Source of the DNA: Clostridia bacterium
GTDB taxonomy: Bacteria > Bacillota > Clostridia > UMGS1883
DNA: 64,000 nucleotides
Direction of reading: 5' to 3'
NCBI GenBank assembly: GCA_017411435.1
Contig: JAFQQD010000031.1
Span: forward strand, 99,777 to 163,776
Part shown: positions 1 to 64,000 of the stretch, in pieces
Layout of the letters: each line of letters opens with the position of its first letter
How positions within the stretch are numbered: position 1 is the first letter of the stretch
Translations under genes and position numbers: made by a program
Notes under the pieces: generated by a model
Told to the model about the DNA's origin: nothing
The model's input: only the letters and a program-made list of their open reading frames with translations
Databases searched by the model: none

Positions 1-1
1 T

Positions 2-256
2 GGCACAGTATTTACCGATGCGCCGCTTGAAACTGTGAATGTTGAGCAAAAATCACTTTGTGGCGATTGTGATATATGTGCAAAAAATTGCGGTGCCATG
101 GCAATTAAGAATAAAGAGTTTGAGTGCGGTATGACACGCGAAGATATTTTCGATGCAAAGGCGTGCAGCGACTATATGAAAGAAAAGTTCAAGCACATCG
201 GCAGAGGAGCCGTATGTGGAGTATGTATAAAATCTTGCCCTAGGGGTATAAAATAA
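2..256 (+). CDS. C-terminal end of a 4Fe-4S cluster-binding protein. The ORF is open to the window edge; the gene is 5'-truncated by the window.
   Basis: The reading frame is open from position 2 (GTVFTDAPLETVNVEQK...). There are two Cys clusters, CGDCDICAKNCG and CGVCIKSCP, of the ferredoxin CxxCxxCxxxC(P/G) type. The annotated GTG at 35 is internal. A QueG-like or other ferredoxin-domain enzyme is possible but not resolvable from sequence. Confidence 0.4.
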   Translation, partial: GTVFTDAPLETVNVEQKSLCGDCDICAKNCGAMAIKNKEFECGMTREDIFDAKACSDYMKEKFKHIGRGAVCGVCIKSCPRGIK

Positions 257-290
257 AAACAGTGCGGACGGAAGTCCGCACTGTTTTTCA
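256..290. terminator. Bidirectional rho-independent terminator between convergent genes.
   Basis: aaaaaCAGTGCGGACggaaGTCCGCACTGttttt: a perfect 10-bp stem and a 4-nt loop, with A-run and T-run flanks. Confidence 0.8.
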
Positions 291-298
291 GATATAGT

Positions 299-514
299 TT
301 AGTGCATTTGTTTTGCAGGAATCTTTTCCTTGAACAAAAGTGTAATACACCAAAGTCCTGCAAGTCCGATTACCGTGTAGATAATTCTGCTCAAGATAGC
401 TGTCTGACCACCGCACAAAAGTGCAACAAGGTCAATACCGAAAAGGCCGATTAAGCCCCAGTTAATAGCACCGGCAATTGCCAGTACCAATGCTGTGTTA
501 TCCATCAAAATCAA
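299..514 (-). CDS. DUF378-family small membrane protein.
   Basis: 71 aa. It has two hydrophobic helices and the AINWGLIGLFG...LSRIIYTVIGLAGL signature typical of DUF378 (YuzA-like). Confidence 0.75.
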   Translation of the reverse strand: MILMDNTALVLAIAGAINWGLIGLFGIDLVALLCGGQTAILSRIIYTVIGLAGLWCITLLFKEKIPAKQMH

Positions 515-574
515 CTCCTTTTATGACTATTATAGTCAGGCGGGAAAAATTTTATACATATATAAAAATTATTT

Positions 575-602
575 TGTTTTTATATGTGATATATGGTATA
601 AT
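575..602 (+). promoter_or_regulatory. Candidate sigma-A promoter with an extended -10 element.
   Basis: TTGTTT (575-580), a 16-nt spacer, then TGGTATAAT (594-602). The downstream RBS is GGTGA and the ATG is at 618. Confidence 0.45.
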
Positions 603-617
603 TTTTATGGTGATTTT

Positions 618-1100
618 ATGTATTGCTGTTTTACCGGACACAGAAAACTAAATACCTGTGGCAAGCTGAAAGAGGTCTTATCGGAAGTAATTGATACTGC
701 CATAGCTGACGGATATACTGACTTCTACTGCGGAATGGCATTAGGTGTTGATATGTGCGCCGCTGAAATAATAATCTCTAAAGCGAAAGAAAACCCTGCG
801 CTCAATCTTCACGCGGCTCTCCCCTGTGCTGAGCAGGACTTGAAGTGGACTGAGGAAGAACAAAAGCATTATGAAGAAATTTTGTCCCACGCAAGCACTA
901 AAACAATCATAAGCCCGTTTTACACAAAAAGTTGTATGCTCTCTCGCAACCGATTTATGGTAGATAATTCCGAAAGGGTTATTGCCGTGTGGAATGGTTC
1001 TGTGCGCGGAGGAACGGCATACACAGTACGATACGCAAAAAAAGAAAATAAAGAAATACATCTGATAAGGCCAAAGGATTTGTCGGTTACAGTATTATAA
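618..1100 (+). CDS. SLOG-superfamily protein, DUF1273/YpsA-like (Rossmann fold, DprA/LOG-like).
   Basis: The annotated ORF starts at 495, but the plausible start is ATG 618 (MYCCFTGHRKL...) preceded by a GGTGA RBS and a promoter. Motifs: TGHR(K)L, GMALGVDxxAAE and VWNGSVRGGTAYTVRYA, which match the G-x-A-x-G-x-D...A and GG-T pattern of the YpsA/DprA-like SLOG fold. Confidence 0.5.
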   Translation: MYCCFTGHRKLNTCGKLKEVLSEVIDTAIADGYTDFYCGMALGVDMCAAEIIISKAKENPALNLHAALPCAEQDLKWTEEEQKHYEEILSHASTKTIISPFYTKSCMLSRNRFMVDNSERVIAVWNGSVRGGTAYTVRYAKKENKEIHLIRPKDLSVTVL

Positions 1101-1124
1101 AAGCGAGTTCGTACGAACTCGCTT
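1101..1124. repeat. Perfect palindromic hairpin (host terminator), left copy flanking the repeated element.
   Basis: AAGCGAGTTCGTACGAACTCGCTT. The identical 24-mer recurs at 1398-1421. Confidence 0.85.
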
Positions 1125-1397
1125 CAGCGTGTCGATAAACCTATCGGCACGCTGCCAGACGCGGAAAAAGGAAGGTAAATTTGTTCAACACGAACTCGTA
1201 GGCGCACGAGGGTGCGGTAGAGGGCGTGTTGGACGAAAGTAAGCAAAAACCCTGAAAATTGCAATTTTCAGGGTTTTTTATTATGTGACTAATGGTGTTT
1301 TTTGTTCTTTTATAAGCTTATCGAAAATTTCCAGGCGCTGCAAAAAATATTTACTATTTATTTTTGCTTGCGTTTGACCGACTTTTTCGACAGTCTG
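1125..1397. mobile_element. MITE-like non-autonomous element, copy 1 (~273 bp), with imperfect terminal inverted repeats and an internal bidirectional terminator.
   Basis: About 97% identical to 22368-22639. The terminal inverted repeats (TIRs) are TTCAGCGTGTCGATAAAC at the left end and TTCAGACTGTCGAAAAAG as the reverse complement of the right end. The element is flanked by a duplicated 24-bp palindrome. It contains a hairpin GCGTGTCGATAaaccTATCGGCACGC and a terminator at 1245-1280. Confidence 0.6.
1245..1280. terminator. Bidirectional intrinsic terminator inside the repeated element.
   Basis: aaaaaCCCTGAAAATTgcAATTTTCAGGGtttttt: a 10-11 bp stem with A-run and T-run flanks. Conserved in copy 2 (22488-22523). 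Confidence 0.75.
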
Positions 1398-1421
1398 AAG
1401 CGAGTTCGTACGAACTCGCTT
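1398..1421. repeat. Right-flank copy of the 24-bp palindromic hairpin. It is followed by a T-run and acts as a terminator.
   Basis: AAGCGAGTTCGTACGAACTCGCTT followed by TTCTATATC. It directly abuts the hydF stop at 1424. Confidence 0.85.
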
Positions 1422-1423
1422 TT

Positions 1424-2614
1424 CTATATCATCTTATATATTTCGGGGAATACTTCTATACTCTGTTTGAGGATCCCGTTTATATAGGCAATCATTATTC
1501 CGTAGTTTGTGAATGGAATACCCTGCTCTTTTGCCTTTTCCTTGCGGTTTAATACTTCTTTTTCGGTTATCATACATCCGCCGCAATGAAGGACAAGCGC
1601 ATAATCACCCAAGTCCTCGGGAAAGCCTTTTCCCGATGTGAATTCAAACTCAATATTTTTACCTGTATGCTTTTTAATCCATGCAGGAATTTTTACTGTA
1701 CCTATGTCGTTACACTGTCTGTGATGAGTGCAACCTTCAGCGACTAGTATTTTATCTCCGTCAGAAAGAGATTCTATCTTCGCTACTGCCTTTACGGCAT
1801 CTTCAAGTATTCCTTTATAGGATGCGAAGAGGATTGAAAACGAAGTAAGAAGCACTCCATCGGGCACCATTTTTGAAACTGTAGCGAAGACCTGACTATC
1901 TGTAATGATGCATTTTGGCTTTTCCTTAAGCCCTGAAAGTGCACTTTCGAGATTTTCAGGCTGCAGTACTATTGCAGTTGCTCCGATATCAAGCAGATTG
2001 CGAAGAACATTCTGCTGAGGCAGAATTATCCTGCCCTTTGGAGCAGATTCGTCAATCGGAGTGACGAGAATTACTGTATCCCCTTTTTTCACAAAGGAAT
2101 CAACAATCCTCATCTTGTTTGATTGTGCAGGAATAATTTCTGCAAGTTTCTTTTTAAGTTCTTCTATCCCTTCTTTAGTTTTGGCGCTGACATAGAATTT
2201 GCCATCTTCGCGTGAGGACACTTCATCAGCCTTATTAAACACAGTTATATAAGGGATTTTCTTTTCAGAAAGCAAATTTTCAATTTCCCTGTCCTTCTCA
2301 GTTTTGCCTTCCGATGCATCGCAAACCAAAACTGCGGCATGAACATCTTCCATTGCTTTTACAGTATTTCTGACACGCTCTTTTCCAAGAGCTGTATCAT
2401 CGTCAAACCCTGCGGTATCTACTATCACGCATGGACCGATGGGCAGAATTTCCATAGCCTTTCTGATTACATCGGTAGTTGTTCCGCGGACATCAGAAAC
2501 AAGCGCTACACCCTGATTTGTGAGCGCATTTACAAGGCTTGATTTACCTCTGTTTGTGCATCCGAAAAAGCCTATATGCACTCTCTCAGATGACGGTGTA
2601 TCGTTAAGACCCAT
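1424..2614 (-). CDS. hydF: [FeFe]-hydrogenase maturation GTPase HydF.
   Basis: 396 aa. N-terminal GTPase domain (GCTNRGKSSLVNAL, DTAG, NKAD). C-terminal [4Fe-4S] ligand motif CTHHRQC...HCGGC (CxH...HCxxC), characteristic of HydF. Confidence 0.85.
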   Translation of the reverse strand: MGLNDTPSSERVHIGFFGCTNRGKSSLVNALTNQGVALVSDVRGTTTDVIRKAMEILPIGPCVIVDTAGFDDDTALGKERVRNTVKAMEDVHAAVLVCDASEGKTEKDREIENLLSEKKIPYITVFNKADEVSSREDGKFYVSAKTKEGIEELKKKLAEIIPAQSNKMRIVDSFVKKGDTVILVTPIDESAPKGRIILPQQNVLRNLLDIGATAIVLQPENLESALSGLKEKPKCIITDSQVFATVSKMVPDGVLLTSFSILFASYKGILEDAVKAVAKIESLSDGDKILVAEGCTHHRQCNDIGTVKIPAWIKKHTGKNIEFEFTSGKGFPEDLGDYALVLHCGGCMITEKEVLNRKEKAKEQGIPFTNYGIMIAYINGILKQSIEVFPEIYKMI

Positions 2615-2626
2615 ATTAGTCCCTTC

Positions 2627-3031
2627 TTACTTTTTTGGATTGACAATATCACGCCAGTCAAGGTCGCCGCGTGCAAGACCGTGTATAAGAACCTCTGCAG
2701 TTGCGACATTTGTCGCAAGCGGGACATTGTGCACATCGCAAAGGCGGAAAAGTGCACTTACATCGGGTTCGTGTGGCTGTGCAGTAAGCGGATCACGGAA
2801 GAAAAGTACAAGGTCAATTTCATCGTATGCAATATACGCACCAATCTGCTGGTCGCCACCCTGCGGACCTGACAGAAAGCGGTGCACATCGAGACCTGTT
2901 GCCTCAACAACAAGTCCACCTGTTGTTCCTGTTGCAAAAAGTTTATGTTTTGACAAAATGCCCTTATAAGCAATACAAAACTGTACCATAAGTTCTTTCT
3001 TTTTGTCATGAGCAATCAGTGCAATGTTCAT
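2627..3031 (-). CDS. mgsA: Methylglyoxal synthase.
   Basis: 134 aa. The motifs IALIAHDxKK...ATGTTG...[14 protein letters not shown] match the MgsA family. Confidence 0.9.
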
Positions 3032-3288
3032 CTTTTGTTGTCTCTCTCCTTTTTAAGCGGTACACTTGCGCTGAGCATACAAACTGCCTCCCCTTCGCAA
3101 GTTACCGACACCTGTGGCTGTGCATTTTTGGGAGCATATTTTTCAAGCACCGCCGAAACCTCTTTCCTCATTTTCTCGATTGTCATATCATATGACACAT
3201 TCATTCTATCATTTATTATAACAGATTTCAATCTGTTTTTTGCATCTTGTACAGTATGAGAGTTTATCCGCGAAAAAAATCTCATCAT
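3028..3288 (-). CDS. minE: Cell division topological specificity factor MinE.
   Basis: 86 aa. It lies immediately downstream of minD with a 4-bp overlap and has the MinE-like N-terminal amphipathic region. Confidence 0.8.
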
Positions 3289-4109
3289 GCTCTCTTCCTC
3301 CGTTTTGTGGAAAAGAGCTTTTCTAGGAATGTTGCCTTAAATTTTATAAGCTCCACTTCCTGACCGTTAAGACGCGATGCAATATTTGTATATGCTTGTC
3401 CTGCGCGTGATGATGGCATATTTGAAACATATTCTCCCATGTTCGCCGCAACTATGATATCTTCATCATCAGGCACCACTCCTAAAAGGTCAATTGCAAG
3501 AATGTCAAGCATATCGTCAATGCCGAGCATACTTCCGCTTTCGACCATTTTGGGTCTTAATTTATTTATTACAAGTTTTATGTCTTTTATGTCGTGTTTT
3601 TCAAGAAGTCCAATAATTCTGTCGGCATCACGCACACTTGAAACCTCAGGCATAGCAACAACAATGGCACGCTTTGCTGCTGCCACCGCATTTTCAAAGC
3701 CTTGCTCGATACCTGCCGGACAGTCGATGAGAATATAGTCAAATTCCCCTTCCATCTGACGGATAAGATGCTTCATCTGTGTTGTCGTAACAGCACTTTT
3801 ATCCCTTGACTGCGCTGCAGGAAGAAGGAACAGCGATTCAAAGCGCTTGTCCCTTACAAGTGCCTTGTTATATGCACAGCGGTTTTCAACAACATCCACT
3901 AAATCGTACACAATTCTGTTTTCTACGCCCATTATAACATCAAGGTTTCTAAGTCCGATATCGGTATCTATCATTACAACCTTCTTACCTGAAAGGGCAA
4001 GTGCGGCACCGATATTGGCAGTAGTGGTTGTTTTTCCTACTCCACCTTTGCCGCTTGTTATTACTATTACTTCACTCATTTGTTTTTCACCCCATGGGTA
4101 TTTTATCAT
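3285..4109 (-). CDS. minD: Septum site-determining ATPase MinD.
   Basis: 274 aa. Deviant Walker A SGKGGVGKTT, and ParA/MinD family similarity throughout. Confidence 0.95.
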   Translation of the reverse strand: MIKYPWGEKQMSEVIVITSGKGGVGKTTTTANIGAALALSGKKVVMIDTDIGLRNLDVIMGVENRIVYDLVDVVENRCAYNKALVRDKRFESLFLLPAAQSRDKSAVTTTQMKHLIRQMEGEFDYILIDCPAGIEQGFENAVAAAKRAIVVAMPEVSSVRDADRIIGLLEKHDIKDIKLVINKLRPKMVESGSMLGIDDMLDILAIDLLGVVPDDEDIIVAANMGEYVSNMPSSRAGQAYTNIASRLNGQEVELIKFKATFLEKLFSTKRRKRA

Positions 4110-4136
4110 AGTTTGATTTTCCGGTCTATAAGGAAA

Positions 4137-4706
4137 TCACAAACACTCTAATATTATTTCGCCGTTTTCTGTCATTGCAACAGCACTACCGACATTTTCC
4201 CCTTTTTTGTTATAGGAACATACTTTTCCTATTTTTATCTGCGAGGGACTCATATATGTCGCATATACCTTTCCGCTTCCTGTGACATGTGCTGCGCCAC
4301 GAAGAGCCCCTATAACGGTTATATTCCCCTCAGCACGCAGAAGCGCACCGGGGTTTACATCGCCGTATACTACAAGGTCTCCCCTGCTTTCTATAACCTC
4401 GCCGCTTCTTAGGTTTCTTTCTACAACGCGCAGGATTCGCTCTTCAGATGAAAAAGAATATTCAATCTGCTGTTTTGAAAGGCATTTCTTTTTTTCTAAA
4501 ACTATTTTTTCTGAAATTTCTTTCAGGCTTTTTTCCAAAAGCATTTCTTCATCATAGCTTAATTCTATTCCGCTGTAAGATATATTACAGTCTGCGCCAT
4601 GAAAAAGTTTTCTCTCTTTTCCGATGTCCGAAAGGGCATCAGCAAAAGTCGTATCCGAAGTAAAACAAAGTTTAATCTTTTTACCTAATCCTTTTATAGT
4701 AAGCAT
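4137..4706 (-). CDS. minC: Septum site-determining protein MinC.
   Basis: 189 aa. The C-terminal beta-helix repeat region (VVYGDVNPGA...ITVIGALRGAAHVTG) is typical of MinC. It sits upstream of minDE. Confidence 0.85.
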   Translation of the reverse strand: MLTIKGLGKKIKLCFTSDTTFADALSDIGKERKLFHGADCNISYSGIELSYDEEMLLEKSLKEISEKIVLEKKKCLSKQQIEYSFSSEERILRVVERNLRSGEVIESRGDLVVYGDVNPGALLRAEGNITVIGALRGAAHVTGSGKVYATYMSPSQIKIGKVCSYNKKGENVGSAVAMTENGEIILECL

Positions 4707-4720
4707 AATATCCCCTTGAT

Positions 4721-6751
4721 TTACCTTGTCAATACATTTGTTTTTATATCACTTTCATCGTCAGACTCAAAATAACTGTCAACGACTCTTCTTACTGCCT
4801 GTGCCACATTTGCGCCGCTGCCTGCTTTTTCAACTACGCAGGCGATGGCAATTCTTGGTTCTTCGTATGGAGCGTACGCAATGCAGATACCGTTAGTATA
4901 ACTTCCTGCTGTCTGCGCACTTCCTGTTTTTGCCGCAACAGATACCTTGCAACCTGAAAATGCACGCTGTGCAGTACCTTCGGTAACAACCATACGCATA
5001 CCCTTTAAGATTGCTTCCTGATTTTTTTTACTGAGGTTTATCTTTTCAAGCACTTCAGGAGCTGACTCTTCTGAAATACTCCCCTCAACACTTTCGACAG
5101 TCTTTATAAGACGGGGTTTGTAACGCGTTCCGCCATTTGCAAGGGTCGCCATATAATTTGCAAGCTGAAGAGGTGTCGCAAGGGTATCTGACTGACCGAT
5201 TGAAGTCTGACAAACATCTCCTGGATACCATATTCCGCCGCTTTGTTTTCTGTTTTCAGGGCTTGCAACCACACCTGTTTTTTCCTCACCGGAAAGCTCA
5301 ATACCGCTTTTTTGTCCAAATCCGAATTTCTGGGCATACAGATTAATATTCTGGATGTTCAGTCTTCTGCCTACATCAAAGAAGAAAACATTACATGAGT
5401 CGCGTATTGCTTCTGATACATTGATATATCCGTGAGTGCCACCTGTCTGATTGTATATCCAGCATGCCGGCTGATAATCTTTGAAATAAGTATACTTACC
5501 TGTATCAAGAATCTCTTCGTCAGAAGTAATCAGTTTTTCCTCCAGAGCTGCTATTCCCACCAGAGGCTTGAATGTTGATGCCGGAGCATAGGTTCCTGAA
5601 AGAGCACGGTTAAAGAGCGGATTTGACTTATTCTTAAGAAGATTGTTGTATTCCGATGTAAAGGTCTTTATTTCGTAGGACGGGTATGACGCCATCGCCA
5701 GAACATCGCCTGAATTAACATCAATTACAACTATGCTTCCTGCGTCTGCAGCGCCGCCTTCTTTTGCGCCTGCTGCAGAGGCGCTTATACTCTGAATAGT
5801 TTCGGAAAGTGCCTTTTCACACGCAAGCTGCATATCAAGATCCAAGGTCAAACTTACATTTCTTCCCTTGACGGGTGCTTTTTCCACATTCTGACCTATA
5901 CTGTATCCACCGCTTGACTGCTCGACACTTCCTCCACCGTTTTCTCCGCGGAGATAACTCTCCATAAGTTTTTCTATTCCGCTTTTTCCTATATGGGAAT
6001 TTATATTGTAGTCGTTATCCTTATTCTCCTCATACTCTTCGGCACTTATCATACCTACTCTGCCTAAGATATGTGCTGCAAGAGAGCCATAGGGATAGTT
6101 GCGCACAGGTTGGGTTACGATGCTGACATTGGGAAAACTGTCTGCCTGTTCCTTTATTACAGCAATCTCGCCTATCGGAGTATCTTCCGCAAAAAGGTAT
6201 GGCGAAGTGATTGAAAAACCGCGCTTTATCATATTAAGACGCGTTGCCGCAATACGAATACAGTCAGGCTTGGAATATTCGCCTTCATCAATATTGTAAC
6301 GGGATATTAATTCGGACATAACTTTTTTCGCACTGTCTTTCTTATTAAATCCGTTTTCAGTTTTCCACTTCTGTGCATCTTTTTTTGAAACGGTAAAGGC
6401 GTAGCTCCCATTTCTCTCTTCAACGGGAATTATTGAAGCTATGCCTGAACTTGCTGACTGCACAGTTCTGAAAAGGTTATATACAGTTTTATTAAGCTGC
6501 TCGTCCGTTCTCTGACGGTTTGAAAGTATATAGACATTGTAACCGGTTCGGCTTGATACAATTGCGCGTCCGTTACGGTCAAGAATTTCGCCGCGTGCAG
6601 CTGTAAGTTCAATACTTCTTAATGTCCTTGAATCGCTTTTTTCCCTGTAATAGTTTCCGTTTACAATCTGCAAATTCACAAGGCGCACCGAAATCATGAT
6701 TGCGACAAGTGCAAACAGAATGTAAAATGTCACATAACGCCTTGGTTTCAT
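4721..6751 (-). CDS. mrdA: Penicillin-binding protein 2 (elongation transpeptidase).
   Basis: 676 aa. N-terminal TM anchor plus PBP dimerisation domain. Transpeptidase motifs STFK (ASTFKPL), SCN (RDSCNVFF) and KTGS. Located in the mreCD context. Confidence 0.9.
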   Translation of the reverse strand: MKPRRYVTFYILFALVAIMISVRLVNLQIVNGNYYREKSDSRTLRSIELTAARGEILDRNGRAIVSSRTGYNVYILSNRQRTDEQLNKTVYNLFRTVQSASSGIASIIPVEERNGSYAFTVSKKDAQKWKTENGFNKKDSAKKVMSELISRYNIDEGEYSKPDCIRIAATRLNMIKRGFSITSPYLFAEDTPIGEIAVIKEQADSFPNVSIVTQPVRNYPYGSLAAHILGRVGMISAEEYEENKDNDYNINSHIGKSGIEKLMESYLRGENGGGSVEQSSGGYSIGQNVEKAPVKGRNVSLTLDLDMQLACEKALSETIQSISASAAGAKEGGAADAGSIVVIDVNSGDVLAMASYPSYEIKTFTSEYNNLLKNKSNPLFNRALSGTYAPASTFKPLVGIAALEEKLITSDEEILDTGKYTYFKDYQPACWIYNQTGGTHGYINVSEAIRDSCNVFFFDVGRRLNIQNINLYAQKFGFGQKSGIELSGEEKTGVVASPENRKQSGGIWYPGDVCQTSIGQSDTLATPLQLANYMATLANGGTRYKPRLIKTVESVEGSISEESAPEVLEKINLSKKNQEAILKGMRMVVTEGTAQRAFSGCKVSVAAKTGSAQTAGSYTNGICIAYAPYEEPRIAIACVVEKAGSGANVAQAVRRVVDSYFESDDESDIKTNVLTR

Positions 6752-7272
6752 AAGCTCGCCTCCTCTTTGGAGTCACTTTCTCTGTCTTCTTTTTTCTTTT
6801 TTATCTTCTGAGTTAAAATCACAAACAAAAGTGCAAATATTGCTGCAAAAAGTCCTTTTACGAAAATATTTGCGCAAAGTATTCCGATTTTCTGCGGAGT
6901 ATTAATTACTGAATGTAGTACTGCCAGAACAATTTCAAGTGCAGAAACGCTCACGAAAGAAATCCAACTCATAATAAGAGGTGAATTTTCGTTTTTTCTG
7001 TCTGTCGATATACTTACAAGAAGCGCTAAAAACATATAAACCAAAAGATTTATTCCAAACACTTGCCCATACATAACATCGATTAAAATTCCTGCAAATG
7101 CACCAAGAATTGCCGCAGAAACAAAGTCAAGCGAAACTGAAAAAATTATAACGAGTGCAAGCATTATATCAGGCGAACAGGAGAATATTTTTAAGTTTTC
7201 AAAAAACAGGGATTGGATAAGGAAAGATACATATATCCCTATAAATCTAAAAAAGGTTCTCACTCTACACAC
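6748..7272 (-). CDS. mreD: Rod shape-determining protein MreD.
   Basis: 174 aa polytopic membrane protein immediately after mreC. The start may be an internal Met. Confidence 0.7.
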   Translation of the reverse strand: MCRVRTFFRFIGIYVSFLIQSLFFENLKIFSCSPDIMLALVIIFSVSLDFVSAAILGAFAGILIDVMYGQVFGINLLVYMFLALLVSISTDRKNENSPLIMSWISFVSVSALEIVLAVLHSVINTPQKIGILCANIFVKGLFAAIFALLFVILTQKIKKKKEDRESDSKEEASL

Positions 7273-8090
7273 TTCCCTATAAGAACAGTATCAAGTTTAT
7301 AAATATCAATATCAGTTTCAATCACAGCAGTAAGAGTAAGATGTCTGCTGTCTTCTTTTATTTCCGTAATTTTGCCGATTCTGATTCCGCGTGGGAAAAT
7401 ACCGCCTGTTCCGGATGTATCAATTACATCGCCGACAACGGTCTTTGCACTGCGATCTATGTAGTTCATATTACATTTTCCGTTACTGTCACTGAGTCCT
7501 GTCGGCTCAACAATCCCCATATCTCCGCTGCGAAGACAGACTGCCGAAACCGATGTTTTTGTATCAAAAATGGTTTTTACTTTACAGAAATTATAATTTA
7601 CTTCAAAAACCACGCCTACAAGCCCCTCGGGCACCAATACGACATCGTTTACCCCAACACCGTCTTTTTTGCCCTTATCAAGGGTAATTATGCTATTAAA
7701 CTCATCTATTTTTCTGCCGATTACATTAGCACCGACAGTTTCAAAATCCGTACGGGTTTCTTTTAGGTCAATAAGCGCACGCAGACGGTCGTTTTCCGAT
7801 TTGTAGCCCTCGAGCATACGAATCTGGTCATTAAGAGAGGCGATTTCTGATTCCAGTTTTTTGTTTTTCCTGGCATTTTTTCCTGCGGAAGTTATGTTTT
7901 TGAAAAAGTTGCCTGTAGAGCTTGCTACATAACTTGTAGCTTTCTGTACAGGAGATATAACGGTACCGATTGCGTTTGATATAGCGCTGTTCCCCGTTTT
8001 GAAAGAAAATGCTGCAACACAGAGCACCGCCAAAGCTACACAGGAAAATATTATAATATGTTTTTTACCGAATTTTTTCATACATCTCAA
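7260..8090 (-). CDS. mreC: Rod shape-determining protein MreC.
   Basis: 276 aa. N-terminal TM, then a coiled-coil region, then the MreC beta-domain (GDVIDTSGTGGIFPRGIRIGKI). Confidence 0.9.
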   Translation of the reverse strand: MRCMKKFGKKHIIIFSCVALAVLCVAAFSFKTGNSAISNAIGTVISPVQKATSYVASSTGNFFKNITSAGKNARKNKKLESEIASLNDQIRMLEGYKSENDRLRALIDLKETRTDFETVGANVIGRKIDEFNSIITLDKGKKDGVGVNDVVLVPEGLVGVVFEVNYNFCKVKTIFDTKTSVSAVCLRSGDMGIVEPTGLSDSNGKCNMNYIDRSAKTVVGDVIDTSGTGGIFPRGIRIGKITEIKEDSRHLTLTAVIETDIDIYKLDTVLIGKCVE

Positions 8091-8680
8091 TCCTTCAAAA
8101 TGTTTATATCAAATTCCTCACGGAGGAGTTTTGAAAGAGCACACACGGGAAGACCTACAACATTAAAGTAGTCACCGTTAATTTTTTCAATGAATATACT
8201 TCCCTTGCCCTGAATTCCGTAAGCGCCGGCTTTATCCATAGGCTCACGCGTTTTTATGTATGCGTCAATTTCACTGTCTGTAAGAGTGCGGAATGTTACA
8301 TCAGTTTTCTCAAAGCGAGCAACAGCTGTCCCATCGCTGCACCTTATTACACAGTAGCCCGTATATACGCTGTGAGTAGCACCGCTGAGGAAAGTAAGCA
8401 TTCTCTTTGCATCGGCTATATCGTGCGGTTTACCAAAAATTTTCCCGTCCATTACTACGACCGTGTCAGCAGCAATTACATATGTATTCCCACCAAAGGA
8501 ACGGGCAACATCAGTCGCCTTGAGAAGGGCGAGCTGGGTTACCATTTTCTCGGGCGGAAGTGATGAGAGCGCACTCTCATCCACATTGGCTGGGATAATT
8601 TCTGCCTGTATTTCAATATTTTTAAGAAGCTCTTTTCTTCTGGGAGATTTTGATGCAAGTACAAAAAGTGTCTTTGCCAT
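8087..8680 (-). CDS. maf: Maf-like nucleoside triphosphate pyrophosphatase (septum formation protein).
   Basis: 197 aa. LASKSPRRKELL...AYGIQG motifs. The stop overlaps the mreC start. Confidence 0.9.
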   Translation of the reverse strand: MAKTLFVLASKSPRRKELLKNIEIQAEIIPANVDESALSSLPPEKMVTQLALLKATDVARSFGGNTYVIAADTVVVMDGKIFGKPHDIADAKRMLTFLSGATHSVYTGYCVIRCSDGTAVARFEKTDVTFRTLTDSEIDAYIKTREPMDKAGAYGIQGKGSIFIEKINGDYFNVVGLPVCALSKLLREEFDINILKD

Positions 8681-8691
8681 AATCTTAATCC

Positions 8692-9225
8692 TTATCCTAA
8701 TATTTTTTCATTGTAAGATGCTATACATTTTTCAATGATTTCTTCTGCATCTTTTCGACCTAGAACCTCTAAAACTGCAGTTTCTTTGTTTTCAAGCGTC
8801 TTATAAACTTCAAAGAAATGCGAGATTTCGCGTGAAATATGCTCAGGAAGCTGTGAAATATCGTGATAACTTGAATTTGTCGGGTCATTGAGGGGTACTG
8901 CAATAATCTTTTCGTCAACTGCCCCGTCGTCAATCATCTTGATAACGCCGATGGGGTAACAACGGACAAGAACGAGTGTGTCTATTTTTTCCTGACAGAG
9001 AACAAGTACATCCAGAGGGTCATTATCTTCTGCATAGGTGCGCGGAATAAATCCGTAGTTTGCCGGATAGTGCGTTGCCGTATAAAGCACGCGGTCAAGG
9101 ATAATCATACCTGTTTCCTTGTCAAGCTCGTATTTGTTTCGTCCTCCTTTGGAAATTTCAACAACTGCAAGGAAGTCGTCCTTTTTAATTCTTTCGGGAT
9201 TTACATTGTGCCATACATTAAACAT
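8692..9225 (-). CDS. ppa: Inorganic pyrophosphatase, family I.
   Basis: 177 aa. EISKGGRNKYELDKETG...DPLDVLVL...DDGAVDEKIIAV signature. Confidence 0.9.
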   Translation of the reverse strand: MFNVWHNVNPERIKKDDFLAVVEISKGGRNKYELDKETGMIILDRVLYTATHYPANYGFIPRTYAEDNDPLDVLVLCQEKIDTLVLVRCYPIGVIKMIDDGAVDEKIIAVPLNDPTNSSYHDISQLPEHISREISHFFEVYKTLENKETAVLEVLGRKDAEEIIEKCIASYNEKILG

Positions 9226-9229
9226 TAAA

Positions 9230-10519
9230 TCAGACCTTTCTTAAATGTTTTGGATAATGGTTTTTTGCAATATTATCGCTAAGTTTATACCATCCTATGG
9301 GGTAAGTGCCGTTATAAAGCATCGCCCCGTAGCCTTTTTCGCCAATATGCGAAATCGCCTCGCCCTTTATATAAAGCGAAATTTCTTCATCCGTAAGCGA
9401 TATGGTCCTTCTAAACTCATCCTTTTTAAGCGCCATACAAAGATGGTGTGACGGAATAAACCGCCCTTTTCTGATTTCGCCCAGTTGCAAGCCGGGGCGA
9501 ACACATTTTATTTTGTCAAGGGAAATCATACCTGACGGAACGAGATACAAAAAATCGCCGAATGAAACGAAAACACCGCCAAGTGTGGTATTGAGGTTTT
9601 CCTCCTCGAATTCACGATAGATATTTGTTATTTCCCTTTTTGTTTCGGTTATGGGGATTCTTTTCTCGTTTTTTCTTTTTCCACCTTTTTCAAAAAGTGC
9701 ACAGAAGTGTCCTTCGCCCTTTACCTTATGCGGCATCAGACGGTGCATTTTTACTAGTTTTATATCTTCATATTTATGCTTAAATTTTTCTGCAACATCC
9801 TCATTTTCCACACGGGCAAAGGTGCAGGTTGAATATACAAGCTGTCCGCCCGTAGCAAGCATTTTATATGCGCTGTCGAGGATTGAAAGCTGTCTTTGTG
9901 CACAAGAGTAAGTGTGTTCTATACTCCACTCCTGAACGGCGATTTCGTCTTTCCGAAACATTCCCTCGCCGCTGCAGGGGGCATCGACAATAATTTTGTC
10001 AAAGAACTCGGAAAAATGTGATTCCATTTTTTCAGGATACATATTAGTTACAATCGTATTTTTAATTCCCATACGCTCGATATTTTCGCACAGGATTTTT
10101 GCGCGCCCGGGTACAACCTCGTTCGAAACAAGAAGCCCTGTTCCGTTAAGCTTTGCGGCAAGCTGTGTACTTTTTCCGCCCGGAGCAGCACACAAATCAA
10201 GCACCTTGTCCCCCTCTTTTATATCAATAGTTTCTGCCGTAATCATTGCAGATGGCTCCTGAGAATAAAAAAGGCCTGCAATGCTTGAGGGGTGATTACC
10301 CTTTTTTCCGTCATAGTAAAAACCGTTTTCACACCAATTAACATTTTCACCGCAAAAATCCACCGTTTTCTGAAAATCAGCTACAGATAATTTAAGGGTA
10401 TTTACGCGAAGTGCCGTGTAAGGCTTATCCTCGTAGGATTTAAGGAAATCATCATATTCAGCTTTAAGGTCGGTTTGCATTCTTTCAAGGAATTTTTCGG
10501 GAAGTTTCAATAATATCAC
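9230..10519 (-). CDS. NOL1/NOP2/Sun-family rRNA (cytosine-C5) methyltransferase, RsmF/RsmB-like.
   Basis: 429 aa. SAM-binding motif DLCAAPGGKS, catalytic motif DAPCSGEG, and a C-terminal PUA-like extension. Confidence 0.85.
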   Translation of the reverse strand: MILLKLPEKFLERMQTDLKAEYDDFLKSYEDKPYTALRVNTLKLSVADFQKTVDFCGENVNWCENGFYYDGKKGNHPSSIAGLFYSQEPSAMITAETIDIKEGDKVLDLCAAPGGKSTQLAAKLNGTGLLVSNEVVPGRAKILCENIERMGIKNTIVTNMYPEKMESHFSEFFDKIIVDAPCSGEGMFRKDEIAVQEWSIEHTYSCAQRQLSILDSAYKMLATGGQLVYSTCTFARVENEDVAEKFKHKYEDIKLVKMHRLMPHKVKGEGHFCALFEKGGKRKNEKRIPITETKREITNIYREFEEENLNTTLGGVFVSFGDFLYLVPSGMISLDKIKCVRPGLQLGEIRKGRFIPSHHLCMALKKDEFRRTISLTDEEISLYIKGEAISHIGEKGYGAMLYNGTYPIGWYKLSDNIAKNHYPKHLRKV

Positions 10520-10605
10520 CTGAATATAATATATCTATATTATTATAACATATAGGATTGTCAAAATAAAGCGTTTTTTGTACAAGTGATAAAAAATTTA
10601 CAAAG

Positions 10606-10638
10606 AAAAACAGATGTGGCATTGCCACACCTGTTTTA
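10606..10638 (-). terminator. Intrinsic terminator for the SH3b-protein gene.
   Basis: On the minus strand: CAGGTGTGGCAATGCCACATCTG followed by TTTTTCTTTG. Confidence 0.6.
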
Positions 10639-10644
10639 ATAGTC

Positions 10645-11511
10645 TTATTTCATCTTAGCGTATTCAATAACATACATACCGTCTCCTGTGTTTTCAACTG
10701 TTGTCAAATACTTTTCAATGGCATCATGTTGAGTTCCGTCATATTTGTAAACTCTTATGGTAGATTCGCGTATTACAGTTACGCGCGTCCTTGAAATTCG
10801 TTTTGTGCCGTAACAATTCACGCTCAGTACAAGTTCGCTATCTACGGTCTTTTTGACCTTTGGATGATTCTTTATTGTATCTGTAACCGCAGCACCTCTT
10901 TCGTACTGTGTTAGAACATCAACATCATTGGTGTTTATAGAATCAACATATGCGTAGAGTACATCTCTGACGAAATCTTCAACTTCTTCTTCGTTATAAT
11001 ACCATACATAAGGTTTGGTATATGACAAAAATTCGCTGCTTGCATATCCGTCTATACCATTGTAACTTACTTTTGAAAATCCATTTTTCGCAGGTCCGTT
11101 GCAGATTAAAGAATCTCCTGCCGGAATGTCAGCGAGTTTTGAGTAATCAGTTCCGGGACCAGACCTTAAAGTGAGGGTTGTATTGCAATTTGCATACATT
11201 GTTTCAGGAATATATTGTACTTCTTCCTCTTCTGGTTCTTCTGCTGATTTTTCATTTTCGACCGAAAGTTCTTCATCACTTTCTTTTTGAGTGATGCTTT
11301 CTTCCGTTTTTTTATTATCAGGGTCAGAGTCCTTGTCAGCCAATAAAATCAAAGCAGCTGCACTTACAACAATAGCTACCGTTGCCAGCATTATTGTTAT
11401 TATAAGAAGCATATTATTAGATTTATGTTTCCGCGTGTCCCTGAAAGCAGGTTCGCTTCCAAAATGCTCTTCTGCCAGCGAGTTCTGTGTATACTGATTA
11501 TAATCCTGCAT
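10645..11511 (-). CDS. Membrane-anchored protein with an extracellular SH3b (SH3_3) domain.
   Basis: 288 aa. Single TM (LLIITIMLATVAIVVSAAALILL), an acidic linker, the SH3b-like segment TLTLRSGPGTDYSKLADIPAGDSL...GYASSEFL, and a C-terminal domain of unknown function. Confidence 0.55.
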   Translation of the reverse strand: MQDYNQYTQNSLAEEHFGSEPAFRDTRKHKSNNMLLIITIMLATVAIVVSAAALILLADKDSDPDNKKTEESITQKESDEELSVENEKSAEEPEEEEVQYIPETMYANCNTTLTLRSGPGTDYSKLADIPAGDSLICNGPAKNGFSKVSYNGIDGYASSEFLSYTKPYVWYYNEEEVEDFVRDVLYAYVDSINTNDVDVLTQYERGAAVTDTIKNHPKVKKTVDSELVLSVNCYGTKRISRTRVTVIRESTIRVYKYDGTQHDAIEKYLTTVENTGDGMYVIEYAKMK

Positions 11512-11698
11512 GATACCACCTCATTATATATGTATTCTAACATACAAAATCATCAAAATAAAGTCTTTTTTTGTAATAAAAGAAAAATATCCGACACAAC
11601 AGAAAAGAAGCGTGCCGCTTCACCCATTTCGCGTCCTAATCAAACTTAAAACTAACAAAAGGTGCTCGCGATAAAAATACGCAATTTTCGACACAATA

Positions 11699-11732
11699 GA
11701 AAAGTCCTGCGGAAAATCCGCAGGACTTTTTA
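11699..11732. terminator. Hairpin terminator downstream of the PFOR gene.
   Basis: aaaAGTCCTGCGGaaaaTCCGCAGGACTtttt: a perfect 11-bp stem with T-runs. Confidence 0.7.
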
Positions 11733-11747
11733 CAGACATTTATTTAA

Positions 11748-14700
11748 TTAGTCCTGTGCACGCTTTACAAGTGCTTCGTACTTAGCCTTAGCACCTGCTG
11801 CTGCCTTTTCGAAGAGAGCCTTTGCTCTTTCGGGGTTAGAGCGAGCAAGTGAGTTGTAACGAACCTCGTTCATAAGGAATTCTTCATAGCTTTCTGTGGG
11901 CTCCTTAGAATCGAGCTGGAAGGGATTGAGACCTTCCTCTGCACGGCGAGGATCGAAACGGAAGAGATGCCAGTAACCAGCCTGTACTGCACGCTTTTCT
12001 TCTGTCTGAGCAATGCTCATACCGCCCTTGATACCATGGTTGATACAGGGAGCGTATGCGATAACAATTGAAGGACCGTTGTAAGTACCAGCTTCAACGA
12101 ATGCCTTCATACACTGGTTGTAGTCAGCACCCTGAGCAACCTGTGCTACATATACATAGCCATAGCTCATAGCGATTGCTGCGAGGTCTTTCTTCTTAAC
12201 TTCCTTACCAGCTGCTGCGAACTTAGCGATAGCGCCTGTGGGAGTAGCCTTAGAAGACTGACCGCCTGTGTTTGAGTAAACTTCTGTATCGAATACGAGG
12301 ATATTTACATCATCACCGCTAGCGAGTACATGATCAAGACCGCCGTAACCGATATCGTATGCCCAACCGTCACCACCGAGGATCCATACAGACTTCTTGG
12401 AAAGGTATTCCTTATCCTTGAGAATTTCATTAGCTTCAGGTGTGTTCATCTTGGAAAGGACTTCGATAAGTTCTGCAGTTGCAACCTTGTTAGCGTTTAC
12501 ATCTTCCTTAGTTTCGATGTACTTAGCAATTACTGCCTTGTCAGCGTCTGCTGCCTTGTCAGCTACTGCTTCAACCTTTGCCACGAGATCCTCACGGAGA
12601 GTGTTCTGTGCAAGGTACATACCGTAACCGTACTCTGCGTTATCTTCGAAGAGGGAGTTAGCCCATGCAGGACCTTCGCCCTTTTCGTTAACTGTGTAAG
12701 GTGTTGAGGGTGAGCTACCGCCCCAGATTGAAGAACAACCTGTTGCGTTTGCAATGTACATCTTGTCACCGTAAAGCTGAGTTACAAGCTTAGCATAAGG
12801 TGTTTCGCCACAACCTGCGCAAGCGCCTGAGAACTCGAGAAGGGGCTGCTTGAACTGGCTGCCCTTAACAGTTGTTTCCTTGAACTTGTCAAGAACTTCT
12901 GCCTTTGCGGGAATCTTGATACCGTAATCAAAGATTGCCTGCTGAGCTTCCTGTGTTTCGAGAGGCTTCATAACGAGAGCCTTTTCGCCCTTCTTACCGG
13001 GACATACATTAGCACAAGAGCCACAACCTGTACAGTCAAGAACTGATACAGCCATTGCAAAGTAAAGTCCGCTCATACCTGTCATATTGATATACTTGAT
13101 ACCTTCGGGAGCATTCTTTGCTTCTTCTTCTGTAAGAACTACAGGACGGATACAAGCATGAGGACAAACATAAGAACAGAAATTACACTGGATACAGTTG
13201 TCGCTGTTCCATTCGGGAACATCGATAGCGATACCGCGCTTCTCGAATGCAGAGCTACCGAGCGGAACTTCACCGTCAGCGTAAGGTACGAATGCAGAAA
13301 CGGGAAGCTTCATACCAGCAAATGAGTTGATGGGGTTAAGAATGTTGTTGATATAATCAACGAGTTTTCCTTCTCCTGCAACCTTAGATGTAAGGTCTTC
13401 ATCCTTAGCATCCTTCCAAGAAGCAGGAACTTCAACCTTGATAACCTTCTGAGCACCCATATCGATAGCGTCATGGTTCATCTTAACGATTGCTTCACCC
13501 TTCTTTGAGTAAGAAGCAGTAGCAGCGTCCTTCATGTACTTGATTGCATCTTCAGCAGGAATGATGTTAGCAAGCTTGAAGAATGCAGACTGAAGTACTG
13601 TATTGATACGGTTTCCAAGACCGATTTCCTTACCGATAGCAACACCGTCAATTACATAGAACTGGATGTCGTTTTCAGCGATGTAACGCTTAACCTGACC
13701 GGGGATATGTGCTTCGAATTCTTCAGCCTTTGTCCAGGGGCAGTTAAGAAGAAATACTCCCCCGGGCTTAACATCAGAAACCATATCGTACTTTCTGATG
13801 TAAGAAGCCTTATGACATGCAACAAAGTCAGCCTTGTTGATGAGGTATGTGCTTGTAATCTTAGCGTTACCGAAACGAAGGTGAGAAACTGTAAGACCGC
13901 CTGACTTCTTTGAGTCGTAGTCAAAGTAAGCCTGTACATTCATATCTGTGTGGTCACCGATAATCTTAACTGAGTTCTTGTTAGCACCAACAGTACCGTC
14001 AGCACCAAGACCCCAGAACTTACAGCTTGTGATGCCTTCAGGAGTTGTGTCGGGATTTTCTGTGATTTCAAGAGATGTAAATGTTACATCATCGTTGATA
14101 CCGATAGTAAATCTCTTCTTGTCGTTGTTCTTGTAAACAGCGATAATCTGAGCAGGAGTTGTATCCTTTGAACCAAGACCGTAACGGCCGCCGAAGATTT
14201 CTACATCCTTGAACTTAGAATCGCGAAGTGCTGCAACAACATCGAGGTAAAGAGGCTCACCGATGCTACCACATTCCTTTGTTCTGTCAAGAACGCTGAT
14301 CTTCTTAACTGTTGCGGGGATTGCTTCGATAAGGTGCTTAGCGCTGAAGGGTCTGTAAAGTCTAACCTTGATAAGACCAACCTTTGCGCCCTGCTTAACC
14401 ATGTAGTCAACTGTTTCCTGGATTGTGTCACATGCACTACCCATAGCAACGATTACATGCTCAGCATCTGCTGCACCGTAGTAGTTGAAGAGTTTATAGT
14501 CTGTACCGATTTCCTTGTTAACCTTGTCCATGTATTCCTGGCAGAGGTCGGGAACTGCATCGTAGAACTTGTTGTTTGCTTCCTTTGCCTGGAAGAATAC
14601 ATCAGGGTTCTGAGCAGTACCGCGCTGTGCGGGATGCTCGGGGTTAAGAGAACGGCGGCGGAATGCATCTACTGCATCCATGTCAACGAGTGCCTTGAGC

Positions 14701-15269
14701 TGATCGTCTGACCAACATTCAACCTTCTGATATTCGTGAGAAGTTCTGAAACCGTCAAAGAAATGAAGGAAAGGAACTCTTGCCTTAAGAGTTGTAAGGT
14801 GTGCTACTGCACCGAGGTCCATTGCTTCCTGAGGGTTAACAGAACAGAGCATTGCATAACCTGTCTGACGGCATGCATATACATCCTGATGGTCGCCAAA
14901 GATTGAAAGAGCGTGTGAAGCAAGTGCACGAGCAGATACATTGATAACTGAGGGCAAAAGTTCACCTGCGATCTTGTACATATTGGGAATCATAAGAAGA
15001 AGGCCCTGAGATGCTGTGTAAGTTGTTGTAAGAGCACCTGCTGTAAGTGAGCCGTGAACTGCACCAGCAGCACCGCCTTCAGACTGCATTTCTGCAATCT
15101 TTACAGTTCTGCCGAACATATTCTTCTTGCCCTTGGCAGCCCATTCATCTGTTACTTCCGCCATATTTGAGGAAGGTGTGATGGGGTAAATTGCGGCAAC
15201 ATCTGTAAACGCATATGAGACATATGCGGCAGCGGTGTTACCGTCCATGGTTTTCTTTTGTCTTGCCAT
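11748..15269 (-). CDS. nifJ: Pyruvate:ferredoxin (flavodoxin) oxidoreductase, homodimeric single-chain type.
   Basis: 1173 aa. N-terminal AAYVSYAFTDVAAIYPITPSS, ferredoxin-like CxxCxxCxxxCP pairs in the middle, and a TPP domain GGDGWAYDIG. Confidence 0.95.
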   Translation of the reverse strand: MARQKKTMDGNTAAAYVSYAFTDVAAIYPITPSSNMAEVTDEWAAKGKKNMFGRTVKIAEMQSEGGAAGAVHGSLTAGALTTTYTASQGLLLMIPNMYKIAGELLPSVINVSARALASHALSIFGDHQDVYACRQTGYAMLCSVNPQEAMDLGAVAHLTTLKARVPFLHFFDGFRTSHEYQKVECWSDDQLKALVDMDAVDAFRRRSLNPEHPAQRGTAQNPDVFFQAKEANNKFYDAVPDLCQEYMDKVNKEIGTDYKLFNYYGAADAEHVIVAMGSACDTIQETVDYMVKQGAKVGLIKVRLYRPFSAKHLIEAIPATVKKISVLDRTKECGSIGEPLYLDVVAALRDSKFKDVEIFGGRYGLGSKDTTPAQIIAVYKNNDKKRFTIGINDDVTFTSLEITENPDTTPEGITSCKFWGLGADGTVGANKNSVKIIGDHTDMNVQAYFDYDSKKSGGLTVSHLRFGNAKITSTYLINKADFVACHKASYIRKYDMVSDVKPGGVFLLNCPWTKAEEFEAHIPGQVKRYIAENDIQFYVIDGVAIGKEIGLGNRINTVLQSAFFKLANIIPAEDAIKYMKDAATASYSKKGEAIVKMNHDAIDMGAQKVIKVEVPASWKDAKDEDLTSKVAGEGKLVDYINNILNPINSFAGMKLPVSAFVPYADGEVPLGSSAFEKRGIAIDVPEWNSDNCIQCNFCSYVCPHACIRPVVLTEEEAKNAPEGIKYINMTGMSGLYFAMAVSVLDCTGCGSCANVCPGKKGEKALVMKPLETQEAQQAIFDYGIKIPAKAEVLDKFKETTVKGSQFKQPLLEFSGACAGCGETPYAKLVTQLYGDKMYIANATGCSSIWGGSSPSTPYTVNEKGEGPAWANSLFEDNAEYGYGMYLAQNTLREDLVAKVEAVADKAADADKAVIAKYIETKEDVNANKVATAELIEVLSKMNTPEANEILKDKEYLSKKSVWILGGDGWAYDIGYGGLDHVLASGDDVNILVFDTEVYSNTGGQSSKATPTGAIAKFAAAGKEVKKKDLAAIAMSYGYVYVAQVAQGADYNQCMKAFVEAGTYNGPSIVIAYAPCINHGIKGGMSIAQTEEKRAVQAGYWHLFRFDPRRAEEGLNPFQLDSKEPTESYEEFLMNEVRYNSLARSNPERAKALFEKAAAGAKAKYEALVKRAQD

Positions 15270-15400
15270 GAAAAAATTCCTCCTTGAGTTTTATAATAAA
15301 TTAAATAAATTAATTTCTAATTTACCAACCTTCATTATAATCCTTTTTTTTCAATTAGTCAAGGTCTTACACGAGAAATAACCGTGCTTTTTTTATCGAT

Positions 15401-17944
15401 TTATGTGCTTTCGTTTGAAATATCGCGAATAATCTCCTCTATTTCTTTTTTTGTTTCCTCAATTTCAGTTATAAATGCGGCGGCGCTGATTCTTACTGCA
15501 CCGCTTCCGAGAATTATCAATTGTTCAAGATAATCACTCGTTGCAACCTGAACATGATGCTTTTTACCGAGTTCGTGAACCGCCTTTTCAATATATGCAT
15601 CAGCAGTCTGCGCTTCCTTGGTGTAAACCACAGTAATGTTGTGAATTCTTTCCACTTCTCCGCGGTTTCCTTTTACTTTATAAGCATCAAAAACAACAAT
15701 CACTTCGTACGGACGCATCGCCTTATATGCGCAGATACGGTCAATTAACATATTTCGCGCATCTTCGAGGTTGTCCTTTGCAATTTCTTTGAGTTCGTCC
15801 CACGCAAAAATTATGTTGTAGCCATCGATAAGAAGATAGCCCGGCCCTTCCTTCTGCGCTGATGCACGGTGCTTCTTAGGCGGTGCAACATCCTTTGGAG
15901 TGCGCATTGCATTATGATTTTTGCGCACAATTTTACCGTATGTGCGCTCGAAAATTGCCATAAGTTCGTCATCGTCATAAACTGCTTTTGTCTTTGGGCG
16001 CACCAAAACAGAAATAGCATCATCAGTTTTTTCACTGAAAATACTGTCAAGATGCATAAACTCCGTTACCTGATGCCACGGCACATTAAATCCTGCGCCG
16101 TGCTGACAGAATACGCTGTCTGCACTGTTTTCGATATCTCCATCACAGTTATAGCCGATTTGGGCTACTACCTCATCTTGATTTGCACATTCAAGATACC
16201 CTCTGAAGGAGCATGAAAGTGTGCCGAGTCCGTGGGTATAACTCGTGACGCTGCGCTGATATGAGCGTATTTGTCGAACGGGAGCAAAGCCTGTGATAAC
16301 GGCTTCATTTTCCAGTATCTCGGGAGCATTAACGGTAGCACCCATCTGTTCAAGGTCGGTCATTGCCCTGCCGATTGAGTCTGTCGGCAGATTAAGTGTA
16401 AAGTCGTAATAAGGCTCTAAAAGGACACTTTCAGCACACCTGAGTCCGTGTCGTACTGCGCGGTAGGTCGCCTGGCGAAAATCGCCACCCTCAGTATGCT
16501 TAAGGTGTGCCTTTCCCGATTTTAATGTGATTTTCATATCGGTAATTGCGCTTCCCGTAAGGACGCCGATATGCCTCTTTTCATTAAGGTGTGTGAGAAT
16601 AAGCCTTTGCCAGTTACGGGCAAGGAAATTTTCGTCAGCATCTGTATCGAATTTAAGACCTTCGCCTCTTTTAAGAGGTTCGAGCAGAAGATGTACCTCG
16701 GCATAATGGCGGAGTGGTTCATAGTGACCTACGCCTTCAACCTTGGATGCGATTGTCTCCTTGTATACGATGCTTCCCTGTGCAAATTCAACATCAAGAT
16801 CAAAGCGTTCTTTAAGAAGGCGCTCCATAATTTCAAGTTGAACTTCGCCCATAAGCTGAATATGAATTTCGCCAAGGGCACTGTTGTAGCTCGCGCGGAG
16901 CTGGGTTTCCTCTTCCTCAAGTTTTTTGAGTTTTGCAAGGGCGACACGCGAATCTGTGCCGTCTTTTATGACAACACGGTAGTTAAAGACGGGTTCAAGT
17001 GTGAGAGAAGGAGAATTTTTTTCAAATCCTAAACCCTCGCCGCCCGATAGGGACGAAATCCCGCAAACTGCACAGACATCGCCCGATGTAACTTCCGAAG
17101 CACTTTTATATTTTTCGCCTGAATATATACGGATTTCGGATACCTTTTCCTCGCCTATTTTATCACGGACGCAAAGTTTTCCGCCTGTTATTTTCATATG
17201 GGTAAGGCGTGCACCTTTTTCATCCTCCGAAATTTTGAAAACACGGGCACCGAAATTTTCGTTTTTGTCAGCATAGAGAGTGTATTTTTCTATTCCTGAA
17301 AGGAGTTCTTTGACGCCCTCGTTTTTTAAGGCTGAACCGAAATAGCATGGGAATATTTTGCGTTGTGCAATGGCATTTTTTATTTCATCATCAGTAATAG
17401 TTCCGTTTTCAAGGTAAAAATCACAAAGTTCTTCACTGCAAAGTGCAGTTTCCTCAAAAAAGGTTTCATCGTCATTTCCAAACACAACAAAACCACCCCC
17501 AAAGGCATTTATAAGCCCCTGGAGGTTTTTGTCGGCATCTGCCGTTTGCATATCCATTTTATTTACAAATACGAAGGTGGGTATTGCGTGGTCTGACAAA
17601 AGTTTCCACAGGGTTTTTGTATGACTCTGCACACCTTCGGCACCATTTATTACGAGTATTGCCGCATCAAGCGCCCAGAGAACTCTTTCCGCTTCTGCGG
17701 AAAAATCCACATGTCCCGGAGTGTCAAGTAGGGTTATTTGTGCATTTTCTGTATTTATTACCGCCTGCTTTGAAAATATGGTAATTCCGCGGTCGCGCTC
17801 CATATCATTTGTGTCCAGAAAAGCGTCTCCGTGGTCCACTCTCCCTAATTTGCGGATTTCGCCCGATGTAAAAAGCATCGCCTCGGAAAGAGTGGTTTTA
17901 CCACTGTCAACATGCGCCAGTATTCCCAGTGCTATTTTTTTCAT
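15401..17944 (-). CDS. Fusion protein. The N-terminal ~680 aa is a TetM/TetO/EF-G-like translational GTPase. The C-terminal ~160 aa is a YacP/Rae1-type NYN (PIN-like) ribonuclease domain.
   Basis: 847 aa. N-terminus AHVDSGKTTLSEAMLF...RGITI...DTPGH...NKMD and overall collinearity with the ribosomal protection protein family. C-terminus LLIDGYNIIFAW...VIVVFDAYKVKG...TADAYIEKAV...VATSDYLEQ closely parallels B. subtilis YacP/Rae1 (VDGYNMIGAW...VIVVFDAHLVKG...TADERIEK...VATSDYTEQ). Confidence 0.75.
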   Translation of the reverse strand: MKKIALGILAHVDSGKTTLSEAMLFTSGEIRKLGRVDHGDAFLDTNDMERDRGITIFSKQAVINTENAQITLLDTPGHVDFSAEAERVLWALDAAILVINGAEGVQSHTKTLWKLLSDHAIPTFVFVNKMDMQTADADKNLQGLINAFGGGFVVFGNDDETFFEETALCSEELCDFYLENGTITDDEIKNAIAQRKIFPCYFGSALKNEGVKELLSGIEKYTLYADKNENFGARVFKISEDEKGARLTHMKITGGKLCVRDKIGEEKVSEIRIYSGEKYKSASEVTSGDVCAVCGISSLSGGEGLGFEKNSPSLTLEPVFNYRVVIKDGTDSRVALAKLKKLEEEETQLRASYNSALGEIHIQLMGEVQLEIMERLLKERFDLDVEFAQGSIVYKETIASKVEGVGHYEPLRHYAEVHLLLEPLKRGEGLKFDTDADENFLARNWQRLILTHLNEKRHIGVLTGSAITDMKITLKSGKAHLKHTEGGDFRQATYRAVRHGLRCAESVLLEPYYDFTLNLPTDSIGRAMTDLEQMGATVNAPEILENEAVITGFAPVRQIRSYQRSVTSYTHGLGTLSCSFRGYLECANQDEVVAQIGYNCDGDIENSADSVFCQHGAGFNVPWHQVTEFMHLDSIFSEKTDDAISVLVRPKTKAVYDDDELMAIFERTYGKIVRKNHNAMRTPKDVAPPKKHRASAQKEGPGYLLIDGYNIIFAWDELKEIAKDNLEDARNMLIDRICAYKAMRPYEVIVVFDAYKVKGNRGEVERIHNITVVYTKEAQTADAYIEKAVHELGKKHHVQVATSDYLEQLIILGSGAVRISAAAFITEIEETKKEIEEIIRDISNEST

Positions 17945-18008
17945 AAGGTAGTTTCCTTCTATAAAAAGTTTCTATGTGTATTATATCTGTAATACCTTAC
18001 AAAGTCAA

Positions 18009-18038
18009 GAAAGGGAGATGCGAACATCTCCCTTTTTA
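18009..18038. terminator. Intrinsic terminator at the MATE gene 3' end, between divergent units.
   Basis: GGGAGATGcgaaCATCTCCC followed by tttttatt on the plus strand. The minus-strand reading is followed by TTTCTTGACTTT. Confidence 0.65.
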
Positions 18039-27887: not shown

Positions 27888-29135
27888 ATGAAAAAATTAA
27901 TATCACTTATCGTAATATTTATATTATGTTTCTCAATAACTTTGGTAGCAGATGCTGCTAAGCCTATTGATATAAGAATAGGCGGAAATGTGCTTACACT
28001 GGATGTTAAGCCGATTATCGTTGAAGGAAGAACCATGCTTCCCGTAAGAGCAGTTTTTGAAGCACTTGGGGCAAAAGTTGACTATATTGCTGAAGAGCGC
28101 AAGGTTGTGGCAACAAAAAATGATACTGTCGTTGCTTTCGTTATCGACAGTAATATTATGACCATTAACGGTGAAGAAAAGATTATAGATGTTCCCGCAA
28201 TGATAAAGAATAGCCGTACCCTTGTTCCTGTCCGTGCTTGTGCAGAGGCATTTAATCTTGAAGTTGACTGGAACAATAACACCCGTACTGTAATAATCAA
28301 AAAGCCGGTAACTGTTCTTTCTGAACGCTATACCGTTGTCGACAAGGTTGTAATTACCTATGATTATGATGAAAGAGGAAATAAAATTCTTGAAGACAGA
28401 CCCGGTGTACTGAAAAAAACATATGTTTATGACGAAAACGACAATCTTATCCGCGAAGAACATTCCAACGGATTCGTAGCAACTTTCACATACGACTTTC
28501 AGGGTAAGCCCTTGACATACGAGGATACTGCCGGTGTTACAATGAAGTATCAGCATGATGAAAACGGAAACCTCATTTATTTTGAAGACAGCAATGGAAA
28601 CTGGCAGAAAGCAACTTATGGAGAAAACGGTAATATGCTTACTTATAGCGATTCCTCCGGTAACGACCAGACGCTTGTTTATGATGCAAACGGCAAACTC
28701 ATTACAAGGTCATACTCAAACGGCGCATGGGTAAGATACGGTTATGATGAAAATGGTAATCTTACTTATCAACAGGATTCTACATTTAAGTGGGTAAAAA
28801 CAATTTATAATTCAAATGGCAAAAAAGTCCGTGTTGATGATTCTGATGGCAACTGGGAAAAATACACTTACAATGAGGATAACAAACTTATAAGGCAGGA
28901 AAACTCTCTTGGTGCATGGAAGGAATACACCTACAATGAATCCGGCAAAAACACCTCTGTAACCGAATCCACAGGTGCATGGAAAAAAATAGAGTGTGAT
29001 GAACAGGGTAGGGAAATTTATTTCGAAGACAATACAGGCGCATGGAGAAAAACTTCTTATGATGAGAACGGTTTTCGTTCATACACTGAATACAGCAATG
29101 GCGCTTGGGAAAAATATATTCCTGTAATCAAATAA
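27888..29135 (+). CDS. Secreted protein with a copper-amine-oxidase N-terminal-like domain followed by YD (Rhs-type) repeats.
   Basis: 415 aa. Signal peptide. Two Cu_amine_oxidN1-like segments (RTMLPVRAVFEALGAKVDY..., RTLVPVRACAEAFNLEVDW...). Then about 12 degenerate YD repeats (YDENGNL, YGENGNML, YDANGKL, YNEDNKL...). No C-terminal toxin domain. Confidence 0.6.
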   Translation: MKKLISLIVIFILCFSITLVADAAKPIDIRIGGNVLTLDVKPIIVEGRTMLPVRAVFEALGAKVDYIAEERKVVATKNDTVVAFVIDSNIMTINGEEKIIDVPAMIKNSRTLVPVRACAEAFNLEVDWNNNTRTVIIKKPVTVLSERYTVVDKVVITYDYDERGNKILEDRPGVLKKTYVYDENDNLIREEHSNGFVATFTYDFQGKPLTYEDTAGVTMKYQHDENGNLIYFEDSNGNWQKATYGENGNMLTYSDSSGNDQTLVYDANGKLITRSYSNGAWVRYGYDENGNLTYQQDSTFKWVKTIYNSNGKKVRVDDSDGNWEKYTYNEDNKLIRQENSLGAWKEYTYNESGKNTSVTESTGAWKKIECDEQGREIYFEDNTGAWRKTSYDENGFRSYTEYSNGAWEKYIPVIK

Positions 29136-29142
29136 ATAAGTT

Positions 29143-29175
29143 AACGCACATCCTTATCCGGATGTGCGTTTTTTA
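29143..29175 (+). terminator. Intrinsic terminator downstream of the YD-repeat gene.
   Basis: aaCGCACATCCttatccGGATGTGCGtttttta. Confidence 0.8.
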
Positions 29176-29450
29176 TCGTATATGAAATCGTGTATTTTTT
29201 CGCGAGTAACATTTGCCAGCTTGAAATTTAGCCAGAACGCGAAATGGGTGAAGCAGCACGCTTCTTTTTTTATTGGTCATTTTGTTTATAATTTATATCA
29301 TATCTCTACAAATTTTGTCAAAATTTCTCTTTACTATCTACCAATATATATGGTATAATATATTGAATTATGCCGTATGCTCATTTTTGTTATATTTATA
29401 CACGGTAAAACACAATTAAAATGCGGTTTTTGAAAAGTTTCAGAATTTTT

Positions 29451-29490
29451 ATGCAAAATGCTTGCATATTTATACATTTCGAGTTATAAT
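29451..29490 (+). promoter_or_regulatory. argC promoter with an embedded ARG-box-like palindrome.
   Basis: -35 TTGCAT (29462-29467), a 17-nt spacer, then -10 TATAAT (29485-29490). The palindrome ATGCAAaatgcTTGCAT (29451-29467) overlaps the -35. The same motif lies upstream of argG. Confidence 0.55.
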
Positions 29491-29525
29491 ATTGAAAACC
29501 CTTAATTTATTGGAGAGATAAAGCT

Positions 29526-30461
29526 ATGAAAAAAGTATTCATCGATGGCAGCGCCGGAACAACGGGACTGCGCATATTGGAAAGACTTTCAAAGAGAAGT
29601 GATATTGAGCTTATAAGACTTCCCGAAGAACTTCGCAAGGACAGTGAGGCAAGAAAGAAAGCTCTTAACGAATGTGACATTGCTTTCCTTTGTCTTCCCG
29701 ATGTGGCAGCGATAGAGGCTGTTTCTATGATAGAAAATGAAAATGTGGTTGTGCTTGATACATCAACGGCTCACAGAACGAACGATGCATGGGCATACGG
29801 ATTCCCAGAACTTTCAAAAGAGCATTTTGAAAAGGTTGCCTCTGCAAAGAGGATTGCCGTACCGGGCTGTCACGCAAGCGGATTTATTGCGCTTATCTAC
29901 CCGCTCATTGAGAAAGGCATATTGGGTAAGGACGCTCTTTTGACCTGTCACAGTATTACAGGATACAGTGGCGGCGGCAAGAGTATGATTGCTCAGTACG
30001 AGGACAGCGAAAGAGATAATCTTCTTGACGCACCCCGTCAGTACGCACTCGGCCAGAAGCATAAGCATCTTCCCGAAATGGCAAAGGTCACAGGGCTTAG
30101 TAACGCTCCCGTCATCTGCCCTATCGTTTCTGATTTTTACAGCGGCATGGTTGTGACAATTCCCATATTCAAAAGTCAGCTTGAAGACGGGTTCGGTATT
30201 GAAGATATAAAAAATGCGTACAAGGAAAAATACACAGGTAAGATTGTTACATACAGTGAATCTATCAGCGAAGAAGGACTTATAAGCGCAAACGCTCTTT
30301 CTTTCAAGGACTCGATGCAGGTAACCGTTGAAGGTAACGAAGACAGAATCCTTCTTATCGCAAGATACGACAATCTCGGTAAAGGTGCGTCAGGTGCAGC
30401 ACTTGAATGTATGAACATCGTAATGGGCGAAGAGCCCGGGGCGATGCTTGACATACTGTGA
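29526..30461 (+). CDS. argC: N-acetyl-gamma-glutamyl-phosphate reductase (short 'uncommon' ArgC form).
   Basis: 311 aa. Rossmann N-terminus IDGSAGTTG and active-site Cys in VPGCHASG. It is the first gene of the arg cluster, followed by argJ. Confidence 0.8.
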   Translation: MKKVFIDGSAGTTGLRILERLSKRSDIELIRLPEELRKDSEARKKALNECDIAFLCLPDVAAIEAVSMIENENVVVLDTSTAHRTNDAWAYGFPELSKEHFEKVASAKRIAVPGCHASGFIALIYPLIEKGILGKDALLTCHSITGYSGGGKSMIAQYEDSERDNLLDAPRQYALGQKHKHLPEMAKVTGLSNAPVICPIVSDFYSGMVVTIPIFKSQLEDGFGIEDIKNAYKEKYTGKIVTYSESISEEGLISANALSFKDSMQVTVEGNEDRILLIARYDNLGKGASGAALECMNIVMGEEPGAMLDIL

Positions 30462-30477
30462 GAAAGGACTGAAACTT

Positions 30478-31701
30478 ATGTTTAATATAATTGAAGGCGG
30501 TATTTGTGCACCGCAGGGATTCAGTGCAAACGGTATCCACTGTGGAATCCGTAAGAACCGTACAAAGCGCGATATTGCACTTATTGTAAGCAGCACTCCC
30601 GCTGCTGCAGCGGCTACATACACTACAAATCTTGTTAAGGGTGCGCCCCTTACAGTTACAAAGAATAATATCGCTGACGGTTATGCAAAGGCAGTAATCT
30701 GCAACAGCGGTAATGCAAACACCTGCAACGCAGACGGAATAGAAGTTGCCGAAAAGATGTGCTCCCTTGTAGCAGATGAACTTGGTATTGACAGCAAAGA
30801 TGTTATCGTGGCATCAACGGGTGTTATAGGACAGAAGCTTGATATAGGGTCTATTGAAAATGGACTTCCCGAGCTTGTAAAAGGTCTTGGAGAGAGTGCC
30901 GAGCACAGTGACTACGCGTCCGAAGGTATTCTTACAACAGATACTGTAAAGAAGGAAATTGCAGTAGGCTTCACTCTCGGTGGTAAGGAATGTAAGATTG
31001 CAGGCATTGCCAAGGGCAGCGGTATGATTCATCCCAATATGGCTACAATGCTTGTATTCATTACAACGGATGCATCTATCTCCCCTGCTATGCTTCAGAA
31101 GGCACTTGGTGAGGATATCAAAAAGACATTCAATATGGTCAGTGTTGACGGTGATACATCCACAAACGATATGGTGTCTGTAATGGCTAACGGTCTTGCA
31201 GGAAACAAGATGATTGAATCTGATGGCGAGGATTTTGAAATCTTTGCCAAAGCACTTAATACAGTTACAGTTTACCTGTGCAAAATGATTGCAGGCGATG
31301 GCGAAGGTGCTACAAAAATGCTTGAATGCAGTGTAAGCGGCGCAAAGGATGAAAAATGTGCAAAGACAGTTGCAAAATCAGTTATCTGCTCATCACTTCT
31401 CAAGGCGGCGATGTTTGGTGCCGATGCTAACTGGGGCAGAGTACTCTGCGCAATCGGTTACAGCGGCGCGGATGTTGATGTAAATAAGATTGATGTTGCG
31501 TTCTCATCAAAAGAGGGGAAAATTGAAGTTTGTAAAAACGGCGCAGGAATTGATTTTTCCGAAGATGTTGCAAAGAAGGTACTTCTTGAGAAGGATATAA
31601 ATATTTTAATTAACCTCAATGACGGAGAGGAAACCGCTACCGCATGGGGTTGTGACCTTACATATGATTATGTGAAGATTAACGGCGACTACCGTACTTG
31701 A
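30478..31701 (+). CDS. argJ: Bifunctional glutamate N-acetyltransferase/amino-acid acetyltransferase ArgJ.
   Basis: Start at ATG 30478 (MFNIIEGGICAPQGF; RBS AAAGGA). Autoproteolytic ATML/T site (HPNMATMLVFITTDA). Confidence 0.9.
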   Translation: MFNIIEGGICAPQGFSANGIHCGIRKNRTKRDIALIVSSTPAAAAATYTTNLVKGAPLTVTKNNIADGYAKAVICNSGNANTCNADGIEVAEKMCSLVADELGIDSKDVIVASTGVIGQKLDIGSIENGLPELVKGLGESAEHSDYASEGILTTDTVKKEIAVGFTLGGKECKIAGIAKGSGMIHPNMATMLVFITTDASISPAMLQKALGEDIKKTFNMVSVDGDTSTNDMVSVMANGLAGNKMIESDGEDFEIFAKALNTVTVYLCKMIAGDGEGATKMLECSVSGAKDEKCAKTVAKSVICSSLLKAAMFGADANWGRVLCAIGYSGADVDVNKIDVAFSSKEGKIEVCKNGAGIDFSEDVAKKVLLEKDINILINLNDGEETATAWGCDLTYDYVKINGDYRT

Positions 31702-31951
31702 TGATGGGTTGCCAAAAAGCAGCACCGACTACAAAACGCAAAGAAAAATTGTATGTGTACTTTTATTAAGTCATTTATCAAAGCGTATTTGAATTTTCAA
31801 TGTAGAAATTCGCTGTGGCAAATTTCGATTTTAAGCGTTTTGTTCCGCTCAAACTTCACCCGCGGAGTATCTATATACACCTACGGGTTCAGTTTGAACG
31901 CTCTGCACTACTTTTTTACAACCCTAAACACTATACTTGGAGGATTTAACC

Positions 31952-32806
31952 ATGACAAATGCACAGAGAGCCGAAGTACTTACCCAGGCACTTCCCTACA
32001 TTCAGAAATACAATAATAAGATAATAGTTGTTAAATACGGCGGAAACGCTATGATTAATGACGAACTTAAGGATGCCGTTATGGGCGATATCGTTCTGAT
32101 GTCTCTTATCGGTATTAAAGTTGTGCTTGTGCATGGCGGCGGTCCTGAAATTACACAGATGCTTAATCAGGTCGGCAAAAAGAGTGAGTTCGTCAACGGA
32201 CTCCGTGTTACCGACAAGGAAACTGTTGACATTGTGCAGATGGTCCTTGCAGGTAAAGTTAACAAAAACCTTGTAAACCTTCTTCATCACAAGGGCGGAA
32301 ACGCCATCGGTCTGTGCGGTATTGACGGACATATGATTGAGGCGGAAGTACTTAATCCCGAGCTTGGCTATGTCGGAGAAATAACAAATGTCAATGTTGC
32401 TCCCATTATTGATGTACTTGAAAAGGGTTATATTCCTGTTATTTCAACAGTAGGATGTGACAAGGAAGGTAATGTTTATAACATCAATGCTGATACTGCG
32501 GCTGCAAAAATTGCAGGAATACTCGGCGCTGAAAGTCTTATTTCCATGACAGATATTGAGGGTATCCTTCGTGATAAGGACGACCCCTCTACTCTTATTT
32601 CCAAAATCTATACCAACGAAGCACCTGCTCTTATTGAGGAGGGTGTTATCTCCGGTGGTATGATACCAAAAGTTGAGTGCTGTATTGACGCTATCAACAG
32701 CGGTGTGAGAAAGGTATTTATAATTGACGGCAGAATCCCCCACTCCATACTTATTGAAACCCTTACCAATGAAGGTATTGGTACTATGTTTGTACGCGGG
32801 GAATGA
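31952..32806 (+). CDS. argB: Acetylglutamate kinase.
   Basis: Start at ATG 31952 (RBS GGAGGA). VVKYGGNAM...LVHGGGP motifs. Confidence 0.9.
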   Translation: MTNAQRAEVLTQALPYIQKYNNKIIVVKYGGNAMINDELKDAVMGDIVLMSLIGIKVVLVHGGGPEITQMLNQVGKKSEFVNGLRVTDKETVDIVQMVLAGKVNKNLVNLLHHKGGNAIGLCGIDGHMIEAEVLNPELGYVGEITNVNVAPIIDVLEKGYIPVISTVGCDKEGNVYNINADTAAAKIAGILGAESLISMTDIEGILRDKDDPSTLISKIYTNEAPALIEEGVISGGMIPKVECCIDAINSGVRKVFIIDGRIPHSILIETLTNEGIGTMFVRGE

Positions 32807-32886
32807 TTTTGTGTTTTCTTTACGGTGCAATCTATGAGTTTGCACCGTAATTTGGGATATATAGGTTTGAAAGAAGGACACTTAGA

Positions 32887-34050
32887 ATGAACACTTTTGA
32901 AAAAGATAAGCAATTTGTCGCTCCTACCTATGCGCGTTTTCCGCTTGAAATCACAGGCGGCAAAGGGGCAATACTTACAGGTAGCGACGGTAAAGAATAT
33001 ATTGACCTCGGAAGCGGTATCGCGGTAAACACATTCGGCGCGTGTGACGAGGAATGGGTAAATGCAGTAAAGGCGCAGCTTGATAAGTTTGCGCATACAT
33101 CAAACCTTTACTACACATCTCCCTGCGCTGACCTTGCCGAAATGTTATGCAATCGCACAGGAATGAAAAATGTATTCTTCTCAAATTCCGGTGCGGAGGC
33201 TAACGAAACTGCAATTAAGGCGGCAAGAAGATACGGCGCACTTAATAAGGGTAATGATTACTACACAATCGTAACCCTTGAAAAGAGCTTCCACGGAAGA
33301 ACGCATACAACTCTTGCGGCAACAGGTCAGGAAAATTTCCATAAGGAATTTTTACCCCTGACTGAGGGATTTGTTCACACCCCTCCCAATGATATTGAAA
33401 AGCTTCGCGAAACAGTTCAGAATAATAAATGTTGCGCGATAATGATTGAACTTGTTCAGGGCGAGGGCGGAGTAAATGCACTTGACCAAAAATTTGTTGA
33501 TGAAATTGCAAAGCTTTGCAAGGAACAGGACCTTATCCTGATTGCTGATGAGGTGCAGACAGGTAACGGCAGAACGGGTAAACTTTACGCATACATGCAC
33601 TACGGCATTACACCCGATGTTGTATCTACTGCAAAGGGACTTGGAGGCGGACTTCCGCTTGGAGCAACAATGCTTGGCGAAAAGGTAAAGGATATTTTCA
33701 CCCCCGGGCTTAACGGTTCAACATTCGGTGCAAATCCCGTTTGCTGCAGCGGTGCGATAAGTATTCTTTCCAGACTTACCGACAAATTCCTTGAGGAAGT
33801 ATCAGAAAAGGCACAACTCGTGCGCGATACCTTATCGGGTGCAGACGGAATTGAGGATATTTCGGGACTTGGCCTTATGATAGGCATTAAAACAGTAAAA
33901 GAAGCAAAGGAAGTTGTAAACTACTGTATGGAGCGCGGCGTTTTGGTCCTCACCGCAAAAGACAGAGTAAGACTTCTTCCCCCGCTTAACATAGAAAAAG
34001 AGGTGCTTTCAAAAGCGCTTGAAATCATTAAGGAGGCATGTAAATTATGA
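32887..34050 (+). CDS. argD: Acetylornithine aminotransferase (class III PLP aminotransferase).
   Basis: 387 aa. ...DEVQTG.GRTG...TAKGLGGG (PLP Lys). Confidence 0.9.
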   Translation: MNTFEKDKQFVAPTYARFPLEITGGKGAILTGSDGKEYIDLGSGIAVNTFGACDEEWVNAVKAQLDKFAHTSNLYYTSPCADLAEMLCNRTGMKNVFFSNSGAEANETAIKAARRYGALNKGNDYYTIVTLEKSFHGRTHTTLAATGQENFHKEFLPLTEGFVHTPPNDIEKLRETVQNNKCCAIMIELVQGEGGVNALDQKFVDEIAKLCKEQDLILIADEVQTGNGRTGKLYAYMHYGITPDVVSTAKGLGGGLPLGATMLGEKVKDIFTPGLNGSTFGANPVCCSGAISILSRLTDKFLEEVSEKAQLVRDTLSGADGIEDISGLGLMIGIKTVKEAKEVVNYCMERGVLVLTAKDRVRLLPPLNIEKEVLSKALEIIKEACKL

Positions 34051-34949
34051 AACACTTTCTGAAACTTGGAGATTTAAGCAAGGAAGAGATTGTAGAAATA
34101 CTTGACCTTGCGGATAAACTTAAATATGAAAAGAGAAACGGTATTGAGCACCATCTCTTGAAGGGCAAGACACTCGGTATGATTTTCCAGAAATCATCTA
34201 CAAGAACGCGTGTTTCTTTCGAGGTTGGTATGTTTGACCTTGGCGGAAGTGCTCTGTTCTTAAGTCCCAGAGATTTGCAAATAGGTCGCGGCGAGGTTGT
34301 GCAGGATACTGCACGCGTGCTTTCAAGATTCCTTGATGGTATTATGATTCGTACCTTCGAGCAAAAGGAAGTTGAAGATTTTGCCTCTTACGGCGATATC
34401 CCGATAATAAACGGTCTTACAGACTACTGTCATCCCTGTCAGGTGCTTGCAGACCTTATGACAATCCGTGAAAAGAAGGGCAATCTTGAAGGACTTAAGA
34501 TGTGCTTCGTAGGCGACGGTAACAATATGGCAAACTCACTTATCGTTGGCGGTATCAAGATGGGTATGGAAGTTTCGATTGCTTGCCCGGGCGGCTACGA
34601 GCCTGATGCTGAAATTATGAAGTGGGCAAAAGAGAATGGCAAATTCACCTGCACACCTGATATTTATGAAGCAGCAAAGGGTGCCGATGTTCTCTATACT
34701 GATGTATGGGCATCCATGGGTCAGGAAGAGGAATTCAATGAAAGAGCAAAGATATTCAAGGATTATCAGATAAATTCTGACCTTATGAAAGTTGCAAACG
34801 AGGGCGCTATGGTGCTTCACTGTCTTCCTGCACACCGCGGAGAAGAAATCACTGCAGAAATTATCGAGCAGCACGCTGACGAAATTTTCGAAGAGGCAGA
34901 AAACAGACTTCATGCACAGAAAGCCGTTATGGTTAAGTTAATGGCGTAA
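34047..34949 (+). CDS. argF: Ornithine carbamoyltransferase.
   Basis: 300 aa. Carbamoyl-phosphate site STRTRVSFE and ornithine site HCLP. The start overlaps the argD stop. Confidence 0.9.
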   Translation: MKHFLKLGDLSKEEIVEILDLADKLKYEKRNGIEHHLLKGKTLGMIFQKSSTRTRVSFEVGMFDLGGSALFLSPRDLQIGRGEVVQDTARVLSRFLDGIMIRTFEQKEVEDFASYGDIPIINGLTDYCHPCQVLADLMTIREKKGNLEGLKMCFVGDGNNMANSLIVGGIKMGMEVSIACPGGYEPDAEIMKWAKENGKFTCTPDIYEAAKGADVLYTDVWASMGQEEEFNERAKIFKDYQINSDLMKVANEGAMVLHCLPAHRGEEITAEIIEQHADEIFEEAENRLHAQKAVMVKLMA

Positions 34950-34995
34950 CTTTGTTTATAATTTTTGACTATACATTTTGGAAAGGCTTGGTTAT

Positions 34996-36042
34996 ATGAA
35001 AGCATATTTGACACTCGAAAACGGCAGTGTTTTCGAAGGCACCCTAATCGGTGCCGAGGGCGAAACTGTCGGTGAAATAGTTTTCTCAACTACTATGGGA
35101 AGTTACATTGAAGCACTGACTGACCCCGCATCTTACGGACAGATTCTCGTGCAGACTTTCCCCCTTATTGGTAACTACGGAATGATTTATTCCGATATGG
35201 AAAGCGATAAGATTCATGCAAAGGGTTATGTAGTACGCGAGATGTGTGACATCCCCTCTAACTTCCGCTGCGAGGGAACGCTTGACAGTTTCCTTAAAGA
35301 ACAGGGAATCGTGGGAATATGCGGCGTTGACACTCGTGAAATCACAAAGATTATCCGCGAGGAAGGTACAATGGCAGCACGCATCACAACAAAGGCACCC
35401 GATGGCGAAAAGATTACACTTCCTGAAATTAAGGACGCAGCAGCCGAAGTTTCCACAAAGGAAAAATATACAGTTGGCGAAGGAAAGGTTAAAATTGCAT
35501 TCCTTGACCTTGGAACAAAGAAAAGCGCAGTAAATGTACTTGCTTCGCGTGGCGCAAGTGTTGATGTGCTCCCATTTGGCACAAAGGCGGACGAGCTCTT
35601 ATCATATGACGCAATTTATCTTTCAGACGGTCCGGGAAATCCCGATGACTTAAAAGAAATTGCCGAAGAAATAAAGAAAGTTTTCGGTAAAAAGCCCATT
35701 CTTGCAACAGGGCTTGGACACCAGATACTTGCGATGGCAAACGGTGCAAAGTGCGAAAAGCTCCACCACGGACATCACGGCGCAAATCAGCCCGTAAAGC
35801 AGATTGAAAGCGGAAGAGTCTATATCACTCTTCAGAATCATAACTTTGCGGTATCGAGCGACTCTCTCCCCGACTTTGCCAAGGTTACTTATGAAAACCT
35901 TAACGATAAGAGTGTTGAGGGTATTGAATACATCGGTAAGGATGCTCTCTCCCTTCAGTTTGCTCTTATTGAGGGCGAGGGTCCTAACGAAACAGGTTTT
36001 CTTTATAACAAATATTTTGAAATGATTGGAGGTAAGCACTGA
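34996..36042 (+). CDS. carA: Carbamoyl-phosphate synthase small (glutamine amidotransferase) subunit.
   Basis: Start at ATG 34996 (RBS GGAAAGG). N-terminal CPSase small-chain domain and GATase triad region (...GHQIL..., H.GHHG). Confidence 0.85.
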   Translation: MKAYLTLENGSVFEGTLIGAEGETVGEIVFSTTMGSYIEALTDPASYGQILVQTFPLIGNYGMIYSDMESDKIHAKGYVVREMCDIPSNFRCEGTLDSFLKEQGIVGICGVDTREITKIIREEGTMAARITTKAPDGEKITLPEIKDAAAEVSTKEKYTVGEGKVKIAFLDLGTKKSAVNVLASRGASVDVLPFGTKADELLSYDAIYLSDGPGNPDDLKEIAEEIKKVFGKKPILATGLGHQILAMANGAKCEKLHHGHHGANQPVKQIESGRVYITLQNHNFAVSSDSLPDFAKVTYENLNDKSVEGIEYIGKDALSLQFALIEGEGPNETGFLYNKYFEMIGGKH

Positions 36043-39000
36043 TGCCTAAGAATAAAGACATTAAAAAGGTACTCGTTATAGGCAGCGGCCCTATTGTAAT
36101 CGGACAGGCTGCAGAGTTTGACTACGCAGGCGCTCAGGCATGCCGTGTTCTTCGTGATGAGGGCGTGAATATCGTCCTTGTTAACTCCAATCCTGCTACA
36201 ATTATGACAGATAAGGCGCTCGCGGATGAGATTTATCTCGAGCCGCTTACAACAGATACAATCAAGAGAATTATTGAAAAGGAACGCCCCGACAGTATCC
36301 TTGCATCACTTGGCGGACAGACAGGTCTTACAATTGCGATGCAGCTTGATAAGGAAGGCTACCTTGACAAAATGGGCGTAAAACTCATCGGCACAAATGC
36401 CGAAGCGATTGACCGCGCTGAAGACCGTGAGCTTTTCAAGGAAACGATGCTCAAAATCGGTCAGAGTTGTATTCCGTCCGATATCGCAACAACTGTTGAC
36501 GATTCTCTTGCAATTGCAGAGAAAATCGGTTACCCCGTAATTGTTCGTCCCGCATTCACACTCGGTGGTGCGGGCGGCGGTGTTGCATATGACCGTGACA
36601 CACTTGCAAAAATTGCGAATAACGGTCTTACACTCTCCCCCATTACTCAGGTACTTATTGAAAAATACATTTACGGATGGAAAGAAGTAGAGTTTGAGGT
36701 TATGCGTGACCATGCAGGAAACGCTATCACTATTTGTAGCATGGAAAATGTGGACCCCGTTGGTATCCACACAGGCGACAGTATCGTTGTTGCTCCTGCA
36801 GCTACACTTTCAGATAAAGAATATTCAATGCTCAGAAAAGCGGCACTTGACATTATTACTGAACTCAAAATCGAGGGTGGATGTAACTGTCAGTTCGCAC
36901 TTAATCCCGACAGCTTTGAATACGCAGTTATTGAGGTTAACCCCCGTGTTTCCCGTTCGTCTGCTCTTGCAAGTAAGGCGACAGGCTACCCGATTGCAAA
37001 GGTTACTACAAAAATTGCGCTCGGCTACACACTTGACGAAATTAAAAACGATGTTACCGGCATAACTTATGCTTGTTTTGAGCCTGCCGTTGACTATATG
37101 GTTGTTAAATTCCCCAAGTGGCCGTTTGACAAATTTGTGTACGCCGACAGAAAACTCGGTACACAGATGAAGGCAACGGGCGAAGTAATGTCTATCGGTA
37201 ATTCATTTGAATCTGCGCTTATGAAGGCGGTTCGCGGTGCTGAACTTAAGACTGAAACTCTTTTCCATAAGGAAGTTCACGAAATTGAAGATATCGAAAA
37301 GAAACTTTACGACCTTGACGACCTTCGTATTTTTACTGTTTATGAGGCGCTTGTAAGAGGAATTAGTGTTGACAGAATCAACGAAATCACACGCATTGAC
37401 AAGTGGTTCTTATCCAAGATTAAAAATATTGTAGATTATGAAAAGAGCATCCTTGGAAATCTTACAGAGGAACTTTACGAAAAGGGTAAGAAACTCGGCT
37501 TTACCGACAAGGCACTTGAGGAAATCAGCGGATGCAAAGTTCCCACTCATAAAAACTGTGTTTACAAAATGGTTGACACCTGCGGCGGCGAATTTGCTGC
37601 AAAGACACCTTACTTCTATTCAACTTATGATGAGAACTGTGAGGCAAGAGCAGTTTCTACCAATAATAAAAAGGTTATCGTTTTAGGCTCAGGTCCCATC
37701 AGAATCGGTCAGGGTATCGAGTTTGACTACTCCTCCGTTCATTGTGTATGGGCACTCAAGGATATGGGCTACGAGGTTATTATCATAAATAACAACCCCG
37801 AAACTGTTTCAACAGACTTTGACACAGCAGACCGCCTTTACTTTGAGCCGCTTACTCCCGAAGATGTAATGAATGTTATCGAGGTTGAAAAGCCCGAGGG
37901 CGTTGTTGTTGCATTCGGTGGACAGACCGCAATCAAGCTCGTTAAATTCCTTGACGAAAGCGGCATCAAAATCCTTGGTACATCTGCAAAGAGTATCGAT
38001 ATGGCAGAAGACCGTGAGCAGTTTGACGCACTCCTTGAAAAGTTCAACATTAAGAGACCCAGTGGTCTTTCTGTAATGACAAAGGAAGAGGCTCTTAACG
38101 CTGCCGAAACACTTGGTTACCCCGTTCTTCTTCGTCCTTCATATGTAATCGGCGGTCAGAATATGACTATTGCTTATAAGGAAGAAGATGTTGTGCAGTA
38201 TATGGACATCATCCTCGCACAGAAGATTGAAAACCCCGTACTTGTCGATAAGTACATGATGGGTAAGGAGCTTGAAGTTGATATCATAAGCGATGGTAAG
38301 GATGTTCTTATCCCCGGCATTATGGAGCATGTTGAACGCGCAGGCGTACACAGTGGTGACTCCATTGCCGTATATCCCCCGTTCAATGTAACTGACAAGA
38401 TGCTTGATAAGATTGTTGACTGCTCGACAAAACTTGCACTTTCTCTTAAGACACAGGGACTTATCAACATTCAGTATGTTATATATGATAATGAACTTTA
38501 TGTAATCGAGGTTAATCCCCGTGCCTCAAGAACAGTTCCTTATATCAGTAAGGTAACAGGCATCCCCATGATTGACCTTGCAACCCAGGTTATGCAGGGA
38601 GCGTCCCTTCTTTCCCTCGGATACGGAAGCGGACTTTACAAGATGCCTCCCTACTACGCAGTTAAGGTTCCCGTTTTCTCGTTTGAAAAACTTTCGGGCA
38701 TCAACTCAATTCTTGGTCCTGAAATGAAGTCAACAGGCGAGGTGCTCGGTATTGGTAAAACTCTTAACGAAGCACTTTACAAGGGACTTATGGCGGCAGG
38801 CTTCAACCTTGAAAGCCGCGGTGGTGTATATATCAGCGTTGATTCAAAGGATAAGTATGACCTTATCGAGCTTGCAAAGAAACTCCACGATGCAGGTCTT
38901 GAGCTCTACGCCGATGAAATGAATGCGCTCATCATTGATTCGCTGGGTATTCCCGTTGAAACTGTTGACGGCGAAAAGATTTACTCACTTATCGAAAGCG

Positions 39001-40046
39001 AAAAGGTTGGTTATATCATCCACACCAATTCCGGCCGTCCCAAGGAAATCGAGAAGTTTATAAGACTTCATCGCCGTGCGCTTCAACTCAGTATCGCGTG
39101 TCTTACATCGCTTGATACTGCGCACGCACTTGCGGACATTCTTTTAAGCCGATTTAATCAGTACAATACTGAACTTACAGATATAGCGAAACTTCGTACG
39201 GAAAAACTTAACATACCCTTTATCAAGATGCAGGGTACGGGCGATGACTATATCTTCATCAACAACTTTGACGGCAAGATTGCATTCCCGGAGGCTCTTG
39301 CAATCGTATTCTCCGACCGTCACAGAGGTATCGGTGCAGACGGACTTGTTCTTATTGAAAAATCCGAGGTTGCCGATGCGAAGATGCGTATATTCAACAC
39401 AGACGGCAGCGAAGGTAAAATGGCAGGTAACTCTATCCGCTGCGTAGGTAAGTACCTTTACGATAACGGATATACAACTCACCGTCATATCACAATTGAA
39501 ACTGCAAGCGGTATCAGAAAACTTACGCTTCATCTTTTCGACCACAAGGTTACAAGCGTAACTGTTCAGATGGGCGATCCGCAGTTTGACCCCAAGGCTA
39601 TCCCCGTTGATATGCCCGGAGATAAGGTAATAAACGAAAAAGTTGCTATCGGTGGTAAGGATTATAATATAACCTGTCTTTCAATTGGTAATCCGCACTG
39701 TGTTGTTATCTGCGACAATGTGTATAACATCGATGTTAAGACAATCGGTCCCCGTTTTGAAAATGCACCTATCTTCCCTGAAAGAATCAATACTGAGTTT
39801 GTCAAGATTATTGACAAGCGCACAATCAGAATGAGAGTTTGGGAGCGCGGCAACGGTGAAACACAGGCTTGCGGTACAGGTGCCGTAGCAGCAGCAATTG
39901 CTGCAGTTGAAAACGGATACTGTGAAAAGGATACTGATATCATCGTAAGAGTTGAGGGTGGCGAGCTTATCGTCCGCTACAGTGATGAAGGCGTATTCCT
40001 GACAGGTGACGCTGAAAAGGTATTCGAAGGCATTTATGAATATTAA
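36042..40046 (+). CDS. carB: Carbamoyl-phosphate synthase large subunit, continuing in frame into a C-terminal diaminopimelate epimerase (DapF) domain.
   Basis: 1334 aa. Residues 1 to ~1066 are a full CarB: two ATP-grasp halves, the oligomerisation domain and the MGS-like domain. Residues ~1068-1334 (nt ~39225-40046) read IPFIKMQGTGDDYIF...GNSIRC...GNPHCV...ACGTGA, i.e. DapF with both catalytic Cys. The overlap with the carA stop (ATGA) suggests translational coupling. Confidence 0.85.
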   Translation: MPKNKDIKKVLVIGSGPIVIGQAAEFDYAGAQACRVLRDEGVNIVLVNSNPATIMTDKALADEIYLEPLTTDTIKRIIEKERPDSILASLGGQTGLTIAMQLDKEGYLDKMGVKLIGTNAEAIDRAEDRELFKETMLKIGQSCIPSDIATTVDDSLAIAEKIGYPVIVRPAFTLGGAGGGVAYDRDTLAKIANNGLTLSPITQVLIEKYIYGWKEVEFEVMRDHAGNAITICSMENVDPVGIHTGDSIVVAPAATLSDKEYSMLRKAALDIITELKIEGGCNCQFALNPDSFEYAVIEVNPRVSRSSALASKATGYPIAKVTTKIALGYTLDEIKNDVTGITYACFEPAVDYMVVKFPKWPFDKFVYADRKLGTQMKATGEVMSIGNSFESALMKAVRGAELKTETLFHKEVHEIEDIEKKLYDLDDLRIFTVYEALVRGISVDRINEITRIDKWFLSKIKNIVDYEKSILGNLTEELYEKGKKLGFTDKALEEISGCKVPTHKNCVYKMVDTCGGEFAAKTPYFYSTYDENCEARAVSTNNKKVIVLGSGPIRIGQGIEFDYSSVHCVWALKDMGYEVIIINNNPETVSTDFDTADRLYFEPLTPEDVMNVIEVEKPEGVVVAFGGQTAIKLVKFLDESGIKILGTSAKSIDMAEDREQFDALLEKFNIKRPSGLSVMTKEEALNAAETLGYPVLLRPSYVIGGQNMTIAYKEEDVVQYMDIILAQKIENPVLVDKYMMGKELEVDIISDGKDVLIPGIMEHVERAGVHSGDSIAVYPPFNVTDKMLDKIVDCSTKLALSLKTQGLINIQYVIYDNELYVIEVNPRASRTVPYISKVTGIPMIDLATQVMQGASLLSLGYGSGLYKMPPYYAVKVPVFSFEKLSGINSILGPEMKSTGEVLGIGKTLNEALYKGLMAAGFNLESRGGVYISVDSKDKYDLIELAKKLHDAGLELYADEMNALIIDSLGIPVETVDGEKIYSLIESEKVGYIIHTNSGRPKEIEKFIRLHRRALQLSIACLTSLDTAHALADILLSRFNQYNTELTDIAKLRTEKLNIPFIKMQGTGDDYIFINNFDGKIAFPEALAIVFSDRHRGIGADGLVLIEKSEVADAKMRIFNTDGSEGKMAGNSIRCVGKYLYDNGYTTHRHITIETASGIRKLTLHLFDHKVTSVTVQMGDPQFDPKAIPVDMPGDKVINEKVAIGGKDYNITCLSIGNPHCVVICDNVYNIDVKTIGPRFENAPIFPERINTEFVKIIDKRTIRMRVWERGNGETQACGTGAVAAAIAAVENGYCEKDTDIIVRVEGGELIVRYSDEGVFLTGDAEKVFEGIYEY

Positions 40047-40073
40047 GCGGTTGGCAGCGCCAACCTTTCGTTT
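40047..40073 (+). terminator. Intrinsic terminator after carB.
   Basis: GCGGTTGGCagcGCCAACCtttcgttt. Confidence 0.65.
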
Positions 40074-40079
40074 AAGTTT

Positions 40080-40134
40080 GGGGACAGGTCAATTTTTGTT
40101 ACGCCTGCGGCTTACAAAAATGTCCCCGTCCCCC
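40080..40134. repeat. GC-rich REP-like long imperfect palindrome (GGGGACAGG...CCCCGTCCCC), copy 1.
   Basis: GGGGACAGGTCAATTTTTGTTacgcctgcggcTTACAAAAATGTCCCCGTCCCC. A related copy is at 46187-46275. Confidence 0.7.
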
Positions 40135-40214
40135 TTAACACCCCCTACATTTAATGAATAACTATGTATAAATTCAACGATTTTTTGCATATTTCCAAAA
40201 AATTATGAATTTTT

Positions 40215-40255
40215 ATGCAAAAATTCTTGCATAATTATGCAAACAGTGTTATACT
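40215..40255 (+). promoter_or_regulatory. argG promoter with an embedded ARG-box-like palindrome.
   Basis: ATGCAAaaattcTTGCAT (40215-40232). -35 TTGCAT (40227-40232), a 17-nt spacer, then -10 TATACT (40250-40255). The RBS is AAAGGAG. Confidence 0.55.
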
Positions 40256-40297
40256 GATACCAATCAATAAGCAATCTATATAAAAGGAGTCTTAAAA

Positions 40298-41518
40298 ATG
40301 GATAAGAAAGATATCAAAAAAGTAGTTCTTGCCTACTCAGGCGGTCTTGACACATCAATCATTATTCCGTGGCTTAAGGAAAACTACAACAACTGTGAAG
40401 TTGTTGCAGTGGCAGGTAATGTTGGTCAGAATGATGAACTTGACGGTCTTGAAGAAAAGGCAATAAAGACAGGTGCATCAAAACTTTATGTACTTGACCT
40501 TACAGATGACTATGTAGACAACTACATCATCCCCACAATGAAGGCAGGCGCAATTTACGAGGAATATCTCCTCGGTACAAGCCATGCGCGTCCCTGTATT
40601 GCAAAGGGTCTTGTAGACATCGCAATCAAGGAAAATGCTGACGCTATCTGCCACGGCTGTACAGGTAAGGGTAATGACCAGGTTCGTTTTGAACTTGCTA
40701 TCAAGCATTTCGCTCCTGAAATGCCCGTTATTGCTCCCTGGCGTGAATGGGACATCAAGTCTCGTGACGAAGAAATCGACTATGCAGAAGCTCACAATGT
40801 TCCTCTTAAGATAAACCGTGAAACAAACTATTCAAAGGATAAGAACCTCTGGCATTTAAGCCACGAAGGTCTTGACCTCGAAGATACAGGTAACGAGCCG
40901 CAGTACGAGAAGGAAGGCTTCCTTGAAATGGGTGTATCTCCCGTTACTGCTCCCGATGAACCCACTTACATCACAATCGATTTTGAAAAGGGTGTTCCCG
41001 TAGCATTCAACGATAAGAAGATGAGCGCGAAGGAAATTATCCTTGCACTTAACGAAGTTGGCGGCAAGAACGGTATCGGTATCCTTGACATCGTTGAAAA
41101 CCGTCTTGTTGGTATGAAGTGCCGTGGTGTATATGAAACTCCCGGCGGTGCAATTCTTTACAAGGCACACAGCGTTCTTGAATCAATCTGCCTTGACAGA
41201 ATGACACTTCACCACAAGCAGCGTCTTGCAATCACATTTGCAGAACTTGTTTACGATGGTCAGTGGTTCACTCCCCTTCGCGAGGCTCTCAGCGCATTCG
41301 TTGACAAGACACAGGAAAATGTTACAGGTAAGGTAAGACTTAAACTTTACAAGGGTAATATGATTAACGCAGGTGTATGGAGTGACTACAGCCTTTATTC
41401 TGAAGAAATCGCAACATTTGGTGAAAGCGATTACAATCAGAAGGATGCTGAAGGATTTATCAACCTTTACGGTCTTCCCATTGCTGTACAGGCTATGGTT
41501 GATGCAAAAAATAAATAA
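40298..41518 (+). CDS. argG: Argininosuccinate synthase.
   Basis: 406 aa. N-terminal PP-loop AYSGGLDTS. Confidence 0.95.
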
Positions 41519-41752
41519 GGATGTATAAAAACAGCACCGACCGCATAAAGCATCGTTTTTTATAATTATTAAGCGTGTGCTAAAAGCGAGGTTTTATCGG
41601 TTGGTTGAAATTCGCAAAACGAATTTTTCCGAATATGTGCTTTATGCTACGGACAAACTTCACCTCTCGCTGTATCACATACAGCGTCGGGCAAGCCCTC
41701 GCGGGTTCAGTTTGTTCGTTCTGCACTATTTTTCTCCATCCTAAATCACATA

Positions 41753-41796
41753 CTGTAGCAAGGTGAAAATCACCTTGCTACAGTTTACTATTATTT
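41753..41796 (+). terminator. Strong leader hairpin plus T-rich tract immediately upstream of the argH RBS. Candidate attenuator.
   Basis: CTGTAGCAAGGTGAaaaTCACCTTGCTACAG is a perfect 14-bp stem. It is followed by TTTACTATTATTT and then AAGGAGG and ATG 41811. Confidence 0.6.
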
Positions 41797-41810
41797 AAGG
41801 AGGTATTCCT

Positions 41811-43181
41811 ATGGACAAAATGTGGGCAGGGCGTTTTTCAAAGGCGCTCGATAAAGAGGCGGATGACTTTAACTCTTCCATACATTTTGACTGCAAAATG
41901 TATAAGCAGGATATAAAAGGCTCGATTGCACACGCAACTATGCTTGCTGAGTGCAACATTATTTCAAAGAGTGATGCAGACGCTATCATTAAAGGGCTTG
42001 AAGGTATTTTAACCGACCTTGAAAGTGGCGCTCTCGGTTTTGATTTTGATGCCGAAGATATACATATGTTTGTGGAAGCTGAACTTACAAAGCGCATCGG
42101 CGATGTCGGTAAAAGGCTTCATACCGCAAGAAGCCGTAACGATCAGGTTGCGCTTGATATCCGTCTTTTTATGCGTGATGAGGCAAACGATATTATCGCG
42201 CTTATTAAAAAACTGCTTTCTGCAATACTTGTTCAGGCAGAGGCGAATAAGGAGACAATTCTCCCCGGTTACACTCATCTTCAGCGTGCGCAACCGATTA
42301 TGTTTGCACATCACTTATGCGCATACGCGATGATGTTCATCCGCGATATCGGAAGAATTGAGGATGCGCTCAAAAGAATGAACTTCTCCCCCTTAGGTTC
42401 CTGCGCGCTTGCAGGAACAACCTACGAAACAAACCGCGATATGACAGCTTCGCTTCTGGGTTTTGACGGAATCACACTCAACAGTATTGACGGTGTCTCT
42501 GACCGTGATTTCTGTGTTGAACTGATGAGTGCATTTGCTCTTATTATGACACATCTTTCGCGTTTTGCCGAGGAAGTAATCCTCTGGTCATCGTGGGAAT
42601 TTAAGTTCGTTGAACTTGACGATTCATACACAACGGGTTCATCCATAATGCCGCAGAAAAAGAATCCCGATATGGCAGAGCTTGTCCGCGGTAAGACGGG
42701 CAGAGTCTACGGCGACCTCATGGCGATGCTTACAATTCTCAAAGGTCTTCCCCTTGCGTACAACAAGGATATGCAGGAAGATAAGGAAGCCATTTTTGAT
42801 AGCAGCGAAACTGTTAAGAAGTGCCTTAGCGTATTCGCGCCGATGATTGAGACAATGTCTGTTCGCGCAGACAAAATGTATGCTGCTGCAGGCGAAGGCT
42901 TCATCAATGCGACAGACCTTGCAGACTATCTTGTTAAGAAAGGTCAGCCTTTCAGAAGTGCTTATAAGACGGTAGGACAGATTGTCGGCAAGTGTGTTGC
43001 TGAAGGAAAGACACTTGAAACACTTACTCTTTCAGAATACAAAAAGTTTGACAATCTTTTCGAAGAAGATTTGTATGCTGATATCGACCTTAAGAACTGC
43101 GCAGAAAAGCGTATTTCAGCAGGCGGTACATCGGTAGAATCGATAAACAAACAAATTGAATATATAAAGAGATTTGTATAA
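41811..43181 (+). CDS. argH: Argininosuccinate lyase.
   Basis: 456 aa. Fumarate lyase signature GSSIMPQKKNP. Confidence 0.95.
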   Translation: MDKMWAGRFSKALDKEADDFNSSIHFDCKMYKQDIKGSIAHATMLAECNIISKSDADAIIKGLEGILTDLESGALGFDFDAEDIHMFVEAELTKRIGDVGKRLHTARSRNDQVALDIRLFMRDEANDIIALIKKLLSAILVQAEANKETILPGYTHLQRAQPIMFAHHLCAYAMMFIRDIGRIEDALKRMNFSPLGSCALAGTTYETNRDMTASLLGFDGITLNSIDGVSDRDFCVELMSAFALIMTHLSRFAEEVILWSSWEFKFVELDDSYTTGSSIMPQKKNPDMAELVRGKTGRVYGDLMAMLTILKGLPLAYNKDMQEDKEAIFDSSETVKKCLSVFAPMIETMSVRADKMYAAAGEGFINATDLADYLVKKGQPFRSAYKTVGQIVGKCVAEGKTLETLTLSEYKKFDNLFEEDLYADIDLKNCAEKRISAGGTSVESINKQIEYIKRFV

Positions 43182-43190
43182 GAAAGGGCA

Positions 43191-43230
43191 AAAAGCGGTG
43201 CAATACAAAAGTATTGCACCGCTTTTTTAT
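43191..43230. terminator. Bidirectional terminator after argH.
   Basis: aaaaaGCGGTGCAATACaaaaGTATTGCACCGCtttttta. Confidence 0.85.
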
Positions 43231-43431
43231 AAAGGATGTAAGGTTTAGAGCCAACTCCTCCAAGGCTTCTCCTTGAGGAGAGGCTCCGCTGTAGGCGGTG
43301 GTGAGGTGTAGATTGCAAAGCAATTGTTATTCTATTTCCACCTCATCCGAGTTGCTTCGCAACCCACCTTCCCCTCAAGGGGAAGGCATTCTTTACTTCG
43401 ACTTTTTTCGAGATCTTTGCCATGTTTATAC

Positions 43432-44178
43432 TCAAGTAAAAATCAATTCGCCCTCGTGTAAGCACGCTTTATTATGATTCTCTGCCTTTCTTATTATTCC
43501 CATCGGTGTTTGTTGCCTTTCCTGTCCCAGCGGATTATCCTTAAGAATTTTTACCATCAGTTCTCTATCAATATTTTTAGGATATGCACCAAGAATTTGT
43601 CCGTCAAGATCATTGATGTCAGTAATAATAACAGATACTCCGCCTAACATATACGAGATTTTTCTTGCTACATAGTCAGGCTCGGCAGGACCAAGTACTA
43701 CATACTCATTATATGGCGGTATAGTACAATCACATGGTCCGTCAATACTACGCGCACGATAGCCGGCAATATTGTAAAACCATCCTCTTTTTCCTAAAAC
43801 TTTACCAATTGCAGATATCGCTGCTGCAAAGAGTATCCTTATTGTTCCACATTCCCGAAGAGCCATTTCCATAGTTTCAGGGATTCCCAAGCCTATTCCA
43901 TGTGGTGTCTTCAGCACAAATTTACACAAAAATTTTGCAAGACGCCCAGGCTTTATGTCTTTCATCGGGATTGCTCTCCCCTGAGTGCATGCTACTATTT
44001 TTTCAGTAATGAAAAGAATATCCCCTTTCTGCAGATGTTTCTTCGCATACTGCTCGGCAACATTGCAGATATCATCTTTATCTGTTATGATATGCGTCTT
44101 TATTGCAAATCTTAGATAAGTGTCTGAATCAATTTTAATATTTTCCTTCTTGTTTTCATTAACTATTAAACTATCCAT
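43432..44178 (-). CDS. CofE/F420-0:gamma-glutamyl ligase-family protein of unknown role.
   Basis: 248 aa. The motifs DILFITEKIVACTQGRAIP...GIGLGIPE...TMEMALRE resemble the F420_ligase (CofE-like) fold. No other F420 genes are nearby. Confidence 0.5.
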   Translation of the reverse strand: MDSLIVNENKKENIKIDSDTYLRFAIKTHIITDKDDICNVAEQYAKKHLQKGDILFITEKIVACTQGRAIPMKDIKPGRLAKFLCKFVLKTPHGIGLGIPETMEMALRECGTIRILFAAAISAIGKVLGKRGWFYNIAGYRARSIDGPCDCTIPPYNEYVVLGPAEPDYVARKISYMLGGVSVIITDINDLDGQILGAYPKNIDRELMVKILKDNPLGQERQQTPMGIIRKAENHNKACLHEGELIFT

Positions 44179-44278
44179 ATATTCGCCCCCTCAATACATC
44201 ATTTGTTGTATTTTTAAGCATATTATACAACAAATGATGTACTATGTCAATATAAATTCTTTTGGGAGGATTCTTTAT

Positions 44279-44497
44279 ATGGCGTACTATCCTAGATTAA
44301 AAGATTTGCGCGAAGACCACGAATTAACACAGAACCAACTTGTAAAAATTCTTGGCATGCACAAAACTACTTACACCAATTATGAACAGGGAAAAAGAGA
44401 AATTCCTTTTGAACTCGTGATTAAACTTGCAAAATTATATAATGTATCTATTGATTACATTGCAGGGTTGAAAAAGGAGCCTAAAAAACTGATTTAA
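44279..44497 (+). CDS. XRE-family helix-turn-helix transcriptional regulator.
   Basis: 72 aa from ATG 44279 (RBS GGGAGGA); the annotated ORF starts at 44120. Cro/C1-type HTH: LTQNQLVKILGMHKTTYTNYEQGKREIPFELVIKLAKLYNVSIDYI. Confidence 0.8.
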   Translation: MAYYPRLKDLREDHELTQNQLVKILGMHKTTYTNYEQGKREIPFELVIKLAKLYNVSIDYIAGLKKEPKKLI

Positions 44498-44549
44498 CAC
44501 AAAAATTGGCAACGACTATGTCGTTGCCAATTTTCACTATATGATATTT

Positions 44550-44975
44550 TCATTTTCTGATTTTCAATTTTTCAAGTACTCTTCTGGAATATCTTTTTAT
44601 AACTCGTTTATAGAGAGTCTTCTCAGCAAGTTTGGAATACTCCGCATACGCCTCGTCTTCCCTGCCGATATATTTATCTTCCTGATAAAAGCCCTCAAGC
44701 ATACCGACAATATCGCTTTCCTTAACGGTAGTTTCGAGCACTCCGCGGTTATCAGCGCATATAATATAGCCTTTTTTCGTGACCTTTACAATGCGGTGCA
44801 TTGTGTAGTGCCCCTGTTTTCTGTAAACGGGAATGTCATGCTTTTTAAGCGGAAACACAGGCGGAACTATTACCACTTTATCGCGTCCCTCGACAAGCAT
44901 GGGATTCATACTGTCACCCTTTGTCTGCGTAACATATATTCCGTTTTGTTTTAAGCTTTCTTCAAGACCCAGCAT
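44550..44975 (-). CDS. S24/S26-type (LexA/signal-peptidase-like) peptidase-domain protein without an HTH.
   Basis: 141 aa. GDSMNPML Ser motif with a downstream basic residue candidate (RIVKVTKKG). In an operon with, and overlapping, the upstream amidohydrolase gene. Confidence 0.45.
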   Translation of the reverse strand: MLGLEESLKQNGIYVTQTKGDSMNPMLVEGRDKVVIVPPVFPLKKHDIPVYRKQGHYTMHRIVKVTKKGYIICADNRGVLETTVKESDIVGMLEGFYQEDKYIGREDEAYAEYSKLAEKTLYKRVIKRYSRRVLEKLKIRK

Positions 44976-45757
44976 TATTCCAACCCCAATAAAATTTTTG
45001 CATTGGTATAAAATATCTTTTCTTTTTCTTCTTCAGTAAGGGAGAGTGACTCAATCTTTTCAGCCTCTCTTTTGAGTGAGATTGCAGGGTAGTCTGTGCC
45101 GAAAAGAACCTTGTCTGCCCCGTGAGCACGAATCATATCCACCATTTTTTCGGGAGTAACTTCCCACATGGTACTTGATGTGTCAAACCACACATTTTTG
45201 CCGACAAGCGATTTTGCCTCTTTATCCCATACGCTGTAGCCGCCCATATGAGCTGCGACAAACTTATGCTCGGGAAACTTTTCAAGCACTTTTGAAAGGC
45301 GCTCGGGGTTTGAGAAGTCAAGTTTCTTATCCCCTACATGAAGGACTATCGGATAGTCGCTTCCGATTTCTTCATACATAAAGAGTGCCTTGTCATCATC
45401 AATATTAAACGCCTGAAAATCGGGATGGAACTTAAATCCACAAAGTCCGTGATTTTTAACGCGCTGAATTTCGCCCTTTACATCGTCAAAATCAGGATGA
45501 ACCGAGCCGAATACGATAAAGCGCTCGTCCCTTAAATTAAAGAGGAAATCGTTATTTATTACGACCTGTGTAGGCTTTGTCGGAGTGGAAAATATAACCG
45601 CCCTGTAGAAGCCTGATTTTTCCATTTCTTCACGCATATCGGTAAATGTGCCGAGGCATTCCCACGGCATACCGTAGTGATGCTCAAGATTTTCTATCGC
45701 AAGATGTGCAATCTTGGGATTGAATATATGTGCGTGAAAATCTATGATTTTTCTCAT
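44975..45757 (-). CDS. Metal-dependent amidohydrolase (amidohydrolase-2/TIM-barrel family).
   Basis: Start at ATG 45757 (MRKIIDFHAHIF...); the annotated ORF extends to 45799. Metal-ligand motifs HxH ... HxG ... D in a TIM-barrel layout. Confidence 0.65.
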   Translation of the reverse strand: MRKIIDFHAHIFNPKIAHLAIENLEHHYGMPWECLGTFTDMREEMEKSGFYRAVIFSTPTKPTQVVINNDFLFNLRDERFIVFGSVHPDFDDVKGEIQRVKNHGLCGFKFHPDFQAFNIDDDKALFMYEEIGSDYPIVLHVGDKKLDFSNPERLSKVLEKFPEHKFVAAHMGGYSVWDKEAKSLVGKNVWFDTSSTMWEVTPEKMVDMIRAHGADKVLFGTDYPAISLKREAEKIESLSLTEEEKEKIFYTNAKILLGLE

Positions 45758-45823
45758 ACTAAAACTTCTTTCTAAAAATATTGTTGCAGCGAAATTCACT
45801 GCAACAACAAAATCGTCCTTAAA

Positions 45824-46165
45824 TTAGCCCGGAGGCCATGCAAGAGCGCGTCCGCCAAGCATATGGAAATGAAGGTGTCCTACGGTCTGGCCGCCACCTT
45901 CTCCACAGTTATTTACGATGCGGTATCCGTCTTCCGCAATACCTTCCTGCGCTGCAATTTTTGCTGCAACTGAGAAGATATGACCTACTATAGCGCAGTT
46001 TTCATCGTTAATTTCATTTGCAGATTTAATATGCACTTTCGGAATAATGAGAATATGCACGGGTGCCTGAGGCTCAATATCGCGAAATGCGTATACCTTC
46101 TCATCCTCATACACTTTTGCAGAAGGGATTTCGCCTGCTGCTATTTTACAAAACAAGCAGTCCAT
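45824..46165 (-). CDS. HIT-family (histidine triad) nucleotide hydrolase.
   Basis: 113 aa. CLFCKI... and the triad HLHFHMLGG. Confidence 0.9.
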   Translation of the reverse strand: MDCLFCKIAAGEIPSAKVYEDEKVYAFRDIEPQAPVHILIIPKVHIKSANEINDENCAIVGHIFSVAAKIAAQEGIAEDGYRIVNNCGEGGGQTVGHLHFHMLGGRALAWPPG

Positions 46166-46186
46166 AGTTTTGCTCCTTTTCTTATT

Positions 46187-46275
46187 GGGGACAGGTCAAT
46201 TTTTGTTGCACCTACCTGCTTGGGGACGGGGCAGTTTCTGTTACACCTTCGGTTTACATAAACTCCCCCGTCCCC
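46187..46275. repeat. GC-rich REP-like palindromic repeat, copy 2. It carries an internal tandem duplication of the 5' arm.
   Basis: GGGGACAGGTCAATTTTTGTTgcacctacctgctt, then GGGGACGGGGcagtttctgttacaccttcggtttacataaactcCCCCGTCCCC with a perfect 10-bp terminal stem. Located between the HIT gene and alaS. Confidence 0.7.
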
Positions 46276-46284
46276 TTATATTTG

Positions 46285-48921
46285 TTAAATTTGAGATTGA
46301 ATGATAGAATCTACGAGTGCGAGTGCGTCGTCAATTTTGCTTGCATCCTTGCCGCCGCCCTGTGCACTGTCAGGCTTGCCTCCACCGCTTCCGCCTGCAA
46401 CGGCTGTGATTTCCTTGATAATCTTTCCGCAATGTACACCCTTATTAACTGCATCGGCACCTGCCATTGCGATAAATGAAATTTTACCGTCAGTGTTTGC
46501 AGCAAAGACGCATACGCACATAGGTGTCTTTTCCTTGATTGCATCTCCTGTTTTTCTGATATTATCAACAGTCGAGCCGTCCAACTGTGCTACGATAAGG
46601 TTAATGTCTCCGATATGCTTAACACCCGACATAATATCGCTTGCCTTGGCGCTTGCCATCTTGGCTTCAATCTGTTCGAGTTTCTTCTGCTGCTCGCGGT
46701 TTTCGTTTGCGACTGCTTCCGCACGGTGAACGAGCTCTCCCTCAGTTGTCTTAAGAGCTGCCGCTGCACTTGTGATAATAGCGTTCTTTTCCTCGATATA
46801 ACGGAGAACGCCCTCACCTGTTACGGCTTCAATTCGTCTTACGCCTGCCGCTACGCCACTCTCTGAAAGAATCTTGCAAAGACCTGCCTCGGCAGTATTC
46901 TTAAGGTGACATCCGCCACAAAGTTCGATGGAATATCCGCCCATATTTACAACGCGTACTGTATCGCCGTACTTTTCGCCAAAGAGCGCCATAGCGCCCT
47001 GTGCCTTAGCCTCAGCGATTGACATATTCCTGATATCAATAGGATATGCTGCAAGAATTGCCGCATTTACCTTGTCTTCAACTTCCTGAAGCTGTTCTTT
47101 TGAAACTGCTTCAAAGTGAGAGAAGTCAAAACGAAGTCTCGATTCGTCAACAAAGCTTCCCGCCTGTTCGATATGACTGCCAAGCACTTCGCGGAGAGCC
47201 TTCTGAAGAAGATGTGTCGTTGAATGGTTTCTTGCCGTTGCCATTCTCTTCTTTATATCGATGGAAACAGTTACCTTATCGCCCTTTGACGCAGTTCCTT
47301 CCATAACCTCTACATGATGAAGAATCTTTCCGTCACCGAGTTTCTTTGCATCGTAAACTTCCATCTTGAAGCCTTCGCCAAAGATTACACCGTTATCACC
47401 CATCTGACCGCCGCTTTCGCCGTAGATAACGGTCTTATCAAGGATAATAACTGCTTTTTCGCCGTCACTTACATTATCGACAACTTGTCCGTCTTTTACG
47501 ATAACTGTAATTTCTGATTCACACTCATTATTATCATAACCGATGAACTCTGTTTTAACATCTTTTCCGAGAGTCTGATAAACATCTTCACTCCAGGCAG
47601 CTTCATCACCGACTTTTCTGCCCTTTCTTGAACGCTCTTTCTGCTCAAGAAGAAGAGCATTGAATGCTTCACGGTCAACCAAAAGACCTTTTTCCTGAAG
47701 AATTTCTTCTGTAAGGTCAATCGGGAAGCCGTATGTGTCATTGAGAGTGAATGCATCTTCGCCTGAAAGAGTTTTTCCGCCACTCTTTTCAAGGTCAGAG
47801 ATTTTTTCTTCAAGAATTGAAAGACCGCGGTCAATTGTCTGCGCAAAGCTTTCTTCTTCTTTCTTGATAACGCGCTTAATTAAATCCTGCTTTTCTTCAA
47901 GCTGGGGATATGCACCCTTCGACTCTCTCACAACGGTATCAACGATATCTGAAAGGAATGTTCCCTTAATACCGAGGAGTCTGCCATGACGGGCAGCACG
48001 GCGGAGAAGTCTGCGAAGAACATACCCTCTGCCTTCATTCGAGGGAGATACGCCGTCACAAGTCATAAATGTTGTGCTTCTGATATGGTCTGTGATAACA
48101 CGCAGCGATATATCTGTCTTTTCATTGTCGCCGTAGTTAACCTTTGCAACCTTGCTGATTTCAAGCATAATATTGCGGATAGTATCAACCTCGAAAAGGT
48201 TATTTACATCCTGCATAATAACTGCCATTCTTTCAAGTCCCATACCTGTATCGATATTGGGATTTGCAAGACGGTTATATACGCCGTTTTCATCCTTATC
48301 AAACTGAGTGAATACAAGATTCCAGAATTCTACAAATCTGTCACACTCACATCCTACCTTACAGTCAGGTGAGCCGCAACCGTACTTTTCGCCACGGTCG
48401 AAATAAAGTTCACTACAAGGTCCGCAAGGTCCCTGACCGATTTCCCAGAAATTGTCCTCTTTCCCCATTCTTGAAATGTGGGAAATATCTACGCCAACTT
48501 CCTTCGTCCAGATTTCGATTGCTTCATCGTCATCCTCATAAACTGTAACATAAACTCTGTCTTCAGGAAGTCCGAGGTCCTTTGTAACAAATTCCCAAGC
48601 CCAAGCGGTTGCCTCGTGCTTGAAGTAATCACCGAAAGAGAAGTTACCAAGCATTTCAAAGAATGTGCCGTGGCGTGCAGTTATACCAACACGCTCAATA
48701 TCAGGTGTACGGATACACTTCTGACAGGTGGTAACACGCTTTCTGGGCGGAATCTCCTTCCCTGTAAAATATGGCTTAAGGGGAGCCATGCCTGCATTTA
48801 TAAGAAGCAGACTGTTGTCATTCTGCGGTACAAGCGGGAATGACGGCAGTCTCAGATGTCCTTTACTTTCAAAGAATTTTAAGTATCTTTCGCGTATTTC
48901 GTTGAGTCCAAGTTTTTCCAT
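46285..48921 (-). CDS. alaS: Alanine--tRNA ligase.
   Basis: Start at ATG 48921 (MEKLGLNEIRERYLKFFESKGH; RBS AAGGAG); the annotated ORF extends to 48975. Class II core, editing domain (HSTTHLL...CGGCH) and a C-terminal DHHA1 domain. Confidence 0.95.
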   Translation of the reverse strand: MEKLGLNEIRERYLKFFESKGHLRLPSFPLVPQNDNSLLLINAGMAPLKPYFTGKEIPPRKRVTTCQKCIRTPDIERVGITARHGTFFEMLGNFSFGDYFKHEATAWAWEFVTKDLGLPEDRVYVTVYEDDDEAIEIWTKEVGVDISHISRMGKEDNFWEIGQGPCGPCSELYFDRGEKYGCGSPDCKVGCECDRFVEFWNLVFTQFDKDENGVYNRLANPNIDTGMGLERMAVIMQDVNNLFEVDTIRNIMLEISKVAKVNYGDNEKTDISLRVITDHIRSTTFMTCDGVSPSNEGRGYVLRRLLRRAARHGRLLGIKGTFLSDIVDTVVRESKGAYPQLEEKQDLIKRVIKKEEESFAQTIDRGLSILEEKISDLEKSGGKTLSGEDAFTLNDTYGFPIDLTEEILQEKGLLVDREAFNALLLEQKERSRKGRKVGDEAAWSEDVYQTLGKDVKTEFIGYDNNECESEITVIVKDGQVVDNVSDGEKAVIILDKTVIYGESGGQMGDNGVIFGEGFKMEVYDAKKLGDGKILHHVEVMEGTASKGDKVTVSIDIKKRMATARNHSTTHLLQKALREVLGSHIEQAGSFVDESRLRFDFSHFEAVSKEQLQEVEDKVNAAILAAYPIDIRNMSIAEAKAQGAMALFGEKYGDTVRVVNMGGYSIELCGGCHLKNTAEAGLCKILSESGVAAGVRRIEAVTGEGVLRYIEEKNAIITSAAAALKTTEGELVHRAEAVANENREQQKKLEQIEAKMASAKASDIMSGVKHIGDINLIVAQLDGSTVDNIRKTGDAIKEKTPMCVCVFAANTDGKISFIAMAGADAVNKGVHCGKIIKEITAVAGGSGGGKPDSAQGGGKDASKIDDALALVDSIIQSQI

Positions 48922-49040
48922 TATGAACACTCCTTTACAATTTATCATTATACCTTTTTTCAGTGCTATTGTCAACCGATTTAGCCCTCATTAAAATAAA
49001 AAAGCGTTTCAAAAAAGGGGTAGATTTTTTATACTATATA

Positions 49041-49049
49041 TGGTATAAT
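49041..49049 (+). promoter_or_regulatory. Extended -10 element (TGGTATAAT) for uppP.
   Basis: The 20-mer TATATATGGTATAATATATT is shared with 29345-29364. Downstream are a GGAGGA RBS and ATG 49082. Confidence 0.4.
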
Positions 49050-49081
49050 ATATTTAATATTCTATGATGGAGGAACTATGT

Positions 49082-49915
49082 ATGTCATTATTTAAGGCAT
49101 TTATACTTGGTCTTATTCAGGGAATAAGCGAATTTTTACCGATTTCATCATCGGGGCATCTTGCTATAATGGGAAAACTTATGGGGATGAACCCCGAGGC
49201 TGACAGTCTTCTGTCTTTTAATATACTTCTCCATGTAGCAACACTTGTGGCTGTATTTATTGTTTACAAAAACGACATTTGGGAAATGATAAAAGCATTT
49301 TTTGCTATGATTGGTGATGTATGTAAAGGCAAGGGATTACGCCTTCGTGAATTTACATACCGCAGACTTATCGTAATGCTTATCGCAGCAACTCTTCCTG
49401 CTGTTGTGTCAGCGCTTCTTCTTGGCGATATTATTGAGAATCCTGCACTCTGGCAGATTGGTATATTCCTTATTGTAACTGCAATTCTACTTTTCCTCAG
49501 CGAGAAACTCGCCGGCGGTAATATCGACCTTGAAGATATGTCTGTAAAGCGTGCTTTTTGTGTAGGCTGTTTTCAAGGGCTCGGCACACTCCCCGGTATA
49601 AGTCGCAGCGGAAGCACAATCGTAGGCGGACTTTTCTGCAGGCTCGACAAAAAAACTGCAGTAAGATTTTCGTTTCTGATGTCAATCCCTGCAATTCTTG
49701 GTGCGCTTGTCCTTGATATAAAGGATATGCTCGGCACAACATCAGAGACACTGTCCTTCCTCCCCGTTGCTGTCGGTATGATTACCGCTGCAATAAGCGG
49801 ATATTTCTCAATTAAGTTCCTTCTTAAAATCGTTGAAAAAAGTAAGCTTTCTTACTTTTCAATATACTGCACACTTGCAGGTATCGCAGCTATAATCTTA
49901 AATTTTACTATCTAA
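49082..49915 (+). CDS. uppP: Undecaprenyl-diphosphate phosphatase (BacA/UppP).
   Basis: Start at 49082 (MSLFKAFILGLIQGISEFLPISSSGHL). Eight-TM BacA family with a PGxSRSG motif. Confidence 0.9.
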   Translation: MSLFKAFILGLIQGISEFLPISSSGHLAIMGKLMGMNPEADSLLSFNILLHVATLVAVFIVYKNDIWEMIKAFFAMIGDVCKGKGLRLREFTYRRLIVMLIAATLPAVVSALLLGDIIENPALWQIGIFLIVTAILLFLSEKLAGGNIDLEDMSVKRAFCVGCFQGLGTLPGISRSGSTIVGGLFCRLDKKTAVRFSFLMSIPAILGALVLDIKDMLGTTSETLSFLPVAVGMITAAISGYFSIKFLLKIVEKSKLSYFSIYCTLAGIAAIILNFTI

Positions 49916-49930
49916 AGGGATGCAGATAAA

Positions 49931-52369
49931 ATGACAAAGACTACTAAAAAGAAAACTACAAACTCTAAAAAGAATCTGTCTCCGTCAGGGAAGAAATTAA
50001 CATCCAGAAAGAAGTCGCCATCGACTTCTTCGCGTTCTACAACAAAATCTTCTGCGGCAAAGTATCCCGCAAAAGAGCTTCGTCTTATTTTTCTTGTTGC
50101 CTCTGCGGTAGTACTGATTATTTCTTATTATTTTAACGCTTTTGGGCTCATAGGCAGAATCTTAAAAGGAATAGGTAAAATACTTCTTGGAAGTATGTTC
50201 TTTACCATACCGATAATTTTTTCTGCGGTAACAGTTCATGTTTTCATCAAAGGGAAGATTGCTCCGCATAAGCACCGCTATGTATTTGCATCTGTTTCAA
50301 TTGCGGCAATAGCGGCACTTCATACGCTGAAATTCATTTCTGCTAATCCGGACTTTTTTTCAGGCACTATCCCGACAATTTTTGAAATAATCCTTGACAG
50401 CAGCATGTCTTATCTGTCAGGCGGTATAATGGGTGCAGTTATTGCACTTCCGTTGAAAGCACTTGTGGATACTGTCGGCACTTGTGTAATCCTTATTACA
50501 TTGGCGCTGGCATCATTTGTAATTGCAACGGGTACTGAGCCATTTGTAAAACTGGCAAAGCTTATATCTTCCATGTTTGCTGATATGACGGCCAAAGAAG
50601 AAGATGAGGAAGGGGAAAAACCCGATAAAAACGAAATCAAGATTAACGGTGTGGAAGAGCCTAAGGAGAAAAAGCGCCTTCTTAAATCAGCTGAAAAGAA
50701 AAACAAAAAAGAGGCTGAGAAAGAGTCCTTAGAAGATGATTCCCCGTCAGAATTCAAAATTAATCTTTACAGCGATAAAAAAGACGACACTACTAAAACA
50801 AGTAAGGTTGAAATCCCCAATGATATAAAGAAAATGGCAATGGAAGAATCGGGCGGTGTGGAGGAAGAAAAGGTAGACACTACTCCTATTGAGGTTACCG
50901 AGGATGAGATTGAAACCGATTACATTGAGTACACTTTCCCTCCCATTGACCTTCTTTCCAAGGCAAAGGCTCCTTCCGGTCAGGACAGACCCGAAGACCT
51001 TCGCACACAGGCTAAGAAGCTTGTCGATACTCTTTCCAGTTTCGGCGTTGAGGCTAAGGTACTTGAAGTCAGCAAGGGACCAAGTGTAACGAGGTTTGAG
51101 CTTCAGCCGTCAGCAGGTGTCAAGGTAAGTAAAATCGTAAATCTCGCTGATGATATTGCGCTTAATCTTGCAGCTTTTGGTGTAAGAATCGAAGCTCCCA
51201 TTCCGGGAAAAGCGGCGGTCGGAATTGAAATCCCCAACAAGAGCACATCGATGGTTCCTCTTCGTGATGTAATCGACAGTGATGAGTTTGGGAAGTTCGG
51301 CTCTAAAACTGCTTTTGCTATGGGCAAGGATATTTCAGGACAACCTATTATAAGCGACATTTCAAAGATGCCGCACATGCTTATCGCAGGTGCTACCGGC
51401 AGCGGTAAGAGTGTGTGCATAAATTCACTTATTACAAGCATTCTTTATAAGGCAGACCCCAACGAAGTTAAGCTTATCCTCATTGACCCCAAGGTTGTTG
51501 AGCTTGGCGTTTATAACGGTATTCCCCATCTGCTTATTCCCGTTGTAACAGACCCCAGGCGTGCCGCAGGTGCTCTTAACTGGGCTGTTCAGGAAATGGT
51601 TAAAAGGTACAGTATGTTTGCAACTGCAAATGTGCGTGATATCAAGGGTTATAATGAATATGCGGCAATGAGCGGTGACAGGCTGCTTGAACAGATTGTT
51701 ATCGTGATTGACGAGCTTGCTGACCTTATGATGGTTTCTCCGCATGAGGTTGAAGATTCTATCTGCCGTCTCGCACAGATGGCGCGAGCTGCAGGTATGC
51801 ACCTTGTAATTGCGACTCAGCGTCCGAGCGTTGATGTTATCACAGGTCTTATCAAGGCAAATGTTCCCAGCCGAATTGCATTCAGCGTTTCAAGTCAGAT
51901 TGACAGCCGTACTATTCTGGATATGGGCGGTGCTGAAAAGCTTCTGGGTAAGGGTGATATGCTCTTCCTTCCCATGGGCGCCAGCAAGCCTAAGCGTATT
52001 CAGGGTGCGTTCGTTTCTGATAAGGAAATCGAAAAAATTGTTGAGTTTATCAAGTCCGATTCATCGGCTCATTATAATGAAGATATTATTGAACATATTG
52101 AAAACGGTGTTGAGGACCACGCAGGCGGAGATGATTCGGATGCAGATGACCTTCTTCCGCAGGCTATTGAAATTGTAGTTGAGCTTGGTCAGGCAAGCGC
52201 TTCTCTTCTTCAAAGGAAACTGAAAGTCGGCTACTCCCGTGCAGGCAGACTTATCGACCAGCTTGAAGAGCGCGGTATAATCGGACCTCATGAGGGTAGT
52301 AAACCCCGTAAGGTTTTAATGAGCAGAAATGAATTTCAGGAAATGATGCTTAACAGCATTGAGGACTAA
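49931..52369 (+). CDS. ftsK: DNA translocase FtsK/SpoIIIE.
   Basis: 812 aa. N-terminal TM segments, a K/E-rich linker, an ATPase motor with Walker A GATGSGKS, and a C-terminal gamma winged-helix domain. Confidence 0.9.
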   Translation: MTKTTKKKTTNSKKNLSPSGKKLTSRKKSPSTSSRSTTKSSAAKYPAKELRLIFLVASAVVLIISYYFNAFGLIGRILKGIGKILLGSMFFTIPIIFSAVTVHVFIKGKIAPHKHRYVFASVSIAAIAALHTLKFISANPDFFSGTIPTIFEIILDSSMSYLSGGIMGAVIALPLKALVDTVGTCVILITLALASFVIATGTEPFVKLAKLISSMFADMTAKEEDEEGEKPDKNEIKINGVEEPKEKKRLLKSAEKKNKKEAEKESLEDDSPSEFKINLYSDKKDDTTKTSKVEIPNDIKKMAMEESGGVEEEKVDTTPIEVTEDEIETDYIEYTFPPIDLLSKAKAPSGQDRPEDLRTQAKKLVDTLSSFGVEAKVLEVSKGPSVTRFELQPSAGVKVSKIVNLADDIALNLAAFGVRIEAPIPGKAAVGIEIPNKSTSMVPLRDVIDSDEFGKFGSKTAFAMGKDISGQPIISDISKMPHMLIAGATGSGKSVCINSLITSILYKADPNEVKLILIDPKVVELGVYNGIPHLLIPVVTDPRRAAGALNWAVQEMVKRYSMFATANVRDIKGYNEYAAMSGDRLLEQIVIVIDELADLMMVSPHEVEDSICRLAQMARAAGMHLVIATQRPSVDVITGLIKANVPSRIAFSVSSQIDSRTILDMGGAEKLLGKGDMLFLPMGASKPKRIQGAFVSDKEIEKIVEFIKSDSSAHYNEDIIEHIENGVEDHAGGDDSDADDLLPQAIEIVVELGQASASLLQRKLKVGYSRAGRLIDQLEERGIIGPHEGSKPRKVLMSRNEFQEMMLNSIED

Positions 52370-52411
52370 TCGTCAAATTCCCCTATTTTTTGGTAATATT
52401 CCACAAAAAAA

Positions 52412-52454
52412 GTGCAGTAAATTGTCTTCAGTTGTGCAATTTACTGCATTTTTG
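52412..52454 (+). terminator. Intrinsic terminator after ftsK.
   Basis: TGCAGTAAATTGtcttcagttgtgCAATTTACTGCA followed by TTTTTG. Confidence 0.7.
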
Positions 52455-52457
52455 CCC

Positions 52458-52486
52458 TTGACAATACTAATTTACATTGATATAAT
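52458..52486 (+). promoter_or_regulatory. Consensus sigma-A promoter for sigH.
   Basis: TTGACA (52458-52463), a 17-nt spacer, then TATAAT (52481-52486). Confidence 0.7.
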
Positions 52487-52510
52487 CAATTATATGGTGA
52501 GGTGAGTTAT

Positions 52511-53137
52511 ATGGATAATGCATCAAACAAAAGCTTCTCCTCATTCTGCGATGAAGATTTAGTTATTCTTGCTCAGAAGGGCAACGACAGGGCACTTGAT
52601 TATTTACTTGGTAAGTATTTCATTTATGTGCGTAACAAATCTCTTTCGTATTACATTGCAGGCGCTGATAGAGATGACATAATTCAGGAGGGTATGATTG
52701 GTCTGTTTAAGGCGGTCAGGGACTTCAGCAGTGAGCGCGGCGTGACTTTCAAAACATTTGCGGATGTTTGCGTTACGAGACAAATTCTCACAGCTGTTAA
52801 GAATGCCAGCAGACAGAAGCATGCACCTCTTAATTTTTATGTTTCGTTAAACAAATCTGTTACCGATAATGACGATGATTCTACATTGGTTGATATATTG
52901 GGACAAGCCAAAGGCTCAAACCCAGAAGAGATACTTCTTGAAAAAGAAAAGGCGGATACAATCGGGCTTGAGATGACGCGGCTTCTTTCTGACTATGAGC
53001 TTCGCGTTCTTTCCCTCTATCTTCAGGGAAAAAGTTATCTCGACATCGGAAATGAAATCGGCAAATCCCCAAAGTCAGTTGACAATGCGCTTCAGCGCAT
53101 AAAGAAAAAGTTTGAGAAGATTGCTTCTGACAATTAA
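52511..53137 (+). CDS. sigH: Sporulation sigma factor sigma-H (Spo0H).
   Basis: Preferred start ATG 52511 (RBS GGTGAGGTGAG); the ORF track starts at GTG 52502. Matches B. subtilis SigH: ADRDDIIQEGMIGLFKAVRDF, CVTRQILTAVKNASRQKH.PLN.YVSL, LSDYELRVLSLYLQGKSY, SVDNALQRIKKK. Confidence 0.85.
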   Translation: MDNASNKSFSSFCDEDLVILAQKGNDRALDYLLGKYFIYVRNKSLSYYIAGADRDDIIQEGMIGLFKAVRDFSSERGVTFKTFADVCVTRQILTAVKNASRQKHAPLNFYVSLNKSVTDNDDDSTLVDILGQAKGSNPEEILLEKEKADTIGLEMTRLLSDYELRVLSLYLQGKSYLDIGNEIGKSPKSVDNALQRIKKKFEKIASDN

Positions 53138-53214
53138 AATGCTATATGCCCCTATCGGCGTGGTAACCGAAAAGGGTAAAAATATTTTTATAGGTAAAGG
53201 TAAGGAGATTAGAA

Positions 53215-53484
53215 ATGTACGAAGACAAGACTTTAGTCTGCAAGGATTGCGGACAGGAATTCGTGTTCACAGCTGGCGAACAGGAATTCTACGCAGAGAA
53301 AGGCTTCCAGAACGAACCTCAGAGATGTAAGGAATGCCGCGCTGCAAAGAAAGCATCACTCAGAGAAAACAGAGAAATGTATACTGCTGTTTGTGCTGAA
53401 TGTGGTGGCGAAGCAAAGGTTCCCTTTGTTCCGAAGGATGACAGACCTGTTTACTGCAGCGAGTGCTTTGCAAAAAACAAATAA
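53215..53484 (+). CDS. Small zinc-ribbon protein (zf-trcl-like).
   Basis: 89 aa with two CxxC...CxxC units: CKDCGQEFVFTAGEQEFYAEKGF...RCKECR and CAECGGEAKVPFVP...VYCSEC. Confidence 0.6.
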   Translation: MYEDKTLVCKDCGQEFVFTAGEQEFYAEKGFQNEPQRCKECRAAKKASLRENREMYTAVCAECGGEAKVPFVPKDDRPVYCSECFAKNK

Positions 53485-53514
53485 TCTCCTTATTAACCAG
53501 AGAAGATTATAATT

Positions 53515-53550
53515 AAAAGGTGATAGCTTAGCTATCACCTTTTATTTTTG
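53515..53550 (+). terminator. Intrinsic terminator after the zinc-ribbon gene.
   Basis: aaaaGGTGATAGCttaGCTATCACCttttattttt. Confidence 0.8.
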
Positions 53551-53579
53551 AAAAAAGGAATCCGCATAAGCGGATTCCC
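53551..53579 (-). terminator. Intrinsic terminator for the P-type ATPase gene (minus strand).
   Basis: Minus-strand reading: GGGAATCCGCttatGCGGATTCC followed by TTTTTTC. Confidence 0.75.
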
Positions 53580-53670
53580 ACACTAAATAATCAAAGGCAC
53601 TTTGTTAAATGTTCTGATAAAAACACAATCATAAATCTTTATTCGCGTTTTTACGGTCTGTGCTGCTTTA

Positions 53671-55503
53671 TCACAACCGTAATGTTCGCATAGCATTCAA
53701 AACAGCTAATACCATTACACCAACATCAGCAAATATCGCCGCATACATATTGTCAAAACCGAGCGTACTTAGTACCATTACACCAAACTTTATAACAAGC
53801 GATATTATTATATTCTGACGGACAATTCTCATTGTCTTTCTTGCTATCTTTATACTGTCATTCACCGCCATAAGCGAGTCGTTCATAATGACAACATCTG
53901 CTGCCTCTATTGCAGCGTCACTTCCAAGTGCACCCATAGCGATTCCTACATCCACGCAGGAAAGCACGGGGGCATCGTTTATACCGTCACCGGCAAAAGC
54001 AAGCTTTCCCTCTCCATCCTCTTTCAGAGAGAGCGCCTTTTCCACTTTATCAGATGGCATAAGAGATGCGTGTATTTCGTCTATCAGGAGTTTTTCGCCT
54101 ATGCGCTGTGCCACAAGCATATTGTCGCCAGTAAGCATTACTGTGCGTCTGATGCCGTTTTCCTTGAGTGTTTCTATTGCCTCTTTGGAATCGGGTTTTA
54201 TCTCATCTGCAAGGACTATTGCGCCGATGTATTCTTTGTCATAGGCAATATAAACGATACTTCCGGGCTCAGTTATCTGCGGTACATCTATTTTTTGTTC
54301 TTTAATAAGTTCGATGTTTCCCAAAAGAGCCTCTTTGGAGTCAATTGTTGCCTTGATTCCGAGTCCTGCCATATTTACGACATCGCTCACACGGGTTTTA
54401 TCTATTGCTTTTCCATACGCATTTATTATAGAAAGCGCAATCGGATGAGTAGAGAAGCTTTCGCCCAGAGCAGCTATTTCCATAAGACGCTCCTCGCTGA
54501 CACCCTGAGGCATTATTTTTGTAACGAAGAATCCTCCGCGTGTGAGTGTTCCTGTTTTGTCAAAAGCAATTTTATTAACTTTTGAAAGCATCTCAAGATG
54601 GCTTGAGCCTTTTATGAGAATACCTCTTTTTGACGCTGCACCGATACCTCCAAAAAATGAGAGCGGCACAGATATAACAAGCGCACAAGGACAAGAAACT
54701 ACTAAAAACACAAGCGCACGCCTTATCCATACTGAAAAGGAAGCTCCAAATGCAAGCGGCGGCAAAAATGCCGTAATTACTGCCGCAAGCAAAACAAGGG
54801 GTGTATATCGGCGGGAAAACTTTGTAATAAATTTTTCTGACTGTGACTTGTGTACCGCTGAGTTTTCCACAAGATGCAGAATTTTTGCAATGGTGCTTTC
54901 TGCATAAACGCCGCTGACACGGATTTTTACAGGGCTGTCAAGGTTTATCATACCGCTTATGGCTTTGCCGTCTACGCCAAGATTTACGGGGATACTTTCG
55001 CCTGTAAGCGAGGATGAATCAAAGCTTGAAGTTCCCTCCTCAATAATTCCGTCAAGCGGAACTCTCTCGCCGGGAAGAACTATTATAAGTTCGCCCTTTT
55101 CCACCTTTTCGGGTGGAAGCTTTACTTCTTCCCCATCACGCAGAACGGTTGCAAATTCGGGTTTTATCTTCATAAGCTCTTTTATGGATTTACGGCTTTT
55201 CCCAACGGCAATACCCTGAAAAAGTTCACCTGTCTGGAAAAGCAGCATTACCATAGCGGCTTCCGAAAACTCCTGCATGATTATGGCACCTACGGTTGCA
55301 AGTGTCATAAGAAATTCCTCGTCAAAAATGTTTCCTCGGAAAATTTTTCTTACTGCGGAGAGCAGCACATCATAACCTACTGTTAAGTAAGCTATCATCT
55401 GCAAAGCTATTTTTATGGTTATATCTGGAATAATTGCCCCTGCTATAAAAATGACAAAGGCAGTTATAATCCTTTTTAAGTTTCGCTTCTGGCGTTTACT
55501 CAT
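53671..55503 (-). CDS. Heavy-metal translocating P1B-type ATPase (Cd/Zn/Co-type). It lacks a fused N-terminal HMA domain.
   Basis: 610 aa. Transmembrane CPC motif (SCPCALVISVP), phosphorylation site DKTGTLT, and GDGxNDAP. Confidence 0.9.
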   Translation of the reverse strand: MSKRQKRNLKRIITAFVIFIAGAIIPDITIKIALQMIAYLTVGYDVLLSAVRKIFRGNIFDEEFLMTLATVGAIIMQEFSEAAMVMLLFQTGELFQGIAVGKSRKSIKELMKIKPEFATVLRDGEEVKLPPEKVEKGELIIVLPGERVPLDGIIEEGTSSFDSSSLTGESIPVNLGVDGKAISGMINLDSPVKIRVSGVYAESTIAKILHLVENSAVHKSQSEKFITKFSRRYTPLVLLAAVITAFLPPLAFGASFSVWIRRALVFLVVSCPCALVISVPLSFFGGIGAASKRGILIKGSSHLEMLSKVNKIAFDKTGTLTRGGFFVTKIMPQGVSEERLMEIAALGESFSTHPIALSIINAYGKAIDKTRVSDVVNMAGLGIKATIDSKEALLGNIELIKEQKIDVPQITEPGSIVYIAYDKEYIGAIVLADEIKPDSKEAIETLKENGIRRTVMLTGDNMLVAQRIGEKLLIDEIHASLMPSDKVEKALSLKEDGEGKLAFAGDGINDAPVLSCVDVGIAMGALGSDAAIEAADVVIMNDSLMAVNDSIKIARKTMRIVRQNIIISLVIKFGVMVLSTLGFDNMYAAIFADVGVMVLAVLNAMRTLRL

Positions 55504-55505
55504 AC

Positions 55506-55727
55506 TTATGCCTCACTGATTTCAAAATCTCTTTCTGTTTTTCTTCCTGCTTTTACGATTTCCTTTTCAAGACGGGCAAAATCGCCCTCTTCAGCCTCAA
55601 CGGTAAGAGTCTGCATGATGAAATTAAGCTGAGCACTTTTTACTCCGTCAAGTTTTTTTATTGCATCTTCAATTTTTCCTGCACATACTGCGCAATCGAT
55701 TTCTGATACTTCATACTTTTTAATCAT
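55506..55727 (-). CDS. Heavy-metal-associated (HMA) domain metallochaperone.
   Basis: 73 aa. ferredoxin-like fold (the HMA βαββαβ type) with metal site CAVCAG. Immediately upstream of the P-type ATPase. Confidence 0.75.
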   Translation of the reverse strand: MIKKYEVSEIDCAVCAGKIEDAIKKLDGVKSAQLNFIMQTLTVEAEEGDFARLEKEIVKAGRKTERDFEISEA

Positions 55728-55745
55728 AATAAATCTTCCTTTTCT

Positions 55746-56543
55746 TCAATCTGTATTAGAATAAATATAAAATAGTGCAAGTCCCGTAACAACTATTCCT
55801 ATCAGAGTAAATATGACACTTCCACTTATAGCGAGGTTTTCAAGCATCAACGGTGAAGTAAAATTGAAAACTCCGTGACAGACTGCCGCTGCCAGGATGT
55901 TTTTCGTTCTGTGATAAATTATTCCAACAAATATTCCCATAAAAGCAGCAAAAACGCTTTGGAAAAGGAATCCATGCGACACACCGAATATTATAGCCTG
56001 AATCAAAATTGCTGCCCATGGGCGCATTATTTTTTTCAGTTCACCCATAATAAGTCCGCGAAACAAAAATTCCTCAAACAGTGGAGCTACAATCAAAACG
56101 CTGAAAAACGCGATAGCAAAATCCATTCTTGAATAAAGTCGGGGTTCAACCACCGCAGATTCTATTATGGATTTTTGAAACACTTCTATATTTTGAATCA
56201 AATTGTAGTAAACTGCTACTATAAGCCTTGTGCCAAGAGCGGCAACTGCCGACATTATAAAAATCATCAGCGGAACTTTCTTTGTATGTATATATTCTGA
56301 AATATCTTTTTTCCTGAGTTTACATATCATAAGATATATCCACATAGTAACTATCGCGATTATAATTGAAAGTGCAAATGAGTTATCATTTGCACTTTTC
56401 TCAATTTCAGTCGCCGAAAGTCTGCCACCAAGTTTAAGGTAAAGTATATACATAAAATAGGTGACAAATCTTATAATTGGATATAACACAGCATACATAA
56501 GCGCAAGAAATATTCCTTTAACTCTCTTTACTGCACTCTTCAA
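55746..56543 (-). CDS. CPBP-family (CAAX protease/Abi) intramembrane metalloprotease.
   Basis: 265 aa polytopic. Motif 1 EEFLFRG and motif 2 FGVSHG. Confidence 0.8.
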   Translation of the reverse strand: MKSAVKRVKGIFLALMYAVLYPIIRFVTYFMYILYLKLGGRLSATEIEKSANDNSFALSIIIAIVTMWIYLMICKLRKKDISEYIHTKKVPLMIFIMSAVAALGTRLIVAVYYNLIQNIEVFQKSIIESAVVEPRLYSRMDFAIAFFSVLIVAPLFEEFLFRGLIMGELKKIMRPWAAILIQAIIFGVSHGFLFQSVFAAFMGIFVGIIYHRTKNILAAAVCHGVFNFTSPLMLENLAISGSVIFTLIGIVVTGLALFYIYSNTD

Positions 56544-56575
56544 CTGAGTTCTCCTCTTTCTTCAAGCCTGTTGGC

Positions 56576-57367
56576 TTAAACCTCTGCTATGATTTTCTTA
56601 GGACATTTTTCTGCGCAGACTCCGCAACCGGTACATTTTGAATAATCAATTACTGCGTGATTATTCAAAACTGTTATTGCACCTGCCTCGCAGTTCTTTT
56701 CGCATATTTTACAACCGATACATCCGACAGAGCACTTTTCTTTCATCTGAGCGCCCTTATCACATGACTGGCATTTTACAACATATTTTGTTGTCCTGGG
56801 TACTACTTCTATGAGGTGTTTGGGACAAACTGCGACACATTCGCCACAGCCACCACACTTTTCTGTGTCGATAACAGCAATACCGTCTACGATTGAAATC
56901 GCACCGCGGCAACAAACCTTAACACAGCTTCCAAAGCCAAGACAACCGTAGTCACACGCTTTCTGTCCTGCACCCTGAAGTGTAGAAATTGCACCACAAT
57001 CCTCGATGCCTGTGTAAGAAAATTTATCGTTTGCTACATCCTTTGTACCATTACAACGGATAACGGCTACCTTTTCTTCTACGGCTGCACTCTGCACACC
57101 CATTATCTCTGCAATTGCGTCTGCAACTCTCTGTCCACCGGGGCTACAAGCATTTATTCTTGCGCCGTCCTTTGAAATAGCGCTTGCATATGCGCTACAA
57201 CCTGCAAATCCACAACTACCGCAGTTTGCACCGGGAAGAACCTCCGTGATTGCTTCTGCCCTTTCGTCCTTTTCAACTGCAAATATTTTTGATGCAATTG
57301 CAAGCAGTGCTCCAAGGACAAGTCCTAATGCGCCCATCGAGAGCACAGGATAAATTATATCTTTCAT
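56576..57367 (-). CDS. rnfB: Rnf complex subunit B (ferredoxin-like).
   Basis: 263 aa. N-terminal TM, CGSCGFAGCSAYA, and several CxxCxxCxxxCP clusters. Confidence 0.9.
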   Translation of the reverse strand: MKDIIYPVLSMGALGLVLGALLAIASKIFAVEKDERAEAITEVLPGANCGSCGFAGCSAYASAISKDGARINACSPGGQRVADAIAEIMGVQSAAVEEKVAVIRCNGTKDVANDKFSYTGIEDCGAISTLQGAGQKACDYGCLGFGSCVKVCCRGAISIVDGIAVIDTEKCGGCGECVAVCPKHLIEVVPRTTKYVVKCQSCDKGAQMKEKCSVGCIGCKICEKNCEAGAITVLNNHAVIDYSKCTGCGVCAEKCPKKIIAEV

Positions 57368-57385
57368 AGTTTAATCCGTCCTTTC

Positions 57386-57988
57386 TTAAAAAGACATTCC
57401 CTGAAATCCCAAAAATGCCATGGCCAGAAGTGATGCACTGATAAGAGCAATAGGCATACCTTCTAATGCTTTCGGGATTTTTGAGCTTTCGAGTCTTTCA
57501 CGAACACCTGCAAAAAGTACAATTGCAAGCATAAATCCGACACCTGCGGAAAATCCGTTTATGATAGTTTCAATAAGGGTATAGCTTGTAGAACTTGAAA
57601 TAACAGACGCTGTTCTTACATTAAGAAGAGCTACACCAAGTACTGCACAGTTTGTAGTAATAAGAGGAAGATAAATTCCAAGTGCGCTATAAAGCGAGGG
57701 GATTGACTTCTGCAAAAACATTTCAACAAACTGTACAAGTGCCGCAATGATTACGATAAATGCTATTGTCTGCATATATTCGATGTTAAGAGGCACAAGA
57801 ATAAATTTCTGGCAAAGCCATGTCATAATGGAGGCAAGTGTCATTACGAATGTAACTGCCATACCCATACCAAGTGCGGTATCAAGCTTCTTTGATACTC
57901 CAAGGAAGGGACATATACCGTAGAATTTTACAAGTACAAAATTCTGTACGAAAATCGATGTTAAAGCGATTCCTATAAGCGCTGGCAT
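57386..57988 (-). CDS. rnfA: Rnf complex subunit A.
   Basis: 200 aa integral membrane protein. The RnfA/NqrE-family N-terminus ...VLVKFYGICPFLGVS is conserved. Confidence 0.9.
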   Translation of the reverse strand: MPALIGIALTSIFVQNFVLVKFYGICPFLGVSKKLDTALGMGMAVTFVMTLASIMTWLCQKFILVPLNIEYMQTIAFIVIIAALVQFVEMFLQKSIPSLYSALGIYLPLITTNCAVLGVALLNVRTASVISSSTSYTLIETIINGFSAGVGFMLAIVLFAGVRERLESSKIPKALEGMPIALISASLLAMAFLGFQGMSF

Positions 57989-58576
57989 TTATCTCTCCCC
58001 TTTCTTATTCTTGATGACATTGATTATTCCAAGAAGCACTCCAAGTGTAAGGAATCCTCCCGGAGGAAGTAACATAATTGTCGCAGGAGAGGTGATTCCC
58101 ACGCTGTGGCCGAGAATTGTTCCTGCACCGAGGATTTCTCTTATTGCAGAGATTATTGAAAGTGCGATCGTAAAACCAAGTCCCATACCGATACCGTCTG
58201 CTGCTGATTTCAGCACGCCATTCTTGGAAGCAAATGCTTCTGCACGGGCGAGAATGATACAGTTAACAACGATAAGCGGTATGAAAAGACCGAGTGATTT
58301 TGAAAGAGCGGGTATATATGCCTTCAAAACGAGGTCTACAATTGTAACGAATGTAGCAATAATTACAACATATGCTGCAATTCTGATTTTCTGGGGAATG
58401 ATTTTACGAAGAAGTGAGATGAGCACATTTGAAAGTGTCAGTACGAATGTAACTGAAAGCCCCATTCCTATACCGTTAGAAAGCGCTGTTGTAACCGCAA
58501 GTGTGGGACACATACCCAAAAGCTGCATAAAGGTAGGATTTTCTGTGATGATACCGTTTTTTATTGTCTTAATCAT
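57989..58576 (-). CDS. rnfE: Rnf complex subunit E.
   Basis: 195 aa. RnfE/NqrD family (LLGMCPTLAVT). Confidence 0.9.
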   Translation of the reverse strand: MIKTIKNGIITENPTFMQLLGMCPTLAVTTALSNGIGMGLSVTFVLTLSNVLISLLRKIIPQKIRIAAYVVIIATFVTIVDLVLKAYIPALSKSLGLFIPLIVVNCIILARAEAFASKNGVLKSAADGIGMGLGFTIALSIISAIREILGAGTILGHSVGITSPATIMLLPPGGFLTLGVLLGIINVIKNKKGER

Positions 58577-59118
58577 TTAGAATTTGCCTCCTTTACTGCT
58601 TCTTCAACAAGGGCAACAGACATTTCTATACCCTTTGCAATACCGCGGCTGCTCACTGTCGCGCCTGTTATTGCGGTAATCTGATTTGGGTCATCTGTTT
58701 CGTTTTTAACTACCTGAAGAGCAAAGTTTTTTCCCTTGAATTGTGACTTAAAACCATCCTCAGTAATTTTTGCACCAAGACCTGCTGTTTCACTGTGGCT
58801 GAGTATTTCAATACCCTGTACCACTGCGTTTATATCAAGACCTACCATCATAGCTATATCTCCGCCGTAACCGGTTGTAGTTACTTTAGCACAGTAACCA
58901 ATTACTTCGTCGCCTTTTTTAGCAGCCGATACATTTTCGTTTAATGTTACGAAAGAATCTGCATCGGGAATAATTTTCATCATCGCTTCTTTGGAAGCTT
59001 TCGCGTCTGCTTCTGCGATTCTGGGTTCTGTAATCTTATTGACGCCCGCAAGAAGAAGTGCCGCTACAAGCGTTATCATGCAAAGAACAGACGAAAGTTT
59101 AATAAATTCTTTTTTCAT
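58573..59118 (-). CDS. rnfG: Rnf complex subunit G (FMN-binding).
   Basis: 181 aa. N-terminal TM and an FMN_bind domain with a covalent-FMN Thr context (ITGATVSSRGI). Confidence 0.85.
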   Translation of the reverse strand: MKKEFIKLSSVLCMITLVAALLLAGVNKITEPRIAEADAKASKEAMMKIIPDADSFVTLNENVSAAKKGDEVIGYCAKVTTTGYGGDIAMMVGLDINAVVQGIEILSHSETAGLGAKITEDGFKSQFKGKNFALQVVKNETDDPNQITAITGATVSSRGIAKGIEMSVALVEEAVKEANSK

Positions 59119-60110
59119 TACTTACCGCCCCTTTCTTTTACATAGCCAAACGGCTTGGGAGCTGTCCACTTCTCAATAAGAGGAGTAAGAATATTCATAA
59201 GAAGTATTGCAAAGCTTACACCCTCGGGGTATCCGCCCCAGAATCTGATAATGCAGGTAATAACACCGCAGCCTATACCAAATATTACCTGTCCCCATAC
59301 TGTTGTGGGTGTAGTTACATAGTCAGTAGCCATAAATACTGCACCAAGGAGAATACCACCTGAAAGCACAGCTGCAAGAGGGTTCTGAACGCTTACAACT
59401 GCATTGTTCCCAAAGAGGAGTGTCATTACAAACACGCTTCCTACAAATGAAAGAGGTATTCTGATTGAAATTACTTTGCGAATAAGAAGATACGCAAGAC
59501 CTATAAGAATTGCAAGCGCACAAGTTTCACCGATACAACCGGGAAGAGGCGCGCCACCTTCAAAAACGCCTAAGAACTGAGTTTTCAGGCTGGGAGCTGC
59601 ATCCACCCATTCTTTTGAAAGGGGAGTTGCTCCTGTAAGAACTTCTGCCGTTTTGGGGAAGAGGTTAATCTTGTCCCACGGGAAGTTTGTGAGCGCAACC
59701 GGGAAGGATGCAAGCACAAACACACGGCCTACAAGCGCGGGGTTCATAAAGTTCTGTCCTATACCGCCAAAAAACTGTTTTGCCACGATAATAGCGACAA
59801 AAGCACCGATAACAACTATGTAATAGGGAACATTTGCCGGCAAGCAGAACGCAAAGAGCAGTCCTGTTACAACTGCGCTGAAATCCCCTATTGTGCGCTT
59901 CTGATGAGTGAGCGCTGTGTAAAGCCACTCAAAACCAACACACGAGATAACACTTACAAGCATTACCGCAAATGCACGCTGACCGAAGAGCAACACTGCA
60001 GCAAATGCCACCGGCATAAGAGCGATTATAACATCAAGCATAACATCCTGAATACTGTTTTTCTCTCTGATATGCGGAGTAGATGAAACTGAAAGTTTTA
60101 AGTTTTCCAT
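59118..60110 (-). CDS. rnfD: Rnf complex subunit D.
   Basis: 330 aa polytopic. RnfD/NqrB family. Confidence 0.9.
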   Translation of the reverse strand: MENLKLSVSSTPHIREKNSIQDVMLDVIIALMPVAFAAVLLFGQRAFAVMLVSVISCVGFEWLYTALTHQKRTIGDFSAVVTGLLFAFCLPANVPYYIVVIGAFVAIIVAKQFFGGIGQNFMNPALVGRVFVLASFPVALTNFPWDKINLFPKTAEVLTGATPLSKEWVDAAPSLKTQFLGVFEGGAPLPGCIGETCALAILIGLAYLLIRKVISIRIPLSFVGSVFVMTLLFGNNAVVSVQNPLAAVLSGGILLGAVFMATDYVTTPTTVWGQVIFGIGCGVITCIIRFWGGYPEGVSFAILLMNILTPLIEKWTAPKPFGYVKERGGK

Positions 60111-60113
60111 ATC

Positions 60114-61454
60114 TTATCCCTGCCTTCCCTTCTGTGCACGCTCACGCTGAATACCCATTACTTTTCTCTTTGCAATACGGATTGACTGTACAAGCTGTCT
60201 TTTTGAAGGACATCCGTAGCTACAGCAACCACATTCGATGCATGATGTAACATTGTATTTTTCGCATGCCTCCATATTGTCTGCGTTTGCATACTGCTGA
60301 AGATGAAGCGGCATAAGATTCATCGGGCAGTTTTTAACACATTTTCCGCATCTTATGCAGTTTTCTTCCGGAGGAATCTTGGCCTCTTCCGGTGTAAATG
60401 CAAGAAGCGCTGATGTACCCTTAATTACAGGAATATTAAGTCTGAACTGCGCAACACCCATCATGGGTCCGCCGATTATCACTTTTCCGGGCTCTTCCCT
60501 GAAGCCACCGTTTTTCTCAATTATGTAATCAATTCCTGTGCCGATACGCACATTGTAGTTAACTTCCTTTTCAAAAGGAGTTCCCACAACGGTTACGATT
60601 CTGCGCATAAGCGGAGTGCCGTACTTAAATTTTCTTGCAATAGCTGTACATGTGTCAACATTCACAACGATAACACCGACATCTGCAGGAAGTTTTCCAC
60701 CTGCAACTTTTCTTTTTGTAACAGCGTATATAAGGTGCTTTTCGCTTCCCTGTGGATACTTTTTCTTAAGAGTATCAACACTGATTCCTGTTCCTGCACA
60801 CTTTTCCTTCATAAGAGCTATCGCATCAGGCTTATTATCCTCAATTGCGATATGTCCGTTTGTAATACCGAATCTCTTTAAGATAATCTGAAGGCCTTCA
60901 ATAACTTCTTCGGGAGTTTCAAGCATTACACGGTGGTCACTTGTTATGTAAGGTTCGCACTCTGCCGCATTGATGATAATTGTATCAATCTTGCTCTTAT
61001 CCGGAGGATTGAGCTTTATATGTGTCGGGAATGTTGCACCGCCCATACCAACAACACCTGCATCACGGACAATACCGGGGATTTCATCAGGGTCTATTGA
61101 CATATAATCAATGGGCTTGATAGAGTCATCAAGCGTATCTGTAAAGTCATTTTCAATAATTATTGATTCAACCATCGTTCCGTTCCATACGGGACATGGC
61201 TTTATATCAATGACTGTACCTGAAACAGAAGCATGTATAGGCGCACTTACAAATGCGTCGCTGTCTGCTATTTTTTGTCCCATTTTCACATAGTCTCCAA
61301 CCTGTACACAAGGTGTACACGGAGCACCTAAATGCTGCTGTACAGGATAAGTAAGAATTTTTGGAACTTCCAGAATCTCTATCTTTTTTCCTGAAGTCTG
61401 CTTTTTGTTGTCATTAGGGTGCACACCACCCTTAAACGAAAGGTGTTTAAGCAT
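60114..61454 (-). CDS. rnfC: Rnf complex subunit C (NADH-binding, FeS).
   Basis: Start at ATG 61454 (MLKHLSFKGGVHP; RBS AAAGGAGAAGG); the annotated ORF extends to 61475. Two C-terminal CxxCxxCxxxCP motifs. Confidence 0.9.
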   Translation of the reverse strand: MLKHLSFKGGVHPNDNKKQTSGKKIEILEVPKILTYPVQQHLGAPCTPCVQVGDYVKMGQKIADSDAFVSAPIHASVSGTVIDIKPCPVWNGTMVESIIIENDFTDTLDDSIKPIDYMSIDPDEIPGIVRDAGVVGMGGATFPTHIKLNPPDKSKIDTIIINAAECEPYITSDHRVMLETPEEVIEGLQIILKRFGITNGHIAIEDNKPDAIALMKEKCAGTGISVDTLKKKYPQGSEKHLIYAVTKRKVAGGKLPADVGVIVVNVDTCTAIARKFKYGTPLMRRIVTVVGTPFEKEVNYNVRIGTGIDYIIEKNGGFREEPGKVIIGGPMMGVAQFRLNIPVIKGTSALLAFTPEEAKIPPEENCIRCGKCVKNCPMNLMPLHLQQYANADNMEACEKYNVTSCIECGCCSYGCPSKRQLVQSIRIAKRKVMGIQRERAQKGRQG

Positions 61455-61487
61455 TTTCCTTCTCCTTTTCATCAAAGTTTTCTCTTT

Positions 61488-62318
61488 TTATTTCAAATAT
61501 TTATTCGAATAATAAGAAAGTTTGAGTTGTTTTTCATTTGCATAAGTTGCCCTGATGGTTCCTATAACCGAGGTGTCCTCTCCAATGCTTTTGAGGTCTT
61601 TTTCAAGCTTCTGCACAACTGTTTCAACTCTTGAATCACATTCACTCTCAATAGCTCTTACAGTCGGAGTAAAGTGAGATATGGTAGCAGAGCGCGCATC
61701 AGCATCCTGGGGATGCTTCTTTATGCTCTCATAGTAATTTGCTCCCTGTATAATGGTTGCTTCCGCCCTTGCATTGAATTCGTTCTGCAGCTTGTAAAGT
61801 TCAACCATCGCGGCACTTATAACTGTATCTTTTGTTGCTTTTGGTTTTTCTGCTTCTATCGTATCTGCTGGTTTGTGTGGCTTTTCTTCTTTGTCGGGTT
61901 TATCCTCTTTCTGAGGTTTGTCTTCCTTTTCGGGTTTTTTAGCGTTCCCTTTATCTGTTTCTTTGTTATCCGGTTTCGTTTCTTTTTCCTTTTCGGGTTT
62001 TTTAGCGGATTTCTCTTCTTCTTTTATCTTTTCTTCAAATATTTTCTGGTAAATTTCGCTTACAGTAGTCTCTCCGGATTTAATCTGCTCTTTTTCTTCC
62101 TTCGTCATTTCACGAAGAGGGACATCCATAATGCTATTTACATCTTCAACGAGTTTTTCCTGATTTTCATCTCTGAGTTTTTGAATTTCTCCGGAATCGG
62201 AACGGAGTCCAAGCATTATACTTTGAATATTCTTCCATTGCCAGATAGCAACAGAGCCTACGATAACTGCGAGAATTATAAATATGATAAGTAAAATCTT
62301 CAGTACTTTTTTAAGCAT
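61488..62318 (-). CDS. Membrane-anchored protein with a Lys/Glu-rich low-complexity region. Hypothetical.
   Basis: 276 aa. N-terminal TM, then KPEKE/KEDKP repeats, then a C-terminal alpha-helical domain. No family recognised. Confidence 0.4.
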   Translation of the reverse strand: MLKKVLKILLIIFIILAVIVGSVAIWQWKNIQSIMLGLRSDSGEIQKLRDENQEKLVEDVNSIMDVPLREMTKEEKEQIKSGETTVSEIYQKIFEEKIKEEEKSAKKPEKEKETKPDNKETDKGNAKKPEKEDKPQKEDKPDKEEKPHKPADTIEAEKPKATKDTVISAAMVELYKLQNEFNARAEATIIQGANYYESIKKHPQDADARSATISHFTPTVRAIESECDSRVETVVQKLEKDLKSIGEDTSVIGTIRATYANEKQLKLSYYSNKYLK

Positions 62319-62349
62319 ATATTTCTCCTCCCTGGCCGAATTATGTTTT

Positions 62350-63477
62350 TTACAGTTTCTTTTTGAGCGTTGCCGTGTTAAATGCCTTGCCCATACCTAT
62401 AAGTTCAAGAGCCAGATATGCATTCTTTTTTGCTTTTTCACGGAGAGGAACAGAATCTTTTTGAAGCTCTTCACGAAGTTTCTCCCGGTTATTAAGAACG
62501 GTTTTAAGAATCTTTGCGAACTTCTCTCCTTCAAATTTTTCAAGTTCAATATAATTTTTTTGATTCATATACTCCATAAATCCCTTTATCTTAGGGTCGT
62601 ACGCTATTCCTGCCATAGGGACATTCATAACAGATGCAAAAATCAGCATATGAAGCCTCATCCCGCAGGCTATGGAGCATCTTCCGATTATTGAAAGCAT
62701 ATCGCTTACTGAAAGTTCACAGTCAATTATTTTTGAGTTTTCTTTCATTTTTGCAGCAACTCGCAAAGATATGTCAAGGTCTGTTTTCATCTGCATAGGA
62801 ATGAAAACGGGGAAATAACCCATCTGAGCGATGACATCAAGAGCATTTGCCAATTCTTCTTCGAAATTTTCACCTATTCCTGAGCATTCCCTTACGGACA
62901 CTGCAACAATTTTTTCTTCTTCATTTATGCCGTATTCTTTAAGTATTTTATCGGCGCTCTGCATTGGTGACGGCACAAGATTAAATGCCGGATCCGCCGT
63001 AATAACAACTCTGGGGTTTGTTATGGAGCACCTTTTAATTTCATCAAGTGATGTATTTTCACGAAGGGTTATAAGCTCTACCTCATTTAGCACCTTGTGA
63101 ACCCTTTTTATATTTTTATCTTTTATGGGGCCCATTCCGTTAGCATAGAGCATAACTTTCATACCCATTTTTTTTGCAAGGGATATCAAGCCCAGGTAAT
63201 AGATAAGACTCTTTGTGCTTGTAGCATCCTGAATAAGAGTGCCTCCACCACTTAAGAGGAGTTTTGCCTTGCGGAATTCGCGAAGTATTAAAAAGGGGTT
63301 CGTTCTGCTGATTGTTTTTATCCCATAAAGCTTTTCTGTCAGTTTTGCATTTCCCGACAATGCAGTAATCGTGATATCGGGATTTATGCTTTTAATGTCA
63401 CTTATAATGCTTTTCAGAAGTGCTTCGTCTCCGCTGTTGCCAAGACCGTAATATCCTGAAATTATAATATCTGACAT
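62350..63477 (-). CDS. csaB: Polysaccharide pyruvyl transferase CsaB.
   Basis: Start at ATG 63477 (MSDIIISGYYGLGNSGDEALL; RBS GGAAGGG); the annotated ORF extends to 63528. PS_pyruv_trans family. Consistent with the SLH-domain protein in this window. Confidence 0.85.
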   Translation of the reverse strand: MSDIIISGYYGLGNSGDEALLKSIISDIKSINPDITITALSGNAKLTEKLYGIKTISRTNPFLILREFRKAKLLLSGGGTLIQDATSTKSLIYYLGLISLAKKMGMKVMLYANGMGPIKDKNIKRVHKVLNEVELITLRENTSLDEIKRCSITNPRVVITADPAFNLVPSPMQSADKILKEYGINEEEKIVAVSVRECSGIGENFEEELANALDVIAQMGYFPVFIPMQMKTDLDISLRVAAKMKENSKIIDCELSVSDMLSIIGRCSIACGMRLHMLIFASVMNVPMAGIAYDPKIKGFMEYMNQKNYIELEKFEGEKFAKILKTVLNNREKLREELQKDSVPLREKAKKNAYLALELIGMGKAFNTATLKKKL

Positions 63478-63514
63478 ATAATTACCTGCCCTTCCGTAGG
63501 ATTTTAAGCCAAGG

Positions 63515-64000
63515 TTATGCAAGTTCAATTTTAAGGAAAGCCTTCTTACCCTTTTTTACGATAATTTTTCCATCCTTAAAGCTATCCTTTGTAATTACAA
63601 GGTCGATTTCTGTTACCTTTTCTCCGTCAACACTTAAACCGCCCTGCTGAATAAGTCTGCGACCTTCACCCTTGGAGGGAATGAATTTCACATTTGCAAG
63701 AAGGTCAAGAATTTTAATGCCTTCGCCTATTTCTGCTTCGCTTACCTGAGAAGAGGGCATGTTTTCTGCATCGCCTGCACCGGAGAAGATTGCTGAGGCA
63801 GTTGCCTGAGCTTTTTTAGCCTCTTCCTCGCCATGCACAAGTTTTGTCACTTCATATGCCAAAATTTCCTTAACCTTATTAAGCTGACTGCCCTCAAGTT
63901 TTTCATACTCACGGATTTCATCCATAGGAATAAATGTGAGAAGCTTAAGGCACTTGCATACATCCGCATCATCAACATTTCTCCAGTACTGATAGAATTC
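63515..64000 (-). CDS. tyrS: Tyrosine--tRNA ligase, C-terminal part. The gene continues past the window end.
   Basis: The frame is open to position 64000 (...EFYQYWRNVDDADV... upstream of the annotated Met). C-terminal S4 RNA-binding domain (RLIQQGGLSVDGEKV). Confidence 0.8.
   Translation of the reverse strand, partial: EFYQYWRNVDDADVCKCLKLLTFIPMDEIREYEKLEGSQLNKVKEILAYEVTKLVHGEEEAKKAQATASAIFSGAGDAENMPSSQVSEAEIGEGIKILDLLANVKFIPSKGEGRRLIQQGGLSVDGEKVTEIDLVITKDSFKDGKIIVKKGKKAFLKIELA

Follow-up and report, generated by a model that had tools for sequence, protein, structure and literature searches.

A MITE with IS1182-family termini in Oscillospiraceae and other Clostridia that inserts in terminator hairpins and duplicates them

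Two intergenic segments of about 272 bp recur almost unchanged in the window, by which we mean the whole 64-kb stretch of clostridial DNA analysed here. Are they mobile DNA, or a small-RNA locus that happens to occur twice? An earlier note, made by reading the window, had taken them for a MITE and had named as the alternative a pair of convergent small RNAs sharing a terminator, as in type I toxin-antitoxin loci. We found that they belong to mobile DNA of a kind already known, of which they are a new member: an IS1182-family MITE that inserts in terminator hairpins and duplicates them.

Two copies, their duplicated hairpins and an empty site

Copy A (1125-1397, plus strand, 273 bp, running from left end to right end) and copy B (22368-22639, plus strand, 272 bp) are collinear and differ, in pairwise alignment, by 9 substitutions and one 1-nt indel, which bears out the identity of about 97% read earlier. 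A repeat search of the window gave 97% and 96% for the two halves. Each terminus was found solely at these two places in the 64-kb window, where chance alone would give 0 occurrences. As the earlier note had seen, the genes on either side of each copy are convergent: copy A between a YpsA-like gene (stop codon at 1098-1100) and HydF, and copy B between a 102-aa ORF and the gene of an SLH/DUF4901 protein. No conserved ORF was found inside the element, either in the window copies or in the family alignment, and the longer ORFs just run out into the flanking DNA, again as had been noted.

Copy A is bracketed by two exact copies of the 24-bp sequence AAGCGAGTTCGTACGAACTCGCTT, at 1101-1124 and 1398-1421, which is a bidirectional terminator hairpin between ypsA-like and hydF. 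Likewise, copy B stands between two exact copies of the 28-bp sequence AAAGGCTGTGAATTGGTCACAGCCTTTT, at 22340-22367 and 22640-22667. In four syntenic relatives (L068-L071), the HydF-YpsA gap measures 23-28 bp, compared to 323 bp in the window, and consists of a single hairpin, e.g. AAAAGAGAGTTCGTATGAACTCTCTTTT. Copy A therefore arose by insertion with a target-site duplication of the length of the palindrome. Two of these four empty-site relatives bear the element at other sites (L037; L015/L023/L043). For copy B, whose site is covered by none of the collected loci, the empty allele is predicted to read ...AAAACAAAAAAAGGCTGTGAATTGGTCACAGCCTTTTTTAATTACAG.... Exact-protein look-ups of the genes flanking the element returned matches in the same strain alone, where the element is present. 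Pairing L062 with the window at ~43 kb as reciprocal empty and occupied sites gave no usable comparison, synteny being broken there.

A search for further copies, taking exact matches to the first 23 nt of the left-terminal palindrome as the pattern, recovered 56 loci in 21 species-level MAGs (Oscillospiraceae/Clostridia), and further copies came from metagenomes; the family thus reaches beyond the two window copies, whereas a restriction to these two would, for the earlier note, have counted against its reading. One MAG has three copies with 98.9-99.3% identity, yet each has different duplications, and the median identity of copies is 89% within genomes versus 69% between genomes. Amplification within genomes has therefore been recent. 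No coding sequence lies between the element ends at any of the 56 genome loci, and no multi-copy ORFs were found there. The element had no match in BLAST searches of plasmid and phage collections, nor did either terminus in two scans of viral contigs. Of the 49 long window ORFs, 29 were scanned against Pfam, spanning 8.7-56.5 kb; these scans identified housekeeping genes only and no mobile-element gene; the genes identified at 0.5-8.7 kb are housekeeping too.

The same hairpin was present on both sides of 26 of the 30 complete family members; these scored 15 or more, whereas shuffled sequences reached 11 at most. Twelve duplications are exact; they measure 20-30 bp (mean, 25.5), and their centre coincides with the hairpin dyad in 10 cases and is off by at most 1 nt in the other 2. 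Of 58 left ends, 50 adjoin a perfect stem-loop with 8 bp or more, compared to 1.8% of random genomic positions. The target hairpins are unrelated in sequence among themselves, and the flanks share no common motif. Insertions were found in convergent (11) and tandem (11) gene contexts and in no divergent one; within tandem contexts, orientation was mixed (7 co-oriented versus 4 anti-oriented).

Could the flanking repeats have predated the insertion, as tandem terminators, or have been homogenised later by gene conversion? Such a history would suit the copies that stand between two different hairpins, namely 4 of the 30, three members of subfamily B and the IS of plasmid pTVN. However, the orthologous empty sites hold one hairpin in a gap of 23-28 bp, exact duplications centred on the dyad occur at 12 unrelated sites, asymmetric loops included, and perfect duplications already surround near-identical young copies. 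We therefore consider pre-existing or homogenised repeats highly unlikely. The duplication of one hairpin at insertion leaves the two-hairpin cases unexplained, and for these we assume recombination between copies or capture of adjacent hairpins. Inverted loops in the flanking hairpins are rare (2 of 30); we dropped them for this reason as a sign of a hairpin-replication mechanism, and they would be read more simply as template-switch loop inversions.

Taken together, the small size with no transposase gene, the terminal inverted repeats, the target-site duplications with an orthologous empty site, the dispersed, polymorphic copies and the amplification within genomes bear out the MITE reading of the earlier note. 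They support the view that the two 272-bp repeats are, as far as their sequence tells, MITE copies with IS1182-family termini.

Termini shared with IS1182-family insertion sequences

The termini of the element read CAGCGTGTCGATAAACC on the left and CAGACTGTCGAAAAAGTCGG, as reverse complement, on the right. The terminal inverted repeats, CAGCGTGTCGATAAA and CAGACTGTCGAAAAA, are identical at 12 of 15 positions, and an imperfect inverted repeat runs further, to GCAAGCAAAA and TTTTGCTTGC, and covaries between subfamilies. The earlier note was thus right that imperfect inverted repeats are present, but the tip that it had included ('TT...AA') belongs to the target duplication and lies outside the element. 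It had overlooked the exact hairpin duplication bracketing each copy, and also the link to a transposase family.

The left end of copy A is formed by a terminal palindrome, H1 (CAGCGTGTCGATAAACCTATCGGCACGCTG, 1125-1154, plus strand; 22368-22397 in copy B), whose first ~17 nt constitute the left inverted repeat. Folding gave a 13-bp stem in all subfamilies; the hairpin of 11 bp described earlier is present and reaches 13 bp when CAG/CTG is counted, with one T.G wobble. The H1 motif matches the ends of IS1182-type ISs. It is followed by a second inverted-repeat-like block (CAGACGCGGAAAAAGGAAGGTAAATTT, 1156-1182, plus strand), conserved across subfamilies with a nearly invariant, single-stranded core, which resembles the right end in reverse complement (CAGAC...GAAAAAG). 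At the other side, the conserved right end (TTTTTGCTTGCGTTTGACCGACTTTTTCGACAGTCTG, 1361-1397, plus strand; 22603-22639 in copy B) provides the right inverted repeat with its last ~20 nt, and its segment TTTTGCTTGC covaries with GCAAGCAAAA at 1240-1249. Direct reading of the letters confirmed that the right half is AT-rich; its variable segment (1285-1360, plus strand) is unconserved between subfamilies in the family alignment.

Three IS1182-type ISs (L074, L079 and L135) have transposase-proximal ends that agree with this right end at every position over 18-19 nt. Gene fragments of decayed ISs bearing this right terminus matched NF033551, the NCBIfam model of the IS1182 family, with E values of 2.5e-39 and 7.8e-30, compared to only about 1e-13 with IS5 models. 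The terminus motif also occurs in ISs that were found independently by protein similarity, and all of these adjoin hairpins: CAGACTGTCGAAAAAGTCC in L135, CAGCCTGTCGAAAAAGTCC in L136 and pTVN, CAGCTTGTCGAAAAAGG and CAAACTGTAGAAAAACC at the two ends of L124, and CAGATTGTCCAAAAAGCC in L137. It is likewise present in L128 and in Subdoligranulum. The consensus of the IS termini is CAGnnTGTCGAAAAAG, which the left terminus of the element fits less well than the right one. Moreover, L124 is an IS of 1503 bp flanked by a 32-bp hairpin duplication, identical at 29 of 32 positions.

An intact transposase was found in the pTVN IS only, where it scored 400 bits against NF033551 (cut-off, 270). This IS comes from an annotated plasmid of another Oscillospiraceae genus (Thermocaproicibacter), and its end matches that of the element at 17 of 19 nt. 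Neither the window's organism, represented by the 64-kb window, nor the fragmented element-bearing MAGs yielded an intact partner transposase; every partner IS copy recovered from metagenomes is frameshifted or truncated. Homologue searches returned, among the matches listed, only fragments of at most 290 aa, because these ISs break assemblies. The element is best explained as being moved in trans by an IS1182-family DDE transposase, and we put the probability of this explanation as a whole, judged from sequence, at about 0.85.

We also weighed whether an enzyme of another class might move the element: a Cas1/casposase-like integrase, a tyrosine or serine recombinase, or an HUH enzyme (IS200/IS605, RAYT). 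The duplication of a palindrome of ~25 bp does resemble the way in which Cas1-Cas2 duplicates repeats, as well as the duplications of 14-15 bp that casposons make, and the hairpins of the element, like its G.T-tolerant strand asymmetry, would suit a single-strand mechanism. Nevertheless, the termini are of the IS1182-family DDE type, as the DNA pattern showed and protein similarity showed independently, and ISs of this type show the same hairpin adjacency, with the same kind of duplication in L124. HUH elements give no target duplication and insert by a fixed short motif, whereas the flanks here share none, and the mixed orientation relative to genes in tandem contexts speaks against another enzyme too. 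The part of the window that was scanned contains no gene for cas1, a recombinase or RAYT. Another enzyme class is therefore very unlikely. Among the individual candidates, casposon or Cas1 integration was rejected on the DDE-type ends, on the lack of cas1 among the window ORFs scanned and on duplications of 20-30 bp that vary with the hairpin; REP/BIME, RAYT and IS200/IS605 (HUH) elements were rejected on the long duplications, the mixed orientation and the lack of a flank motif. A guide resembling IS110 bridge RNA or omega RNA was dropped as well, since the targets share no sequence and subfamily B has no RNA-like module.

The structured interior and its terminator

Between the ends, copy A contains a covarying stem-loop at 1180-1237 (plus strand), composed of a 13-bp outer helix, a conserved internal loop and the apical hairpin GCGCAC-GAGG-GTGCG. 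In the alignment of copies, the comparison that the earlier note had proposed, the stem-loop came out strongly: 96.3% of the cells are paired, 14 of the 21 pairs show compensatory changes, and the score was reached by none of 500 shuffles, while slid controls gave 35-52%. RNAalifold agreed, predicting essentially the same outer helix and apical hairpin, with the inner 3-bp helix absent from its prediction. A covariance model of the module matches copy A at 1164-1244; the structured module of copy B lies at 22407-22487.

Downstream follows an internal intrinsic terminator (AAAAACCCTGAAAATTGCAATTTTCAGGGTTTTT, 1245-1278; 22488-22521 in copy B), which the terminator scan matched on both strands, in line with the perfect bidirectional terminator described earlier. 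In other subfamilies, a hairpin of different sequence occupies the same place. Over the 30 complete copies, the internal hairpin scored as a terminator on the plus strand in 20, on the minus strand in 21 and on both in 17.

These features raise again the possibility that the element is primarily a small-RNA locus, made of convergent small RNAs sharing a terminator or of a type I toxin-antitoxin pair, and that its spread is incidental. In favour of such a locus, the left half has a covarying, strand-specific stem-loop followed by an intrinsic terminator. No known RNA family fits it: no Rfam match reached the gathering score in the window, and a permissive scan gave weak matches, all overlapping the terminator hairpin region. 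In Rfam, then, no housekeeping ncRNA family accounts for the element; such a match would, for the earlier note, have counted against its reading. On the other hand, the peptide evidence points away from a toxin. The minus-strand stop-free stretch behind the mini-ORF (V/L)LNKFTFLFPRL(A/P)ACR, put forward earlier as a candidate, has no conserved start codon, and its peptide alters radically exactly where the nucleotide stems covary. The other candidate, the 7-codon ORF MV(F/S)FVLL, falls in the variable segment, and the right half is unconserved between subfamilies. No sigma-70-type promoter was predicted inside the window copy, and subfamily B, with the same ends, spreads without the module. 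Finally, the target duplications, the empty site and the transposase-type termini mark the unit as a transposon. With neither a conserved ORF nor an Rfam family behind it, we regard a primary small-RNA or toxin-antitoxin locus as extremely unlikely.

Neither subfamily B nor any IS copy contains the module. Because this sister subfamily has the same ends, the module is dispensable in cis for mobility. The stem-loop is probably folded as RNA, and it would then ride in a 3' extension of the transcript of the upstream gene. We also considered that it acts instead as DNA, either as a single-stranded top strand or as a cruciform, in transposition or replication. DNA stem-loops are what the enzyme family of this element recognises (PMC5678879). 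Furthermore, DNA hairpins tolerate G.T pairs, no promoter is predicted in the element, and, since most copies have a bidirectional internal terminator, the transcribed strand is not fixed by the terminator alone. A cruciform, however, requires folding of both strands, yet the wobble pairs are one-sided (66 G.U versus 8 A.C); RNAs are usually laid out in just this way, with a terminator behind a helix; and the absence of the module from subfamily B and all IS copies argues against a requirement in cis. A role at the DNA level thus seems possible but somewhat unlikely. A still bolder proposal, which we consider improbable, is that the stem-loop is a functional ncRNA, or a top-strand DNA structure, acting with the IS1182-type transposase; it might then act in trans to regulate or assist structure-directed integration. 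If this were true, the element would be an RNA-bearing MITE and not a passive deletion derivative. As a conserved structured module, the stem-loop is a candidate new RNA motif.

A model of insertion and its relation to known systems

In the mechanism that we propose, the transposase would pick its target by shape and not by sequence, the shape being the palindromic stem-loop that intrinsic terminators form where genes end at the 3' side. The element ends would join opposite strands at symmetric points ~10-15 bp either side of the hairpin dyad, which lie 5' of the palindrome on each strand, and repair of the two single-stranded gaps would copy the whole hairpin. Staggered joining around the dyad would therefore yield a target-site duplication of 20-30 bp that is itself a terminator. 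The stagger may stem from attack on an extruded cruciform or from a symmetric transposase complex, in correspondence with pathway b of the IS1272 model; the sequence is compatible with cruciform attack as well as with a fixed-length ruler on B-form DNA.

Once the element is in place, each outer hairpin should keep its T-tract on the outward side only. The internal terminator, bidirectional in most copies, would then be the main stop for transcripts entering from the flanking genes, whereas the duplicated hairpins would stop those that leave the element. With the internal and the duplicated terminators, insertion would therefore be nearly neutral for the host, a design that hints at how transposons can reside at gene ends while costing the host little. 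For the annotation of gut Oscillospiraceae, the family explains a recurrent intergenic repeat, duplicated terminators and many MAG contig breaks.

Several known systems share features with this element. Class C group II introns also home to the stem-loops of intrinsic terminators, recognised as structure. These introns, however, are ribozyme retroelements with a length of 600 nt or more; they insert directly behind the hairpin, on its downstream side, and do not duplicate it; the present element has no intron features, and an ORF-less group II intron was rejected for this reason. The analogy with Cas1-Cas2 and casposons is formal only: integration at both borders of a sequence of ~14-36 bp, often palindromic, duplicates that sequence, which is the CRISPR repeat for Cas1-Cas2 and a target of 14-15 bp for casposons. 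The element is not a member of this group: another enzyme family is involved, the scanned window ORFs include no cas1, and the ends here are those of a DDE-type IS. For the IS1182 family, ISfinder gives direct repeats of 0-60 bp.

The IS1182-family ISs of Oscillospiraceae and enterococci (the pTVN IS of Thermocaproicibacter, ISEfa7, and the metagenomic copies L074, L079, L124 and L135-L137) have in common with the element the terminus motif and the position directly against the terminator hairpin of a gene. In contrast, they measure 1.4-1.5 kb, encode or once encoded a transposase, share just ~25 terminal nt with the 273-bp element and do not contain its structured interior. MITEPye1, an IS1182-family MITE of Paracoccus yeei, is similarly non-autonomous and intergenic, with IS1182-like inverted repeats and predicted stem-loops when co-transcribed (PMC11578231). 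However, it has 4-bp direct repeats, a low copy number, a proteobacterial host and no reported hairpin targeting, whereas here whole terminators are duplicated in Clostridia hosts.

The closest likeness in target choice is to IS1272 and TnSha1, IS1182-family elements of staphylococci that target terminator hairpins without sequence specificity and insert in either orientation (PMC4923244, PMC5678879). The transposase family is related, and in both cases terminator-type inverted repeats are chosen by structure, with a stem-loop and no consensus at 50 of 58 left flanks here. The present element differs in having no transposase gene. It also differs in the outcome: published IS1272 and TnSha1 insertions remove the stem-loop, in part or completely, and are not accompanied by a duplication, whereas here the stem-loop is not deleted but duplicated whole (20-30 bp). 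Such a duplication is what the structure-dependent model predicts for attack at the 5' feet of the stem-loop (PMC5678879). The family is a natural record of a DDE transposase choosing its targets by DNA shape, in dozens of independent insertions, each in a different terminator hairpin and with a duplication whose length and centre follow the palindrome. It thus supports the 'duplicating' branch of the IS1272 model, hypothetical until now, and the 273-bp element offers a substrate on which that model can be tested.

Two window copies and their target-site duplications

The 273-bp element can be assigned as a MITE of the IS1182 family that duplicates a whole terminator as its target. Its two window copies, at 1125-1397 (copy A, 273 bp) and 22368-22639 (copy B, 272 bp), are collinear, with 9 substitutions and a single 1-nt indel between them, as established by alignment and repeat search. 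Both termini were found only at these two positions within the window, with 0 occurrences expected by chance. Several features described in the earlier note were recovered: the terminal hairpin by sequence inspection, the perfect bidirectional terminator at 1245-1278 by a terminator scan, the lack of a plausible ORF by ORF listing, and the GC-rich left and AT-rich right halves by direct reading of the sequence rather than from a composition profile. The neighboring genes are indeed convergent, a YpsA-like gene facing HydF at copy A and a 102-aa ORF facing an SLH/DUF4901 protein gene at copy B.

While the earlier note correctly saw the pair of elements, it missed the direct repeats of an entire hairpin that bracket each copy. 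Copy A is flanked by exact repeats of AAGCGAGTTCGTACGAACTCGCTT (1101-1124 and 1398-1421) and copy B by exact repeats of AAAGGCTGTGAATTGGTCACAGCCTTTT (22340-22367 and 22640-22667), each being a complete local hairpin. The two hairpins have no sequence relation to each other, and each serves its own gene pair as a bidirectional terminator.

Identical HydF or YpsA proteins were encoded only on contigs of the same strain, which also carried the element, and we therefore compared HydF homologues of 81 to 84% identity. In four syntenic loci from other genomes (L068-L071), the HydF-stop to YpsA-stop gap measures 23 to 28 bp and corresponds to one hairpin, e.g., ataaAAAAGAGAGTTCGTATGAACTCTCTTTTtta, whereas the 323-bp gap of the window consists of the orthologous hairpin, 273 bp, and the hairpin again. 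These orthologous empty sites prove insertion at the HydF/YpsA site. Two of the four "empty" genomes, the MAGs JAZREK01 and CAYMHB01, harbor the element at other sites.

Spread, target hairpins, and interior of the family

The search for further copies was positive: the exact left terminus was present at 56 loci in 21 species-level MAGs of Clostridia/Oscillospiraceae. The sampled sources include the human gut (Hadza among others), sheep colon, and red deer, and Ructibacterium is represented by one MAG. Many copies lie at contig ends, as expected of repeats. The proposal of a MITE holds, in that this is a real mobile element with target duplication, IS1182-type ends, and dispersed copies. Of 58 left ends, 50 directly adjoin a perfect stem-loop (≥8 bp), a feature seen at 1.8% of positions drawn randomly from these loci and at 0.2% in shuffled controls. 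The same hairpin is found on both sides of 26 of the 30 complete copies, with alignment scores of at least 15 against a maximum of 11 over 600 shuffled controls. The exact duplications (n = 12) span 20 to 30 bp (mean, 25.5) and are centered on the hairpin dyad in 10 cases, the offset being at most 1 nt in the remaining two. Stem pairing can often extend 1 to 5 bp past the duplicated block, and the joints are therefore located inside the outer stem. Gene contexts were convergent (11), tandem co-oriented (7), or tandem anti-oriented (4), but never divergent (0).

Median copy identity was 89% within one genome versus 69% between genomes. Three CAYMHB01 copies are 98.9 to 99.3% identical although their duplications differ (25, 28, and 22 bp), pointing to recent amplification in this MAG.

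As exceptions to the pattern of a single duplicated hairpin, two different hairpins flank 4 of the 30 complete copies (L016, L024, L034, and L055). Unlike flanks were also seen for all three complete copies of subfamily B, a group of sister elements, and for an intact insertion sequence (IS) on the Thermocaproicibacter plasmid pTVN (L147/L150). Such flanks may have arisen by recombination between copies or by capture of two neighboring terminators. At L012 and L025, the left and right flanking hairpins are reverse complements of each other, having identical stems but inverted loops (GAAT versus ATTC and TC versus GA), and at L058:4336-4365 the left-end palindrome H1 is flipped relative to the rest of the copy. 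These cases possibly reflect loop inversion by template switching.

From left to right, the MITE starts with H1, a 30-nt palindrome formed by the left inverted repeat and its near-complement, followed by a second repeat-like block whose core, CAGACnnnGAAAAAGGAAGGTAAATTT, hardly varies. Next is a long helix, variable in sequence between subfamilies, inside which lie an internal loop that is conserved and the apical hairpin, GCGYAC-nnnn-GTRCG. GAAAGCAAGCAAAA separates this helix from a hairpin terminator of variable sequence, after which come a variable AT-rich stretch and the conserved right end. Across 36 distinct sequences, 96.3% of cells in the stem-loop module were paired, against 35 to 52% with slid partners, and 14 of 21 pairs showed compensatory double changes (120 cells), a score reached by 0 of 500 shuffles. 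Independently, RNAalifold predicted the outer helix and apical hairpin in essentially this form, without the inner 3-bp helix. Wobbles were one-sided (66 G.U versus 8 A.C), and the + strand is therefore the folded one. The conservation of its loops suggests that the module is specifically recognized. Searches with its covariance model matched copies of the 273-bp MITE only, with no match in IS copies, subfamily B, or elsewhere in the window. GCAAGCAAAA and the right-end-proximal TTTTGCTTGC covary across subfamilies; thus, the ends are imperfect inverted repeats of ~38 nt into which the stem-loop is set. Of 30 copies, 20 scored for the internal terminator on the + strand and 21 on the - strand, including 17 that scored on both. 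The alternative of a toxin-antitoxin locus or small-RNA pair was not supported; Rfam gave no match to the MITE, and no sigma-70-type promoter was predicted in its window copy.

Longer variants (L031, L032, and L059) carry two or more tandem modules sharing the apical motif GGCGTAyg... but having different outer stems. A second small repeat of ~95 bp, ending in GGGTGAAGCGGCACGCTTC, is nested within L057 and L052 just after the internal terminator, where TTTATTA borders it left and right. The L062 element has this repeat as its right boundary (L062:~7600-7700), and a related sequence directly follows the HydF stop codon at L072:3192-3370. The core AGCGTGYCG is common to this repeat and the MITE terminus.

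Related IS1182-family elements

No coding sequence lies between the MITE ends in any of the 56 loci, and no intact transposase was recovered from any MITE-carrying genome. A Pfam scan of the window from 8.7 to 56.5 kb (29 of 49 long ORFs) returned housekeeping genes only. Among the ORFs, 36042-40046 (+) encodes a single 1334-aa product joining the carbamoyl-phosphate synthase large chain to a C-terminal diaminopimelate epimerase domain (Pfam), an unusual fusion if real, and 15401-17944 (-) encodes 847 aa with EF-G-like GTPase domains and a C-terminal YacP-like NYN nuclease domain (Pfam). The window also holds three copies, 83 to 93% identical, of a 29-nt motif, TTGGGGACAGGTCAATTTTTGTTACGCCT: one upstream of the argininosuccinate synthase gene (40078-40106) and two in tandem between a HIT-family gene and the 3' end of alaS (46185-46213 and 46220-46248).

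Scanning metagenomes for the right terminus yielded 51 loci, of which about one-third are chance matches inside genes. Subfamily B (L076, L082, L101, and truncated copies) has the MITE ends, GAGCGTGTCGATAAACC... and ...CGACTTTTTCGACAGTCTG, around an unrelated interior; MITE families sharing one transposase usually have the same ends and unrelated interiors. Decayed ISs at L074 and L079 have the MITE right terminus as their outer end, with a transposase gene starting ~80 nt inside it. The gene fragments match NCBIfam NF033551 (IS1182 family transposase) with E values of 2.5e-39 and 7.8e-30, versus only about 1e-13 for IS5 models; Pfam gives DUF772. The L074 element is ~1.4 kb long, with ends CAGACTGTCGAAAAAGTCG / CAGATTGTCGAAAAACATT.

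The same terminus motif, directly adjoining a hairpin, was present in IS copies found independently by protein similarity: L124 (1503 bp; ends CAGCTTGTCGAAAAAGG / CAAACTGTAGAAAAACC; flanked by a 32-bp hairpin duplication, 29/32 identical), L128 (end CAGCCCGTCGAAAAACC), L135 (end CAGACTGTCGAAAAAGTCC, sharing 18 identical nt with the right end of the MITE), L136 (after the ispF terminator of a Hominicoprocola MAG), and L137 (after the glf terminator). The nearest relatives in annotated plasmids are labeled "IS1182 family transposase" or "IS1182-like element ISEfa7." The pTVN copy is a 1526-bp IS (ends CAGCCTGTCGAAAAAGTCC / CAGATTGTCGAAGAACCC) encoding an intact 473-aa transposase, which scores 400 bits against NF033551 (cut-off, 270).

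A terminator-like hairpin lies immediately inside each inverted repeat in L074, L079, L124, L128, L135, L136, L137, L147, and L149, its A-tract being the GAAAAAG of the repeat, e.g., GAAAAAGTCCAGTGAAAGCTGGGCTTTTT. These inner hairpins presumably shield the transposase gene from outside transcription.

Proposed mechanism and comparison with known elements

Our comparisons showed insertion, hairpin targeting, dyad-centered duplication of palindrome length, IS1182-type ends, and recent spread. We propose a symmetric transposase complex that would join each 3' end to a different strand, on that strand's 5' side of the palindrome. The complex would act on a cruciform or else span ~2.5 helical turns, and gap repair would then copy the hairpin. 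In the resulting state, TTCAGCG would follow the left hairpin and CTGAA precede the right one, the T-tract being kept on the outward side only. Since the outer hairpins would have only this outward T-tract, transcripts entering from either gene would probably be stopped by the internal bidirectional terminator, and those leaving the element by the outer hairpins. Such insulation would make terminators low-cost landing sites, and mRNA of the upstream gene would carry the structured module in its 3' extension. The MITE bears on transposon mechanism and on the annotation of gut Clostridia.

ISfinder lists direct repeats of 0 to 60 bp for the IS1182 family. In E. faecium, the left end of ISEfa7, CAGACTGTAGACAAAGTCC, is preceded by a second, partial copy of this repeat with a hairpin after it (L148:~2080-2180). 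This layout recalls both the left-end tandem duplications described for IS1272 and the arrangement of H1 and second repeat in the MITE. A published IS1182-family MITE, MITEPye1, has 4-bp repeats (PMC11578231). IS1272 and TnSha1, two IS1182-family elements, insert into terminator hairpins irrespective of sequence and delete the stem-loop partly or wholly (PMC4923244; PMC5678879); other palindrome-targeting members are attributed to Siguier et al., as cited in these two papers. The model of PMC5678879 has the 3' ends attacking a cruciform that has been extruded: when its 3' feet are attacked, the stem-loop is deleted, and when its 5' feet are attacked, the whole stem-loop is duplicated. The MITE family and the L124 IS show the latter, stem-loop-duplicating outcome.

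Follow-up and report, generated by a model that had tools for sequence, protein, structure and literature searches.

The fusion gene and its domains

The window analysed here, a 64-kb stretch of DNA from a Clostridia bacterium, carries a single open reading frame in which a translational GTPase resembling TetM and EF-G is followed by an NYN endoribonuclease domain of the Rae1/YacP type (Table 1). Pfam and alignments bear out the first-pass annotation of this frame, and all the motifs quoted there are found in the protein: AHVDSGKTT (residues 10–18), RGITI (52–56), DTPGH (74–78) and NKMD (128–131) in the GTPase, LLIDGYNIIFAW (704–715), VIVVFDAYKVKG (748–759), TADAYIEK (780–787) and VATSDYLEQ (800–808) in the nuclease, and the linker motif PKDVAPPKKHRASAQKEGPG (683–702). 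As profile matches, those to both halves lie far over the Pfam cutoffs and far beyond chance: Pfam calls GTP_EFTU with an E-value of 1.3e-49 together with EFG_III, EFG_IV and EFG_C, and NYN_YacP (PF05991) matches residues 704–843 with 171.2 bits against a cutoff of 24.6 (E = 2.4e-50). A fold search with Foldseek matches the GTPase half to EF-G (E = 3e-54, ~680 aligned columns).

The boundaries between the modules differ from those first drawn, which extended the GTPase homology to residue ~680 and gave the nuclease ~160 residues. The likeness to TetM, TetO and EF-G holds but ends at about residues 585–589, where it gives way to a structured element (590–630) and a tether (631–701), and the NYN domain, present as claimed, spans about 145 residues (702–847). 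The AF2 model shows two rigid bodies with the disordered tether between them, the pLDDT falling below 50 at residues 641–657 and 672–693. The family-specific element after domain V carries a conserved motif, DSVFCxHGAG, and the helix within the tether has the family motif [DE]E[LIV]xxI[FL]x[RK]T[YF]G. Tether length across the fusion family ranges from 44 to 194 aa (median 88; 71 in the window protein), and the segment just before the nuclease is net positive in 88% of members.

Table 1. Features of the fusion gene and its upstream region (window coordinates; residues of the 847-aa protein)
Feature	Coordinates	Strand	Basis and remarks
GTPase-NYN fusion CDS, complete	15401..17944	-	847 aa, ATG start, TAA stop; identical to NCBI MBQ3022526.1
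G domain, residues 1–221, shortened G' insert	17282..17944	-	Pfam and alignment
Domain II, residues 231–302	17039..17254	-	Pfam EF-G_D2, 22.4 bits, under the 27-bit gathering score; fold backed by AF2 model and fold search
Domain III, residues 317–388	16781..16996	-	Pfam
Domain IV, residues 391–504, most conserved module of the whole protein	16433..16774	-	Pfam and conservation
Domain IV tip loop motif GVGHYEPLRHYAEV, residues 404–417	16694..16735	-	Alignment, conservation
Domain IV loop III motif AHLKHTEGGDFRQATYRA, residues 479–496	16457..16510	-	Alignment, conservation
Domain V, residues 507–589	16178..16426	-	Pfam
Structured post-domain-V element, residues 590–630	16055..16177	-	AF2 model: helix, beta-hairpin, helix; pLDDT >90
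Flexible tether, residues 631–701	15842..16054	-	AF2 model
Conserved amphipathic helix within tether, DDELMAIFERTYG, residues 658–670	15935..15973	-	AF2 model and conservation
Basic, Pro-containing segment before nuclease, residues 671–701	15842..15934	-	9 K+R, 2 D+E, 4 P
NYN_YacP/Rae1-type nuclease domain, residues 702–847	15404..15841	-	Pfam and Rae1 alignment
Ribosome-binding site GAAGGA, 9 nt 5' of ATG	17954..17959	-	Read from sequence
Own sigma-70-type promoter TTGACT-17-TATAAT	17980..18008	-	Sequence; 11/12 matches
Hairpin, 11 bp stem, after upstream MATE transporter gene; putative terminator	18010..18035	-	Sequence

A known family, its spread and its selection

The novelty implied by the first reading was overrated. 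Atkinson (2015, BMC Genomics) described a TetM-NYN_YacP fusion in ten Clostridiales genomes, with the sequences in Additional file 8, and Matelska et al. (2017, NAR) also report it. By sequence the window protein is a member of this known family: aligned along its whole length, it has 54% identity with R. albus 7 YP_004106010.1, and with the member from C. thermocellum ATCC 27405 the figure is 52% (~850 aligned residues in each case). The published fusions have the same domain order and the common motifs GHFEPLRHYAEV, AHxKHTEGGDFR, DSVFCxHG, IFERTYG and YLLVDGYN, whereas the window protein represents a shorter, Oscillospiraceae-type subgroup, with its 71-aa tether and 47 aa after the ATSD motif as against 79 in C. 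thermocellum. A literature search found functional work on no member of the family.

Orthologous fusions with the same domain order occur in other Clostridia, as the first-pass annotation proposed to check. The architecture is found in 120/120 of the best database homologs of the window protein and in 150/150 of the best 50%-cluster representatives, and is confirmed in 583 genome matches that comprise independent isolates, MAGs and complete genomes of cultured strains; counted as a family, the fusion is encoded in no fewer than 583 species-representative genomes and forms more than 150 clusters when grouped at 50% identity. The 847-codon alignment of the window gene with a 90%-identical relative has no gap, including across the tether segment at 15850–15950, where a frameshift had been suspected. 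With dN/dS at 0.03–0.15, every segment of the fusion protein is under purifying selection, including the tether (0.066 against this relative), despite its variable length. The two halves co-diverge in the species-level set (Mantel r = 0.75; 0/2000 permutations), while the same test on 50%-cluster representatives gives r = 0.15 and has little power because those sequences are nearly equidistant. On these comparative grounds the fusion is a real gene, widely conserved in gut Clostridia, and since its halves co-diverge its inheritance looks vertical.

Gene context

The hairpin upstream of the promoter is likely a terminator parting the transcription units of the MATE gene and the fusion gene. With a 5' UTR estimated at ~30 nt, there is no space for a leader peptide or attenuator of the tet(M) type, and Rfam matched no regulatory RNA or leader anywhere in the 64-kb window. 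The MATE gene adjoins the fusion gene in the window, yet it is a neighbour in only 7 of 80 fusion loci, among which no conserved operon partner was found (the commonest neighbour family, TrmO-like, occurs in 10/80) and none of the HTH-protein partners mentioned by Matelska (2017) was seen. With loci so variable, gene neighbourhood offers no hint to the function of the fusion.

The gene sits in the chromosomal core, flanked by variable housekeeping genes. Among 72,556 plasmid records it occurs in only two, both non-mobilizable, chromosome-like replicons with secA or methionyl aminopeptidase. Two matches labelled 'UNVERIFIED Bacteriophage sp.' are bacterial contigs and not phage; one (L091) carries AddAB, FeoB, gltX and GlpK, and the sole informative neighbour in the other (L090) is SleB-like.

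Catalytic residues and the relation to Rae1

Residue invariance was scored in 98 fusion-family sequences of 39–89% identity. In the GTPase, P-loop residues D13, G15 and K16, switch-I T55, DTPGH 74–78 and NKMD 128–131 are invariant in all of them, His78 within DTPGH being the catalytic histidine. In the nuclease the four aspartates, D707, D753, D782 and D804, are invariant and align with those of Rae1, so the catalytic aspartates of the NYN domain, whose absence would have counted against the first reading, are intact. D707 and D782 correspond in the alignment to D7 and D81 of Rae1, the catalytic pair validated experimentally with the D7N/D81N substitutions. Three residues of D707-G708-Y709-N710, the first, third and fourth, never vary, G708 is kept in 90% or more of the sequences, and a GYN motif straight after the first catalytic aspartate is a trait of NYN_YacP proteins (Matelska 2017). 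By profile, GYN motif and aspartates, the fusion belongs to the NYN_YacP/Rae1 nuclease family.

B. subtilis Rae1/YacP (PDB 5MQ8/5MQ9) has 45% identity to the window protein over the NYN core and shares the D-GYN motif and the four aspartates. It differs in being a free protein of 170 aa, encoded after rlmB and before sigH, where the window NYN domain forms the C-terminal end of a GTPase of 847 aa whose gene has a promoter of its own. The window domain also lacks the last ~25 (25–30) residues, a tail present in B. subtilis Rae1 and in C. thermocellum-type fusions, so that contacts with RNA or ribosome may differ from those of Rae1. In other Firmicutes free yacP lies within an rRNA/tRNA-processing operon, cysS-mrnC-rlmB-yacP (PMC5499597), and the C. 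difficile locus taken as a control has the canonical array rlmB-NYN-sigH. The fused gene stands outside this context. At the anchor loci examined, after rlmB and before sigH, genomes of the fusion lineage have no free yacP, as seen in the window, in Monoglobus and in Vescimonas. In the window sigH, at 52502–53137, follows ftsK and is unlinked to the NYN gene, as had been noted; the accompanying claim that the NYN domain occurs only as a fusion holds for the 64-kb window, which has no second one.

Rae1 is an mRNA nuclease whose action depends on translation; it works on ribosomes that have stalled or collided, and it feeds tmRNA (PMC12407103; PMC13622287). Its substrates defined by experiment are all mRNAs, cleaved in a translation-dependent way. 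The view of Rae1 as an A-site nuclease, on which the first-pass annotation built, has been withdrawn by the laboratory that proposed it; in the current view the cut falls ~12 nt upstream of the A site, on ribosomes that have stalled or collided. The idea of a GTPase delivering a nuclease to the A site thus no longer follows from the literature. The field has recently concluded that collided ribosomes are rescued by Rae1, whose way of recognising the ribosome is stated to be unsolved, with no ribosome-bound structure (PMC13622287).

Relation to tetracycline resistance proteins and EF-G

The first reading also called the GTPase half TetM-like, which stands for its architecture but not for its class: the protein falls below all curated Tet and EF-G cutoffs and is without the tetracycline-displacing loop. 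Tet(M) and Tet(O) (PDB 3J9Y, 4V6V) share with it the five domains of an EF-G-like GTPase and intact G motifs, to which the fusion adds tether and nuclease, and TetO and TetM are its best PDB sequence matches, aligned over residues 1–585. The reduced G' insert is, we assume, a feature of TetM as well. The best NCBIfam model is tet_protect, at 409.8 bits about half of the 775 cutoff; the other Tet models score lower against higher cutoffs (tet_protect_M_W 280 vs 1100, Tet(M) 238 vs 1420, Tet(Q) 260 vs 1425, Otr(A) 299 vs 900). It is likewise the best NCBIfam model in 50/50 family members, whose best match (E = 9e-134, an estimated 447 bits) is far under the cutoff. The EF-G cutoffs also fail, TIGR00484 at 291.3 vs 659.4 bits and NF009381 at 320.7 vs 583.

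In Tet proteins the YSPVS stretch of loop III contacts the tetracycline site and displaces the drug. Loop III, YYSPVSTPADFR in TetM/TetO and YHDVDSSEMAFK in EF-G, is replaced in the fusion by AHLKHTEGGDFRQATYRA, and the stretch of TetM/TetO that contains YSPVS, YGLYYSPVSTPADFR, aligns with the family-invariant SGKAHLKHTEGGDFR (HxKHTEGG), YSPVS itself being absent. The C-terminal extension of TetM (model positions 616–639) is not matched, profile and pairwise alignments stopping at model position ~615 and query residue ~588. Beyond this point the query has its own, different structured element; by eye the likeness of VFCQ to PVCQ suggested that it might be a homolog of the extension, but no alignment supports this. 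EF-G has the same fold and shares motifs G1–G4 and the catalytic histidine, but its G' insert is longer by ~45 residues (query 141→163 vs EF-G 148→215) and its domain IV tip loops differ in sequence: only His480 aligns, with the domain IV loop histidine of EF-G, and the tip loop GVGHYEPLRHYAEV is family-specific and shorter than the RQSGGRGQYG of EF-G. Tet(M) further differs in its mobile-element context and leader attenuation, against a chromosomal core position and a short, leaderless 5' UTR here. Because it scores under the cutoff, has neither YSPVS nor an attenuator, and belongs to the chromosomal core, the fusion is not, by sequence criteria, a bona fide or canonical Tet protein.

Alternative readings

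That the single reading frame is an artefact, an indel joining two adjacent genes, was raised in the first-pass annotation and has nothing in its favour beyond being possible a priori. It is refuted by the comparative data, since the same fusion recurs in 583 genomes, in all the homologs and clusters sampled, in complete genomes of cultured strains and in Atkinson's list, and since the gene aligns gap-free over 847 codons to its close relative with a tether under purifying selection; the probability of such an error is negligible. Atkinson (2015) suggested a tetracycline ribosomal protection protein whose accessory RNase domain aids resistance, a reading that can draw on tet_protect as the best model throughout the members scored, on TetO and TetM as best PDB matches, on a G' insert shortened relative to EF-G and on the MATE efflux gene upstream. 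We consider it improbable, given scores at about half the cutoff with no member near it, an invariant HxKHTEGG in place of YSPVS, an unmatched TetM extension, a constitutive-type promoter with no leader attenuator, a MATE neighbour present at few loci, and a place in the chromosomal core, among variable neighbours, in 583 species or more, its plasmid records being chromosome-like and its 'phage' matches bacterial. The same distribution bears on the idea of a mobile toxin or anti-phage effector, in which the GTPase would control an abortive-infection nuclease. Fusions of nucleases with NTPases are common in defence systems, and a preprint (Tetreault 2026) speculates that Rae1-type cleavage might hit phage mRNAs; PADLOC, however, found 0 families at E ≤ 0.001, and the gene lies outside defence islands among variable housekeeping neighbours, has co-diverging halves and is absent from true plasmids and phages, which makes this reading highly improbable.

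A different target for the nuclease is another alternative, which we regard as unlikely. The factor would inspect ribosomes through its EF-G-like module and cut rRNA or tRNA instead of mRNA, maturing an rRNA end or inactivating and decommissioning faulty or idle ribosomes; the comparison is with the maturation of eukaryotic 40S subunits, in which the PIN nuclease Nob1 cleaves with the help of a GTPase. The operon of free yacP in other Firmicutes, cysS-mrnC-rlmB-yacP (PMC5499597), would fit such a role, an rRNA RNase activity was proposed by Atkinson (2015), and the basic segment before the nuclease could bind rRNA; moreover h44, H69 and the sarcin-ricin loop surround the factor-binding site and are nearer to a short tether than the mRNA exit. 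Against this, the experimentally defined substrates of Rae1 are without exception mRNAs, no rRNA role has been reported for it, and the fusion gene no longer lies in an rRNA-processing operon.

Proposed function

The reading we favour, to which we give about an even chance (roughly 0.5), is that the protein would be a two-module, ribosome-associated enzyme, a Rae1 docked at the factor site and gated by GTP, cutting mRNA on ribosomes that have stalled or collided. What the family itself displays is the architecture, two conserved catalytic centres, selection along the whole protein and vertical inheritance on the chromosome; that it binds ribosomes and cuts mRNA, which ribosome state it recognises and what GTP does, we infer from homologs. 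The N-terminal 630 residues are predicted to be an active translational GTPase of the EF-G/TetM type which, by analogy with its relatives, would dock in the ribosomal factor-binding site, with the family-specific and unusually conserved tip of domain IV probing the decoding centre of the 30S subunit. Domain IV has the highest mean conservation of any module (0.83 and 0.68 in two calculations), which argues for a precise decoding-centre contact. The C-terminal 145 residues would act as an NYN endoribonuclease of the Rae1 type, attached through a flexible and partly basic tether 44–194 residues long, and the GTPase would direct it to the ribosome, which Rae1, when free, has to find alone. Upon recognition of a stalled or collided ribosome by the GTPase, the tethered nuclease may cut nearby mRNA, GTP hydrolysis would release the factor, and the truncated mRNA would feed trans-translation, as happens in B. 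subtilis through the 'CART' pathway of Rae1.

The geometry of such a cut is one difficulty for this reading. Should domain IV fill the A site in the manner of TetM or EF-G, the nuclease would be shut out of it meanwhile. The 44-aa tether of some members is too short to reach comfortably round the 30S subunit, so a cut on the mRNA-entry/A-site side of the occupied ribosome is likelier; were the factor to sit on the trailing, collided ribosome, this cut would fall where Rae1 is known to cleave, behind the stalled ribosome. SmrB of E. coli and Cue2 of yeast are mRNA endonucleases that sense collisions, an analogy of function only, their SMR fold being unrelated, and Hbs1-Dom34 is a translational GTPase delivering an A-site probe to stalled ribosomes, again by analogy only, as the probe has an eRF1-like fold. 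All of them bring a nuclease or a probe to stalled or collided ribosomes so that rescue can begin, and to our knowledge in none is a nuclease covalently fused to a translational GTPase.

A more far-reaching form of this proposal, which we put forward tentatively and consider possible rather than probable, is that the fusion would be the sole Rae1-type nuclease and the collision/stall rescue endonuclease of Oscillospirales, Lachnospirales, Monoglobales and related Clostridia, docking in the factor site, reading the state of the ribosome by its domain IV tip, cutting mRNA and leaving on GTP hydrolysis.

Significance

The family is large and uncharacterised: it reaches 583 species or more, with many dominant gut and rumen Clostridia among them, and forms over 150 clusters at 50% identity, with both catalytic centres strictly conserved. 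NCBI labels many of its members, including MBQ3022526.1, 'TetM/TetW/TetO/TetS family tetracycline resistance ribosomal protection protein'. As this label sits on proteins that fail the Tet cutoffs and are without the drug-displacing loop, name-based surveys of the gut resistome may over-count tet genes.

With its Rae1 domain permanently joined to a GTPase of the factor site, the family offers a natural hint of where Rae1 acts as well as a practical tool, and neither of the two recent Rae1 papers (PMC12407103, PMC13622287) mentions a natural GTPase-Rae1 fusion. Should the fusion prove to be the sole rescue nuclease of its lineages, it would be the first translational GTPase to bring a nuclease effector of its own, would show where Rae1-type nucleases act on the ribosome, and would serve as a stable handle for solving the ribosome-bound structure, so far elusive with free Rae1.

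The fusion gene and its domains

The fusion gene lies on the minus strand at window positions 15401-17944 as one uninterrupted 847-codon open reading frame (ATG at 17944, TAA at 15401-15403), and this frame and its Pfam domains (Table) confirm the single-ORF fusion of an EF-G/TetM-like GTPase to a YacP/Rae1-type NYN nuclease that the first-pass annotation had claimed, with all of its quoted motifs at their expected positions. Its domain limits are revised: homology to TetM, TetO and EF-G, which had been carried to residue ~680, stops at ~585-589, and the NYN domain is about 145 rather than ~160 residues long. An AlphaFold2 model computed from a 98-sequence family alignment (mean pLDDT 88.2, pTM 0.68) predicts five EF-G-like domains, a well-ordered extra element at 589-629 consisting of a helix, a beta-hairpin and a helix, a tether (631-701) with disordered stretches at 641-657 and 672-693 (pLDDT below 50) and a single short helix at 658-669, and a compact NYN domain spanning 702-846. 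The top Foldseek matches of the model in the PDB are EF-G and EF-2 structures (about 680 columns, best E 2.9e-54), and that search found no solved structure of the fused GTPase-NYN architecture.

Features of the fusion gene, its product and other genes of the window
Feature	Window position	Residues	Evidence or context
GTP_EFTU		4-221	Pfam, E 1.3e-49
EF-G_D2		231-302	Pfam, 22.4 bits, under the 27-bit gathering score
EFG_III		317-388	Pfam
EFG_IV		391-504	Pfam
EFG_C		507-589	Pfam
Conserved amphipathic helix DDELMAIFERTYG	15935-15973	658-670	mid-tether, which is otherwise disordered and length-variable
NYN_YacP		704-843	Pfam, E 2.4e-50, 171 bits vs gathering score 24.6
Promoter TTGACT-17-TATAAT	18008-17980		near consensus; upstream of fusion gene
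Hairpin	18035-18010		3' of upstream MATE transporter gene
RsmF-like 16S rRNA m5C methyltransferase	9230-10519		under equivalog cutoff; unlinked to fusion
RNase J	25958-27706		645 bits vs family cutoff 400; 715 vs 820-bit cutoff of RNase J1 model; unlinked to fusion
ftsK	49931-52369		precedes sigH
sigH	within 52502-53484		263 bits vs cutoff 208
Small CxxC-x17-CxxC protein	53215-53484		next after sigH

Both catalytic centres are conserved in the 98-sequence alignment, whose members are 39-89% identical to the window protein. The invariant columns comprise P-loop D13, G15 and K16, switch-I T55, D74-T-P-G-H78 with its catalytic histidine, and K129 and D131 of NKxD in the GTPase, and D707, Y709, N710, D753, T775, D782 and D804 in the nuclease. 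Alignment with B. subtilis Rae1/YacP (5MQ8; E 9e-30, 45% identity) pairs D707 with Rae1 D7 and D782 with Rae1 D81, the residues replaced in the published catalytic-dead mutant D7N D81N (PMC10351889); the NYN catalytic aspartates, whose loss the first-pass annotation had named as counting against its reading, are all retained in this alignment and across the 98 sequences.

The fusion gene is its own transcription unit, with a 5' UTR of about 30 nt and a ribosome-binding site, GAAGGA, 9 nt ahead of the ATG; this 5' UTR is too short to hold a leader peptide of the tet(M) type, and the downstream pyruvate:ferredoxin oxidoreductase (PFOR) gene has a separate promoter. The 514-aa ORF of the upstream MATE transporter (18039-19583) probably starts too far upstream as listed: its TIGR00797 match begins at residue 81, and its ortholog in comparison locus L001 starts near the internal 'MKKHTVDM' (residue 59 of the window ORF). 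Rfam finds no RNA elements in the whole 64-kb window, which, with its min and mre genes, PBP2, PFOR, SpoIIE, tgt, RNase J, arg and car genes, alaS, ftsK, sigH and rnf, is as a whole chromosomal core. The commonest neighbour of the fusion among 80 loci, absent from the window, is a TrmO/TsaA-like tRNA methyltransferase (224 aa, judged by eye), directly downstream in 10 of them (L013 and nine others).

Distribution and inheritance of the fusion

The search for orthologous fusions proposed in the first-pass annotation recovered the same fusion in at least 583 species-level genomes, confirmed from at least 600 pattern matches when one genome of each species was scanned. Among the matches listed, confirmed genomes are mostly of Oscillospiraceae, Ruminococcaceae and unclassified Clostridia, with the cultured carriers Ruminococcus callidus ATCC 27760, Anaerotruncus massiliensis, Intestinimonas butyriciproducens, Caproicibacter fermentans and Faecalispora sporosphaeroides; annotated records add Monoglobales and Lachnospirales. 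The best 120 protein matches among 5.8 billion proteins (~840-870 aa, 57-100% identity) all carry both PF00009 and PF05991, and the best 150 representatives of 50%-identity clusters are without exception fusions (40-54% identity) or fragments of fusions. All 847 codons align without gaps to a 90%-identical relative, against which dN/dS is 0.058 in the GTPase domains, 0.042 in domain IV, 0.150 in the element after domain V, 0.066 in the tether and 0.032 in the nuclease. Across 77 species-level sequences the pairwise identities of the two halves correlate strongly (Mantel r=0.75; 0 of 2000 permutations as high), as expected of one fused gene inherited as a unit. The fusion gene is real, ancient and widespread, and both of its catalytic centres are intact; the chance that the single ORF is a sequencing or assembly artefact is negligible.

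Between the post-V element and the nuclease, family members have tethers of 44-194 residues (median 88); that of the window protein counts 73 over family columns 630-702, equivalent to the 71 residues 631-701. Across the family the tether sequence is poorly conserved apart from the amphipathic helix motif [DE]E[LIV]xxI[FL]x[RK]T[YF]G, and the segment just before the nuclease carries a net positive charge in 88% of members (9 K+R and 2 D+E among 31 residues in the window protein). Fusions of the window and Oscillospiraceae type stop ~47 aa past the ATSD motif (window 15404-15544), whereas those of the C. thermocellum type continue for 79 aa and B. subtilis Rae1 for about 70 aa, if its native length is, as we assume, 170 aa; the former subgroup thus lacks a C-terminal tail of ~25-30 residues.

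The GTPase half and tetracycline resistance

Among NCBIfam models the window protein scores best with tet_protect, reaching 409.8 bits where the cutoff is 775, and it falls far under every cutoff of the Tet(M), Tet(M/W/O/S), Tet(Q), Otr(A), EF-G and EF-G2 models; none of 50 diverse family members scores much higher (best E 9e-134). Where TetM and TetO have the tetracycline-displacing loop III YGLYYSPVSTPADFR, and EF-G has DGSYHDVDSSEMAFK, the window protein has SGKAHLKHTEGGDFR instead. Drift does not account for this replacement: across the family AHxKHTEGGDFRQATYRA and GHxEPLRHYAEV, a second tip motif, show essentially no variation. No other module of the protein is conserved as strongly as domain IV, whose mean column conservation is 0.83 versus 0.65-0.70 in the other domains among 79 relatives and 0.68 versus 0.48-0.58 among 145 divergent representatives. 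No alignment with the window protein matches the TetM C-terminal extension.

Genuine tetracycline protection thus appears very improbable, every curated Tet cutoff being missed, loop III replaced and the context unlike that of a resistance gene: the promoter is of a constitutive type, the neighbours are variable and housekeeping, only 2 of 72,556 plasmid records hold the fusion (both non-mobilizable, chromosome-like replicons), the two 'phage' hits appear to be bacterial contigs, and PADLOC returns no defence-system match for the protein. An anti-phage defence function has negligible probability. The GTPase half is Tet-like in outline without being a canonical Tet protein.

Several public records bear on these assignments. 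Phage carriage was considered for two 'UNVERIFIED: Bacteriophage sp.' records from human faeces and rejected, as both appear to be bacterial chromosomal contigs; L091 (MT835514.1; fusion at 15204-17813) also holds AddB/AddA, CspBA, FeoB, gltX, GlpK and a DinG-like helicase, and of two neighbours scanned in L090 (MT835563.1; fusion at 5397-8024) one resembles SleB and the other matched nothing. The PLSDB 'plasmids' L081, L083 and L085 (Monoglobus 12 and 15) and L084 (C. difficile) are chromosome pieces, with secA, sigH, rlmB, the ribosomal-protein operon and tuf aboard such records, and plasmid inferences drawn from them would mislead. The NCBI record of the exact window protein, MBQ3022526.1, and an Agathobacter rectalis homolog (L082, 5093-7894) are named 'TetM/TetW/TetO/TetS family tetracycline resistance ribosomal protection protein', although both score about a quarter of the TetM/W/O/S cutoff (280 vs 1100) and are without the YSPVS loop; other members are named in RefSeq as Tet ribosomal protection proteins or 'translation factor GTPase family protein'. 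Given the size of the family, resistome surveys of gut metagenomes that count by name could come out too high.

Relation to free Rae1

The earlier observation that the NYN domain occurs only as the fusion holds within the 64-kb window, where no second NYN domain was found, and no second NYN gene occurs in any of 82 related loci, which together span 981 kb. The C. difficile control has the array gltX-cysS-mrnC-thyX-rlmB-NYN-sigH-tuf. In genomes of the fusion lineage an NYN gene is missing from both corresponding anchors: sigH follows ftsK in the window, apart from any rlmB-yacP array as had been noted, and follows pta-ackA in Monoglobus, and the gene next after rlmB encodes a metallophosphoesterase in Monoglobus and a 718-aa hypothetical protein in Vescimonas. 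In the Monoglobus and Vescimonas records the fusion is the only NYN match. On the partial evidence of these anchor loci and records, the fusion may replace free Rae1. In L091 (15204-19508), gltX directly follows the fusion gene; gltX heads the gltX-cysS-mrnC-rlmB-yacP operon that houses free yacP in Bacillus and C. difficile, and the adjacency could either be left over from that ancestral site or be coincidental.

Discussion

The window fusion, rightly recognised in the first-pass annotation, is a member of a published family. Additional file 8 of Atkinson 2015 (BMC Genomics) gives the family sequences from R. albus 7, E. eligens, E. rectale, B. proteoclasticus, C. cellulolyticum H10, C. lentocellum, L. 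phytofermentans, C. thermocellum ATCC 27405 and D. hafniense; aligned over its full length, the window protein shares 54% identity with the R. albus entry and 52% with that of C. thermocellum, along with all signature motifs. Matelska et al. (NAR 2017, PMC5499597) noted 'TetM-NYN_YacP fusion proteins' in some Clostridia and called their role unclear, and we found no experimental work on any member in the literature. The first-pass annotation had found the fusion coherent on the ground that Rae1 acts in the A site, where TetM and EF-G also bind; this argument depends on a superseded model of Rae1, which was derived from docking and has since been withdrawn by its authors. A September 2026 preprint (PMC13622287) reports that Rae1 is needed for tmRNA tagging caused by ribosome collisions ('CART'), and states that a ribosome-bound Rae1 structure does not exist and that the recognition mode is open; neither it nor the paper withdrawing the A-site model mentions the GTPase fusion.

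We propose, with a probability of about one half, that the fusion docks on stalled or collided ribosomes and acts there as an mRNA nuclease. The GTPase module would serve as the ribosome address of the attached nuclease, docking in the factor site like its relatives, with the family-specific domain IV tip sensing the decoding centre; the tethered Rae1 domain would cleave mRNA near the docked ribosome, the factor would leave upon GTP hydrolysis, and trans-translation would then process the truncated message. A domain IV seated in the A site would keep the nuclease itself out of it, and tethers as short as 44 aa make a target on the entry/A-site side of the occupied ribosome likelier than one on the far exit side; should that ribosome be the trailing collided one, the cut would match the mapped Rae1 site behind a stalled ribosome. 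The main rival, in which the fusion would act on rRNA or tRNA for maturation, quality control or decommissioning, draws on the usual position of free yacP in an rRNA-processing operon and on the abundant rRNA around the factor site; we regard it as unlikely, and prefer the mRNA nuclease.

The fusion will not surprise specialists in translational GTPases or PIN nucleases. What this analysis adds is the scale of the family, its non-canonical Tet status despite the database name, the peak of constraint in domain IV, the anatomy of the tether and the link to the role of Rae1 in collision rescue, and the fusion offers an overlooked and experimentally tractable way into a question that the Rae1 field explicitly holds open.

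What the first reader, a model, noticed from the sequence alone, without database searches (positions are those of the whole stretch)
39190..40046. carB reads straight through into a complete diaminopimelate epimerase (DapF) domain
The 1334-aa ORF holds a full-length CarB, including the C-terminal MGS-like allosteric domain ending ...RRALQLSIACLTSLDTAHALADILL. After a linker of about 20 aa it continues into an intact DapF domain with the N-terminal F-x-K-M-x-G-x-G-N/D-D-F motif and both catalytic cysteines (GNSIRC, ACGTGA), plus the GNPHCV motif. DapF residues precede the internal Met, so this is not read-through of a separate dapF start. A CPSase-DapF fusion links arginine/pyrimidine precursor synthesis to meso-DAP and peptidoglycan synthesis. 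To my knowledge this is not a described architecture. The whole arg cluster (argCJBDF-carAB-argGH) is otherwise canonical.
Basis: partly seen in the sequence, partly recalled or inferred. Interest (0 to 1): 0.55.

Follow-up and report, generated by a model that had tools for sequence, protein, structure and literature searches.

The report
CarB fused to half-dead DapF
The carbamoyl-phosphate synthetase large subunit really is fused to a diaminopimelate epimerase domain, a fusion shared by many gut Clostridia, but here that domain has lost one of its two catalytic cysteines while keeping its substrate pocket, so it is probably no longer an ordinary epimerase.

Summary
The 1334-aa ORF (36042..40046, +) is real and uninterrupted. 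Residues 1-1034 are a complete CarB, and residues 1059-1332 are a full DapF fold (276 bits against a cut-off of 115).

It is not an artefact. The best 80 species-representative genomes all span the junction, and 67 of them hold complete ORFs of 1334-1358 aa.

The architecture is not unknown. The Oscillibacter valericigenes genome already names it 'carbamoyl-phosphate synthase large chain/diaminopimelate epimerase'. I found no paper on it.

The Cys in GNSIRC is not catalytic. The catalytic Cys73 position is Ala1128 (GCA, 39423-39425). Cys217 and all DAP-binding residues are intact.

Across 81 loci, position 73 is A 54, C 18, G 6, S 2 and F 1. Only Cys-type loci have dapL directly downstream (10 of 18, against 0 of 63). 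All 126 stand-alone-length DapFs examined keep Cys73.

The Ala-type domain is under strong purifying selection (dN/dS 0.075).

Best reading: an ancestral bifunctional enzyme whose DapF module became a ligand-binding, probably regulatory, appendage of CarB's allosteric domain. That last step is inferred, not shown. I could not test whether these genomes carry another route to meso-DAP.

The parts
34978..36042 (+). carA, the glutaminase small subunit of carbamoyl-phosphate synthetase. Its stop overlaps the start of the fusion gene.
   Evidence: NCBIfam NF009475 at 375 bits against a cut-off of 221. carA lies immediately upstream of the fusion in nearly all related loci.
36042..40046 (+). The whole carB::dapF fusion ORF, 1334 aa plus the stop codon.
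   Evidence: 67 species-representative genomes hold uninterrupted orthologous ORFs of 1334-1358 aa at 59-92% identity.
36042..39143 (+). CarB module, aa 1-1034. It holds two ATP-grasp synthetase halves, the oligomerisation domain and the MGS-like allosteric domain (about aa 925-1034).
   Evidence: NF003671 at 1457 bits and TIGR01369 at 1429 bits. Pfam PF25596, PF02786, PF02787 and a weak PF02142 hit at aa 941-1022.
39144..39215 (+). Junction, aa 1035-1058 (ILLSRFNQYNTELTDIAKLRTEKLN). This is the conserved CarB C-terminal tail running straight into DapF strand 1.
   Evidence: E. coli CarB aligns to its residue 1051 of 1073 at window aa 1031. T-E-L-x-D-I...R are invariant in alignment A1. Pairwise identity of this segment (0.57) matches that of the DapF module. 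The AF2 model gives pLDDT of about 79-88 here, with pTM 0.81 for the two-domain model.
39216..40037 (+). DapF-like module, aa 1059-1332, with two DAP_epimerase fold repeats.
   Evidence: TIGR00652 at 276 bits. Best solved relative is 2otn, E 4e-68. Foldseek TMt is 0.83-0.92 to DapF structures.
39423..39425 (+). Codon GCA = Ala1128, at the position of catalytic Cys73 (H. influenzae numbering).
   Evidence: Cys (TGY) to Ala (GCN) needs two base changes. The same state is found in L003 and L004 and in 54 of 81 loci.
39870..39872 (+). Codon for Cys1277, the retained second catalytic cysteine (Cys217 equivalent) in ACGTGA.
   Evidence: It is conserved in 51 of 53 non-Cys73 proteins.
40049..40065 (+). 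Terminator-like GC-rich hairpin followed by TTTCGTTT, three bases after the stop codon.
   Evidence: consensus scan only.
29526..34949 (+). argC, argJ, argB, argD and argF, upstream in the same orientation.
   Evidence: NCBIfam equivalogs. The same order is found upstream of the fusion in many relatives.
40298..43181 (+). argG and argH downstream.
   Evidence: NCBIfam NF001770 at 574 bits and TIGR00838 at 638 bits. These genes lie downstream of the fusion only in the closest relatives, L002-L004.

Best explanation
Shown:
- This is a genuine, vertically inherited carB::dapF gene fusion found across many gut and rumen Clostridia (MAGs and isolates labelled Oscillospiraceae, Ruminococcaceae/Ruminococcus, Christensenellaceae, Eubacteriales).
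- The CarB part is a complete large subunit of glutamine-dependent carbamoyl-phosphate synthetase. It is encoded after carA inside an arginine operon.
- The DapF part is joined with no free linker to the end of CarB's allosteric domain.
- In this window's clade the DapF general base Cys73 is replaced (Ala1128).
- Cys217 and every diaminopimelate-contacting residue are conserved, and the domain is under strong purifying selection.

Inferred:
- The ancestral fusion was a true bifunctional CarB-DapF enzyme of the DapL pathway. That form survives in the Cys-type, Ruminococcus-like clade, where dapL lies next door.
- In the window's clade the module can no longer carry out the two-thiol epimerisation.
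- It is kept as a diaminopimelate-binding clamshell rigidly coupled to CarB's allosteric domain. It would act as a regulatory or sensor module, or at the least a ligand-stabilised structural one, that couples carbamoyl-phosphate supply to the DAP/lysine/cell-wall precursor pool.
- meso-DAP would then be made by another enzyme: a separate DapF, Ddh or DapF2.
For: The fusion is real and widespread:
- Searches confirm the ORF and both domains.
- The best 80 of 599 relatives in species-representative genomes span the junction.
- 67 complete ORFs of 1334-1358 aa have no internal stop.

Loss of Cys73:
- Alignments to four solved DapFs and to H. influenzae DapF all place Ala1128 at Cys73.
- Across 81 loci, position 73 is A 54, C 18, G 6, S 2, F 1.
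- The variety of replacements (A, G, S, F) argues that this position is no longer catalytic.
- A midpoint-rooted NJ tree places all clade II members as non-Cys and shows further losses inside the Cys clade.
- All 126 stand-alone-length DapFs among the 150 closest 50%-cluster representatives keep Cys73. Every non-Cys hit is a fragment or chimera of the CarB fusion.
- The C83A mutant (Cys73 equivalent) of C. glutamicum DapF almost completely loses activity (PMC5296763).

The domain is still under selection:
- N64, G74, N75, N157, H159, N190, E208, R209, C217, G218 and T219 are 96-100% conserved in the non-Cys group.
- DapF divergence relative to CarB divergence is the same in the Cys and non-Cys groups.
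- dN/dS between the window and L003/L004 is 0.075 for the DapF module and 0.05 for CarB.

Pathway context follows the Cys state:
- dapL (TIGR03542, 514 bits) lies directly downstream in 10 of 18 Cys-type loci and 0 of 63 non-Cys loci. Fisher p = 2e-8, not corrected for phylogeny.

Tight coupling to CarB:
- The junction is conserved.
- The AF2 model has pLDDT 90.5 and pTM 0.81, while DapF alone accounts for a TM of only about 0.6 of the query.

Precedents and alternative routes:
- E. coli DapF activates RppH by direct binding (PMC6061791, PMC4227774).
- Alternative routes to meso-DAP exist in gut bacteria: Ddh in 643 genomes, and DapF2 (PMC9026213; GapMind 2026 preprint).
Against: - No binding or regulation has been measured. 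The sensor role is an inference from conservation.
The 64-kb window contains none.
- The wall of Dysosmobacter welbionis contains meso-DAP (PMC13599835). Dysosmobacter spp. carry the Ala-type fusion (Dysosmobacter sp. NSJ-60 and a Dysosmobacter MAG; D. welbionis itself was not checked). These organisms need meso-DAP from somewhere, and if the fusion is their only DapF homologue it must be active.
- Retention of Cys217 in 51 of 53 proteins suggests chemistry, not just binding.
- Buried polar active-site residues can also be conserved for fold stability.
- The tree is neighbour-joining and midpoint-rooted with no outgroup.
- The inter-domain geometry rests on pTM only. No PAE or coordinates were available.
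Confidence: 0.42

Rival explanations
1. The Ala-type DapF module is still the organism's working diaminopimelate epimerase. It would use Cys217 plus a non-canonical second acid/base: a water in the cavity left by Cys to Ala, the His159/Glu208 pair, or the clade-specific Asn211. The protein would then be a true bifunctional CarB-DapF.
For: - All substrate-binding residues and Cys217 are conserved, and dN/dS is 0.075.
- There is a clade-specific S211N change next to E208/R209.
- Ala-type organisms such as Dysosmobacter have meso-DAP walls.
- Curated gut-genome tables list a single DapF gene for O. ruminantium.
- Annotators of O. valericigenes assigned the epimerase role to this gene.
Against: - C83A and C221A mutants of a canonical DapF are almost inactive.
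- Position 73 is occupied by A, G, S or even F in different lineages. This is not what a defined replacement mechanism predicts.
- The dapL linkage is lost in every non-Cys locus.
- No stand-alone DapF among the 126 examined has dispensed with Cys73.
Confidence: 0.25
2. The module is a catalytically dead relic with no ligand-dependent role. It is retained only because it became structurally indispensable for folding, stability or oligomerisation of the essential CarB subunit. For example, DapF-type dimerisation might hold CPS protomers together.
For: - The catalytic Cys was lost repeatedly.
- There is no free linker, and the two-domain model is confidently packed.
- DapF enzymes are dimers (PMC5296763).
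Against: A purely structural role does not explain the 96-100% conservation of eleven ligand-contacting residues, including Cys217, over divergences of 60-70% identity. The rate of evolution is also not relaxed relative to Cys-type proteins.
Confidence: 0.18
3. The module has evolved a new one-base reaction on DAP or a related amino acid, using Cys217 alone. Candidates are a dehydratase, an eliminase or an exchange reaction. This would parallel proline-racemase-like enzymes, in which replacing one Cys turns a racemase into a trans-3-hydroxy-L-proline dehydratase.
For: - Cys217 is retained.
- Foldseek recovers the superfamily members that made this kind of switch, such as 6r76 and 4k7g.
Against: - The DAP-specific distal-site residues are unchanged, so there is no sign of a new substrate.
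- Only three positions differ systematically from Cys-type proteins.
- There is no obvious need for such a reaction in an arginine operon.
Confidence: 0.1
4. The fusion is an artefact: a missed stop or frameshift, a chimeric assembly, or read-through of separate carB and dapF genes.
For: One relative (L001) has carB split by an in-frame TAG. Many database entries are fragments.
Against: - The window ORF is continuous and its composition is uniform.
- 67 independent species genomes, including isolates and the complete O. valericigenes chromosome, have the same uninterrupted junction.
- The L001 stop lies far upstream of the junction, in the second synthetase half.
Confidence: 0.01

Closest known systems
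Annotated orthologues, for example Oscillibacter valericigenes Sjm18-20 'carbamoyl-phosphate synthase large chain/diaminopimelate epimerase' (P0388, AP012044.1), Pusillibacter faecalis (UniRef name begins 'Multifunct...') and Dysosmobacter spp.
   Same: The same 1345-aa architecture with carA upstream and the same Ala at the Cys73 position (NTAGNALRC / KMAGNALRC). They were recovered as 85-88% identical relatives of the Oscillibacter-type locus L039. Fusion proteins in the set as a whole are 59-71% identical to the window protein, apart from L003/L004 at 92%.
   Different: These are database annotations only. Most other members are simply called 'carbamoyl-phosphate synthase large subunit', and fragments are called 'diaminopimelate epimerase, partial'. 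None of these names notes the missing catalytic cysteine. In Oscillibacter the gene is not inside an arg cluster.
Escherichia coli CarAB carbamoyl-phosphate synthetase (PDB 1bxr, 1jdb and others)
   Same: Full colinearity over CarB. The allosteric domain aligns to E. coli 918-1051. Thr1042 of the ornithine site (identified from memory of the E. coli literature) is conserved in the invariant LTS motif.
   Different: E. coli CarB ends about 22 residues later. Here a 276-aa DapF fold follows. In the window, the positions of E. coli T974, G976, T977 and K993 are replaced or deleted. Their assignment to the nucleotide-effector site is from memory.
Canonical stand-alone DapF (B. anthracis 2otn, cyanobacterial 9mro, H. 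influenzae 1gqz/2gke)
   Same: Same two-domain fold (TMt 0.83-0.92, 33-41% identity by Foldseek). Same DAP-contacting residues and same Cys217.
   Different: Cys73 is Ala. There is no free N-terminus, and in this window there is no DAP-pathway neighbourhood.
Engineered DapF active-site mutants (H. influenzae C73S 2q9h; C. glutamicum C83A)
   Same: The same single change at the first catalytic cysteine within an otherwise intact pocket.
   Different: Those are laboratory mutants with nearly no activity. Here the change is natural, ancient, recurrent and maintained under purifying selection.
E. coli DapF as activator of RppH (PDB 6d13; PMC6061791, PMC4227774)
   Same: A DapF fold used to modulate another enzyme by direct protein contact.
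   Different: That DapF is still a fully active, separate enzyme. The partner is an RNA pyrophosphohydrolase, and the two proteins are not covalently fused.
Proline-racemase-like trans-3-hydroxy-L-proline dehydratases (6r76, 4k7g)
   Same: The same superfamily. Loss of one of the two catalytic Cys changes what the fold does (mechanism from general knowledge).
   Different: There the Cys becomes Thr and the substrate pocket is retuned. Here it becomes Ala/Gly/Ser/Phe and the pocket is unchanged.

Membership tests
CarB, glutamine-hydrolysing carbamoyl-phosphate synthase large subunit (NF003671 / TIGR01369) | Whole-protein score above the curated equivalog cut-off, with end-to-end coverage. | tested here: met
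   1457.5 bits against a cut-off of 599, and 1429 bits against 1027. Profile positions 1-1046 of 1058 are covered.
CarB, glutamine-hydrolysing carbamoyl-phosphate synthase large subunit (NF003671 / TIGR01369) | Two pre-ATP-grasp plus ATP-grasp synthetase halves and the oligomerisation domain. | tested here: met
   PF25596 twice, PF02786 twice, PF02787 once.
CarB, glutamine-hydrolysing carbamoyl-phosphate synthase large subunit (NF003671 / TIGR01369) | C-terminal MGS-like allosteric domain. | tested here: inconclusive
   The domain is present and aligns to E. coli 918-1051. Pfam PF02142 scores only 21 bits, below its gathering score of 24.1. Several positions recalled as E. coli nucleotide-effector residues are changed in the window.
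CarB, glutamine-hydrolysing carbamoyl-phosphate synthase large subunit (NF003671 / TIGR01369) | Adjacent carA encoding the glutaminase subunit. | tested here: met
   carA at 34978..36042, NF009475 at 375 bits. The arrangement is conserved in relatives.
DapF, diaminopimelate epimerase (TIGR00652 / PF01678) | Score above the equivalog cut-off and two DAP_epimerase fold repeats. | tested here: met
   276.1 bits against a cut-off of 114.65. PF01678 matches two stretches at 198.7 bits. Foldseek TMt is up to 0.92.
DapF, diaminopimelate epimerase (TIGR00652 / PF01678) | First catalytic cysteine (Cys73 in H. influenzae, Cys83 in C. glutamicum) in the xCGNG motif. | tested here: not met
   Ala1128, in KMAGNSIRC.
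DapF, diaminopimelate epimerase (TIGR00652 / PF01678) | Second catalytic cysteine (Cys217) in the ACG(S/T)G motif. | tested here: met
   Cys1277 in QACGTGA.
DapF, diaminopimelate epimerase (TIGR00652 / PF01678) | DAP-contacting residues N64, G74, N75, N157, N190, E208, R209, G218 and S/T219. | tested here: met
   All are present in the window and 96-100% conserved in the non-Cys group. The residue list is recalled from the H. influenzae structures and agrees with the C. glutamicum description in PMC5296763. Asn11 is Asp in the window.
DapF, diaminopimelate epimerase (TIGR00652 / PF01678) | LL-DAP to meso-DAP epimerase activity. | not testable with these tools
   Needs an enzyme assay or complementation.
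DapF, diaminopimelate epimerase (TIGR00652 / PF01678) | Genomic association with DAP/lysine pathway genes. | tested here: not met
   No dap, lys or ddh genes were found among the window's ORFs of at least 100 aa, most of which were scanned against NCBIfam. dapL lies downstream only in Cys-type relatives.
Pseudoenzyme or regulatory ligand-binding domain derived from an enzyme | Loss of a catalytic residue with retention of the fold and binding pocket under purifying selection. | tested here: met
Pseudoenzyme or regulatory ligand-binding domain derived from an enzyme | Demonstrated ligand binding and an effect on the partner's activity. | not testable with these tools
   Requires biochemistry.

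The most novel reading that the evidence does not exclude
The Cys73-less DapF module is a pseudoenzyme that has been turned into a new allosteric input of carbamoyl-phosphate synthetase. Its clamshell would close on LL- or meso-diaminopimelate, and the movement would be passed through the linker-less junction to CarB's allosteric domain. Arginine and pyrimidine precursor synthesis would then be tuned by the cell-wall/lysine precursor pool. The Cys-type relatives would be the still-bifunctional ancestor state, which would make this a naturally staged series from enzyme fusion to sensor domain.
Probability: 0.3. Interest if true: 0.75.

Novelty: new variant of a known kind. Interest (0 to 1): 0.55.

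Why it matters
Three reasons.

1. Annotation. Hundreds of gut and rumen Clostridia genomes carry this gene. It is labelled either plain CarB or 'diaminopimelate epimerase'. Metabolic reconstructions that count it as a working DapF may wrongly predict lysine and meso-DAP prototrophy for the Ala-type majority. Reconstructions that ignore it may miss the only DapF of the Cys-type Ruminococcus-like clade.

2. Enzyme evolution. The family offers a natural series: stand-alone enzyme, then bifunctional fusion, then a fusion with a disabled but conserved active site. The catalytic residue was lost several times independently. This is a good system for studying how pseudoenzyme domains arise.

3. Regulation. 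If the module senses DAP, it would be a previously unrecognised allosteric control of carbamoyl-phosphate synthetase, linking arginine/pyrimidine supply to cell-wall precursor supply.

Tried and rejected
- **Short junction queries.** Searching the 5.8-billion protein set with the 434-aa and 440-aa junction pieces returned only fragments shorter than 800 aa that start at internal Met codons. At first this looked like a split MGS-DapF gene. L001 showed that a single in-frame TAG explains one such case, and a full-length query recovered the 1345-aa proteins.
- **Second dapF or carB nearby.** tblastn found none in the window or in the 81 related loci.
- **Window annotation.** Most of the window's ORFs of at least 100 aa were scanned with NCBIfam to find dap, lys, ddh or pyr genes. 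None was found.
- **Rfam.** The whole window at gathering thresholds gave no riboswitch, T-box or any other hit.
- **Nearest stand-alone DapFs.** The only named one is from Absiella/Amedibacillus. The others are unnamed. The context of one stand-alone DapF (L083-L085) is a nitrogen-metabolism cluster of unknown taxon. Neither tells whether Ala-type genomes have a second DapF.
- **Published gene tables.** The supplementary tables of PMC9026213 list one DapF for O. ruminantium, R. bromii, A. colihominis and C. minuta, and DapF plus Ddh for F. plautii and R. albus. SEED peg numbers could not be tied to the fusion, so this is not decisive.
- **AFDB Foldseek search.** This library was not available.
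- **Literature.** Searches for the fusion found nothing on it.
- **Position 76 as a relocated nucleophile.** I considered that Ser or Cys at position 76 might replace the lost Cys. I rejected this because position 76 is S, A, C, N or G in different non-Cys proteins.
- **Internal translation start.** I considered a separate DapF made from an internal start. I rejected this because DapF strand 1 precedes the Met and no Shine-Dalgarno-like sequence lies upstream of it.
Full report
**1. The observation**

The window holds one ATG-started ORF at 36042..40046 (+) of 1334 aa, with no stop or frameshift anywhere near the junction. NCBIfam matches the CarB equivalog NF003671 over aa 1-1034 (1457 bits, cut-off 599). 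It matches the DapF equivalog TIGR00652 over aa 1059-1332 (276 bits, cut-off 114.65, profile positions 2-268 of 270). Pfam agrees, although the MGS-like allosteric domain scores below its gathering threshold. Base composition is flat across the junction. The surrounding genes are argC, argJ, argB, argD, argF and carA upstream and argG and argH downstream, all confirmed by NCBIfam. A terminator-like hairpin follows the stop codon.

**2. It is not an artefact**

A search of about 5.8 billion proteins with the 434-aa junction piece gave 120 best hits, 118 of which carry both PF02142 (MGS) and PF01678 (DAP_epimerase) and the other two PF01678 with CarB ATP-grasp domains. A scan of one genome per species for the conserved DapF peptides found 599 relatives. 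The best 80 all match across the junction. In 67 of these loci the contig is long enough to hold the whole gene. Each then has an uninterrupted ORF of 1334-1358 aa, 59-92% identical to the window protein, and 66 of the 67 start with ATG. The set includes cultured isolates (Ruminococcaceae bacterium AM07-15, Oscillospiraceae bacterium CM74B_53B). By a later search it also includes the complete chromosome of Oscillibacter valericigenes Sjm18-20. carA lies directly upstream almost everywhere. The arg genes lie upstream in many loci but not all.

**3. How the two parts are joined**

E. coli CarB aligns with the window up to aa 1031, which corresponds to its residue 1051 of 1073. It runs directly into DapF strand 1 (…NTELTDIAKLRTEKLN-IPFIKMQGTGDDY…). 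The segment is as conserved as the DapF module itself: T-E-L-x-D-I…R are invariant in alignment A1, and mean pairwise identity is 0.57. An AlphaFold2 model of aa 901-1334 has mean pLDDT 90.5 and pTM 0.81, with pLDDT of about 79-88 through the junction. The DapF fold alone accounts for a TM of only about 0.6 of the query. The high pTM therefore implies a confidently predicted packing of the two domains. This is an inference, because no PAE or coordinates were available.

**4. The key correction**

DapF uses two cysteines, one from each domain, as acid and base. These are Cys73 and Cys217 in H. influenzae and E. coli, and Cys83 and Cys221 in C. glutamicum (PMC5296763, PMC6061791). Cys73 is the first Cys of the motif xCGNGxRC. 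In every alignment to solved DapFs (2otn, 9mro, 3ejx, 8qzy) and to H. influenzae DapF, that position in the window is Ala1128 (…EGKM-A-GNSIRC…, codon GCA at 39423-39425). Canonical enzymes also have it, and it is not catalytic. Cys217 (Cys1277, ACGTGA) is present, as are the ligand-contacting residues checked at positions 64, 74, 75, 157, 159, 190, 208, 209, 218 and 219. Position 11 is Asp rather than Asn in the window. The C83A mutant of C. glutamicum DapF almost completely loses activity.

**5. The pattern across the family**

In the 81 loci, position 73 is Ala in 54, Cys in 18, Gly in 6, Ser in 2 and Phe in 1. A neighbour-joining tree of the CarB part, midpoint-rooted and without an outgroup, splits the family into two clades.
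- A Ruminococcus-like clade that mostly keeps Cys73. Non-Cys members sit inside it (L064/L074 Gly, L079 Phe, L061 Gly).
- A larger clade, containing the window, Oscillibacter and Christensenellaceae-labelled MAGs, that is entirely non-Cys.

Among the 150 closest 50%-identity cluster representatives of the DapF module in a library of 1.84 billion proteins, all 126 stand-alone-length DapFs have Cys73. Every non-Cys sequence is a fragment or chimera of the CarB fusion. Cys73 is therefore ancestral. Its loss appears confined to the fusion context and happened more than once.

**6. The disabled domain is not decaying**

In the non-Cys group the ligand-contacting residues are 96-100% conserved, and Cys217 is kept in 51 of 53 proteins. 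Only three positions differ systematically from the Cys-type group: 73 C to A, 211 S to N, and 249 I to V. At matched CarB divergence the DapF module is equally diverged in both groups. Between the window and its nearest relatives L003 and L004, dN/dS is 0.075 for the DapF module and 0.05 for CarB, with dS of about 1.

**7. Pathway context follows the cysteine**

The gene immediately downstream of the fusion is LL-diaminopimelate aminotransferase DapL (TIGR03542, 514 bits) in 10 of 18 Cys-type loci and in none of 63 non-Cys loci. Fisher p = 2e-8, not corrected for phylogeny. DapL makes LL-DAP, which is the DapF substrate. The Cys-type fusion therefore looks like a true bifunctional enzyme of the DapL pathway, while the Ala-type has lost that linkage.

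**8. Interpretation**

Shown:
- The fusion is real, ancient and conserved.
- It has a complete CarB.
- It has a DapF fold with an intact pocket but no Cys73.
- The module is under strong purifying selection.

Inferred: the window's module cannot perform the two-base epimerisation. It is retained as a DAP-binding clamshell coupled to CarB's allosteric domain. Its role would be regulatory or sensory, or at the least ligand-stabilised and structural. Another enzyme would then supply meso-DAP. Precedents and alternatives exist. E. coli DapF modulates RppH by direct contact. Gut bacteria commonly use Ddh, or the non-orthologous DapF2, to make meso-DAP.

The main rival is that the module still works as an epimerase by a non-canonical mechanism. 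Dysosmobacter species carry Ala-type fusions, and the D. welbionis wall contains meso-DAP. If no other route exists in such genomes, this rival wins. This remains the decisive untested point. Two further rivals are a purely structural relic and a new one-base reaction. Both are less well supported, for the reasons given under the rival explanations.

**9. Novelty**

The architecture is present in public databases. Most full-length copies are named only 'carbamoyl-phosphate synthase large subunit' (RHO51991.1, WP_022288784.1, HCG67874.1). Fragments are named 'diaminopimelate epimerase, partial'. The O. valericigenes genome names it 'carbamoyl-phosphate synthase large chain/diaminopimelate epimerase', and a UniRef name for the Pusillibacter faecalis protein begins 'Multifunct…'. 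Full-text searches found no paper that discusses the fusion. None of the source names notes the missing cysteine. I therefore rate it as a new variant of known kinds. It is not categorically new, and the fusion as such is already catalogued.

**10. Limits**

- The tree is simple, and the association statistics ignore phylogeny.
- The list of DAP-contacting residues and the E. coli effector-site residues are recalled from the structural literature. They were only partly checked against PMC5296763.
- Inter-domain geometry rests on pTM alone.
- No function was measured.

Noticed in passing
L001:5941-5943 (GCA_054290425.1, JAZPGL010000014.1): In this relative, carB::dapF is broken by a single in-frame TAG at a conserved Lys codon (…YYAV*VPVFSFEKL…). 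The gene is therefore called as an 878-aa CarB plus a 449-aa 'MGS+DapF' protein. It is probably a sequencing error or a recent pseudogene.
   Followed up: partly
window 38950-39020 (aa ~970-993 of the fusion): The window's allosteric domain reads LYADEMNA where the family consensus and E. coli CarB have ATxGTA (E. coli T974, G976, T977). It also has a 4-residue gap where E. coli has N992-K993-V-H. Only the window, P0001 and P0002 share this. The UMP/IMP effector site may be degenerate in this subclade. The assignment of these E. coli residues to that site is from memory.
   Followed up: partly
proteins P0161, P0260, P0239: These are odd derivatives of the fusion in metagenomes. P0161 joins an ArgF N-terminus to CarB aa 955-end. 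P0260 joins the CarB N-terminus to the tail and DapF. P0239 joins a hydrogenase-like N-terminus to DapF on a 1.1-kb contig. They are likely deletions or chimeric assemblies.
   Followed up: partly
proteins P0202, P0223, P0252, P0300: Other DapF fusion architectures of 666-692 aa, with the DapF fold at the C-terminus and both cysteines present. P0223 has an aminotransferase-like N-terminus. These are a separate set of DapF fusions.
   Followed up: no
L003 against L004, fusion gene: Synonymous divergence between these two close relatives is 0.29 in the CarB part but 0.75 in the DapF part. This suggests recombination or mosaic ancestry within the gene.
   Followed up: no
L027, L034, L039, L082:14035-14763: In Oscillibacter-type loci a DUF1275 membrane protein of about 235-250 aa follows the fusion. 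In three of the four loci it overlaps the fusion's stop codon; in L034 it starts 101 bases downstream. This suggests translational coupling. The function is unknown.
   Followed up: no
L083-L085: A stand-alone, two-Cys DapF that is 50% identical to the window's module. It sits in a nitrogen-metabolism cluster: glutamate synthase, glutamine synthetase, an ANTAR regulator, dapF, pyrG, NAD synthase and an aminotransferase. This is another case of dapF next to a nucleotide/nitrogen gene.
   Followed up: no
window 27888-29135 (+): A 415-aa ORF with YD-repeat / RHS-core similarity lies just upstream of the arg cluster. It looks like a fragment of a toxin-type RHS protein.
   Followed up: no
window 15401-17944 (-): An 846-aa EF-G / Tet(M)-like translational GTPase. 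It scores well below the cut-offs of both the tetracycline ribosomal-protection model and the EF-G models. It has a C-terminal extension of about 260 aa beyond the matched region.
   Followed up: no
window ~40083-40140 (+): An inverted repeat seen by eye in the carB::dapF-argG spacer (GGGGACAGGTCAATTTTTGT … ACAAAAATGTCCCCGTCCCC). No Rfam family matches anywhere in the window.
   Followed up: no
protein database behaviour: Several fragment proteins begin with MCIRDR or MCSSDL, which are typical contig-end artefacts. Short queries returned only proteins shorter than 800 aa, whereas a full-length query returned the 1345-aa proteins. This matters when judging architecture from such hit lists.
   Followed up: yes
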